Below are positions 1 to 64,000 of a stretch of 64,000 nt of DNA, piece by piece (positions within the stretch are counted from its first letter, which is position 1; every line of letters starts with the position of its first letter). A program made the translations under genes and the position numbers. Source of the stretch: Catajapyx aquilonaris. Taxonomy: Eukaryota. The notes beneath the pieces are model-generated. The model saw only the letters and a list, made by a program, of their open reading frames with translations, was not told the origin of the DNA and made no database searches. Where the stretch lies: NCBI GenBank assembly GCA_000934665.2, contig KZ537958.1, positions 124,001 through 188,000 on the forward strand, written 5' to 3'.

Positions 1-803
1 TGCTTCCATTGCGTCTAAGCTATTGAGAAAACCAGCGATAATAGCTGAGACTTTCTGCTATCTGATTTCTCCTCCATTTAATGATTTAAATGGCAAAGTA
101 GCTCCTCGGTTTGCGTTGCTTACAAACGCGGATGCCAAATGCGTAATGACTTCTAAGGAAATTGGTGGAGGAGGTTGTCAATACCAGGTTTCACATCTTT
201 CTTTTCGGGAAGCAAAATGAGCAAAGTTTTCTCTTCCCGTGTTGTCTGCTCTTTGCCATAATTGGCTTCGGTCGAACTGGGGGTGCGGGGGGTAGGAAGT
301 TTCCGATGCCAAATGGAGGACACATTTCCTGAGAACCTAGCAAGGAGGTGGAAGTTTGGAGAAAGTATGAAAATTCCACAATGAAACCTAGAGCCGGCAC
401 CCAACTTTAATAATTGGAAAAACCCCACCAGCCTCTCTACCTCCCTGCGATTATTTCGCTTTCATTTTGAAGAGGCGTGAAAATTGAAAGGAAGCAGTTA
501 ACAAGAGTAGGAATATATACATTCCCCCCCCCCTCTCTCTCTCTAACTGGTTAGAAAAATTCGCGAGTTAACTCAGGTGCAGTAACTAGATAATGACGAT
601 GCCGCGTTTCCTTTTTTGGATAACTCGCCCGCCCAGAGAGAGAAATTCCCAGCAGGAGAGAAAACTCATCAGTAGTCAAAACAAGACAGGTGGATATCTT
701 CCCACAACCTCGGAAATTTCGCCTTGTATCATTAAAAGTCATACACTGCATGAATTTGCAACATTCCATATTCATAATTTCCACAAACAACACTTAACGC
801 GTA

Positions 804-871
<68 letters not shown>
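804..871. repeat. (TAT)n microsatellite, ~22 units
   Basis: Uninterrupted TAT run; explains the poly-L, poly-I and poly-N ORFs at 593-1028. Confidence 0.98.
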
Positions 872-872
<1 letters not shown>

Positions 873-3800
873 GTGGCACTGTAGGTAGCTTCCTGGTATG
901 AAAGTTAGCAGGCTTGAATTCATTGGCCTGTTTTCGATTGAAAATGGGATAAAGGGTACTTTTACGGATCGTCTGACGTTGCTGGAAAGAGCGATTACAT
1001 GGCCTGTACTGCATGAAACAGTAACCATTCGACCAAAACTGGGGAAATAGAGGGGTCTCCTACATTTGAGGCCAATAAAAAAAAACGAGGCTCAGGATGG
1101 ATGGGAACCGAAAACCGATGGAAGCAAAAGTGGTTTCTCCCTTTGTATACCTCTGTATCGCATAACCTTCAGCTCCCTTTCGACGTTTTTTGAGCTTTTG
1201 ACGTGAGTAGCACTACCCTCTGAGAATTGATTTCACTTCAACTAGGATGACTCAAATCACATGAGGCGGTGGACAAAGAGACTCACAGGAACTGTCCACA
1301 ACAATTTAGTCATTTGCATTTGGTGCTGAACGACTCAATTCTGAATCATTTGTGACAGTTTGGTCAATTCTGATTAAAATATTAACCCAGATATGCCTGA
1401 ATTATTTTTATTTAATTTTTAAAAATATTTTATGAAGAAATAAAGAACTAACACAATTGAAAATCTAACAATTGTACAAGTGTCCTACATATAGGACGCT
1501 AGTTTATTTTTTGATTTTGATTTATGCACCTGGAACTGCACATTAGTTTTGTACAATATAAGTTTTGCCAAAAAGACCATTTGCAGTATGTAAGGGACAT
1601 GTATCCTTGTGATATACTGCTCAGGCGATGTTACACTGCTATGAAAGAGAAGAAACTTTCTTCTCCCTAAATCGCTTCTTAGCATAAAAATACATTATAC
1701 ATAAAGCGTTTTCGCCCCCCCCCCCCCTTTTTTTCTTGGCTGGATACATGTGGTTTTCTCAGCGGGGCTGGATAAGACGGCAGACTTTGAGCCCCCTGAA
1801 GTCTCCTGATTGGTGTGTTGAGACGAGTTGAAGTGGAAGCTGCGAGTTTTGCTGAAAAGACCCCCTGCTGCCATGCTTGGACTGTTCCTCCACCTCCTTT
1901 TGGTATAGTTTGTGTGTTGGATGAGGACGTCAACCCATCTCTGGCGAGGTTTCATTTTCAGAAGTGCAATGCCGGCCTCCACCAGAACAATGCAAACGGG
2001 GTGCGTGAAAGACGCTGGGGGGAAAAGCAAAGGCAAGGCTCCCTTTGTTAGACTCCACTCTGCAAAATGACACTGCTCTGTGCTTTTCCACACCAAGACT
2101 TGCAGACCCAGGATTGAAACGTTTTCTCTAACTCTGGGAGTCTACGAATGAGCTTTTCTGGTTTCAGAAATGGGCCAACCGCAGGCCACACAACTTTTTA
2201 GAGCCTATCTTTTTGATGTAAGAAGAGACGCGCCAATAGTATCGGGAAAATATTCTGCCCACAGTATTGCCGCAACAATGAAAATTCATGAAGCTCGATA
2301 TTGCAAAGTTTGGTAGTCACCGGCGCGTACACAACGGTTTTTCCAAATATTATGATGCAGCGGGAAAGTGCCGCTGCAAATCTATGTAACCGCAAGGCTG
2401 CAGTGTAATTAGAGAGGGGGGGGGGAAGCCTACATTTGGAAACGATGAGCTTTGAAAGTTTGCTTCTGTTGGCAACTGCACGCTGATGATCACACACACA
2501 CTGCAATATCATGTAACTGTTTGCCAGCAGAGTTCCTGCGGCTCGTATATATTTCTGCAGCCGGTTTATTTCCGGATGTGTTTCGGTCCAGATTTATGCA
2601 CAAGCGTGAAATCTGCACGCAAATTGAGCAGCAACAAAATGGCAATTCCACCTTGCTGGATCCTGCAAAAAAATTGGGGGTTGTGTGTATGCCAAAACCC
2701 CTGCAAAATCCGTGCGCCATTTTTAAAGCCCCCAGAAATATTTTAGAGCGATGCTATTTTTTTAAAATGCGTCCGCTCTTTTTATCCTGTCAGATTGCCA
2801 GTAATGCATTTTGCGCATTTACACAGACCATGAAAAATTCATTGATTCCACCGCTAATTCATTTTATAATAAAATGATCCCCCCCGTAAGTTGCGGTTAC
2901 ATTTGCGTTGCCATGCCGTAGTAATTAGCATAGCTTTAAATAATATATCCATGTCAGCAGTGCCGCCATCTATTTTTTATTCCCCACAAACTTGGTGTGA
3001 CTCTCTCCTCCCCGTATCGCTATTGAAGTTTCTTCCTTTTCCTCACCCTATTCTCCAGTGAACTTCTCCTTCTTCCCATACAAAGCCGTTGATTCCCAGC
3101 GAAATATCTTACATTCCACTCCCTGGAAGAAGAAGGCGGCCCATAAAACACCCAGGGCTCGACGTGCCCAAGTTTCTCGGAAAATTCTGGCCTTCTCCAG
3201 CCTGCAAAACCACGGAAGGCATTTAACTACAGGGTTTTTTTAAAATCCCTCATTTTTAAAGGAAAGAATGTTCAATTTGCTCGGAAAATGATGATGTATG
3301 TGGATAATGCTGCTCTCAAGGGTATTACATTGAAGTAGGTAAAGCAACAGTCCTGGTGGGAATGGGACTCTTGAGGTTTTTTCCAGATATCTTTCTGCAC
3401 TCAGGTTTGAAGTACTTTGTACTGTTCCGAGCTAACTTTTTTTTTTTCAAAAATGGGAAGGAGCCAACGCCCATAGTGAAAGGAAAAGTGCGCCATCTCG
3501 TAATGCAGGTGCTAATGAAAAATGTAGCTTAAAATTGGGCTGAAAACGCATTAGCAGCCGGATGAAATATTTATGCTTAACTCTCTCCATCCGCGGTGGA
3601 TTTGCATTAGAATAGGGGTAGGGGGAGGTGTTTCATACACAAATTATATCTACTGCCCCGGTTTAAAATTTTCCAAGGAGAATTTTGTTTTCAAACGCGT
3701 AAACCGACCATGGGTTTAGGTTAATTAACACTGATTTTTTTAAAGGATGGTAGCACAGTTTTTGTCATTTACTGGGCAGCATTACAAGTAATTAGCTAAT

Positions 3801-5351
3801 GCACATGACCGAAATTATAATTATTTTTAGAAGCGATACTGCGTGTTTTTATTTATGGAGTGTCAAACTGGGCGTTACAGGCTTTCATTTAGGAGTAAGC
3901 ATGATGTGTAGAAAAGTAAGGGTTGAACATATACCCTTTTTGACTATTGATTGTAATTGTGAAATTGATGGAGAAGACTATCCAGCAAAGGGCGGGAACT
4001 GGAAGCCGCTTAATTAGAGAGGTAGATCAGTCACAAGTCATCCCTAAGTGACGGAATGCAGTTTCTTCCACCCATTCCATCAATTTGGAAAGAAGAAGAA
4101 AAAGGTATAGGGACGTCTTGGCGCATCAGATCTTCTGAAGCGAAGTTGGATGTTGTGCAGTCGGAAGACATTGACAAATGAGATGAGGGCTTTAGGTGCA
4201 AAACTAATGAAGAAAAAAACTGGTGTTCCAAGCCCTTCTGCAGCTTGCATCCAGGGAGCGGGTATTCTAATTTAAGACGTCTCCCGGAGGATTTGAAGAG
4301 AATCAAGTCGTAATCGAGTTGCGTGGAATCCGCAGTAACTGGCTGGGCGGGTAGAAAGGAGAGACAGTCGGAAAAGGGATGAAGTCGTCTTTGACATTTT
4401 GCGGACAGGAGAGTCATTAGACCCGACATTTTATTTTCCCTCTCAACCTGAAGCTTTCCCAAGGGTTATAAACGAAACACCCCAAACCTCTTTGCGATAA
4501 AGCCTCCCACCACCCAACCTAATGTCGTCTCGGCATAATGCGACATCCCAACAGTCGTTTCGCTTTCCCACATCTAGACCACATTAGCAACTTTCCCATT
4601 TTCGAATCACATCCACATGGCGACATCATAATTGATTCCCTCTGCATAACTACGTTTGAACGCACGTACGGTAATTATCGAATCAATACGTGCAATCTGC
4701 AAATTTCCTGCCGATAACCAGTATATCATTTCGTCCTGTTCATGCCCCCGTCAAATTGGCTCCTTCACGCAGAGTGGTCAACTTGCTTTGTGAGGACCAA
4801 TTTTTGAAAAGAGCGCGGGTGGAAAATGGCTCGTGATTGGCCGAGTTCAGATATATGCAAATTTTGCATGGGAGGCTGAAAAGAGAGCAGGCGTTTGGTC
4901 GGTGTGAAGTAATGTTGGAGTGTGAGTTTGCGGTGGCGACCTGTCTCCGGCAGCCAAGTCCCCGGGTACCTCCCCCATTCATCTCCGAATTTAATTTGGA
5001 AAATCGAGGTGGAGGCTTTTTGGAGAAACCCGCAAGTCGAGCCACGACAAAAGCGGAGAAGGCAGGGATTAGGTTGTTGTCATGCACGTTCCAGCGGGGA
5101 ATATTGCAGTCCTGAGACACCTATGTGGACTATATACAACCTTCCCAGCGTAATATCGTCACCAGATTCGACGGAAATAAATATAAAAAAATCCGGAAAG
5201 GACGGGGGGAGATGGGGCAGATATAACATTAAAATAATTTTTGAGGCAATTTTTTTGGTTTTATGGTGTTGACTGTACTGTACGTAACCGCTGGCTTTTA
5301 GAATGTAACACTGTGAATGTTATAGAATAACAGGTATTACTAAGGCAGTAA

Positions 5352-5417
5352 TCTATACTATTAAAATCGTTGTATGTGTGCGCCTGCGCAATGGGAGTAG
5401 GCAGCGCCTCTGGTGGG
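5352..5417 (+). mobile_element. 5' fragment of a Helitron-like non-autonomous repeat, related to 13905-14142
   Basis: Starts A|TCTATACTATTAAAATC (Helitron-type 5' TC after a host A). Shares this start, GTTGTATG, GCGCAATGGG and an exact 19-mer AGGCAGCGCCTCTGGTGGG with the reverse complement of 13905-14142. No 3' end identified. Confidence 0.5.
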
Positions 5418-7987
5418 TGAGAGGAGTTATTCATCGGGATATGAATCGGAATTACGCGATGTGTACAAAAATTACTAAATAATTAAACAAAATATAACAC
5501 GGATTGCCCTCTGCAAATTGAATTGTTAGAATCGGATTCGTACTCGTACGTATATCGTGCAGTTTTTTTGCCATTTTGGGATCGTTTTCCTTCCCCATGC
5601 GTATGCTTGACCAAGAAATACGCAACCCAGAAATTGAATCATGAACGCTTCATTATAGCTGCCAGCCTTCGGGGAACGTTATCTTTCCCAGCAGGGAGAA
5701 GACGAATAGGCAATTTTCCGGGAAACAAAAGGGGGGNGGTGGGGGGGGGGGCATAATTACGAATGAGCACGGAATACAAGAAAATTTGCCTGACATGTGG
5801 AAGCCACCCAGAGGGGTTTTCCAAATCAGCCTCGTATGTAAAGTATATACGAATTTTCCCATTTGAAAACGCCATGAGGGGAAAATGTACCGGCTGTTTT
5901 GTACCCTCATTATTATCATAGCATCTCGTACCTACATGGCTTGTCATGAATGGAATCAACAGTGTAGGCCTACTTGAGCTTTTAGATGCATATTATAAAA
6001 ATTGTGATTTTCTACATGGTGCAGCTCTAGCCCACATTTAGTGTAATTACTCTTTTTTTTACCGTTTGAAAAGAATAATCTGAAAAGTGGCCTGAACAAA
6101 ACAAGTAGGCTTGTAATGCCCGAGTGGAAAGCGGGAGGGAATTATGCTCAGTAATACATCATACCCTAGCCAGGGATGTTTTGTTGGAGTGATTTGTGCC
6201 CCCCTATGGTACGCCAATGCTCCCCTTTGGCAAAATGACCCCGTTTCAATCACGCGAAATATGAATATTTGTGCATCAGAAACCAAATAGCCAGCTACTA
6301 TAGGAAAAAGGGTTACCCCCCATCATGAACAACAAAAAAACAACCATGCTGGAACTGTCACTTAAATTGCGTCGGATTACAAAGAATAAAATTACGACCG
6401 TGTATTGAATGATAACTGGCTGTCATAATTCCCCTTTTAGTGTCATTGTCCCGCGTCATAGCCCGGGGAGCAAAATAACGAGGCTAAAATTTCGAGCCGC
6501 TCTAAACGCCATATTATGTCCGCGGTTGTTAGTTGTTCTTCCATTACTCCCATGCGTGCCAAATGTGTTTCCCAATTTGGGGCTATTCTGGAGATGAAAT
6601 GCCACTGCTTAATTTTTACCCGTTCGCGTACGTATATAGTGTGCGTCATGACCGCTGTTGTTCCGGATGAAATACGAGGACATTTTCTACTAAGTGCAGG
6701 AATTTACTATTTTTTTTGTAGCCGGTGCTTTAACAAATTGGAGATCAACCTAATTGGTTAGCTCGACAATTTTGGAACCGAAATGAGTTCCGAGTTATTT
6801 TTCACTGTGAGTTGGGAATAACCTCATCAGATATCGTTGGATTAAGCTATCGAAGCGTGCCTACAGTTCAAGAAAATATCTGCTTTCGAATCCAGGTGCT
6901 TCCTGTGTAGCTGTGGTCTACTCCAATCGAACCAATTCCGATCCTGCAGATTACACTAATTAAGCATTGATTAATTTTGTGCACCACCAGGTTATTGAAC
7001 CGCTTTTCTTCTCTCTCTTTTTTTTTCTCTCCACCATGCAAAAGGCCGTCCCTCTGAATCCTTCCAGACCCACCATTTTCCAACCCCTAATATGGCCCGG
7101 GGTTCAATTAATAACAAGCGCAGAGGGAATGAACTGAAAGGTTAAGTTTGTCTTCCGGGCTTTTCGCCTCGCGGGCAAACAAAAGACTGGATAAATAGCT
7201 CTGTAGGAAAAGCCACAAGTCGTAATATTGAAGCAGTGCTAACCTCATCTTGCTCTCCACTCCCACTAAGGTATTCCTGGAACCAAATAAGAAGAGGAGG
7301 GTAGGGGGGGGGGGAAAAAAAGGAGCGCAATTACCTCTCCCTACTTAATGTAAGCTCATCGTTCATCCTGCACTGGGTCGCTCTTAATCCGAATTCCCCG
7401 CAATTTCCCGCCCCAAAGCTCCGGCTTGGGAACGGCCAGGGATGAGAAACGGATTAAATTTTGGGAAATGAAAGGAGGCAGAGACCCGGATGCCGAAATG
7501 GTCCACTATTCCTTTCCTTCTTCGTCTTCTTCTTCTTTTTTTTTTGTTCCTCTCGTTTTCTTCACCAACTATTCGCTCCAAACTGAATTTGCTTTTTATT
7601 TCCCTCCGTGCTCGGGTTCACAGAGTAGGGCTCGTTAGGCAAATCACCTGGAGCTTTTTCAATGATTCCAGTTTTTTTCTGAGTAAAAATTAATTTTTGT
7701 GCAGGAAGTGCTTGGGAACGGTATTTAATTTCTAGGCCGCCTCTTGAGCATTATTGAGCTGCAATGAGAAATAAACGCTGGAATATTTCATCGTGGATTT
7801 CATGAAAGGCTGCAGAATGGTCTAATTATGCAAATGATGGAAACTAAAAAAAACAAAATAAAAATAAATTCGAAATAAAAATTTGCAGTCATCTTAAGAT
7901 ACCCAAAAAGATTGATGCATTATTTCAACTGTGTAAAAATAAATCTGGCAGCATTGCAATACAGTACGTCATAAAATATTATACCAA

Positions 7988-8016
7988 TTTATTTATTTAT
8001 TTATTTTACTTATTTA
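7988..8016. repeat. Imperfect (TTTA)n microsatellite
   Basis: TTTATTTATTTATTTATTTTACTTATTTA read directly. Confidence 0.8.
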
Positions 8017-10254
8017 CGTTACCCCATTTTAGGGCTGGGCCCTTTTAGGGGGGAGGTTATTACACCAATTTCTCGTACCTTTTACAGCACATCGCATACT
8101 ACAGTAGGCTGTGTTGCAAAATTCCGGTATGTTATAGCACGGATGCTGATATTTTAATTTGCCTATAAAATTTTTTTGTATCCTAATGGCATCATATAAT
8201 GGACATTGGGATATGGCTTCGAGCGTGTGTGTGCTCATTACTCAATGCCGGAGACTTTAGGTGGAGAGAAAGGAAAAAAGCGAAATTAAGGGGCAGAAAT
8301 TTGCATGCAAATAGGGCTGATTTGCATCTTTCTTGCAGGGAGAAACTTTTGCAGTGCTTGTTGTCAGCCACATTTTCCCGGAGGTAGACTGGCTTTATGG
8401 GTGACGCTCCATATTTTTTTTGTGTCGTTTAAAAATAACACATCTAATGAGGTGGATGCCCATTTGCATTAAACAAACACAATTAAAATAGGCTCCATTA
8501 CATGCCTATGAAACTGGAAATTGATAAATTAACTGTATCAACAAATCCGAAACATCCATCCCTGTTCGTAATGATTGTTAAATATGATCGCAACCGCATC
8601 GCATCCTGGATCATTATGAAAAATTGCGTGAGAGGGTGCAAAAAATAGGGCAGATCCGTGCAAATAAAATGGTAAAGCGCCATTACGTCAACAATTGCAT
8701 GGAATGTATTGTTGGTTTTTATGCTGCTGTATTGCGTGAAAGTGAAATGTGATCAAATTAAAAATTCATTGCCAATTTCTAGAAAAAAAAAGTCCGATAT
8801 TGCTTTTTGTTACAAAAATGTTAATATGTGCAACTTGCCTTGTACCATTGTGTATTTGCCATTGTAATTAATTTTTGGCAATGAATCAAATAATTTAAGA
8901 CTAACCTGCGATGATGCACCAGACCCTGTAATTAGACAATTTTGCAACATATGGCCTGAATTGTGCCTGCGGCTGGTTCGCCTACATAAACAAAACATGA
9001 CCCAAGCTATTTTGGTACCTACTACTTCCGGGAAGTTTCGCGTCAGGAAGTCGTACAATAAACCCCAAAATTCAATAACAAACTCCTGCTCCAAAAATAC
9101 TTATACAAAGGCGCAGTTGATGGTCCCACGCATTACATGTTGTTCCTCACTGGTGATAAATTATCATCATTCGCAACGCATAAAAATATTGGCGAGAATG
9201 AATTAGCTTTGAAATAACTTACAATAATACATGGTGTAATAATATTGCAACCATTTTGCGAAAAGCCGCCTTTCCTTTATGTGGATCACCCGCCAACTGA
9301 ACCGACTTTTGAAAACCTCCACCGCCAACAATAAAGAAGTTAACCTTCTCTCCCATCCCTCCTATACCATGCCACTCCATCGGATTAGACCGGTGTTACT
9401 ACACGTGACAACATCCGGAGTTCAAGAAGCAGATCAATAGAGCGAGAGAGGGGGTCCTCTTCCTGCTGCCAGAATCCTCTTACTTCTATCTTGTTTGGTG
9501 ATGCTGCTTGCTCCGACATGTAGTAATCCCAGGCTCCTCAGCTGGGTTGGATGCTGTATCGTGAATAGCCAAAAGGGGGGAGGAAGCGTGCAAGGGGCGT
9601 AATACGGCATATTTGATTGCGCCGTGCCGCCAGCCAGGGAGCCCATTTCGCGTCTCATTTCCCCAGCCTATGTCCTCCGGCCCAAAATGTTATGTTGTGG
9701 ATGGGGGGGGGGGGGTTAGAAGGGGGGAAAGTCCTGCTAGACGATAGCAAAAAGATGGGTATTACCAGGCCAGCCAGAGGATGGAAAGGGTCGGATCGAA
9801 GGCATCGAGGGACAAGCTCCGGGATAACTTACTCTCCGGTATCTTTTTTGGTGGGTCCCATACAATTCTTTCCGCGCTCAAGTTCAGGCCCGTAAGATGC
9901 TCTCTAGACGGATTTGGAGAATATTGATAGCTGCTGGTAGGAAAGAGTGTGTGTGTGCTTGGTTAGGAAGGGGGTTGTCACGAGTCTGAAACCATTCGTG
10001 TGAGCCGCTCTTTTCTCCGGGTGTAAATCCAAGGATGCAAAAAGGGAAAGAGGGCAGAGGGACAAGGAGAAGCAAAAAAAGGGAAGCAAGATTTATCTTG
10101 CTTTGCATGGACGTGATGTGACACTTTTATTGTGCACCTACCCTATTCATTCGCAATGGAGAAAAATGTAGGAGGAGGAATGCTAGTTTTTTTAAAAGGT
10201 GAAATGGGTTTAGTTCATGGCATGTTGAGGATTATAATCTAGGAAAGGAAAATG

Positions 10255-10293
10255 TTTATTTATTTATTTACTTATTTATTTATTTTATTATTA
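10255..10293. repeat. Imperfect (TTTA)n microsatellite
   Basis: Run of TTTA/TTA units read directly. Confidence 0.8.
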
Positions 10294-13200
10294 TGTGGTT
10301 CGATTGCCACATTGGGGCATGCAATTTTCTAATACTGTTGCCTTAGAAGCTTATTAAACAAAATCAGTATGTAAAAATAATTAAGCTCATTACGCAACAA
10401 TATCTAAATATGAAAGCAATTTTTCACAGAAAATAATTAACTTCACATGTGTATTTCAAAACGCATGGAGATGAATAGTAAAAATAATTTACTGCGTTTT
10501 CATGTCGTATGCACTTTGTTAACATCACCCGCAATTAGCGGTTTATTTTGTACAAGTAGGCTACTACTTATGAACCTAGGTACAATCCGCTGATGGAAAC
10601 AATGTAATTACGCGTGACAGACAGCCCCTTTTTTTGGGCTTACAGTGCACAGTCTGTACTGCTTCCATGTTTATACCAGATATCGGAGCTTCAGCCTTGA
10701 GATTTGCTTTAAGTTACATATAGCTCCCAGTCGCCCAGCAGCAAAACCATGACAAATACTTGTCAACTTTGTACAGTATACCTCTGTGAAATTGGATCTG
10801 GATCCACGTATCTGTCCCCCCCCCCCCCCACCCCCCCACCGCACAAAACANCCCCCCCCCCCAACATGCCAGGAGAATAAAAGAACATGTCTACAGTGTT
10901 TCACTTTGGGAGAGTTCATCCGTCGGGGACATTCACTGCACCCGCCATCAAACGCGCGCCGCCTCAGATAGAAAATGAAGATAACCTGTTGGAGCAGAAA
11001 CGCACTGCAATGTTACGCTGGCTGGTACATCAACCAAGTTGGCACCTCCAATAATGAAGCGGGCTATAAATAGCTAGGAGCCTCTTCCAATATATTTATT
11101 TTTATTTTTTTTAAATCGCGCCTCGATTATTCTCATCATGCGCATGCGTGACTGGAGAAACTAATCCATCGCCTACCCCCCATTCCTTGCTTACGATGGG
11201 CAGTGTAACCACCTACATTTTATCATACTTTAGGTGCAATGATTCCTAACGTGATATGCAAGATGGCACTCAGAGGCTGCGTTTTTTTTAAAGGGGAGAG
11301 TAGGAAGGAATTTGAGGGTGTGATGGAGGTTGATAGGTCATCTGGTGGAGAGGCACAGACTATAGGGAGGAAACCTCCCAATTTTTTTCTGAAGGGAAAT
11401 GGCGGCAAGGTTTCTTGAGGGGAGGGGGGGGGGGGGATTCGAAACCCAGGCTGTGTAAGATGGGCTGAGTCAAGTCTTTTGGATTGAATCGCGTGCTGGT
11501 CCGGGAGGCGAGTGGCTGTAAGATGTTGGCCTGAATGGGGAACGTTGGATGGAGATCTGCTTTGAAGGTCGTGGTCCCTTCTCCCCCATCCTCTTCCTCC
11601 TTTCCCTGCACTTGCCATCAGGTTTTCAAACCAAACCCCCACCCCTCTCACAAGACTCCGTCTTTGCCGATGGTACCAAAAGTCCCCATCTCATTTTACG
11701 CCCGCCAGCTTTCCCCATCAACTTTGCCTCGTCTCAAGAGCAGGCAGGAAGAGGAGGGGAGGTGTAGTAGTACTCTGAATTTGTATGGTCAAGGTGGGTC
11801 AGAGGGATCCTGCAGAGAGGAAATCCCCCAGTTGATTCTTTAGCATGCAGAGAGCAACCTGAATATAAATGTGGCGATACTTGCAGGTGTACTGTACTAC
11901 AGGGTGCTCTAAAACGTTGGCGTAAAACTTGTAGAATTAATCTCTGACATTAAAGTCCAGACTGTGTCATTTTTTGGATAATACGAGTGTACTTCTACGT
12001 ACAAGAAATTGACTTGTCTGTTAGCATACAAACACGATTAAACTTTATAGTGTTCCGGCCAAAAATATGTACTTAAAGGGGGATTATTTAATTTGACAGA
12101 TTTGCTGCAGAAAGCCAGAGGCCATGCCCCAAATATTCAATTGCAGATAGCACAAAGCAACAAAAAGTCCTGGTGCTCTGAAAAATAATTACGCAGTCTC
12201 TTCTTCCCTAGTCCCATCCATATTGGATGAACCGGTGTACAATTAATGACTTTCAAATGCCTTCCGGATCATAAACCTTCCCCAAACTCCCAGTTCAATT
12301 TTGTGGCAGTGCAAGGAAGATCAACAGTGAGCTGCGCCTACAAATTTTTTCCACTCTTTACTCCATGATAAAGCATGGTCCAATGCTTGTATCTCGTACG
12401 AAATAGCAGCTCGGTACAAAAGAAAATGGGACAGTCCTGGTACGTAAAGGATTATTCATTTACAAGGTTAATCATCCTCTTCCGCCCATCTCTTTTGAAT
12501 ACACCTCTTTTGAAAAAAAAAAATGAATTGCTTTTCCTCTATCTCTCTCTGGCCCACCCGGGAAAAACGATGCGCCGCTTCTTCTAATCTTTAGCCCAGG
12601 CAATATATTATACTCGGAGTACCGGCTATAACACGCGGATGTTTTGTGGATTTGTTGGCGATCCTCGGAGGAGCCGTTAAACAAAATGATGCATATAATT
12701 GAGCAGAATTGGTCGGTTGGGCTATGCATTTTCGCTGCACAGTATAGCCCAAGCAGCTGTGTGTTTTTCTATGCAGAAGAAATGAGGTGCGAATCGAAAG
12801 TTGAAGTTGGCTGAATACAAATGGTTAGCTCAATAAATTTTTATATACATCTAGAATTTCTGCTTGCTTCATGCAAATATGATCGTACCAAATAACTGAT
12901 GTGCAGGTAAAAGCATAAAAAGCACGTTCTTACTCATTGCAGTTGCATATGCGTGTAATTATTTGATGTGTGGTCTATGTGCACTGGTGCATTTCAGCAT
13001 ACTACATTAACATAACATTTTCAGTAATGGAAATGGTGCATAAAATGCACACACATGGCTAATGTAATTTGCCTACAAGTGTAACGTTAAATGGTGATTT
13101 CAATTTTTATTAATAACATCGAGCCATTTCATCGGTCTGATCAGTCCACAGATATTTTGAATATGTAAAATCCAAAGAAATCTGACATGAATTAGGCCCA

Positions 13201-13764
13201 GGAGCAAATCCCATCCCGAGGGCCTGCAGTTTTAATAACGTGTTTGGCTTTGCATGTTCCCCAACTTCCGTTATAATTTCCGGACCTGTGTGTGCGCATC
13301 TTCTGCATCCTTCCCTCCAAATAATAAAGTATAAGCCCGAAAAGAGGGAGTGCTGAAGCGCTTCATCAAAAGAGAGGTGGTGGGTGGTGCAGGGTGGAGG
13401 GGGAGGGGGGAGGGGGGCGCAGCTCATTTGCCGCATGGCTGGAATTATCTGGGCGACACGAATTTGGTTTTAGTGTTGAGAGTCGGCATCCCTTGGAAAC
13501 GGGGGCGGCAGTGCAGGGCCCAAGTCCCCGGCCACCCTTGGAGTTTGACAGCCTCTCTCAGGCAGTGTCGGTGGAAAAGCCTACACTCCATTACACCTCT
13601 CGCGAGAGCTGCTCGTAATTTATACTTTGCTTCTGATCTGAGACGATGAACCGCGATGGTGCTACGGCGTAAGAGCCAGATGCCCGCAAGCCATAGAAAT
13701 AACGGATGGGATGTTACACTTTACTTGTTGGTCCCGTGTTGGTCACACTTAGAAGTGGAGGGGT

Positions 13765-13824
13765 CGCTATTAACGTAGCAGTTACAATAGCAGAGCCGCT
13801 ACTCTAACTGCTGCGTTAATAACG
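13765..13824. repeat. Imperfect inverted repeat: 27-bp arms, 6-nt loop
   Basis: CGCTATTAACGTAGCAGTTACAATAGC-agagcc-GCTACTCTAACTGCTGCGTTAATAACG; arms are reverse complements at 23 of 27 positions. Confidence 0.85.
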
Positions 13825-13904
13825 AACTCTATCACTGCTTTTTTTCTCAAGTATTAAATATTCCGTAGATTACCGGTATGTTTTTCACTGTTTTATATCA
13901 CATA

Positions 13905-14142
13905 ATAGAGAAAACCCCTCGCTTCGCTCACTGTGTGCGGGGATTGGGAGGGAACGATGTAGACCCTCCAGACGACAGCGAACGAATGGATGGTTCCTCC
14001 CCCATCCCACCAGAGGCGCTGCCTTCACCCCCATTGCGCCTGCGCAGAACGGGGGCCAATCGAGAGCGTCGCGGTAACACTATACGGCGGACCAATCAGA
14101 AGCCATAACCATACAACATGAATAGGATTTTAATATTATAGA
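13905..14142 (-). mobile_element. Short non-autonomous Helitron-like element (~240 bp)
   Basis: Minus strand begins TCTATAATATTAAAATC and ends GAGCGAAGCGAGGGGTTTTCTCTAT|T, resembling a Helitron subterminal GC motif plus a degenerate CTRR|T end. No TIR or TSD. Homologous to 5352-5417. Class assignment is inference. Confidence 0.55.
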
Positions 14143-14154
14143 AGCTATCTAATA

Positions 14155-14480
14155 ATATCCGGGTAGTGCTTGGCCTTCTCGGCATGTAGCACGGACCTTT
14201 ATTTGTACGATGTACATATTTGGAACCTAATTATTGAAGCGCCCGGGCCCGGACAGGATGACAGGAGGGTATGTGCAAGGTGCAGTGCAATGTCTTAAAC
14301 GTGGCCATTTTTAGTGAACTCCCCCGGGTGGTTTAGTCTGTAGGAAATACCACCCGAGACGAAGCCAGAGGTGACCCTGAACTCTGCACGAGATGAAGGG
14401 GGTGTCCCCGGGCTGGGATCGAACCCGGGACCTTAGCATCCGTGGGCGCATATGTTACCGCAGCACCACTCCGCCTCCCC
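14155..14480 (-). mobile_element. tRNA-derived SINE, apparently full length (~326 bp), with 14-bp target-site duplication
   Basis: Minus strand starts GGGGAGGCGGAG, with A-box-like TGGTGCTGCGG (14458-14468) and B-box GGTTCGATCCC (14415-14425), then a non-tRNA body and a short TAT tail. Flanked by perfect direct repeats GAAGCTATCTAATA at 14141-14154 and 14481-14494. Confidence 0.9.
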
Positions 14481-14496
14481 GAAGCTATCTAATATA

Positions 14497-14827
14497 GAGG
14501 GTGTCTCAACTTTTTTTGTCCGAACAGTTATCGGAAAATTTCACGTAGCTGCTACTTTGTAAGCAGCGACTTGCAAACGGTAATTTTTCGAAGGAACGGG
14601 GAATATTCTCTGCAAATCGTAGGTTGAAGTGGCATACGTGCTGCCCTATGAAAATTAAGGGTCAAGCCTGGAAAAGAGAGGGTCACACATGCCAGGGGAT
14701 GTGTGGCCCTCTTTTTCACTATTCCCCATTTCTCCGACAAATCACCGTTTGCAAGTCACTGCTTACAAAGTAGCAGCTACGTGAAATTTTCCGATAACTG
14801 TTCGGACAAAAAAGTTGAAACGCCCTG
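14497..14827. mobile_element. Tc1/mariner-type MITE, copy 1 (more decayed termini)
   Basis: ~105-bp TIRs (GAGGGTGTCTCAACTTTTTTTGTCCGAACAG ... CTGTTCGGACAAAAAAGTTGAAACGCCCTG), TA on the left and CA on the right. Colinear with and highly similar to 22575-22904. No coding capacity. Confidence 0.92.
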
Positions 14828-17825
14828 CATATAATACAATGCTGTATCATATTACACTAGTGTAATTACCTATAGAAGAAACGGCTAATAGCCTAAATGC
14901 TACTTATTAAAAGCTATTTCATTGTCGGCGTCTGCTACGTTGCCACGTTTCGAGTGAGGGAAGGACATGCAAGTCATTCCAAGCGAGTCACCTGGTTTTA
15001 TGACCGGAAGAACAAGCGTGCGTGAGGTCAGTGGGCGCGACAAACCCGGACTAATTATCGAGCTGACAATCTGTTGTCATGCCCATTAGGCACATTAGAC
15101 CAGAGGGGGCGAGGGGGTCACATTTGTGACTGGGCCTAAGTGTTGGCTGGGGCGGAGCCTAAAATGGCGTTGGAGTGAAGCCCGAGGCCGAGAATCCGTT
15201 GGAGAGAGAGAGTGGGGCGACTCTAATCATCATGACTATCATCATCAGGAGCATAATTTGTGGTCCCGGGGGCCTCTCACAGCGGTGTTGGCAGCACCAC
15301 CAGGGCTTTTCCATCATCGCCGTGAAAGGACAATGGCGTCCTGTTGGGAGGCGGAGGAGGAGAACCGGGGAGGGAAGGGAGGGGAGGATACCATGCAAAT
15401 GCGCTAGGCTCGCTTTCCAATTTGGCTCCAGAGGCGGCGCGGCGCAAAATGATGACGCCACCAGCTAGGAGTAAGTCCCCCTTTTTTTTGTAGATGGCAG
15501 GAAAATTTGACTGTGACGCGCCCCTTCTGCTCTTTCCATCCAGCCTCGAAAAAAGGGTTAGCTTTCATATACTGTGGTCCCATGCCGATGTGGCGCAATG
15601 TCCTCTAATTATGGCTGGACAACTTGGTCGGGGACTGACAAAACGCGCATATTCTAGACACAATGCCCGGTGCATTAGACCATGTTTCTATCTGGGGTGT
15701 AAAATTTGCAAATTACAGGATTTTAAGATATAGTGGCTGGACAACAAAATTGACCTGTTTGATCCTGGTATATAATTAGTCCATGGCTTGTTTTCCTCTC
15801 ATCGAACGTAGACTCTGCTAATGTCATGTGCTGTGAGGTGTGCCGCTATATGGCAGCCTACTAATTGCAAAGTTATGAAGACGCGTCGCCTAGAAGCTTA
15901 TATCCTTGGCTGACCTGACTGAAGCCTTCTCTAGGGATGTTGAATGCCTTTGATGGTATCGCAAGACCAATTTTGCGCCTTCCTCTGCGGTGCTATTAGC
16001 GCGCAATACCTATAATGGGATTAAGCCTGCTTTTGGCTGTCGGTTTTCACAGTCGGGAGTGAAAGCAAGCAAGACTATTGAGCAGCTTTTGAGAGCCATG
16101 ATATATATACACCATGGGGGGAGGGGGAGGGGATTAAAGACTTAGAGGAGGGGAAGAATAATCGCGTTTTGTACACGATATTTGCGTCACTTGCTGCCCG
16201 CAATCCCTGACATGCTGATGTTGGGATCAACACTTGTTTTGCTCTCTGGTCCAAAAACATGTCGTAATCGTTAGACTATAATCTAAAATAATTAATTCTG
16301 CCAGTTGGAGGGAAGCGGAAATTAATTTAACTGGTAGTGTGGTGTACGATTTATCCGCTTTTCCTCCCCAGCGCCTCGGGCCAACAAATGGCGAGGTCAG
16401 AGGAGAGCTCAGCCACTAATCAGCTGTTGGAATCCCATAACTGCAGTAATTCGCTTCGGTGCCTCTCTTCGGGGGTTGAAATAAAAAGTAAAAATTGCAC
16501 GAATGAAATTTTGCGGGGTTCTTCCGTGGTGCAATGAGACCTTGCGATATCGTTTCTAGGTCCCAACACAAATAAAAACTGGAAGTCCCTTTTGTATGAC
16601 GTTAGCGAAAAAAAAAAATTAATGCGAGGAAGAGGTAGTGGAAATCAAGTTTTTTTGTGAAAAAAATAGACATGACGCACACAGTCACAGAGGATGGAAT
16701 TCCAGCTTGGAGCGGAGAGAATATTGAAGCTCTGTTTATTGATCCGACTTGGCTGCATAAATTTAGTAGAACTCGACTATCCGAAAGCCTCCATTATTGG
16801 CCACCAAATGCAAATTACATCATGATGAGTTCAAAGAGTGAATATTGGATGCTGTATTACATTGCCGAATGTGCAAGTCCGTGCAGCAACGATTCGGCTT
16901 GGAAAGCGACAGTGGAAGTGTCCGAGAATAACGTTTTCTATCGCATTTGCATGTCTCTGTGCTGCAGAAAAAATGAGCACAGAAACATTATATGTGCAGA
17001 TTTTTTTCCAGCATTACAATTATTTTGAGCAGTTTTTTTCACTTTCTGTAAAGTAAGTTTAAAAATGTTCTACAAAATATTGGATTGTGCATATACACTG
17101 TAAATTATTTAGCCGAGCTTTGTCAGATTTTTGTCGTCATACATGTTGCGAATTTCCAGTATTTCCCGAGCGATTTACCCTCCCAACGTGGACCTAAGCA
17201 CCAAGGGACACGTCCTGACCTACTTGGTGTGAACATATTGTTGGCGAAAAAAAAACTCCAGCTGGAATAGAATTTTTACTAGAAAATGAATTGGCTCTTG
17301 CATTATCAGTCCACCCAAAAAAGAGGGTTTTTTTTCATATATTGATCTCTCTCGAATATTCTAGCTCTGGCATCGAAATTGGGCGGGTCTTGTAGAGATG
17401 GCGACTAGAAGGTAAGAAGAGAAAGAGAGAGAGAAAAAGGTGGTGGAGGTAGGGAAAAAGGATAAAGGAGAAGAAAATGTTGGTCTGGTGGAAGCTGAGA
17501 AGAGGGCTTTTCCCAGTCGAGATGTAATGGGATTGAGGATTTGAGCGAGCCCGCTTCTGCCCGCTTCCAGGGAGTTTGCAGCTTTTCTTCTCCTCCTCAC
17601 TCCAATTCCTACAAAAGCGCGTTTTCTGCCCCTCTTTTTTTCCCCCCTGTCCGGTACCACCCACCCCTTGTTATTCGCATGACGCTCGCGTCGCTTCTGT
17701 TTCGCTTCCTGCACCCATTCGATATCAAGACCCAAAAAAAGGAAAGAAAAAAAGGAGGGGGGATCATATTTCCAGGAGAAATGTAGCCGGACTCCCAAAT
17801 ACGTCTCCTCCATTTCTATTTCTAG

Positions 17826-17831
17826 ACCCCG
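17826..17831 (+). other. Candidate 6-nt microexon (ACCCCG)
   Basis: tctcctccatttctatttctag|ACCCCG|gtaagt: polypyrimidine tract and TAG acceptor, 6 nt, then a consensus donor. Motif evidence only. Confidence 0.35.
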
Positions 17832-20800
17832 GTAAGTTATCCCTCCAGGCAGTTTTTCAATTCTGTTTCCGTATGGAATACAGCCTGAGGTTTGCTCCTG
17901 CGTTAGAGTGCTTCCCCTGTACAGTGCAATGGGATTACTTGGGTATGCAAATGGGGATCGAGCAGCCGGGAAATCCATACCTTGTGTCGAAGTTGAGAGA
18001 ACTTGGCAACGGGGTGAACTTGCACTGTTCTAGTTATGACAAGATGTAATTATTATTTGTAAAAATTTGGCCGAGCCCCCAAGTTCACCTCCTGTTTACT
18101 TATGGAGTCCATCGCTCCGGGGGTCAAGTTGGGGTAGATAGGGTTGGAAGGATGACGCGGGGCCGAATGGGGGAAACATGCGGTGAACTAAAGTGGTAAG
18201 AGAGGAACCGGTATACCAGCAGCATCTCCAGCAAATCCAAAATAGCAATAAACCAGTACTATCGGGACGCTAATACTCTGACGAGATGCTGGTCCTTAAT
18301 CACCGTTACGACCAGTTATAATTCGCAGGTTTCGAGCCACCCCTTGTAAAGCACGTCAGCAACACCGTTTTATAAAGTCCATAAAGGCGGCCAAATTTCA
18401 ACGAATCCAGTCATGGGTTGAGCCAGAGAGCGGGGCACCAGAGCGTAGACGATCTGTATCATCCGGGTGCAAAAGCAAATAAATATGCAAAGCAGAGGCG
18501 GCTTCCATACGGGCGGCTTTGGGCGTCTGATTTGCAAGCAAGCCGCGAATGTCCTAAGGCAGAGTGCACAGGCCCTCTTAATATTTCATTACTCCTTTTC
18601 GACCCCGTTCGAGAGAGACTCGCCGCCTTTGGCTTCTCCAAAGCATCAAGTAAGAGCAACACCTGTCCCCCAAGGGCAAATTGTTCTAATTGCTCCGAAG
18701 AGTGCTTCTTATTCGAGCTGCTCAACTATTCTCTCTTAGATCATTTTGGCAAAGCTTGATGTTTACGCCGAGTTTCTGATTGAATTTGCGACTCAGGATT
18801 GACAATTTTCCGCCTGATGTAATTAAGGCTTTCTTCATCGACTTAAAGGTAGAGAGTAATCGGGTATAGTATGCGAATCAGAGGGGGCGGGCTCCCTCTT
18901 TTCTTCTCAGGTCTATTGGGGGAAGAGCTCAGTAGGGCATTATTTTTGTGGGCAAAAATGTTCCGGTGAGGTCTTTTCAGGTAATTAATCTCCGGACCGG
19001 AGCAGAGTGGTTGCAAAGAGGATTTTCCGGAGAAAGCCTGACCGTACATTCTGCCTTGAGCCAAGAAGATGAAAATGCACTATTTCTGGAATATTGAAAG
19101 CCATAATCCCCCCTCAGATCTGTGGTGGAAAGTGGGTTGCAACTATGTTCAGGTCGATTTCTCCTGGAAGGCTGCGGAATAAACCAGTCTCTGACCGTGA
19201 ATAATGTCATTTGCTTGGGGCATGTCGGCATAATAATCTGTTCATGTGCATGTCACACGACGAGGGGTTTTTTGTGCGAGTTAATACTCGGGTGCAATGT
19301 CCATATTCATACAGTTCATCTTTTTTTACATATCCCATGCGAGAATTGAGTGCTACAAAAATAACAAACCTGTACGAAAATTTGTCTTCGTTTCCTGATA
19401 AAAATGTTTTAGCACTTTTTCAATCCCCTCCTTTTTAAAAATTTGCTGGGGTTCAGCTGTTGAGTGGCCTGCGAAACAGTTTACACCACACACAGTCCAC
19501 AGATTTAACAGAGATAAATTATAGCGCTGCTCATTAGAGTGTCGCTCATTTTAAATGCACGCGTATATATATGCGAGCATGCAGTGCACGCTGAATGCCG
19601 CCCACATCGTCATCATGCAACGAGTGTTTTGCTGCCTATTTGAATTAGTTACACCGGACAACACACACACAGACACACAACTCCACTCTGTCCCTGGAAA
19701 CTTCCTGAGTTTGCTGACTCGCAAAATTTTGCAGAGTTTAACCAGTCAAACGGCTGCCAAAACTGCGAGACAACTGCATTAAGAGGACAGTCATGTCGGT
19801 TTGATGCAAATGACGCTTACAGCTTTGTTCGCTTTGTATTTTAGTCGATGTTCCGGGAGAAAATGACTCTTTGATTGAGCGAGCAAGTTTTGATGTCAGG
19901 AGCGAGAGGGAAACTGTTTCTGGTGTGTAAACCAAGCTTCAATAATGCCTGTTTCGTCGAGCGATAAGGTACAAACGCGAGCCGAAATTTGGGAGGCGCC
20001 ATCTCCGCAGCATAATGGAGCCTGGCTTCAACAGAAACGGCATTAGTAAAGGCAACCACAATAACTCCTGGTCTCATGGCCTACACCCGTTGTGCAAGCG
20101 GAATACACTACAGAGCCCAGCATTCATTCCGCTTGAATAGAGCTCCCCCGCGCGATATATGCAGCAGGATTTTGTGAATGTGCGAACATGTTCACATTAA
20201 TTAGGACGCAATTCAAGAGTGTGGCTGATTCTGGCTAGAAAACAGACAGAGGAGTATTTTTTCTGCTGAAAAACTAGCAGAAAAGTTTTCTGATTATTTT
20301 CCAGCAGGAAATATTCACTGGTCTGATTAATCCGAGTGACCTGTTCTTGCCCCGAGGCTAAAGAGGAGGAAATGGTTACCATTGTTTGGGACTCTAGTCA
20401 ACTTTCCTGGTACAGAGCCTGGAAGGAGGAACTGAGGTGCACAAGCAGGCGTGACATTAGTCGGAGGAGCAGAAGTTTCTCCCTTCCAGCAGCTGCTACT
20501 TTTTCCTTGAAGAAGACAAGAGCTAGAGAAGGGGATTCCCAGGCAAGCGATCGGATGCAACCACCCATGCTGCTTTACCAGAACTTGTTATGGAACCAGC
20601 CCAAAGTGTTTCCGATCCCCCCTGAAACTCCTAGCTTCAAGCCAAGCAATCCTCGCTTGCAACCAAGTTTCTCTCCGGGAGTTGCTCGCTTCTACTAGAA
20701 CTAGAGAGTTTTGCACTGCATTTGCTCCAAGTTGTGGGTGTGTGTGTATGTGGCGCGACGCATTTCGAAGCCTTCCGAGACTAAAGATGTTGGGAGAGAT

Positions 20801-22424
20801 ATTCCAAGCAAACTCTATGCTAATATTAACTTACACGAACTTTCAGGGGATCATGCTTTAAGTGATGAGATCTTCCTGATGTGTGTTAAATTCCAGCCAT
20901 AACTGACCCGGTTGTTTCTCCTGCTACAGTCATAATATACAATCATAATGTGACACAATTTACGCAGGCCTGCTAGCTAGACCTCTGGGCTATGTACCTA
21001 TAGTATTGTACTGAATTTGCACCATTGGCTGTGCATCTGCTCGGTTCGTTTCCGAATAGCCCTGGGGACTCGGAATCGGCTGCAAAAGTGATTTTGGAGA
21101 GGTTGAGTGGTTTGAAATGTTCTCTCCTATACTTTTTTTTGGAAAGGCCCAGCGTCACTTCTCGCACTCGATCCGCTTCTTGGGCTACACGCCTCTGCAC
21201 TATAGAAGCCCTCCTTTATTCCTCAGACAATAGACCTAATCTACAACAAAACGGCACAAAGGGAGCGGGCTTTTTTCCGATGGACGTAAAACTGGCCCGA
21301 AATACCTCGCGTTGGAAAGAGAGTAAAAAAAGAAGTACCTCAGCACTGTCGCATTCTAGGTACTTCGGTCCTCTCCGATTTTCCTACTTTCCACCTCCTT
21401 TCCAAATCGTAGACTCTTTACGAGCCCAATCTAGCCGGAATGGATAGCAGCGAGGTCCTGCAGGGAGAAATAATCTGAAACCGCTCGCCAGATCGTGGAT
21501 CTTACGCCCTTTCTGTTTGTCATCACCACTGTTACATTTTAGTCTTGGTGTTACAATGTCCTGCAAGATAGCAGTTGTGTTTGGCAGCAGAAAAAAAAGG
21601 TTGCCGGTGCAGTAATTTGTACACAGTTGATATTGATGGGAGGCTGAGGTAATTGGACAACGCGAATTATTTGCCTGGAAACAGTTAAGCAGAAAATTGG
21701 ACCGATGATCTGATTTGCATCATACCCACTCCGGCAAGTGCCAGTGCAGTACATATTTACATTCGGGACGCGGCCTGCGTTTTCCAGTACTGTAGAACCC
21801 ATCCCGCAAAGCAATATTCCCCTATGGGAACAGATTATCCCTTTATTATATGTAGCAAACAACATGATATTGTGCCAGAAAAGGTTACACACGACAGTTA
21901 TTCGGTTATGCGCCAGCAAGCCTCGTCCTCCAACCCAATTTTCCACTCTAAAAATACATATCACTTGTCCCCTTTTTCCATACCTTGATTCATTTATCCG
22001 GGTGGCCCCAGCAGGTCCTTCTTCAAGCCTGAAAACTCGGGCGGAAACGGATCCGGAGAGAGTGACGCCCAGACAAATAGCCTTCCCGGATTGGAGAAGC
22101 AAACCCCCTCCAAAGCCCCTGGACTTACGTTCCATTAGCTTCTCAGTCTACATCTTGCCCCTTCAGATGAATCCATCCGTCCTTTCCAACACTGATGTAT
22201 AGAGATGGACCGAGCTGATCTTAGCCGCTAAAACAAATCAGCGCCCACAGATAACAATGTCACAAAATCAGCACCTGATTTTTAATTTTGCTTTAATTTC
22301 AATATAAGTGTAATTTTAAGACCATTCAATTTATTTATACGTATATTATTGATTTTATATCGAGTAGTTGTATTATTATGATTTTATTGTGTTTGTTTAT
22401 TTTTATTTAGTAGTAACTGATATT

Positions 22425-22499
22425 AATGTAATTCTGTAATAACATTGAACGCAATGTAACTCTGTAATAACATTGAACGTAATTTAATTCCACGATAAC
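22425..22499. repeat. 28-bp tandem repeat, ~2.7 copies
   Basis: AATGTAATTCTGTAATAACATTGAACGC / AATGTAACTCTGTAATAACATTGAACGT / AATTTAATTCCACGATAAC. Confidence 0.85.
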
Positions 22500-22574
22500 T
22501 GGCAGTAAATTGGACCAATTTATTTCATAATTAATTCGATGTATGTCTACTCTTCTAATAATAATTCATACATA

Positions 22575-22904
22575 CAGGGTGTTTCAACTTTTTTGTCCGA
22601 ACAGTTATCGGAAAATTGCACGTAGCTGCTACTTTGTAAGCAGTGACTTGCAACCGGTGATTTGTCGGAGGAACGGGGAATATTCTCTGCGAATCGTAGG
22701 TTGAAGTGGCATACGTGCTGCCCGCTGAAAATTGAGGGCAAAGCCTGGAAAAAAGAGGGTCACGCATGGCATGGGATGTGTGACCCTCTTTTTCCCCATT
22801 CCCCATTCCTCCGACAAATCACCGGTTACAAGTCACTGCTTACAAAGTAGCAGCTACGTGCAATTTTTCTATATCTGTTCGGACAAAAAAGTTGAAACAC
22901 CCTG
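22575..22904. mobile_element. Tc1/mariner-type MITE, copy 2 (330 bp, intact ends, TA TSD)
   Basis: TA|CAGGGTGTTTCAAC ... GTTGAAACACCCTG|TA; TIRs of ~107 bp (22575-22681 and 22798-22904); internal hairpin at 22747-22795; second copy at 14497-14827. Confidence 0.95.
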
Positions 22905-25900
22905 TATATTTCACGATTCAAATTAATTTAATCAGTTATTATTTAATTAATGTGAACTTATTATTTAGCAAGGATTTTAAAGTTCCATCTGTACCTATTA
23001 GCTGCTGGTGCAATTTAACATTCCCATAGCTGGTGACATGCGATCGGAAGAAGTCGCGAGCGTATTTTCCGCCACAAAACGCGCCCTGTGTGTGACACTC
23101 ACAATGCGTGAATGCCAAGGGAGGTTTGGAACGTCGAAAAGAAGCTGAACGCAAACATCTGGCAAGCAGGCAGGGCTTGCCTGGAGTTTGGAAAAGGGGA
23201 GAGACAGAGATAAATGGTTGGTATCTTCTGACTATTGAGGAATTTTGGGGCCTGCGAGATTGATGAGGAGTGGAGGAAGAGTGGTTACAATGTAGGACCG
23301 AGTTTGTTCCGGGTATGGGGAGGGGGTGGGTTGGGAGAGTTTTTTTTTGAAGGCCATCAACCCATTTCCCAGAGGAAGGGGCGCAGCCAGCGGCCCAACC
23401 ACCCCTTTTTTTCCGGAGTTAATCGAAAGAGGCTTGCTCGACCTCCAAAGCTGCATCCATCTTGACATTTACGTTTTCCCGGCTCACAGATATATCAAAG
23501 CGAACTGACAGATTGCGTTAGAAATATTGTAACTGGAGAATTTTTAGTGAACTGCACTAAAGGCAGCTGCAGGAAAGTTTTTTTTTTCTTCCTGCCGATA
23601 TATGGCCTGATGTGATCGATCGAGTGGTTTTTGCCGAAGGGCTGGTTTTGGTAATATCAGGAATCGAACTAGGTCCGGGTGACAAAACGAATTCGGTCAA
23701 ATTAGCATTGCAAAGTGACATCACAATTCGGGCCTGTCATTTTGTCACCACTGCTAAATGGCGTGTGTTGAATATAATTGTTTGCAGTTATTTATAAACC
23801 TTCGTATCGGACCGCGCGATATCATATGCACGGCAAATAAATTACGAGACTATTATTTACACTCAATTCTAAAACATATATGCATGGATTTTAGTGCTTC
23901 ATAGAACGTACTGTTAGTTTGATCGAAGCCTACTTGTTCATGCATTTAACAGATGAGAATCCAGTTTATTTCCAATAGGCTCAGAAATTTTTATGCAGAA
24001 AATTTGCTTCCCAAGGCACCGCTGTCGGTAAGATGGATTGCTGCAAAAGTTTATTACATCAATATGAAGCATCTGTTTCCACTCGTGCATGAAAATAATC
24101 GTCCCAAGAGTATACCGAGAGCTGATGTTGAAAAATGGTCTGCAGAGTTATGTAGTGTTAAAGGTCTTACAGAGTGGACTGCTGGCAGTTTTCACAGCGT
24201 TTCCATTGGGACTCTCTTTCAGCTATAGTTGAGTGTATAACTTGACGTGGTGTGCAGGAAATTCTGCACCAATACTGGCAACTTACCGCTCCCTTTTGTA
24301 GAGTACAGTGTGGCATGCGGATGCTGTTTTATTTCGAAAACTAGAGAAAATTGTGGCCACAAATACATTAAGTTGCTCACTGGGAGTTGGCTATAAAATT
24401 GTAAACACTGCTAATGAAATTATGTTATTAACCGCCTCTATAACTCAGGGATGTTGGCAATTATGAGCATACATGTAGTTGATAATTAATGAGTTTTACT
24501 ATTGAACATCCTCACGGGAAGCTCCGACCCGCTGTACTACAGTAGTTCCTCTGTACAAGTAAAAGTTACTGTATTATCCAATGGAATTGGGAGTTTTATC
24601 CTAGCTCAGGAGGGCTAACCATCTGACTCCTCTGCGCAACGGAAAGCCTCTTTCGCAGGCGCTAATGTTTGTACTCTGGTATATACTTGGTTCTTTACAT
24701 TTCAATTGCGCTAATACCGTTGCCTTACTTCAATCGCAAATAATGTGCCGAATAATAATTCATAATATAGAAATTGTTAATTTAAACATCACTTTAAATT
24801 CATGGCGCAGAGTTAGAAATTTTTTGAAAATACACATAACGTGAATAAGCAAAAATTTATATCACGAATAATATCAAATCTCGTTAAAGTACCTTACTTT
24901 AGAGGGGTATTACTGAAGTCTGCTCCAGTTTAATGGGAAAGAAGGAGACGCGAGCTTCTTTGAGCATCTTTTCGAAAATTAAAGTTTGAAGAGTATAATG
25001 GAAAGATTTCTTTTTTTTTCCATTTGGCAAAGCGCAACCGGAGCGGATATTGAACAAATAGAGAATCAAGTTCTTTTTCCCTTAGAAATCTTTAGTCAAC
25101 AAGTTGGTATTGAAACTGCGGTGAAAACGTTGCCATGTTTCCATGAATCTGTTCTCTGGACGATGCTACGTGTCTTTAATGTTGCGTCATTGCCAGCGAG
25201 ATAAGTGTAAATAAACAAAACATCTTGCAAGGTAATTCGTCATAAATATGGAACCCATATTACCAGATTATTACGAACTTTTATGAAGTGCTGCGTTGGC
25301 CAGACTGTTACGCCTTTCATTAAATGATTAATGGATTTACATTATTATTTGTAGTTAATAGCAATCGGTCATTAGTGTACCTAAAAGCAATTGAAATGGA
25401 CATTCGAGCACTTGAATTTATCGGGCCGCAGAGAATTGACAAATCTCTAGTTGATTCTAGTTCATCACATAGTGTATGTTACCTGATGAAGTAACATTTT
25501 TGTTCCATGGCCTTTTAACGTAATTGAAATCGTGAGTATTCTAAGTCCTTAAGGCGATTCAGTTCACTCTTTTTAATAATCTGACAAAGTTGTATTTTGT
25601 ATTTTACCATGCGTAGATTTTATTAGCTAATGACTGTAGAGTCGTTTCCTACTTAAACCGACATAATATTGAGGATAAATAGTTACGAAACCCTGCAATG
25701 CCTGTTATCAGACGAATGAACAGAATAATATATTTCCAGAATAAGTTTTGTTAAGAACTGAATTAAACTTTTTATAACGCACAGGAAAATTAATTTTCTT
25801 GTCGGTATCCTGACAAGTACCCTTCGTCATATTTAGTCCCTATCCTCATTAGACTCTCCAATTAATTAGCCTAAGTGCACATTTATTCAGGTAGCTCAAA

Positions 25901-28900
25901 ATTGCATTCTACGCATGAAGATAGCACCAGCCGTGCAGTGAACTTGCCGGAGTAGTTACAGTAACTTGCCTCAAGGAACCATAGCTTATCTAAACTTTAT
26001 AGTCACTGTAATTTCAAGCGCCGCCTGGCAAAATGTACAGATTAGCGTCCGCAGTTGAAGGAAGAGGAGAAGCGATTCTCACACGAATCCAACTTACGCA
26101 TCAACCAAAGATACGCTCCAACATTATAACTTGAAACCTTAACTTGCATCTGGGCTCATGCAATCATGCCAAGAGCACACCACACCAGCCCGCAGGTTGA
26201 ATCGCTCTTACAGAGCAGAAATTAAATGGCTTCATTGAAAGTGATTTACATATACTATGTTGATTCATGTCTGCCACGACTAAGCTGCAATTTAATCAGT
26301 CTCTGATACAATTGAACAACCAATTTCTGCTGCCGGTATTAGACGCCATGAAATTTCTATATCACTAAACCATCACCTAGCCCTCCAAACCGCTCCTTCC
26401 ATTAGCCATTACGTAAATCTCAGGATCTGATTCGATTCGGACAATCCTCTCACACAACCTGAGGAATTCCGCTCAGAAAGTGGTGCTGGGGTGAGAAAAA
26501 AAGAGTCCAGAGTGGTGGTCCCCCCCCCCCCTCCCTTCAGCACACTGCACTCCCAAGTCCATCGGCCCCAATTTTAGTCGAAAGCGCAAGAGTTGAAAGC
26601 CGAACAAGGATGGCGATGAGGAGAGACGGTGCGAAAATGAGGAGTTTGGAGACGAAGCTTGCACAGATCCTTAGTCACGTACTACAAACTTTCCTTTTCC
26701 CCCCCACTTTCTTCTTTCCCTCCCACCTTCCTGCCACTTTGTTCTCATTACAAAGGAGTAATCTGGTGGAGAATGACATGGTCGTAGCCAAGCGTGAAGG
26801 CGTAACTCCTCCTGGCTGCCATTACTTGATGAGTGTTTGGGCTTCCGGGAATAACCTATCACGGAATGCTGGCGGGGACTCGTAAATATTCATGGCCGGC
26901 TTTCCAAGATTGGAGGTGGAAACGCCCCTTGAGATATTACGGGGGCGGAAAATTGATAGATCAGGTGTAATGGCGCGCAATTAGACTCAGGTGACGTGGG
27001 AAGAATCATTCCTAGCAAGGTGTGGCTAGGGAACAGATCCGGAGAAAAAAAAATTCGATGAAGATTTCCGGTTCCCGTCGCGTTTCCAGGAAGGCAAACA
27101 TCACTGATACCGTCAGTTGGGATTTTGCAGTGAAAATGTCGGGTTTCCGCACTGTCAGAGGCTTGTGTAACTTCGTTACCCACCGGTATTGGATGTTGGG
27201 TATTGGCAATATCCTGTTACTGTTACGGAGAATGCGGGCTCGATTCGACCTTCACCTATTAACATGAGGACCTCACTCGACAAGTGAGGGATAGAATTCG
27301 GACAAAAGTTGGTTGACCTTAGACATCTAGTTATGAATCTATCCAGCAGCTCATTTCAATTAACGACCAAGCTGCCTCACAACTAAATATAGTGCAATGA
27401 GGGTTGTGGTGTCAGTTTTCAGCAATTTTTGTGAGAAATATGATCAATATTCTCTGAGTCTCATGGTATAAACTTTCCGTCGAATTTTTGACTGACAACT
27501 GATCACTCAATATACACAATTTCACGCATAGGAATTCTCCCAATTTGAACCCACAGCAAGTCAAGCCGGTTCATTCCGTATGACTCAAGTAGTTTCTTCC
27601 CCAGCTCCGTTTAGTAATTGTGGGAAATAAACTAGTCCTTGTAATCAGACAAGCAGAGCAAGGTAGGAGAAAGTTGAAGTCCTCTTGCTCTTCACGACCC
27701 CCCCTTCTTAGTGAAGTTTGAGCGAAATGACTCTTTTCGCCCCTGCATAATGGAATGAAGTTGAAGGAAAGACGAGGCATGGCGGAGAGATTTGGTAGAG
27801 GCCACGCGTCGAGTGGCATCAACCCAGAGGTTAACGAGGCTTGCAACTTTGAAATTTTGGGTCCATAAGAATGCTAGGGATGCTTGAGAAGCATGGTCCC
27901 TCAGGTGACAGCCACAGAGGACTTGGACTACAACCTTACTCTCTTTTTTTTCTTTCTCTCCAAATATATAAGAAGGTCGTTTGAGGCGCTGATTTCAAGG
28001 CGGGCTGGCACTTTTCAGGCCGAATTTTGGGGAATTGGAGCGGCCGTTTGGGGGAATCCCCGCTGGCGCCTTTCACTTGCCCCCCCTTTTTCCTTCAATT
28101 GGATTGGGGGACGAAATTGAGAAGAATTGCCTGCGGAAGGAGACTCTTGATTATACTCTAGAAACAGCCCTAATGCCAGGAGCTTTCCTCGCGTACAAAT
28201 CTGGGGAGGCTCGATTGAAAGAGGACGATGAAAAAAAAAATCCTGGGAATAAAATCTGGGCGAGATAGGCTCCGGTTCAAGTGACGAGAACATTTTTCAA
28301 GTGCGCACTCTCTCGGCTACAGTAAATGCGAAACCTGCTGCTTGCAGAGTGGAAGCTGTAAGCTAGTAAATTTTTGCGCTGGGTGCTTGTGCATTTGTGT
28401 CGGATAATGTCGGCTCCTTGGTTTCAAACAAAGACCGCCTGAAGCCTAAGAGCCGGATGTTTAAAATGGCCACAAAAAATAGTGCTGTCGCTGTATGTGC
28501 TTTTTGGTAGAACTAAACACCTCGAGCTAGCTTACAATTGGCATTTTTGCGGTGGTTGCTGGGGAAAGGTACGGTTTTACTGTAATGGAACTTTGAGCAG
28601 AGTACTGAGGGAGCAAAGGCAAGGGTTATTTTTGCCTATATAGTTGCGAGTAAAACCTACTATGCAAAAACTAGTGAAGTCAAGAATAATCGGATGAACA
28701 ACTGAGTTATTAATATTATGACTCATAGTATGAAAATGAAATTTCAAACATTTTTTTACAAAACTGCCATTTCTTTATCGGAAAACTGATTTGACTATGA
28801 GAAAGCACCATTTTAGTATTGAAAAACGTCTTACTCAGTTTTAATTGTTCTGCAATACCTTATGCTAATACTGTACTCTATGAAAATATTTATTCCGTCT

Positions 28901-31900
28901 CATTACATTACTAGGACAGGTAAACCACACGCACAGTGCCCAGATATGCATACTAAACAGGCTCCTGTAGTAACATCTGCCTCATAAATCCGAATACAAT
29001 ACAGTAACAATCTTGATTAACACACTAGCTGCAATTTATATCAGAAAGGTGTGAATTGCCTACAGCACATCAGTTAATTGTTTTACAATTTCACGAAATT
29101 ATTTGTTTCCGAGCTTAAGCTTAATTTATAAGCATTCATTGGCTGGATATATCCGGAATTTTTCATTTATGTATACAGATTTTTAAATTTACAAAATAAA
29201 ATAAAATCTTTCAAATACCTCGCAGCCTTGCTTCCGTCACACCTTCAGATTGATAGCCACTGACAATACCCGTGTAGAAGGAACCCCAGCGAATAATAAC
29301 CATAAAAATAGCACGACTCCAGGAAACCGGAACAGAAAAGGCGAACCATTTTAATCCCCCAATGTTTGTCGCATCCGGATTTATGGCCCCGCGCTTCTTG
29401 GTCGCGGTTCCAAATGCTTTCTCAGCATTCTTCGCAGCCACCATCCCTCGTTTGTTTCCCCTTCCCAGAGCTTGATTTATCATCCCGGAGAGACCATTAC
29501 AAACAGATTCTTGGCCGCCGTATATATTCCGCCCGGATTTGATGGATAATTCGCAAAGAGCAGGCTAAGAATGGGAGGCGGGGCTCCTGCTGCAATCAGC
29601 TGCAAAGTGGCTTTTGCCTCCTTATTTCCTACTACAACTAGCCTCGCTTCCAGACTTAAAGCTTCTTTCTGTACCCTCTCACTGAATCAGTAAACAAGAT
29701 ATATTTTTTTTGCGGACCCATCGTGCCATATCAGACTAGAAAGGAAAGTGATGTCGCGGTATAGTGCTGGTGAAAAAAAAAATCCCATGTCATTATTGAC
29801 ACCGGGCGTGACAGTCGGCTTGTTTCGAGACATGATACGCTATCTGGCCGTTGATAAGGGCGCTGGTGTTGCTCGAGGCGATTATCGGACCGAAAATTCG
29901 TTACAAAAATTTTGGGATTAGGCACGATGCTGATTCTGTGGGTGCGCATGAGTGTAAATAAGTGGGTTTACCCCCAGTTATTTTTCAAAAAAATGCAGTG
30001 GCCGTTAGTAATGCGTTAGAGGGCTTGATTTTTTAAAGCAGAGAACTAATTGGATTGATGTCTTTGTGAAGGCATAATCGAAATGAATATAGGCACTTTT
30101 TGGAAGCTTTTTTGGGGGAGAAAATTGCGTATCTCCGCAGCGGTTTCTGGGTAGATCCCGGTGTCTCTTCGGAGGGACGTATCAATCCTTGAGCGCCGAG
30201 GCGTAAAGTCCCGTATAGACATCAACGGGAAAAGGTTTTCTTCGAGAACGATAAGGTTTGAAACCCTATGAGACGTGACTGACATCTCAATCGATAGTCC
30301 CCAGCCTTCTGTTTATGACGCCGCTTTGTTTTTCCTGAGGTACGCTATATACGTGGTCCTCAAGTAACACAATGTATGCAAAGATGGGCACGTCATCTTG
30401 AGCATCCTCCCACTCAGACCTATTACCTACTTTTGTCCTCGAGGGATTTCACGTCAACACCACACACTCCATGTTGACAGCCCGGCTGTGTCCCAAGCCA
30501 AATCCCCAAAGTAATATCAATGGAAATGCAGCGCCTTTACTTGTTTCAATATTTATATTTCATTTCCAGAGCTGCATTTGAAAATCATATTCCTGAGAGG
30601 ACGCCTCCTGAGCCTTCGAGGCTTTTCCAACCCGGGATGGTAGTACTAGCAGTAGCCCTTTTCCCAGCGCAAATTTCTATCCGCGGAAAACAAGAATCCG
30701 AAATGAATTTGATGAAGGATCTGGCTCGAGGAAGATGGACGTCTAGCCCAGGCCCTTTGCAAGATGATGCAAGTCCTGGGAAGTGACACCAGACTTTATT
30801 GAATGAAATAACGCTGGGGAATTTCCGAGCAGTAATTTACACCCCCCTCAGGCTCAGTACGAAACTAGATCATAGTGTGAAACCGTACCCCGGACAAATA
30901 ATGTACACTACTACGTGCATTGTAGACGCAATAATCAATGCGACCGGCTGTCGGCTCTACGGGTAATCCATCATGTACAACACGGGCCTGGGCACAAATT
31001 GATGGTTTTTCTAGCTTATTTATGTAAATATATAACGGAGTCTGCTATTATAATGTTCTTCCGGAGCTCGGAGCGTTCACTGAAAGCTTAATGGCTGTTG
31101 ATACGTGCACGAATAATGCGCTCACTTGTCAGAGAGGTACATGTACATGGAATTTGCAGGATTACTACATGGGTAAAACTCATTCATGAAGTAATTAGTA
31201 TTTTATAAAGTGCAACTCATCGAGCCTGGACCCCCTTCTATATACATAATCTGGGCAGCATTAAAAAAGTCATTTGGCTCCCATGTCATTAAAGATTGTC
31301 GGGCAAGATTCACAATGAGGATTTAATGAATGCTCTAATAAAGGCCTGGTAAATCAAGAGTGCAATATTAAGCTCTGGCGTTTACAGCGCATTAAACTGC
31401 CAGTTTTTTTGTGTGTAAAAGTCTACATGTGTATTTACCTGGTGTTCCAGATTCGCATGAACAGGTCGGTTAGAAACTAATTGCAAATGCTCATCTGGTC
31501 GGCCGTGGGTATTTTTGGCGAGAGAATATAATTGAAATCCGTTGTTACCCGACCCTAGTGGGTAGGACGAATTTGTTTAATCGGAGGCTAACGCTGGATT
31601 ACAGGCGTCGAGGATAGATGAAACCCTCTCTCTACACCAGGCCACGACAGAAAAGTTGGTTTTATTCATGCGGTTCGAGTTGCTCATTCGCGGGGCTGCG
31701 GCGACGCCACCGTCCCGGATAGAGCCTGTCCGGACATGACCCGGATTTCAAAATCGAAGAGGGGGGGAATCCCCGGTTTAACGTGCGACGCCAATCATCC
31801 AACGCACGCAATTTTTTTTACGGAGATAACAATAGGCATTCAGCCGATTCCTAATGGAGTAGGGATTATTCAATTTTGGCACTTTTTATATGGAGCCCCC

Positions 31901-34786
31901 CCCCCCCCCCNCCCCCCCCCAATATTGATTCCGACTAGAAGACAACAATGGGGGAGGTCACAAGGGAAATGGAGAAAGGCACTTGACTTGTGCAGGTTCG
32001 GGAATTTCGCCTTTTGAAACGAGCGATTGAAGCTTTTCAGTCGGGTTGGGATGGGGGAACAACGCTGGGCTAATGCGCTGCTACTGAGGCCGTTTAATCG
32101 GCCTTTGGATAATAGCACAATTCGCATAATCGATACGTGGGAAACCAATACTCGTTCCCTGCCTCTTTTTTGGCTTTTTTTTGTGTGTGTGTGTGCGAAC
32201 CGGCGTGGGGGTGACATTTTCAGTGTTTCTAGTCGTCTGTTTCGGTGAACGTTGCTTTCGAACACTGTGTCGTCTTAAATCTTAGCTGCGATGTGTGTAA
32301 AGAAGTTCATTTTGTGTCGATTTGTCCATATTTTTAAAAAAATTACAAACTGGGCTCATGTATAGTGCACAAGAAAAATGTTCTAATCCAAGACATAGTT
32401 CGCAATGTCCCGGTTCGAATTTTTTTCTAGTCCATACGCAAAATCTGTTAAGCATAGAAATATCAGTCACTGTGCCTCCTGCTAGTCTATTCAGTGCCAT
32501 ACCTATTGTTTCATCACAATGTGCTCCCTCATGTATAGCATCGATAACAAAATGTGGTGTTCGCGATAATCAATTTTGAAAATCCCTCCTGCAGTGATAA
32601 TTTTTGCAGGAAAGTTTTTTTTTTTGCAAAAAAAAAAGTGCTGGTTGTGGTCCCCTCCCGTATCAAATTGAGCGTGTGACGAGGCTGAAATGGGTTTAAA
32701 TTTTTGAGGTCAAAAGGGCCTGGCAATATTGCGGCCTGGCCGGACCAATAGAGGACCTTAAAGTTTTCGCAACAACGGGTTGTTTGCGGCATAAAATATG
32801 GCAGTGTTGTTACCCCATTGACGCCCAACAATAAATTAACACAATTTGTACAGCACTCACATTGTGGTCCGCGTGTCTCTACAGCCTGTGGGCGCAAATC
32901 CATTGCTTTATACATTATGCGCGCAATTAAACAAACCACGCCGACAAACTAGCGCTGTACACGTAGGCCGCGTTGTTAATTTATGTTCTGCTAATTTCCA
33001 AAAATTTGGGTTGCGCAGGTTTAACCCCTGGAAGCACAACAATCGATTGATACAGGAGCACAAAAGTTGGAAAGATAATTTTTGTATAAATGTCTGTGAA
33101 ATTATTTGTACAGTTGGCAATTTTTTTACACATTTATGGGGCGTGAAATTTCCATTTTGCAGATTTGCTTTCAGCGTTAATTAAATATTTTTCAGGAAAC
33201 CAACTCCGGAGGTTTAATTACTGCTGAGCGTCCGGCGAAATCTCATCCGGACTGAAACAATGCAGTTTGCGAGAAGATGGCTAGGGGAGAGAGAGAGAGA
33301 GAAAAAAAAAACAACTTTTAACTTCTCCAGAGAAGCTTCTGCAATTGAAATTAAGCGCCACATTTAATGCTCGATGGGAGAGTAATTAACCGGTTATTGT
33401 TAATTAAAAAAGAAGCCTACTTTGATTGTTGGAGGTTTTATATACGAATGCGTTCGGCTCCTGGTTCTTGCAGGGATCATTCAAAATTTCATTGACTATG
33501 CGTTAGCGCCATTAATAGCGGAAATTGCGCTCTGCTCAGCCAGTCGCGGTGTAAACGGCTGCATGACTTAAAATTATGAGGCCGTGTAATCGGGAGAGCC
33601 CTGGCCTGCTGGCCATTAACCTTCTTTTGTATTGTGGACTAAATATGCTCTGTAATGGCTGCAGCCAGCGCGATTGCTTGCATCTCAGAAAAACACTGCC
33701 TCTTTCGCACCAGAAATTGCTCGTCTTTATATCGACGTAAAAACGTTACATTTTTCGCGCAAAAAAATATGATAAGCCAGTATTGACACCTTGACTTATT
33801 ATGGCTGGCAATGTAATGGGATTACCACACATGCCAACATTCAGCTGACCGGGTTCCATGAAGGGTTTATACTAGGTCATAACTTGGGCTGTGATGTAGA
33901 CTATAAACGGCATAGAATGTAGGTTTTTCTGTATAAATAATGACCCCATTCTATCGGGGATCCGAAATCGTAAACTCATAATGAAGAGTCTCCCTTCTCT
34001 CCTTTATAATGAAACTCTTTTTTTTTGCGAAAGAGAAGCGTCGAAGTAAAGCTGCAGTCTTCGTATTGCTGATGGAAATGAGCGTTTGAATTTCGATAGT
34101 TAAATGGTCTTGAAGAGGGTGTTAAATAGTCGATACGGATCCCATTATATCGTGAATCTTGGGCTATAGTTTTACTCCTAAACAATCTAGTGATTGTTGG
34201 CATATATAGAACTCAGATTCTGCGAAAACCCCATTTGGAATCCTTCTCGATCCAATTTATGCCCTGCGTGTTCCGCACCGTCGTTTTCCTTAATCTTCCA
34301 GGGGGTGGAACATTATACTTTGCATGCTAATTTAGCCCAAAGTGTCGTCCAGATCTGCATTTTTAAAGCAAAAAAAGAGAGAAAAAAATAGGACGATTCC
34401 ATTTGCCGCTTACATTTTATGCGCGAAATGAATCCCTGCTGTCGACCATATATTTTCTTCTAGGCACACTTATCTGACATAATTTATAGACGACATATTG
34501 GATCCTTTTCCCCTCTAAGCAGACGTGAATTAAAATGTCGCTTTTCTTTACTGAATATTAGATTTTGGTTCAGAGAAATTCTAGCAAATACTGCAAGTTA
34601 TATCAGACCGAAGTTCACCGTTTTTCGGCGCATTTCTAGTGCATCCCATTGTTGAGCAGCACTACAAGTACCTGTGAAATTGTAGTCATTTCTTCTTTGG
34701 AAAGGGATTGTATTAACTCATAATTAAGTTATGCTTTCCGCTTGATATGATACATTGATTAACTGATACAGGCTGTAGCCAAAAGA

Positions 34787-34859
<73 letters not shown>
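34787..34859. repeat. (TAT)n microsatellite, ~24 units
   Basis: Uninterrupted TAT run. Confidence 0.98.
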
Positions 34860-37800
34860 GACGAGTCAGGTCACGTTCGTCAGTATTGCGCATCATTGTC
34901 CGTCAATTCGTGTCAAATTTTGAGATGTAACTTCGGGCCGAGTCTGGACTCCTGTCGGGGCCAACAATTCGATCGTTAGGGTTGCAAATGGACTTGATGT
35001 CAAATCCGGCATAAAGTTATGCAGCATTCTGTACGTGTGGCTGAGGGGGACTGGAGTAGGAAGCCCCGACGGAACTTGGAAATGAACTTCCGAACTTGCT
35101 TCCTGCGAGTTCCGGGGAAAACCCCGGATTCGCAGCTGCACACTTCTTTTTTTTTTTTTTTTGAATGGAGAAAGGTCCTTACGTGGTTTGAAGTGAAGCA
35201 AGGTCCCCAAAACCAACTCATTTCTGCGTCTGCTGGTTAAGGACCTGAAACCATCAGGCTTGGATTCTCCAGGGGAGAGCCCCATTCTCGACCCGGATAA
35301 GAGAATAAGCAGGTTTCATCCCCTGCATTTGCTGGGGCGTGATGTCAAAGTCAAATTACAACCAAAGGGCTATTCAGATGGAAATTTTCTTCCCCCGCTC
35401 ACCATCCGGGCCAAACAGGTGAAAGGCGTCCACTAGGGATGGAATGTGACCAAAAAATTATATGGATGTGGTTCTGAGAGAATAGCCACCAATTTGAAGG
35501 GGACATAATGCCGATAATTTCCAGCATATGAATTAGCTCGCATTCTCCGGTTCAGATCAATTCTTTGTAAGTAGCAAAAAAAAAACTATTTTCTGCTTTT
35601 GATGACCCACCCCGGTTGGTCCAACTTTGTACAGCCGTCAGCTACTTTTTAGCTCAGCTGGCATGTCATTTAGCATCATGCGATGTTATAGCAACTCTTG
35701 TTTTTTTTATCTGGTTTCTTGACAAGACCTCCTGCCGACAGCGGTTCTCAGCAGGATGTTGGCGAGTTTCTTCAACTGCCAGTGTGCTTAACGAGGGTGC
35801 AAGAGCCCCTGCTGCTACCTTCATGGCGTAAAGACCACCTTTGTCCTTTTTCATTCGACAAACGAAATCACTAGCGTCTTCCTCAAAAGGAAAATTGCAC
35901 CGCATTTCAGTAACAGGTGACGAGGTATAATAAACGGTCAACATGAAAAGCAAAAAAGAGTTTTCAATAAGGATAGGGTGTTCCATTTTGCACGGGGATG
36001 TTTGTTTTTGGAAGCGTAGAACCTGCGTGCGGTTTGCATGGCTAAGTTTTAATTGAAAATAGAGTAGAGGGTACGCGAAACGCTATTAACGGCAATGCAA
36101 ACAATAATTATATTAACACGGGCGGTCAACCATATTGCGACAAACATGCGGTGTTTCTATTTTTTTGTGTCCTCCACATGGTGTTTCCAAAAACTGTGTT
36201 ATTTACGGTTATTGATATTATGAAGGCGCGGCATTTACCCTATAGGTTTGATAGAAAAGGGAGGTAAAATCGATAAATTAATTTCCGTGAAAGGCACGCT
36301 TCGGAAATCTTATTCCAAAATGCTTATTCTCGTACAGTAGTCAAGATGGAAAACGAACCCAACCCCCTCAGTTTTCAGTCTTCTCTTCTACTCTCGCGTA
36401 TTTGATTACACGTTTTGCAAGTGCTGACGACACTTAATTCAATTAGGTTCTGGGAGAGCAGCGGAAGGCAAACTCACGCAGTTCGTTAGTTTTCCCGAAT
36501 GCAGATGATTAGCAGTAGGCCTACAGTCGGCTGATTAAATTTGAGAAGGATTTAGTTGCACTGCCCCGACCTATATATCCGGGGAAAGAAGAGTGCCCTT
36601 TGAAAATCCCACCGCTGTTGGTCCCATCACGGTAAAATTTCCTTTTGGATTTAGTTCCCAATGCGGACTTGCCCAGGCCAAACCGACTATATGCCCGTGT
36701 AATTTTCTGGAAAAAAGAGTTTTCCACCACTGTCTATAGTTTGCTATACATTCACTAAAAAAATTGATTATCTATTCATTTCTGACGTCTCACCAGAAAT
36801 ATATTCAAAAAAATATTTTAGTTGAACGTCCAACAACAAAATCGGATGATTAATATGGGTTCCTGCCAAACATAGCTTTGGTTACTTCAGCAATTTTTTC
36901 AGTAATTTGTAGAACTGGCTGAAATTTAAATGCGGATGAAAAAACACCAATCATGTACAGTATGCTGAGTGAAAAGCTGGCGGAGAGCTATTTTTCCGAA
37001 TGTACGCTTCGACCATTAGAACAAACCAAAAAAAGAGAAGCTTTCATGGAACTGTTTCCAGAGTATCGGTAACGCTGCGAGCGGGGTTCACAGCAACAGT
37101 TCTTTATCTTCTTTTGTTCCAAAATAAATCTCAGTGGAGAAAAGAGCTTTTATTTTCCGTCATTCTCCTTTTGTCTCGCAAAAAAATACTGGGGGGAGGT
37201 GGATAAAGAAACCTTTTTTTTTTCAAAAAAAAAACAAGTTGAGGTTGTTTCCACCTTATAAGTTCTGTTGCACCTCTTTGATAGAGTACTGCACCTGTTA
37301 AGCTTCGACTTTTATACTGCCAAAAGCGGACTTTTATGCTGTCACCAGGAGAAAAAAACTTCAATTACTGGGCGCGTCTCCAGAAACTTTTTTATTAGAA
37401 AACTCCGCAGTTTGTGTACCCCATATTGTGGTCAGAACTCTTCACATTCCAACGGTGATCGACTTTTAAAGTTTAACATATTAAGTTTGATTTTGAGCTA
37501 CGTTGCGATTTCCTGTTTTCAAACATTTCTTCTTCTTTTTTTTTGATAAAAGACGTTTGTGGTTTTCATATCATTGATAAATCGATCAAATTTTGCCCAA
37601 GAATATGGGAATCCTCCTAAGCCTCTCCATTTTCCCAATCATTCAATTGGGAAGCTGCAGTGGCAGGCAGAGAGCCTCCGGGTGATGAAACATTAATGAG
37701 AGCTATTCCGGCGGTCAATGGCTTGAATTACTGGCGCAAGAGCATTCTTTTGGGCCGGTTGTCTGCCGGAATCCACGTCCCTCGCGTTCCGAAGTCTCCT

Positions 37801-40800
37801 CTGAATTGAAGGTGGAACTCTCTCCGGCGCTGAATGGCTTCCTTTGACGACGGGAATTTCAAGTAGGATGCAAACTTTTATGCCTTTATTGTCATTCCTG
37901 CTAAGGGCGATTTTCCCTCCAGAGGAGCTGGCCACAAACACAGTGCCGGCTTGATATATTCCGGCTGCTAGAAAGGACCCTTTTTATTTTTTTAAAAAAA
38001 AAAGCCACTTTCTATCACTTGACTTTTTCCGTGAAATGTTTTCCGTTTTTCTGTGTCCGACTTGGGCTTTCTTTTGTCAACATGCCTGAACGAACGCCTT
38101 CACTGCATCACCCACTTACTGTCTGAAAGAGGAGTAATTCACTGGCCCCCTTTTTCATTATTCACGAAAAGACTGTCGATTTTGTTTACAATGTCCTTTT
38201 GCTGCAGTTGAATTATTATTTTGCTAATGATCGGCTTGATTGCATTCGTCTGATTGACCATGTCGATTTGAACCGCCTGTGTGTTGTGGACAGGCATCAT
38301 GAGTGTGTACGGAGTGCCATTCAAAAACTCGTCACATGGCCACTTGTCACATTTCCATAACTTACATTCGCAAATCCATTTATTTTGCAAACAAACTTCA
38401 AAGTAAAATGGAAGTGCGTGTCTCTCTACAAGTGTACATATCCAACTTCTTTTTTTTAAAAAAAAGGGATATAACTATGCTAACCGCAATAAATGCGTAC
38501 ATAACTCGTGAAATTCTCAAGTTAGGGTACATTTTATATCCGCGTCATTCTCCGCTAGACAAAACTGTAAGTTAGTTTCAGCAGAACAGATAGAATCATT
38601 GTAACCCAACGCGTTTCCTGCTCTCCTGGTACCTTCCCTGATGCAATTTCACACGTAGCCTGCGTAATTTGATACAGTATTATGCCTACGTTACACATTG
38701 TAACGCAAAGGGGGGTAATGTTATTTCAAACAGCACACGAGTGTGGAAAACCCGCGCAACTCAGGCTAGCCCCGACGGACAAGCTCGGAAGCCATCACGA
38801 AAGCCCTGTTTGCATTTCTGTTTCGGGATAGAATGAGTGAAAAAAATATTCAAAGCTGGTTGGCTCTAAGGGCTCCACCATAGTATTGAACGGCGCCTGC
38901 ACCATAATAATAATAATAATATCATCGCGCTTTGAATGCTGGTCGTTCTTCCCCGACTCAGGAGAGTTTCTACCCCCGCGAATCTTCCTTTCATCTGTCC
39001 CTCCCAAAGCCCTCCCCCATCCCAACACGCTCCCAAACACGAAACTTATGAGTCTCTTACTCCACTTTTCAATAACAAAGGGATCTCCGGGGCCCCTGCG
39101 CGCACAAAGGAGACGGAGAAGAAGAGCAAGGCTTTTCACCACGTCTGCAGGAGTTCCAACCCAAATTAAGTCCCTTTCCTATCATTTTATTCCTCCCCTT
39201 TTGGTACACCCTTATTAAGGCAGGGCATCTGCTCTTTGGGAACTAGAGTAAAACTCAATGGTTGATCTTCACGTCTTTCACGATTATTTTTCAAGGGCTT
39301 ACATGCTGAGAGTCGGCCAGGCGTGGAAAATCTCATCATGAGCACGAACCGCGACCGTTCTGCCTCCTGGCGGAAGCGTCTGTTATTATATACACACGCG
39401 TCGTTGATGCCCACCTCCACAATTGCATCACAGCCGCAATGTAAAGCAGTTATATTTGCAACAATTTTTTTTACATGTCTACAGTATATACTCGTACAAG
39501 GATATTTACCTTCAGTCCTAGCTATATTGCAGACGACAGCCCGGTCTTTGTGAATATCTGGCTCGGTTTCAAACGCGGCGGAGAAACACGCATGATCGAA
39601 CAGCATGATGTACCACGGTGCTTTGTGGGTTGGAAATGAAAACTTGGGGGTCCCAATCTAGAGACAGATTAAAACCGGTGGGGTCGACCAACTCAAACGC
39701 GATTAGGAATTTTCGATTCATTGATTGTAAAGGAATTCGAGGCCACTCATATTTTCCGAGAGATATTACTTCGTATCATGAACCTCCCCCCCTATACAGC
39801 TACTCCGTTCCACAATATAAGATAATGACTGGAGAAATACGGAGAGAAAAAAAAAGTTGCAAGTTGTCCGGGCGAGAGGAAATTAAAGCTTCGTTCTCCT
39901 CATTGTGGCGAAATGACAAGGCGATGGTTGAGCGAGATAATGGCACTAAGTTGAGAGTGGTATCTGGAAGGAACCATCTTCCATGGTCGGGAGCCGAGGA
40001 GGGGGCGAAATGAACTCGTCTAATTACATGATAAGCGAGGACGGATGGCTCTACTTCTTTCTCCATGGATTCTCTAGAACTGCGAATACAAATTCCCACT
40101 ATCACGGCCCACACTTTTTGTGCCCTCCAGAAGTCAGCTACAGGGTAGGAAAAGGGTGGCGGAAACGGGAAGGAATCGCAAATCTCTTTGATGAGCTTAA
40201 TACGGCCCTGGTGCTGGCAGAACAATGAGAATTACTTGGTATCTCGACCTCCAGATTAATTTTTGCGTTTAATGTGTATTGAAGAATGTGCACGTGCGAA
40301 GCGATTAAGTGCTTGATACATAAAATATTCCCGTCACAAAAATGCATTTGTGCCGTCTCTTCCCAAAAGCTGATAACTTTGTATCGAACTTTCATTTGTG
40401 CTGGGGAAAAAAGAATGGCGTTGATGGTTTACGAGTCATGATCTTCTTTCAGCATAGTGTTCCGGGAAGATAAGGTTTCAGAGCCGCAATACATCCCCAG
40501 CCCAAGTGGAAATCGATGACGAATCATCGCTGCAGATGAAAAGTGTTAAATGTCTGTTCCGATGCCGCACTCTCGAGGCGGGAAGCATGGCAGAGAGATA
40601 CGCTAAGCGCACTTATGGAAATTCAGTGTTTTGACCTTAATCACACATCCATACAATCCTACAGACTTGTACCAACCTAGTGTCCGTCCAAGTGGCGTCG
40701 TAATGCCACAAAGAATCTCAGGCTGTGAAGAAGTTATTGCTGTTTTGATCGTCCATCCCACGAGCTGCGGTGGAAACTCCTTGCGATTGGACAAGCCGTC

Positions 40801-43800
40801 ATAAGTGGCCGTTGAGCACCGCCACTTTGGTGCACTTGCGGGGTGTATTGAAAGCCCCTTGCGGTGGCCCTACGCGCCTCTGGATTCTTCATCCGGTTAA
40901 AACTCGCGCAACATGACCACACAGTGAACCAATTAAGGTCAGCTGCTGCAACATGGAAGTGTCACGATCCACGTCAATGATGGACATTTGTCATTATGCT
41001 GCAATATAAAATGGGCCGGTTATTTTGATTGCGTGTAATGATGTTATTGAAACACGCCTGTTTATCCGATATTTGAGCATATATTCGATTATTTACCCGT
41101 AACTGTGCGGGACAGTCATACATAATTTTCATCGACGCAGGGGCAGCGACAAGTACTGCAGCAACGTGATAAACAGAAATTACCACTGATATGATGCTGA
41201 AGTACAGATCCAAACAACAACAGAACCGCTTGAAGGATAATCAGCTTTAGAATATGTATTAATGACCTAGAAGCACGACCCCTTGATGATGTCACGTGAA
41301 GATAAGTCTTTTTTTTGTCCCATTATGCGCATCTGTTGCCTTTCCTTCTAACATTATCTTTTGCCGGATGGTTGAAACGACGTGGGCCATTCCAGGCATT
41401 GATTATTATTAGGGGGAGGCTCTGGCATAATTCTTTGTCCCTCCCGCCTCGTAATTTGGGGAACGGTTCATGTTGTGACGTTCATCTCGACCGTTAATTT
41501 ACTCGGGTTATTGTAGCACCCCCGCAACCTTTGGGTTATATATCACTGAAAATGAGAGCAGCTCTCACAATTCAGATTTTTTTTGCGACTAAAAAATATG
41601 GGGGCTGTGACAATATTTTATATGCCCCATATAACCGTGCGAATAAAATAATATGAAGGTACTAATTTCTTTACAATGTGTATAAATTTGCTGGAATTAT
41701 CTTTGTTGCGCTACTCATTTAATAGTATTGTGAAATTTATTGTAGGAAAAATTGTCATATTATCTGGGTGATTTTGTTATAAGTGATTTTGATTACGCTT
41801 TTATTGCTTGTTATTCATCATGCCGAACGCGCATTGCCCATTACATTAGCGATAATAACTATTCTATTGATCATGCCGCGTTTATTTCGACGTTAGCAGC
41901 AGTGACGTTTGAAAATGAGTGAACATACTGCATTCCGAATTAAATCTCCGCTCAGAGCTGAATGCAAAAATGCGCTGCTGCATTTTGCAGTGGGGGTTGA
42001 AAAAAATACTCTTGTCGTGACAAAGTCGGATTATATTTTGCTACCTGCTGGAAACGGCACTCTATGCGCAATTATTTTTTTATTTGGGAACCAAATGTAT
42101 ATGCTAGAGACCTCACGGGGTGAATTATTTTGAGAAAAATCCCGTGATTATTTTTTCGTCGCTTCATAGGGATGATTAAAACTCTGGTAATTTATGAGCG
42201 CATTCTTCAAGTTTAATTGCGAGGAAGTTATTAAGGATGAATTTTGAAACTCTTAATTCTTTTTAATTGTGTGCAGTTTTCTTCTCCCATTTTAATGAAG
42301 CTTTCCCATAAGTTTACTCCAACAAGTACATTATTAGATCATCAACCATCAAAAAGAAACTTACAGTCAAATTGCCATACTCGATAGTCAAAACTATTTT
42401 CGTTATTTTAATATTCCCCGGATGATTACGCTGCGATTATGTGTGTTCTAATCTATTACATGCAAATAAGAAAACTGCTCAATCATGCTCATAAATTCTG
42501 AGCTCGAGTCAGAGGTATACGCCTACTTATAGGCCTTGTTGTAGGAGGAAAATTAATGGCGATGCATTATATCCGAGGCCAATGTTTGCGATAAGTCTGC
42601 GTTTCGGTGTGACACAATCCGCATTATCAATCTCCAGAAGTGTTCGTGGGAGGAGGAAGAGGATAATTAGTCGCCCTGCCGGTGTTCGTAGGGCATGCGT
42701 GTGCTCCTAAAACACATAATGTACTTGGAAATGTAGATAAGCTCCAGGCACCGTTAAAAAAAACGAAAAAAGAAAGCTTATATCAAACAGGTAAATCAGT
42801 TGTAGTCTGGCAAACAAAGGTTGTTTGCGAGGCGTATGCCACGTGATTATCGAGGAAAACATTTTCCTTATTTTTTTAACGAAGGTTTAAGATTGAATAA
42901 CGGTTGCATGTTATTTTACTCTGTTGAATTGTGTTTAGCAAAATTGTAGTAATATTTTTTTCGTAATTTTTATGACTCCTTATCTGTTTATCGATAACTT
43001 TAAATACCTTTTTTAACAAATCTACATATTTATGACGTATTTCACGTACTCACAGAATTCATTGCTTGACGTGCATAATATCCGCAGACTAACTTTTGCG
43101 ATTTTCGGAACCAAAATTAGCTTCGGTCCAGGTACGGAGCTATCACTCACTTGTCTAATGCTACATCGTATCCTGCAGAGCTCCCTAGTTATTTTCAGAC
43201 CATTTTGAAACCCTCACATATTATATGCAATTTCCTCCAGTTCGTTTACCTGGATATTAGTCTTCCTTTATACCCAACCAAGCCGCATTATTGCTGAAAG
43301 ATTGCTCCTTTGGCACAGGAAGCCTGAATTGACGCCTGGTATCCCCGTCACGTAAAAAAAGGGAGGCAAAGCGAGTTGTTCCCAGAAAGCGAATCGGCGT
43401 GAAACATGACCCAATAAGGCAGAAATAAAGACCCCGAGATCAAACCAGTTACATCCAACGCATTTTGTGCAGATACGCCACATTTTCATCTCCAACCACG
43501 ACTTGTAAGTGGGGCCTTGTGGTACCTCAGACAAAGACAAGAACTAGAAAAAGGCAGCGATAAAAGCTCCCTCCCATTTCCTGGACCTGGTCAGGAACAA
43601 AAATACCCTCCTTCTCCCTTGTTCCTTCTTCCCCCCCTTTTTTTTCTTCTTCCTTCAGGACTTGTCAGGATGTGCAATTTCCGGCACCTGCAAACGAGTT
43701 CTTGACAAGGATGCGACATTGGTCTCGCTCGTTGAGCACCACTCATTCCCTTTTCGGCTGGGGGACAACCAAGACAAGAAGATTAGTCTTTTTTTACGAG

Positions 43801-46751
43801 TCACGCTTGTTTACCGGTGCATGATGGGAGAATCGAGCGGGGGTCTCTCTTTTTTTAACGGGGATTCCCCGACTCACACTGCTGGGCTTGTCCGTTTCCT
43901 CTTGCAGGCTCATTCACCACTTAGGCGGCCATTATTCGCTCATTTTTCCTTCCCTGCGTTTAAGGTGGAAATGTCTGGAGGGGGGAAAAAACAAGGGTCT
44001 TCAAGAGGAGTGCTTTGGATGGAGTGCACTCAAAATCGGAGACATTAACAAGGCTGCTGGAAAACATGAGCTACTTTTTAGTGTTTACAAAGAGAGGGAA
44101 TGAAAATTGAAGAGCTGTGAGGTCGTATTTCAAATTATTTTCTGTTCAAACCTGCTATCTTAAGACGTATGGTGTAGAAAACAATTTTGAAACTTGTGGT
44201 CTGGAAAAAAGCATTTCATAACATACTGTTCCAGTAATTGATAACAGAAATGTTGCCACTAGCTAACCATTGCTATATACCAAAATCATATTCGACTTAT
44301 AGACAACTACTTATTTCCTTATACTGTACCTGTATATGCGGTTTTGAATGCATATTTTGTAACACCTGTAACCTGTCACATTTGACCAGAACTGACTATA
44401 ATAATTTTTGAATAGTGTGGGAAAGAGCAAATCGCAAATTCTGCTCCCCCATACCATTCTGGAGATCGACAGTGCAGTTAAAACCTGTGAATTTGGACAC
44501 CTGATTGAGATTGCCACTTGTTACCGGGTCCGAATTGGTTAACTTTTGAGGCTTTGCCGTAATTGAATTCATTTCACAACAATGAGCAACCATCGGAGCG
44601 AGCAGAGAATCGTGTGGGAAAGAGCTAGAATTCATACGAGTATTATAACACCGTCGGACCTTACCTGTATTTACGCATGAGTGAGTCTTACGGCCTGTAC
44701 TAAAATTGACGAAACATTTATTTTCGATAGGAACTCACTGGTTGTTGTTGATAAATAGTTTCATTAATGATCACATCTAATATATCTTCATAATAGTAAT
44801 TTTAGAACTTTTGTTTCCGCGGGAAAAACATGAAACATTTTTTCCGAAACCATAAGCAGAACAAGTCCAGAAGCAACGTATAATGACATCAACAAATCGA
44901 ACAAGCCAGATAAGGGCCAGCCTTCCGCCAGCCTTCCTCCCACTCCAGGCCTCAGGGATTTGTGTTTCTGAAAACCAAAAATAACCTCAGAAAATTGCGC
45001 ACTCTCTGTATCCAAGCAACCCCCGGAATGACCGGAAATATAATAATAGACTATTATACTTTCAGAAATATACTGCAGCTTTGCATCAGGTCAGAAAGGT
45101 TTCGACACTCAGTAATTTTACTGTACGCTATAAGCCTCTACAAAATTGAACTAAATCCACCAATCACACCAATATTTAACCCCCGCTTAAAATAGGCTAA
45201 AACATGTCTGTCTCTTCTCAAAACAAGTGCACATTTTTGCATGACTGAACTCCGTCATCTCCACTGGTCCAACTGGGGAAATGACCAGACGTGCGTCTAC
45301 ATACAACCCCGGGGTTTCCAAAGGCTCTCTTTTCCGGGCCCAAAGTCTAGGCTTCTGAGTGCCTCCGAGTGAGGTTTGAACTCTAATGTGGCCGCCGTGT
45401 GTATATATCAGAGCGAGTGAGAACCCACCTCAATTTTGTGGTTCCTAAAATCCACTTGCAAGTGACTTGACATTCATATCACTTGGGGGTCCCTGGCTTG
45501 AAGGTTCTATGTAAAAAGCTGGCAGAATTTGGTGCTGCAGTTAAGTCTTTTTGAGGACCCAAGGCACGAGTTTATTTCGGCGCGGGTGAACGGTTTCTAA
45601 TGAGACGGAGCAAAATCGGGCATATACGAGGGGAATAAAATCGGTTTTGGTCGGCGGATTGTCGGAAGGGAATCAGAGGACGCCCCCGGGCAGGTTCTCA
45701 GGAAACAGGATTAGGCTTCGTTACTTAGGTGTTGTCATGAATAAGGAAACCGCAGCCCCCGGACTCCGCCTCCTCGCATATTAATGAACCTACGTGAAGT
45801 GAGACCCATTGCCTAATTGCCTCCTGCATATCTGCAGCTGAATGGTGCTCCCATGTAATTGGCCTTTTCATTGTATGACCTTTAGCGTCGAATTTTATTT
45901 GGGACTGTTGAACAGTACCTAACTTCTCAAAAAATATTGAGCCATACACGGTAGGCGTTCAAAAAAAGCATTTCTTTTGTACCGCACTGTACTCACCGAT
46001 CTTATTGGTGCAGCAGAGCCCCCCACCCTCTGCTCAATCAATCAGATATAGGGTGTCTGGTGTGGAGTGGATCACTTTTTGAGAAGTTATGCTGTGGGTA
46101 CTGTACTTACAGTATTTGTTCTACTTATCCCTTATAAGTGTACAACTGTGTGTATGATACGTATGATGATCGTAGTTACCATTAATATTCACCAGTGCAA
46201 AATTATGCACACTTGTCATCAAAATGCATTTCAGTGCAACCTGCATGAAACGGACCGGAATTTTCTGCACAAAAATGTGCAATAACACTCTGGCCATGTT
46301 TGAAGGGTAGGAACAGACCTACTTTGGGGACCGATGTAGCTCGGTTTATGTTGCTTTCAGAATACAATCCCCGAATGGACGCTAGGACTATATGAGAGAG
46401 GGGGGTACCTCCACCGTACAGTATAATGGAAGCGTGACTAGCTCTCTCTCTCTCCCATTCCCAATCCTGTTTCTGACGTGTATTCAATGAGCCAGGCTCC
46501 CCCGTTCCATTAATTCGCGCTCTCATCCGCGCGGCTTTTAACGATCTATTCGTCCCGCGGTATAAAAGTTTGACGTAGTGCACCGGGTTCCCTGTCCTGA
46601 CACGACTTTAATGATCTCGTGATATCCGAGGCCAAGAATAATTATTATTATCACCGCGGCGGACCTTGTCACCGGTATGTCGGGAGAGGAAAAGTAGCTG
46701 TAGGTTTCATGATGTTGTGAAGTTTATTTATGATCGTTCTTTTCGTTGCAG

Positions 46752-46807
46752 GTAAGACACTGGTGGCTTGTACGGTGTGATGTGCTGAAATCGGGGAATT
46801 GGTGACG
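46752..46807 (+). other. Candidate recursive splice site (ratchet point) with 56-nt cryptic exon, or a short non-coding exon
   Basis: tgatcgttcttttcgttgcag|GTAAGA at 46751/46752: the acceptor is immediately followed by a donor. A second donor ACG|GTAGGT lies at 46807/46808. Confidence 0.55.
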
Positions 46808-49800
46808 GTAGGTGCAAACCTCCCACTAAAAATCGTGAATATTAAATGGGAAAACTAGCCCAAACAATTTGCGTCACGTCGGTCGTCTTCAAAGCGAAAA
46901 TCGGCTTTGTTAGTCCCCAAAATAATGCTACGAGCTTTACCTGCACCCTCTAATCCCTCATATATCATACCCCATTAATGACTAACGACCATGTATCCCA
47001 GTGTTGTCTGACATAACAAAACCATAATGCCAGTAGGTCTGCTGCCTAAATAGGGCGGTAAACATAGCAATGTGGATTACGCGTGTTTACTTGGGCACCC
47101 GGATCCAACACATTGTATAACTGACCTCTCTCCAAGCTCCAGCCGGGGGTTTCCCTCTGGAAAAAAAAGCACCCCCAACCACTCCCACTTTTAATCCCAC
47201 AGGATTCGTTGATTTACTAGTAATCAATTATCTGGCATGAGACGCAGCAGGGGATTGTGACGCGCCAAAGTTTCACATATAGTTTGGGCACAGTTTCAGG
47301 CAATCTCTGGAGTTATTCCTGCTTATGACCCACAGAGGGGGTTTAGAGTAATGGTGGGACATTATAGAGTGTGTGGACAGTTTGCCAATCAATTAGCGCG
47401 TTACGGCGCATTATTGTATTGTGGCCGAATGCTTACTGAAATTACCGGCAAGGGTCGTCTGCTAGGTAATAATCATCATTCCAAATTATCTTCGGGGATA
47501 ATGATTACAAAGTGTGGCGCAAATCGGGGTTAAAGATGATTAATCGACGCTGGAGGATAATTTCCATGCGCCAGGCCTTATTACGTGCAAAGTCTAGTCT
47601 CGTGTCGCCTTCGAGCCTGACCAACACTAAGTTAGCACTAAGACGACAAATTCGGTTAGGGAAATAGCGAGTAACTTACAAAGTTTGCTGGCCCTTGCCG
47701 GAGATAATTCTGTGCATGTGTGGTTTGAGATAATCCAAAGCAAATATTTTACTTTGCATTATGTGTACGTTATAGTGTAGGCAGAAAATGCTGACTTGCT
47801 GGCTCATTATTAATGTTTAGGACTTAATGGCTACTTATAAGTGTAAAACCGACAAAATTTTGCGTATACGACACAATTTTTCAGGGTTATATCATGGTCA
47901 AAAATGCAAGGCTCTTGTGCTGGGTAATGATGTTGTGTTTATAAACTCGACGGGGACATTTGCAAATCAATCGATTGGCTTGACCTGGTCATGGACACCT
48001 TGATGACCGTCCTTCGGATGTTACTGCTGAAATTGCTTAATTGTGTTGAAATATTCATGTGCATGGATGGGTTCCACCCGCCTGCGTTGGATAGATGGCA
48101 GCAATTATTTGCAGCAGCTTCCCCCCCCTCCCGCTCTATTTAATCGAGAGCTGTCCATCTGCAGGTCCTAAACTGGGGTCCCCAAGCCATTTTAGGCCCA
48201 CCCCCATTTTGGGAAAGAGCCTAATAAGGGCCCCCTTATTGATAGATGCCGCCGTCTAATTGGCTGTCACCTTCCGGGAGCCATGCCTATCTATTATGTC
48301 AAAAACCCGGGAGGAGAGTGAATTTCGTTCCCTCATTATTTACACTGATTGGACAACCTGAACGATGAGGAAAGAAGCCAGAATTCGATTTGACGAAGGC
48401 TCAATTAGTTGGAAACTGCTATCAGATAAGTGCCCGTTTTGCCAGGAAAAGAATAGGGTTTTTTTTCGCTCCCTAGAAAGTCGTTTTATTGGCACAGATG
48501 TAAGTATAGGAAATGCGAGTCTTATCGAGTTAGTACAGAGAAATATTAAATTGCCGATACTGGCCTGCTCGGATAGTTCGGAGCAATTTATTACCCTGGG
48601 AGATTTCGCAGAGGATTAATTCTCCGTTCAAGCTCGACTTACCCTTCCTCCTCTTTTAATTGCTAAATATCACTCCATATCCCGTTGCAAAACGGCGACG
48701 TATAATTTTCCTAAATGAGTTATTGTAAGTGCTGAAGCACGCATGATGCATCGTGGTAATTTACTAATGGCTCATTTTTATACTGATATCTTAAGCAACT
48801 ACCGTTGTTATCACTCTGAACATCAGACTCGTAATAACTGATGATCATCATTTGTTCTATGTGTATGACATTGATATAAATGCTACATGTGGTAATATGC
48901 TGTTGATAATCTGCTGCTATTGTGACTTTCATTTTATATAATATAGTAAGCAATCAAATATATTTATCAAAAGCAATTGTCCATTTTAAGTGTTAATTTA
49001 AAATTTTCTTATTCCTCTTTATTAATTATGTTTCTTTTTGTTTTAGTTTGTTTTATACCCCAATTAGGCCTTTTAGGAGACATAAGCTCCAGGGAATACA
49101 CGATTATTATTATTCACATATAAATTCATTTTTTCAAAACATCTGCAAAACAACAGTACTTTGGGTATATTTTCAGCTCGAAATTGTTATTAATTAAGAG
49201 ACAATATTTTTAAATACTGTACAGCCACGACACGACCGGGTCTCGTTTCTCGACCTCCCAACCGCAACCAACTATCACTAGTCCGGGAATCCCCCGCAAA
49301 ACTATCACCCGCCATTGTTACCCCCTACAATACCCCCCCGTTTAAAATATGCAAATCCGATTGTAGCGGTTTGACTTTGCGTATAGGACGTGGCTCGCTC
49401 AGTCCCAAGCTCAGGAACAGCAACAACAACGACAAAAAAAGAGAGTCCGAATCGGGTTCTAGTACTGGCCTATAAATAATTGGGCTGCCTGCTTTAACAA
49501 ATCAGTGGCGGTTCTGGCGCTTGGGCATCCTTCTCACGCCCCTGCGAATTGATCGTCTCCGTCATTTGAACCAGTCAGATCGATTCACCAGACCCCGAGC
49601 GGCGATTGCTTTTTTCCCCTGGCCTTATTCGGGGCCCCTCCCAATGTCAACTCCTTTTAGCTTCAGCCAGGGGGACTGCATGACGTGAAACATGAAGCCC
49701 ACCGCCAAAATTTGCCCTCCCCGGAACATGATTGAGTTTTTTGAGGCAAAAAGAAAAGAGTGGGTGTGAGCAAAAACCGTGATTTGGTAATGGAGTCGTG

Positions 49801-50498
49801 TTGTCAACTGGTGTTTCTTTGGAGCGGAAAAACATCCGAGCAGCGTCACTGCGCCAAAATGGTTCAAAGTACCGAGCACGTATTTGACACTTTTCTTTCT
49901 CACCGCCTGGCTATTTATTTTGTCTCGCTTTTTCGACGACAGGTCAGTGGCAGCTAGCATCCATTATTAATGTCGCCAGCTGTAAAATGGTCGAACCGCA
50001 CCCTTCATCAATAGCCATTTTTTTTCTCTAGAGAGAAGAGGAATTCAAAAGCGTTTTTTTTTTTTTTTTGATAAATTGAGTTGCATTCTTTGCGTCCAGG
50101 CCCGTGACTTTTGTTTCGTGCATTTTTGGAATTCGAGTCCTGGACGATAAATCAATTCTTGTTTGATGAAGATGGATTTGTGCAGAAATTGAATTTGCGG
50201 ACGGGGAATTTCCGGAATGCATCACAACACGCCACCTCCACGTAAAAGCATGCATGATCAGAGAGAGAGCTCTACAGTATTCAGACTATATACCATGTGG
50301 GGGTTAGCCAGGCTGTCCTCATTCCTTACCACTTACAGTTAGTACAGTATAGCCGGATGTCAAAGTTAAGTGAACAAATTGGGTCAAAATCGTGTAAAGT
50401 GCAATTGGAAGTGATCATTTGGCAAAATTGTAGCTAGCCATAATATGCCAATATCCACACGTTTCCAATATTGCAATGTTTCATTTTCAAGCGAGTGT

Positions 50499-50543
50499 GC
50501 TCGAATGTGCGAGCACCCGCTCGAACGTGCGAGCCACCCGCTC
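50499..50543. repeat. ~20-bp tandem duplication of a small hairpin unit
   Basis: GCTCGAATGTGCGAGCACCC / GCTCGAACGTGCGAGCCACCC / GCTC; each unit holds a GCTCG...CGAGC stem. Confidence 0.7.
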
Positions 50544-51183
50544 ACTCGTAATCCTCCAGATATATCCAGCATCTCCAGGCCTGTATCTCTGGCAATGGGC
50601 ATATTGCCGGGTGCAGGCAGCCAGAGAAATGAGTTGTCCAGAGTGAAGTGCTGCGGGGATGTTCCAGACCCGGCTGCAGTCGTATCGTAGCCTCGGTCCA
50701 CTCGCCTCTCCCTCCCCTGGTAATTCCCTTGACAGGGAGGAAAGTCAGAGGATAGGCTCCTTTTCTGCGGGCAGCCCTAGAGCCCGCTGGAAGTTTCCAT
50801 TGGGATCCGCCATGTTAACACGTCGCCAGGCGCTGTCAAGCGCCGCTTTTGTCTTGCAGCTCCCCCATTAATTAAAAGCTCGGTTCCATAATTAGAGCGG
50901 CTTGTAAAGGGTTAGCAGCCCGGCGGTGGGGCGCGAATTAGCAAGGAAGGCTGCGGGAAGACCATTACTCTTCATCACTCCGATACCGTATTGTCATCGG
51001 CCTAATTAAGACCCGGGCTGGCTGGCTGGCGGGGGTATCCTCACGACGACGACAACGACGCTTCCCAACACTGGGGGGAAAGTAAAACGAGTAAACTCAG
51101 GGAAGAATAAGGCTCAGGATGGATTCGGGTGGAGGAAATGACGACGGGGACGCGGAGGCAATCTCTGGTTTGATTTACATATA

Positions 51184-51260
51184 GAGAACCTCAGAGAAAA
51201 CATTGCCGTACAAGAAACTCGTCTTTCATGTACAGGGATCGAACCTAGTACCTCATAGGT
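51184..51260 (-). mobile_element. Possible decayed SINE fragment
   Basis: Minus strand has B-box GGTTCGATCCC followed ~30 nt later by GTTTTCTCTGAGGTTCTC, resembling a SINE body motif. No A-box or TSD found. Confidence 0.3.
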
Positions 51261-53682
51261 TGGATGTTATGGCGTGGAATGACTTGCTGTACTTTAAAAC
51301 AATATATTATTTCCTAATGTTGGTGCGTTCCACGAATTCCCAAAATATTGCATACAGTAATCCCCGTTGATAAAATATGCCAAACCCTACAAGTGTATTC
51401 AGTAGGACAATTACAATGAGATGGCCCACCGATTTACCACGTAATACTATTCTTCACTCATAGATGGCGCACATTCCCTCTGCACACTCATGCCACCTTC
51501 AGATTGTGCGCGAGATGGCTATACTTTGAGATCGGACAAACATCCGACGGAGAGAATAAGCCTGTTAGGAGAAAGATGTAATAAGCTAACATGCATAAAA
51601 TTTCGTTAAAACAGACCTCTGCCAGTGGATCTCATCGCTTTAGAGACATCTGTTATACTTTCGTCGCCTTAAGTCTTTTGAAGCGTTTCCTGCTCCTTTG
51701 AACTGTCATATGTTAAAGAACCATCTTTCTTAATTCGTGAGGGGGAAAGTTGGGGCGAAGAAGAAGAGTCGCTTTTACTTTGCCCGCTACTTTACTTAAG
51801 TGACAGCAATAATGACAAAGTGGTACCTGTGCGGCGCGGCGCAGTTGATTTTTAAACATCCCTTGGCATTGCTCCTTAGTGTGAAAAATTACCTGCCCCG
51901 AACACTTCACGGTACATGAATACCCTTTTTGTTCACGGTATTAGGTTTTTTTCTTTTTTCCATCACACACCAGTCTCTCCCTGCTGCTGCCTGTTGGGGG
52001 CAACAATAATTGTTTAAAGGGTTATGTCACAGCATGCATCACAAAAACATTGCTTCATGAGAGCAGATTATACACAGCATGCAGTCGAATTATGAGGTTT
52101 ATCGCATCCTCGTACCGGCTGGGTTTTATAGCAGCAGGTGATCGGTCGTTGAAAATAACTATCGAACATGCCGGGTGTGAAAGTGACCAGGAACTTTGTG
52201 AGTCTAAAACACCCCATACAAATTATTTAATAGCATATATGCATGTAGGAAATGCTTAATTATTTTTCGTTCAACAATTAATATATACAGTACTTCAGGA
52301 CTATTGAAAACACGTTTGCGTGACAAATATGCAGGTACAAAAAAAATTAATCCTACAGCTAAATCGAAATAAAACAAGTTAGTTTCGAACGCTTCACTGT
52401 TCAACTGTTTCGATAAATTTTGCTCGAAAGCGGCGTACACCACATTAAAAGCTGTTGAACATTTTTGTTATTCAGTCACACGGGGCATGAAAATCCCACC
52501 CAGAAATTTGAAAGCGCGTGTTTGAAATTGAATTGTTGTAAATGAGTCCAGCTCCCGAACAAACCGGTCACGTTTTTAAGAGTCAGAAAGGACATTTTTT
52601 TTAACTGTGCCAACCACATAATTTTGCAATTTTGGAAAAGTACAGGAGACAAGTGCTTTGCTTGGAGATAAACACGGGCAAGCGGTGGCCGTACGATAGC
52701 CGCACGTATCTGACCTGTTTAACCAAAATGCGCTACAAAAAGCTGTAAAAACTAGAGCTCTTTATTTGCCAGACTTATCTCTGAGTGTACCCGGCTTTTG
52801 TTGAATAATAATTGCACAAGTGGGATTGAGGTTCAGATCCGATTTTTACTCGCATGTTGTGTTTTTGTCCCGGATTTAAAAGAGGGCCAGCCCTCCGGAT
52901 TACTTCTATCGCTAGGTGCTGGGCAACACAGCACCTTTTTATATATAGCCAGATTCAGAGAAAGTAGTGTTTAGTCGCAATGCGATGCATTAGCTGGCGG
53001 AATTCCTGGAACAATTTCATCATTGTCAGACCTCAACTGACGCCGCAGCTAAAGGTTGAAAGCGGCGGCGGGCCATTGTGGCTTTGCATCAGTGATGGCA
53101 GCAGCCGAAATCCATTTTCCTGTGATGTCACCTGTGCCCATAGCCTGGGCCCTGTCACATACTGCGTCAACAAAATGCTCCGTGTGCAGCACCAGGTCCC
53201 CCGGACGCATGCAATGGATGCATGGCGCCCCGGACCCTGCGAAACACTGTGCATGTAGCCTTTGTTTCGCTGTTTGAATTGCCTGAAAATAAGGGCCTAA
53301 GCGCTCTGTGCCAAATACGTCAAGCGTGAGCACGCTTGTAAAGCCCCCCAATGTGGATGGACAACAATCACGGGTAGGGGTAGGGGGGGGGGGGGGGCCC
53401 ACACCGCCGGTACGCCCTGACCGTGACAAACCAAGAGGAAAAATGGCAAAGGTCGAACTTGATTGAGTGGCTTCTATACACTGTCAATCGAAATCCACCC
53501 CCCTCCATCCACCTCCAAAAAAAAGCTGCCAGTTTGTTTACATTTTTGTTCGCCCCCTATTAATATGGTGTAGTCCACACTTTTTTAATCTCTTTGGACA
53601 ACACACTACTGGCAATGCATAAACTGCTCACACAGGACGGTGGTTATCAACCATGTTCCTGCGGATCCTAGCAGTATCAGGA

Positions 53683-53928
53683 ACTGCTATTTTAAAAATA
53701 ACAGTGGTTTGAGTCCAAAATCACCTACCAGTAGTAGCAAGTACTGATCACTGTTATTTTTAAAATAACGGTGATTCGAGTCAAAAATCACCTACCAGTA
53801 GTAGCAAGTACTGATCACGGTTATTTTTAAAATAACAGTGATTCGAGTCAAAAATCACGTACTGCCAGTAGCAGCTACAGATCACAGCTACTTTCCAATG
53901 TAGCCGTGATAATGGGCCAAAAATCGCC
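53683..53928. repeat. 67-bp tandem repeat, ~3.7 copies, with a palindrome in each unit
   Basis: Units start at 53683, 53750, 53817 and 53884. Consensus is approximately ACTGTTATTTTTAAAATAACAGTGATTCGAGTCAAAAATCACCTACCAGTAGTAGCAAGTACTGATC. Confidence 0.92.
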
Positions 53929-56900
53929 GTTTTTATTAGAAGCAACTTTAATCAGTGTCACCAGAAGGCTTCTACCTGTAGGCGTTGTAGGTAATATTAC
54001 TGCAGGCGTTTCGCTAAAAACGGGAAGATAATTGCTGATAGTATACGCTTGGCGAAATCAATTTGAGACAGGTTGTAGAATAAGGTGAAGGTTGTCTCCG
54101 GGAGCTGGATTCATCAGAGTTGGGGAGGGGAGGCCTTTTCGGAGAAATTTAGTGAAAGGGGGGTCGTCGCTTTCCCTTCGGCTGAATTTGGAGAGAGACG
54201 AGAGCTTCCTTTCCACCAGTCAGACTCTAATTTGGACTTTGCAGTTTCTCGGTGACACGTAGAGTTTAGTCTGAAACAAACTTTGTCGAGACAGGCTCCC
54301 GAATTTAATTGACACTCGACTCCTTGGGAAACAAATGGAAAGAGAGCTGCAGATCGGCATCGAAAACGTGAGATACACTGGGAGCTTCCTTCAATATGAC
54401 GCCTTTTCAAAGGATTATTCTCAAAAGTGGGGCAATGCAAGTTCAGTGTTAATTATCACAGGCATTGTGTATAACTCGGAAAATCCTGCCAATTCATAAA
54501 ATAATAGAGTATTGAGTGAAATACTGTAAAGTGTGAGGTTCTGCGTGTAATTAATAATTAAGTTAGTTATATGATTCTCTCCTACTAGAAACTCACTATG
54601 ATGATAATAATCAGCCTGGGGGGTTATGCACGGTATTGTACTCTCTCATCTCTCAATTTGAATTTTAAAGTGTAACCTATACAGGAAAACTTGCTCTCAG
54701 GAAGTGCCACCCTCAGTAGGAACACTACCGTGTTTTGTGGTATCAGACAAAAGATGGGTCTGAATGCAGCTCACGAGGATAATGAACATCCTGCCCTTTA
54801 TGCTCATCGCTTAACTTTCAATACCCATTGTTACACAGGAAGTTTACACGTACAGGTTTCCAGAGCTAAGCCGATTATTTAATTAATTTAAGAGTCTCCT
54901 TGATCAGGTGTAGTCGTTACGACCCATTGCATTTTCGCCTCCAGGGTCGGTCTGGCGTTGAGAAAAACATTGAACTGTTTTTTTTGCGTTGAATCATCTC
55001 GGAGACTTTAATGTGCTCAATAATGTTGTCCTTTATAGCCAGTTATATTAATAACACTGTCGTACCAAAAGCACACGAAGTAAAAGTTGCGTCGTCCTTA
55101 TCTGAACAGAGCTAATATAGAAGGCAATAATACCACACCGACTATGCCAATCAAATTCCTCTGAAGGGATCTGCATCAATCAAATCCGCACGCGAATTCT
55201 GGTCATGATGGCTCGAGGAAATAAGACGGTTATCCCCATAGGTCAAATGCAATCATACATCACGGCACGGTGCACACGGAACTGGGTCGCAGGTCGCGGC
55301 CCCTGGATGAGATATCTTCCAAAGCAAATGAAGACCCCCAGAAATAGCCAGGCACGGTATCACGTGAACCTCGCAATTAATTTTAAAGCGCATAACTCAG
55401 TAAGCAAGTATTAAAAATAGCACAAAACTTTTTATCATCCAGTGCGATTAGCCAGGTGTGTAGTCTATGCAGGTTAGTAGGGACTATCATTTAATACAGT
55501 ATGTAGACAATTTGCGTAAATTGTATAGTTTCGCACATTAAACATTTCACGTCTTAATAATTACCTCACACAACCCTATCACCCCCAAACTAATGGCAGG
55601 TCAGCACTAAAAGCACAGGCTTCTGGCATGCGAAGGGTTCATTTTCAGGACAGCAACAAATGAGTTGTCCAAACTCGCCCCAACCTATTTTTTTCCCCCA
55701 TCCGATTATTACATACACGTATGGTCTAATTTAGTACAAGACAGTACTTGGCGCGATACAGTATCTTATCGGGCCTTGGTAAACAGCTCGGGCCATTTTT
55801 CCCGCATTAGGGCAGCGGTAAATCATCCCCTTTTATCTAGCAGCGAAAATGGCTTCGTGCTCGACAGTGCCCCAAACACTTTCGGTACCCGCTAATGCAA
55901 GTCTATCGAGCAAGGTTTTTAGCCGGGGTAAAACTCCATCCTAAAGAAGCTGCTGCCGCCATTGCCTCCATTTTTCTCCTGCAAAGCAGCTCTGGCCAAC
56001 CGGAACGGAATCAACAAAGCCATTGATCAGGTTCAAGCTCCCCGAGTTTTTCTCTGGCCCTAGACAGCCATGCATTTGAAGAATCTGAGAAAATAATAGC
56101 CAGAATTCCCACAACAATGCAGTGTTCGGTAGTGGTGGCCAACCTGCTCTTTTGCATCTATCCACACTTCATAATTAGTATTCCAAAAAAAAGAGAGCTG
56201 TCAATATTGGATTAACAGCATTTCTCGCATGGCAGAAGTCGACTCTTTGAGCTCGCACTCTCAGCCACGGTTAATTAACGAGCTTGTTTTGTCAAATTAC
56301 GAGCCTGTTTTTTAGCTTTACAAGTGGCGCGAAAACAAGGCTCGGTTTAAATTGCGTGCCTGGGAATTTTTATTTGATGCTATTTGTTAAAATTTTGGAC
56401 AGTATTATCTAACATAATTTATGGCTGAACATGTATTACTGTCGTCCAACTTGAAGCTGGTTTGCTTGTGTGCTGTCACATTTTTGCATGCAATATTTAG
56501 TTACAGTTGGCCAAAATTTTGTGTTTTGGCGGATTACACGATATCAAAGCTGTGGTTGGATATTGATTGCCTAAAAGAGGTATAGGATTGGAGCGGATAG
56601 TGAGTGGCGCCCGGAGCTTCCAAAGTTGTAAGAGCAATTTGCAGGGAGGCCCTTTTCCCACGACCTAAAGGCAGAAGAGGAGCCCACAGGAATCAAGCAA
56701 TTTAACTGCAGGCCTCCCTTGGACCATTGGCATTCGGCGGTAGATCCGGACCACTCCGGCTCGCCATTTCCGTCCCTGCCTTTTTCTCCACCAACGACGG
56801 AGCGGGAATCGTTTAGACGGCTGCCGGAACTGCCAATGCATTACAAGCCAGCAACCAGGCCAGAGGTGAAAACGCGCGCATCTTTCAAGCCTCCACCGAA

Positions 56901-59900
56901 TTTATGGGGCCAAAACCCCTTGCTGGGTCTGGTGTCACTTGGACAAGCAAATTTATTTGCAGGGTAAAATCCTATCCCGGATGTATCTAGGGGTTATCCT
57001 CCAGCTCGAAGTTTGAACAAGTGTAAACATTTTGATCATACTGCACACAGGGGTCGTTGAAGATGGTAATCCCTGAAAACCAAGAAGGAGTTTTTATTGC
57101 TCTTGCCTTTCACCATGTCCCTGTTGGTGCCTGCAAGCTTGTGCAAATTTACACAGACATGCTCCCACGGGCTGTACAGGACCCTTATATAAAAAGGTAG
57201 TTCCACTTTATTACTTGCTGGCAGAAGTTTCATACTATGGACGCATACTTGCAGCCCATACCGCAGTTCTGAGGATTTTTAGAACCCCAGTTGTCAACGA
57301 GAGCTTTCCAACGTGTCATCTCCTGACCCGCTACGACGCTATCCGCCTATTTCCTATATCATTCTCTAACCTCTGTTAGGGAAGGTGTAGACAATGTACA
57401 GTACACGCCATACCAGCAAGGCTTCTAAATATGGGGAGGAACAAACATGACACCTGCACGATCCTGACACCAACCGATCAAACATTTCGGGGAGCAGAGC
57501 AAATAGGAACTGGGTCAAACTGCTTATTTACATGTTTAACAGTAATGAAGTGCTCATGAGAAGAATCAATTTAGGCGCGCTTTTTTTCCCTCCCTCCGGG
57601 CGAATCATTTCACCGCAATTATAAAATTTATGGTAATCTTCCGCCACAATGTCACGCCGCTCGTTTGCCCATTAGAATTACTATTCTAGGGCCGGAAAAC
57701 CATTCTATGAGGTATTCAGCCCCCAAACTGTTAATAACTAGTGTGTGTATAGAACACACACACACAGTCAAATCCAACATGCTGAGGGTGCTTGCACTGT
57801 GCTTTCGGGTGTTTTTCTCGTGTGAACTGAACCGAGTATATTCGACTCTATTTTTTATCCGACTCTTTCCCACCCCCTGGCCGAATCGAGTTTGTCTCGT
57901 TGCATGTTTATGTGCGCCAAATCCATAATAAAACAACCGAGATTGAATCGATTTGCGGTTCTCCAGGCTGAGTCAATATCAATGGACAAAATCCGCAAGA
58001 TGATACTCCATTTTTTATTTTGTAAGGGGCCATAATCCGAAGCTACAACAGCAATGAATGCTCAATATCCTGGAAGAATCGCTAGTTTTTATGGTGTCAT
58101 ATTTGCGCGTTTTTTTCGTCCCGTTAACGAGCAGTGGACCCATCGCACTTGGTTTTAAATAATATAAATTGCATGGAAAAAAGTCTTCATGCAATTTCCC
58201 GGAGACTACAGTGCAAAATGGGATAATGTGGTTAGAACCTCACGTCCATTGCTCGGTCCATGAATATTTCATCTGCTAGTGTTCTCGGCGGATTAATATC
58301 GATTGCAACGATATGACGGGTATGTACACACTGTTTATAATATCATCATTTAAATGGGAAGGGAAGGTTGAAGTTTTGTTGTCGTTGCAACCGCGTGCTG
58401 GGTGGGAGGGGGGGGGGGGGTATTGCAAACTGTTGCGAAATAAAAGCGTCGCTTTATTTCTTGGATGATGGAAGCGGCTCGCTGGCTGCAGTAATGTTGT
58501 ACTGGAAGTGCGCAAATGGAAGCGAAATTGGGTCATTACGCTCGTGCGCCGCATAGTGTCAACCGTATTTGACAACAACTAGCGTTGGACATCCCCCACA
58601 GTTTTAAATAACCGGGCAGAGAACTTGAGTTTGATCTGCCTCGTTAAACCAGTGATTTAATAAGGCATTCGAAGGATGTTATGGACGCGGAAAAAAATTG
58701 CAATGCACACATTCTGCATGTTGTTTCTAAATTATGGCGCGTGTGTTCATTCAAGAGCCAATTTGGGTTCTAAAAGCCCCGAGGACAATATGGATTTGAA
58801 AATCTCGTGTTTCGTTGATCATTTTGATCGATCGTTAAGGGACACCAATAGCCGTATGCGTAATTTTATTTGGAATCTGATTAGTATAATAGTGTACTAT
58901 TTTGTAACCAAAATTGCGAATCATGAGAGAAAATCTGAAGTACTATCTATACCAAAGCTATCAAATTGAAGATGTCTCTTCCAATTAGCAATCTCACCTT
59001 CCAGGTAACATCCTGAAATATGCAAAATTCACTTATTGCGCACTACGTGATTCATGGCTTATTCTCTGCCAGCACAAATTGGCTGGGAGAGAACAGGCTA
59101 AAATATGCAAAGCGTTAGGCGATCAACGTCGCCACGGATAATGGAGCATTTTCTCGCCTGAATGGAATCGTCTTTAATGAAACTCGAGCACTGCTGGATG
59201 GGCTTGATGTTTCTCGCGTGTCTCCCATCAGCCCGGAGCGGATCACTAATATTTCATGAGCCAACAAAGACGGCGTCCCGCGTTTCTCGGAGCCAAGGCG
59301 AAATCAACAACTTGTCATAACCCACAGCACTTGACTCGCTCATCGCCTTTAACTTGAAAGACCTGCAATCGACATCGGGACACGCTGCTTTCCAGCAAGA
59401 ATGATTTGTGTAATGCAATCTGCTCCCCTTTTCATCCCTGCATTGTTGGAGGTACCCAGTTGCATTTCCTTCTCTCTTGAAGAAAAAAAAAGGAATGGAA
59501 GGGTATGGGTGGAGCCACACTCCTCCCTCAATAAATGGCCTTTTTCTGCTGAAAACCTAGCAGCAGATCTTGGGTTCCCCTTGTCTCATAAAAACTCTCC
59601 AAGCACACCAAACGGTAGCTATAAGAATGATTTAGACTCGAGCTCGAAAGGAAATGCATTTCGGTCTTTGCTTTTTCTCCCTGCCTCCATGCTCAGGCGC
59701 GTAATTTGTACTTGGATGGTGCTAGGTAAACAAATGGAAATAGAGCTAGGATGCATAGGTGGCTGGATTTTTACCAGATTTTTCTGAGCCTAGTCTAGTA
59801 AGCCTTTCCATAATTCTATCCTGTGGTACAATTGCGCTGAGTCTTCCTCCTGCTGTCTGCTCCTTTTTTTCCTGCGGAAAGTATGGGAATGGAAGGAAAA

Positions 59901-62374
59901 GAGACAAAGGCGCATAGTTTGAAGCAAGTTGAATTGCTTGGCGGAGCGTTTCAGCCACACGTAAAGCATTTTTAACGAGAGAGAGGGAGAATCTTTGGGA
60001 AACAGCCGGTTTCTCCTGAAAGTACTGCCTCCGTTGATATTTCTTTTTATTACCTCTGTTGAAGGTTTCTTCAGAAATGAAATGGGGCGCCCGGAGATGT
60101 TAGGAGGGGGGATGAAAGATGCCTATTTCTAATGGAAGGTGTATATAACACGGGCCTTTTACGAGAACCTTGCCTCGGGGTCTTTCTTACCCCTCTCGAA
60201 ATGGCATCGCGGTCTCCGGGTATTGACTTGTATTCTGCGTCGGTCTGCGGAGTCACAACCTCGCTTTGGTTGGATACTATACCTGACTAAGAAGGTGGTG
60301 CTTTATAATAAATGGGCAACAAATATGTAAGAGCCAATGTGCACGAAACACCATTTTGTATTAGGTTAGGTTAGAGCTAAACGATTTCCACTTTAAACGT
60401 TTAAAAAGCAGATAGCACTAGTACAGCGGCACAGAAACGAACTTGCTGAATTCATGTCTTGAACATTAAGGACCACAAAATTCCGGGTTAAAGTCTTTAA
60501 AAGTTTTGCGCTGCGGGCACTTAGAGCCGCACAAACTCTTACATCTCTCCGGAAGTACAAGTTGTAGTACCACATCCGACAAGCGGGTCCTAATTACATC
60601 GTCTGCGACATGCCCCGGACCCCACTTTAGCCAGTCAAGTTTACATCCGAAATGCCGCCTTGCACAAGAGATTGGTATTCTGAATGCAAAGTTGGATGCG
60701 AATGAGATGGTTAAAATTTATGGAGGCAGAATGGTCTTCTGCCTCTAGCCCTTTTTTTTCAAATCCCTGCCTGCTGGCCTTTATTATGCTGGCAGATATG
60801 AGGTTGAGCCTATCTCTACCCGGGCAATACCTACAGTACATTCATTTGGGCCCTACGTTACAGCACCAATCGAAATAGGACTATAATTACAGAGAACGGC
60901 GTGATAGACCCTAGGGAATCGATCTGCGGCCATTGCTACTATACTGCAGGATCCGAAATATTTTATACAGTACAAGAGGGCTATATTTTGGCGTTTGACT
61001 GTTCTTTTCAATCGTAAATGTTAGTCCAAATATTCATGCCAAAAACCGTGTGTTCAGGTGCACAACAGGGATATCAGATATATCAGGCCTATCATTTAAC
61101 ACAAAAGCAGAGATTTCTGCGACCAACTTCAATCGTCGCGTCGGTTTAATATTTCCATTTTCAAGTAGCATCAGGTGTAGGTCCGTACTGGTCAGTCCTA
61201 TGTTCCAGCACACTCATTACTGAAAATGCTAGCAATGCAGTGAGACATAGCCCACCTGCAATCCTGCAGATGAGACTCACCGTCCTGCGCCATAATTTGA
61301 GCGGCACTCAACACCTCGGCGAGAGCACCGAGCCAGGAAATTGCTTCAGGACCGTAAAGGCTGTCACTTGCATCGATCTATTTGCTCGCATTTAATTGGT
61401 ATCTCCGGATGTAGACTCCTTTGCATCCGACACAGCTCTCTTGTTCTCGCCTTCCTGCACACACAGCTAGGGAACTAACTGCAGCATCGCTAATGCTGCA
61501 AGGCACATCAGGAACTGGAGGGATTATCTTCCGGTCCTGCACAACTGTACGGCATCGTCTTACCTTAGTGCAATTTCGTGCACGGAGGACGTAATCAGTC
61601 ATGTGCCTGGAATAATTGGTGGGGGGGCGGGGGTAGGGGGGTTACTTTCAAGTGGTGAGTGTCAACCCAAGTTTTAATGAGATTCCAGTTTTGCTGGCAA
61701 TAACTGAAAGCGATCTGGTGTCGCAAATGTTCCCACATGCTGGAATATTGCCTACAGGGTGCCTCTTAAAATTTGGCCATTGATGGATTCCATGATCGTT
61801 GTAGATTCAGGCGTTACTTGTCTCGTTACTGAGGTGTTAATTAGTCGCACGGGGTATAAGCAGATTTATATTTTGGCGACAACTGACCTGCGTGTACATT
61901 CGGTAATTCAGCTGGCATCGGCGGTAAATACTCGTATTTTTCTATGGGCCAGAAAACATGTAAACAACAACGACGACGACAATAATTATGATTTTAATTA
62001 TTAGTAGGCCTACCGTACGTTGTCATTTCCAATTCCAATTTGTACAAAACTTACTAAATTATTCACTTGTTTACTATTGTTTTATTTGTTATAATTAGTA
62101 TAGACAACATAATTTCAACTATTTTATAATTAGTAATATACACGCACTTGTTATTAATTTTTTACGTACATCACCGCATTTCTCTGTAAGGAATAGTCAG
62201 CGATGAAAACGGAGACGCACCGATTATGAACCTTAACACATATTAAATCCATTAAACTAAAACAGCTCGGGAAAACTCAGTCAGTAAAATAAAATCTTCG
62301 CATAACCTAACCTAACGTTAGTTTTTATGAACGTACTTGATGTTTCAGTTTCACTTACGTGCAAGAAATCTGTT

Positions 62375-62397
62375 TTTGTTTGTTTGTTTGTTTGTTT
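62375..62397. repeat. (TTTG)n microsatellite
   Basis: About five TTTG units read directly. Confidence 0.8.
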
Positions 62398-64000
62398 TTT
62401 GCCATAATATAAATATTGTCCCTTCCCTGCTGGGGGGGCCTTAATTCGAGACTGTGAGAGTCTGGCAGTTTCTGTCTCGCCAAGCCTTACGGGCCCGATG
62501 TTTTCAATAATATTGCTTAGTAATAAGCTTACTTACACTTTAAGCTAACTATCGGCTGGTTCGTGCTGAAGATTTATACACCTGCCAGGAAATAACACTA
62601 CCTTGCTTTTGAAGCCCATTATGTTCCCAAGTCCGCGCTGGGTAAATTATTTTCATCTAACATTTACCGTGGTAGTTACCTGAGGTGTAAGTTACCTCCG
62701 GTGTCCAAACTACATCAATAACCATCAGGCAGGTTTAGTTACACCCACACATTGTTATCGCCTAGTATTTTAGGCTTTCTAGAGGGGACTAGAATTAACT
62801 CATCAAATTGAAACTGTTGTCGTGATTGTCGGCACGGCATGGTGAAGTGACGTCCATGGGTTTTGAAAAATGGCAGTAAAAAAAAGGCTGGCTGGAGGGG
62901 ACTAACGCTACGTAATTTCCAGAGTGAAGCATGCAACCTGTCGCATGACCAACTCGGTTACCCGCCGCGACAGTTGCACGATACGCTGTTTGAAAATGGG
63001 ACCGAACACGTGTTAAGGAGGAAATATAGCCGTTTGGTATTTAGTGGGCCTGTCGGAATATGTTAGCAGCGTTGATTCATGCGCCGCTTGCGTCCAATAT
63101 CACGAGTGCTATTTGATGTTCTGCCTATGGTTTTTAAGCACGGGAAGGGTTTTAATGTATATGGCTGTTTTCCTTTTGGGAGGAAAAAAAATTGTAGCGT
63201 GCGATTTTTCTAATCTTGGAGATTTTTGGTTCTGAACGTACAGCACGCTATGCCTACGTGTGTGATGGTAGGAAATCAGATAATTGTGTTTGTTTTACCG
63301 CTACCTGACGGATTCTGACAGTTTTAATTACCGCTATATCGTAAGCTTGTGGCTTATTGTGCGTCACGTTAACTACCTGTTTGACACTGGAAAAACGTGC
63401 CAATTGCCTCAAGCAAGTGAGGGTCTAGTTAGTTTTGTGGAGTCATTTTGGTTGGTTTCTCATCTTTCCAGTAGCATGTTCTGCTTTCCCATGTTTCTGG
63501 GGTAAACAATTATTTCGCTCTCATCTCCCTGTGTATGGCTAAAGTCATGAGCTGTGTACTGTTTTTATTCAAACTTGCTGCAAATTCGAGTTTATACTCG
63601 AGGGAGTTTACTATGGTTATAGAAAGAGTAACTGTATATTACATGGTGCATTAGCCTGAATTTTTGCTGTCCAGAGTATAGACTTGCATCCCACACATTA
63701 AAAAGGTGCACGTTAATAATTTATAGCTATGAAAATATCAGTATATAAATATATATAGCTTTTCAATAATTTTAGTTGCTATCAGTGTTGTGCACGTTCA
63801 TTTTGCGCCACAGTGATATATTTAATTGACCCACTCTATTATTAACGGCGTGTCAACCTTTTTTTCGCGGGGATATTGACGGGCGACAAAAACTACGGAC
63901 ACTGTCACCGATTCCCTTTTATTTTGGCATCCGTGAAACACGAAATATTAATCGTGTCACTTGAATTAATCAATTAAACAAATAAGCAGCGCTAATATGT

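Follow-up and report, generated by a model that had tools for sequence, protein, structure and literature searches.

Does a motif that closely resembles the recursive splice sites, or ratchet points, of Drosophila act as one when it lies in a long stretch of DNA where no exon can be recognized? This question is raised by a single site in the 64,000-nucleotide stretch analysed here (the window), for which a preliminary description had proposed a ratchet point with a cryptic exon of about 56 nt, the window itself perhaps being one giant + strand intron. We favour the reading that AG|GTAAGA and the GTAGGT downstream of it are splice-site-like motifs that stand together by chance or go unused, in DNA that is single-copy, non-coding and free of exons, and we put its probability at roughly 0.55. 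We infer that the site is not used; it would have no effect or, should the + strand be transcribed at all, serve at most as a decoy now and then.

A genuine site would add to a class of recursive splice sites that is already well described; its value, as a case from outside Drosophila melanogaster and as an indication of a long + strand intron, would be modest. Were it to work with its weak pyrimidine tract, recursive splicing and the range of motif strength that it tolerates would extend beyond Drosophila.

The motif and its second donor

Reading and a script both place the candidate where it had been reported, with AG at 46750-46751 followed directly by GT at 46752-46753 on the + strand; the junction string is TCGTTCTTTTCGTTGCAG|GTAAGA. 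The donor GTAAGA (46752-46757, likewise read and found by script), which would be regenerated after splicing to 46752, forms in its genomic context the string CAG|GTAAGA (46749-46757), and this agrees with CAG|GTAAGT at 8 of 9 positions. The pyrimidine tract and acceptor context occupy 46732-46749 of the + strand and consist of GATCGTTCTTTTCGTT (positions -20 to -5) and then GC, after which comes the AG. The tract has 12 pyrimidines in 16 positions, with nine T's and a longest unbroken run of 8, its purines being a G at -7 and three more; the acceptor itself has TT at -6/-5 (46746-46747), G at -4 and C at -3. Further upstream, the candidate branch-point zone (-36 to -21, 46716-46731, + strand) contains A's at 46720, 46721, 46726 and 46730 (-32, -31, -26 and -22), two of them within TTTAT. 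A strong CTAAT-like branch site is absent from the zone, which we grade as plausible only. Folding of the RNA of 46690-46830 gave a z-score of 0.10, that is, no structure.

The second donor, ACG|GTAGGT, is present 56 nt downstream as had been described (46808-46813, + strand; GT at 46808-46809, by reading and script). It delimits a candidate cryptic exon, or RS-exon, at 46752-46807 of the + strand, whose length is not a multiple of 3 and which has stop codons in all three frames, so that the segment cannot code; any non-coding 56-mer would probably look alike in these respects. Judged by reading, GTAAGA and GTAGGT each agree with the intronic consensus at 5 of 6 positions. A donor-like string 25-100 nt downstream is found for 1.0% of positions if it is defined as G|GTRRGT, for 4.9% if defined as GTRRGT, and for 8.8% if defined as GTRAG or GTAGGT.

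Coding content, copy number and strand

The statement that no coding exon is seen in the window was borne out as far as Pfam and period-3 scans of the window could test it. No Pfam family rose above its curated cut-off among the 300 longest of the 364 stop-to-stop ORFs of at least 60 aa; these 300 gave two sub-threshold matches with E of about 0.005. Apart from two (TAT)n arrays, no period-3 signal in the window exceeded the shuffled maximum. The window contained no tRNA and no Rfam family at its gathering score; the lone Rfam match at E up to 0.5, a miRNA, was discarded as meaningless (30 bits against a gathering score of 110). None of the eight ORF translations around the site was found by exact look-up in a protein collection, and a 21-mer spanning the site had no match in a metagenome scan.

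The DNA at the site is single-copy, a contig of depth about 32 covering 46079-51474, and two sequencing runs aligned to 36800-56799 confirm assembly and copy number. One run of unspecified kind on 36800-56799 yielded only matches of 18-24 nt, none of them near 46.7 kb.

Strand composition was considered as possible evidence of transcription. On the + strand T exceeds A (z 3.7, 23 of 32 bins) and G exceeds C (z 2.6, 22 of 32 bins). The sense strands of fly introns (short introns) have T>A but C>G. Because the first skew fits this pattern and the second contradicts it, strand composition was rejected as transcription evidence. An apparent depletion of poly(A) signals on the + strand (AATAAA 41 against TTTATT 71) likewise fell away, this pair being no outlier among A/T hexamers, which overall number 1217 against 1668. 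As to the proposal of one giant + strand intron, the lack of recognizable exons is just as compatible with a gene desert or with an intron on the - strand.

Comparison with Drosophila ratchet points

For the fly sites we drew on the Duff et al. preprint, Pai et al. 2018 and Joseph & Lai 2021. These sources agree with what the preliminary description had given as established, namely that fly ratchet points have the form (Y)nNCAG|GTAAG and lie in long introns, and that they rely on cryptic exons that are short, some 50 nt in length. Fly sites also have TT at -6/-5 (196 of 197 ratchet points), a prominent pyrimidine tract that is stronger than at ordinary acceptors, and recursive lariats whose branch point falls in the zone -36 to -21 and is an A in 79%. 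The class is further marked by its position on the sense strand of a long intron (more than about 11 kb) and by a strongly conserved acceptor|donor core, and its use is evidenced by exon-to-ratchet-point junction reads, saw-tooth read density and recursive lariats.

The present site shares much with Drosophila intronic ratchet points that have cryptic RS-exons (Ubx-RP, kuz, Bx, luna and others). It has the same AG|GT juxtaposition (CAG|GTAAGA at 46749-46757), the same TT at -6/-5 and the same TTGCAG|GTAAG core. It is also alike in having a second donor about 50 nt downstream (ACG|GTAGGT, giving 56 nt), a non-coding, out-of-frame "exon" and exon-free surroundings. Our comparison with the fly table was made by string counts and a hand count. 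TTGCAG|GT occurs 128 times in the 539-site table, CGTTGCAGGT 20 times and CGTTGCAGGTAAG 6 times, and a single fly site in the catalogue matches the candidate over all 17 nt of TTTTCGTTGCAGGTAAG.

The likeness has its limits in the tract and in the donor. Among 47 fly sites of high confidence that we counted by hand (Pai et al. table S1, part 1 of 11), 5 had 16 pyrimidines out of 16, 17 had 15, 14 had 14, 10 had 13 and one had 12, so that the candidate's 12/16 equals the lowest value in that part of the table and its tract is weaker than at nearly all of these sites; fly sites of medium confidence are weaker still. Its A at +6 is a minority form, found in 7 of the 92 AGGTAAG strings of the fly table. 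The ratchet-point donor of flies is usually stronger than the RS-exon donor, whereas the GTAAGA that would be regenerated here is not clearly stronger than GTAGGT.

On the sequence as it stands, we consider it doubtful that the site is active as an intronic ratchet point, which would place the window, or at least the region near 46.7 kb, inside a long + strand intron. Under this scenario the upstream exon would be spliced to the AG at 46751, with 46752-46807 and the GTAGGT donor defining the cryptic RS-exon; the regenerated GTAAGA donor at 46752 would then be used, and the cryptic exon would be removed with the remaining intron, leaving no trace of the locus in the mRNA. The motif speaks for it, from the TT at -6/-5, the C at -3 and the A's at -32 to -22 through TTGCAG|GTAAG to the donor at +56, and so do stops in every frame of an out-of-frame segment, as described for cryptic RS-exons. 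Single-copy DNA with no detectable exon in 64 kb is a further point in its favour, as are the T>A skew of the + strand and the reported presence of recursive sites in most fly introns longer than 40 kb. Against it stand the tract at the bottom of the fly range, the minority A at +6, the near equality of the two donors, a G>C skew opposite to the C>G of fly intron sense strands, and the fact that 64 kb holds a single good site. The last point bears on the giant intron in particular. One recursively spliced intron of 64 kb leads one to expect several sites, since the mean segment length is put at 9.1 kb by one source and at 18 kb by another; the sole other + strand candidate is a poor site at 18979, TCTTTTCAG|GTAATT. 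We regard as unlikely the fuller proposal, in which the ratchet point would be functional, with its cryptic RS-exon of 56 nt, in an intron of more than 60 kb of a little-studied species, probably an invertebrate, its tract being weaker than that of fly sites and its position beside the most CpG-dense patch of the window.

Chance expectation and the favoured reading

The candidate is indeed the strongest AG|GT site of the two strands: each of them has a single YAG|GTRAG, that of the + strand (46750-46753) among 183 AGGT sites and that of the - strand among 192. The - strand counterpart at 44667 has pyrimidines at 8 of 16 positions against 12 of 16 here, and only the + strand tract is pyrimidine-rich. 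Such a ranking also means that selection after the fact applies, the candidate being the top choice out of all 375 AGGT sites of both strands.

How often would such a site arise with no function at all? We simulated 300 windows with a first-order and 300 with a third-order Markov model. A YAG|GTRAG whose tract had 12 or more pyrimidines in 16 turned up 0.10-0.12 times per strand, the probability of at least one on either strand being 0.20; when we asked for GTAAG as well, the rate per strand was 0.03-0.09. The core alone is therefore not beyond chance, as simulated windows give cores this good in about 10% per strand and 20% on either strand. The published background points the same way. RP-like strings on non-sense strands are tabulated at 0.07-0.12 for most species of the table, apparently per 100 kb (the unit is the one stated there for sister tables), and in this respect the frequency of non-functional AG|GT sites, decoys or pseudo-exons agrees with the simulated expectation for our window. 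Random AG|GT sites, unlike this one, seldom have TT at -6/-5 together with a GTAAG donor and another donor at +56. As a whole, the two-donor arrangement is expected in roughly 1 of 50 to 1 of 500 windows, a figure to be read in the light of the arrangement having been defined only after it was seen.

The reading of a chance or unused motif is favoured because of the chance rate of the core, the post-hoc choice of the site and the weak tract. It is favoured as well because only 6% of long fly introns are recursive (Duff set; introns longer than the shortest recursive one) and because there is no independent sign of + strand transcription. Several observations count against it. The site has all the hard motif features that fly ratchet points are reported to have; a donor at +56 fits the model of an RS-exon of about 50 nt, and chance alone gives one for only 1-9% of positions; T exceeds A on the + strand, as on fly intron sense strands; and medium-confidence fly sites have motifs far weaker than the candidate's (scores 0.82-0.845). 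We note that, if the window were a long invertebrate intron read on the + strand, a real site would by our estimate be about as probable as a chance one. A ratchet point called by motif only, in a single 64-kb window, has odds that are roughly even or worse, the core occurring by chance in 10-20% of such windows.

A CpG-dense patch beside the site

The most CpG-dense patch of the window, 46301-46900, lies just upstream of the site and overlaps it. The 400-nt interval beginning at 46501 contains 31 CpG (observed/expected 1.46), the highest count of all such intervals, which have a mean of 15.6 and an sd of 4.6. The patch holds TATAAAAG at 46561-46568 and a donor-like CCG|GTATGT with its GT at 46675.

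This setting suggests an alternative in which the motif would belong to an ordinary small + strand transcript structure. In one form, a promoter-proximal first exon would have as its donor GTATGT (46675), GTAAGA (46752) or GTAGGT (46808); in the other, the 56-nt segment would be expressed as a cassette, poison or UTR exon and would start with GTAAGA only by coincidence, an "expressed RS-exon". Where the site lies, at the downstream end of the 400-600 nt richest in CpG, speaks for this alternative, together with TATAAAAG. CCG|GTATGT lies 76 nt upstream of the AG, and an intron spanning those 76 nt (46675 to 46751) would be as long as an ordinary short intron. The window, however, has 8 copies of TATAAAA on its + strand and 19 on its - strand, so that a TATA-like string is no evidence. 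An initiator-like TCAGT is missing near the expected start (the nearest is at 46231), and there is no local excess of donor-like sites around the site. The 134-aa - strand ORF under the patch (46206-46607) has no Pfam match, and none of its four homologue candidates reached E up to 0.01. Expressed RS-exons have some precedent in flies, and the inability of the 56-nt segment to code weighs against the alternative. From these features we judge an ordinary exon of either form quite improbable, and prefer the chance or unused motif here too.

Relation to other recursive splicing

Expressed RS-exons number fewer than 50 in flies, where intronic ratchet points outnumber them by more than 10 to 1, a further point against an ordinary exon. 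The Ubx microexons mI and mII (51 nt) are described as also short and as starting with GTAAGA directly after the acceptor, but as coding, frame-preserving and ultraconserved, whereas each frame of the 56-nt segment contains stops. The recursive splicing of vertebrates, which also proceeds via RS-exons (Sibley et al. 2015, as cited by others), would share with the candidate the definition of the exon by a downstream donor and the competition of two donors. RP-like sites are reported as not enriched in vertebrates, and a vertebrate-type genome would count against a working ratchet point. The window, whose composition suggests an invertebrate with a genome of a few hundred Mb, has a CpG observed/expected of 0.84, which argues against a vertebrate genome.

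Results and Discussion

The preliminary description read the + strand AG/GT at 46750-46753 as a candidate ratchet point (recursive splice site), and the motif described is confirmed as truly present in the sequence, exact in its coordinates and its second donor. Both reading and script place the string TCGTTCTTTTCGTTGCAG/GTAAGA with its AG at 46750-46751 and its GT at 46752-46753, and the second donor, ACG/GTAGGT, with its GT at 46808-46809. The segment between them, the proposed cryptic RS-exon (46752-46807), is 56 nt long and is interrupted by stop codons in all three frames. AGGT occurs 183 times on the + strand of the window and 192 times on the - strand, the form YAG/GTRAG just once on each; the + strand copy has a pyrimidine-rich tract at -20 to -5 (12/16) as compared to 8/16 for its - strand counterpart, and the claim that this is the strongest AG/GT on either strand therefore holds.

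Such a motif may nonetheless be a chance or unused one, and this is the reading we favor, with a probability of about 0.55. In simulated windows built from the window (300 each, first- and third-order Markov), YAG/GTRAG with at least 12 of 16 upstream pyrimidines arose at a rate of 0.10-0.12 per strand, or 0.03-0.09 if GTAAG was made mandatory, and 20% of simulated windows held at least one such core on either strand. The simulated core rate agrees with the published background for similar sites antisense to large introns, given by Shepard et al. 2009 (PMC2773006) as 0.07-0.12 in most species tabulated and 0 in mosquito, apparently per 100 kb. Thus, for a reader picking the best site of the window, the core alone is not beyond chance. 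The second donor adds something beyond the core, with a donor definition chosen post hoc: the share of positions followed at 25-100 nt by a donor-like hexamer is 1.0% for G/GTRRGT, 4.9% for GTRRGT, and 8.8% for GTRAG or GTAGGT.

Comparison with the ratchet points of flies

Judged by its sequence, the site might instead be an active ratchet point, a reading that we regard as possible but rather doubtful; if true, the site would add another example to an already well-known class. We infer that, given an invertebrate and a prior of roughly one in four for a + strand long intron, about one in two such motifs would be real, a figure raised by the second donor and lowered by a weak tract and by the A at +6. 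The papers used here further cite Burnette 2005, Hatton 1998, Joseph 2018 and Sibley 2015.

In flies, Duff et al. (preprint, 10.1101/006163) described 197 ratchet points distributed over 130 introns 11-133 kb in length, 196 of the 197 with TT at -6/-5 and most with branch points between -36 and -21; only 6% of the introns exceeding the shortest recursive intron were recursive, and recursive segments averaged 18 kb. The candidate site has TT at -6/-5, G at -4 and C at -3, and upstream A's at -32, -31, -26 and -22. According to Joseph & Lai 2021 (PMC8605326), every ratchet point depends on a cryptic RS-exon of ~50 nt that carries a donor of its own, usually weaker than the donor of the ratchet point, and intronic ratchet points number >500 as compared to <50 expressed RS-exons. 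Pai et al. 2018 (PMC6110457) give 539 candidate sites in 379 introns, with sites in most introns >40 kb and a mean segment length of 9.1 kb.

In table S1 of Pai et al., TTGCAGGT occurs 128 times, CGTTGCAGGT 20 times, CGTTGCAGGTAAG six times and TTTTCGTTGCAGGTAAG once, and AGGTAAG 92 times, with the next base T in 37, C in 43, G in 5 and A in 7; the core of the candidate site is thus a common fly form, and its A at +6 a minority form. Pyrimidines at -20 to -5, counted by hand in the 47 high-confidence rows of part 1 of 11 of that table, number 16 in 5 rows, 15 in 17, 14 in 14, 13 in 10 and 12 in one, so that the 12/16 of the candidate site equals the lowest value among these rows, a weak tract. 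Medium-confidence rows from part 8 have far weaker motifs (scores 0.82-0.845).

The surrounding window

The inference of a long + strand intron, possibly spanning the window, was drawn from the lack of any coding exon seen, and the latter observation was borne out within the ORFs scanned. The 300 longest of the 364 stop-to-stop ORFs of at least 60 aa (the 64 shortest being left out) gave no Pfam family above the curated cut-off and two sub-threshold matches (E ~0.005), about the chance yield of 300 queries; period-3 power exceeded the shuffled maximum only at two perfect (TAT)n arrays (804-871 and 34787-34859; 22.7 and 24.3 copies), which account for the window's only period-3 peaks. The window holds no tRNAs and no Rfam match of any weight; its GC is 0.433 and its CpG observed/expected 0.84, with three single N's.

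On the + strand T exceeds A (z 3.7) and G exceeds C (z 2.6) over the whole window, as compared to T>A and C>G on the sense strands of short fly introns, so the two skews point opposite ways. The T excess peaks from about 32 kb on, the G excess in the first ~26 kb. AATAAA occurs 41 times and TTTATT 71 times, A-rich A/T hexamers overall being likewise the rarer (1217 vs 1668). An intron that filled the window and was spliced recursively should hold several sites, going by the published segment lengths; there is only one other + strand candidate, a poor one, at 18979.

CpG density in the window is highest in the patch 46301-46900, with the site at its downstream edge; the 400 nt from 46501 hold 31 CpG (observed/expected 1.46) as compared to a mean of 15.6 (sd 4.6) across the window. 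The TATA-like string TATAAAAG lies within this patch at 46561, as does the donor-like CCG/GTATGT (GT at 46675), from which a 76-nt intron (46675-46751) may open. The patch, the TATA-like string and this possible intron are the sole features that speak for an ordinary or promoter-proximal exon, which we consider improbable; TATAAAA alone has 8 copies on the + strand of the window and 19 on the - strand. The 134-aa - strand ORF beneath the patch has neither a Pfam match nor a homologue.

Depth was summed in 667-nt bins from DNA contigs of two runs, possibly the source of the assembly. The site sits inside a single-copy contig (46079-51474, depth ~32) and therefore outside any repeat family. Short repeats flank it at 45.87-46.10 kb (45870-46100; bin depth 268), at 47.5-48.1 kb (about 47500-48100; 124) and at 50.8-52.1 kb, including 51430-51580 (up to 2080, about 2000). 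At these three stretches depth climbs from about 30 and contigs break; they are dispersed repeat families of moderate to high copy number.

Elsewhere, runs of 8-15 G or C number 15 in the 64 kb (524-58420; e.g., 1715-1727, 9703-9715, 10816-10862, 31896-31920 and 53383-53397) as compared to ~0.6 expected from base composition, and GA-rich sequence precedes many of them. All three N's (5737, 10851 and 31911) fall in these runs or next to them, a sign that the assembly may be uncertain at homopolymers. An element of ~330 nt that looks like a MITE is present in two copies (14512-14833 and 22569-22907; 91% identity over 300 nt); its inverted arms measure ~94-114 nt and show 94-95% complementarity. 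At 53683-53883 a 67-nt unit is repeated three times in tandem, with copies 79-91% identical to the first, and each unit opens with the short palindrome-like ACTGTTATTTTTAAAATAACAGT.
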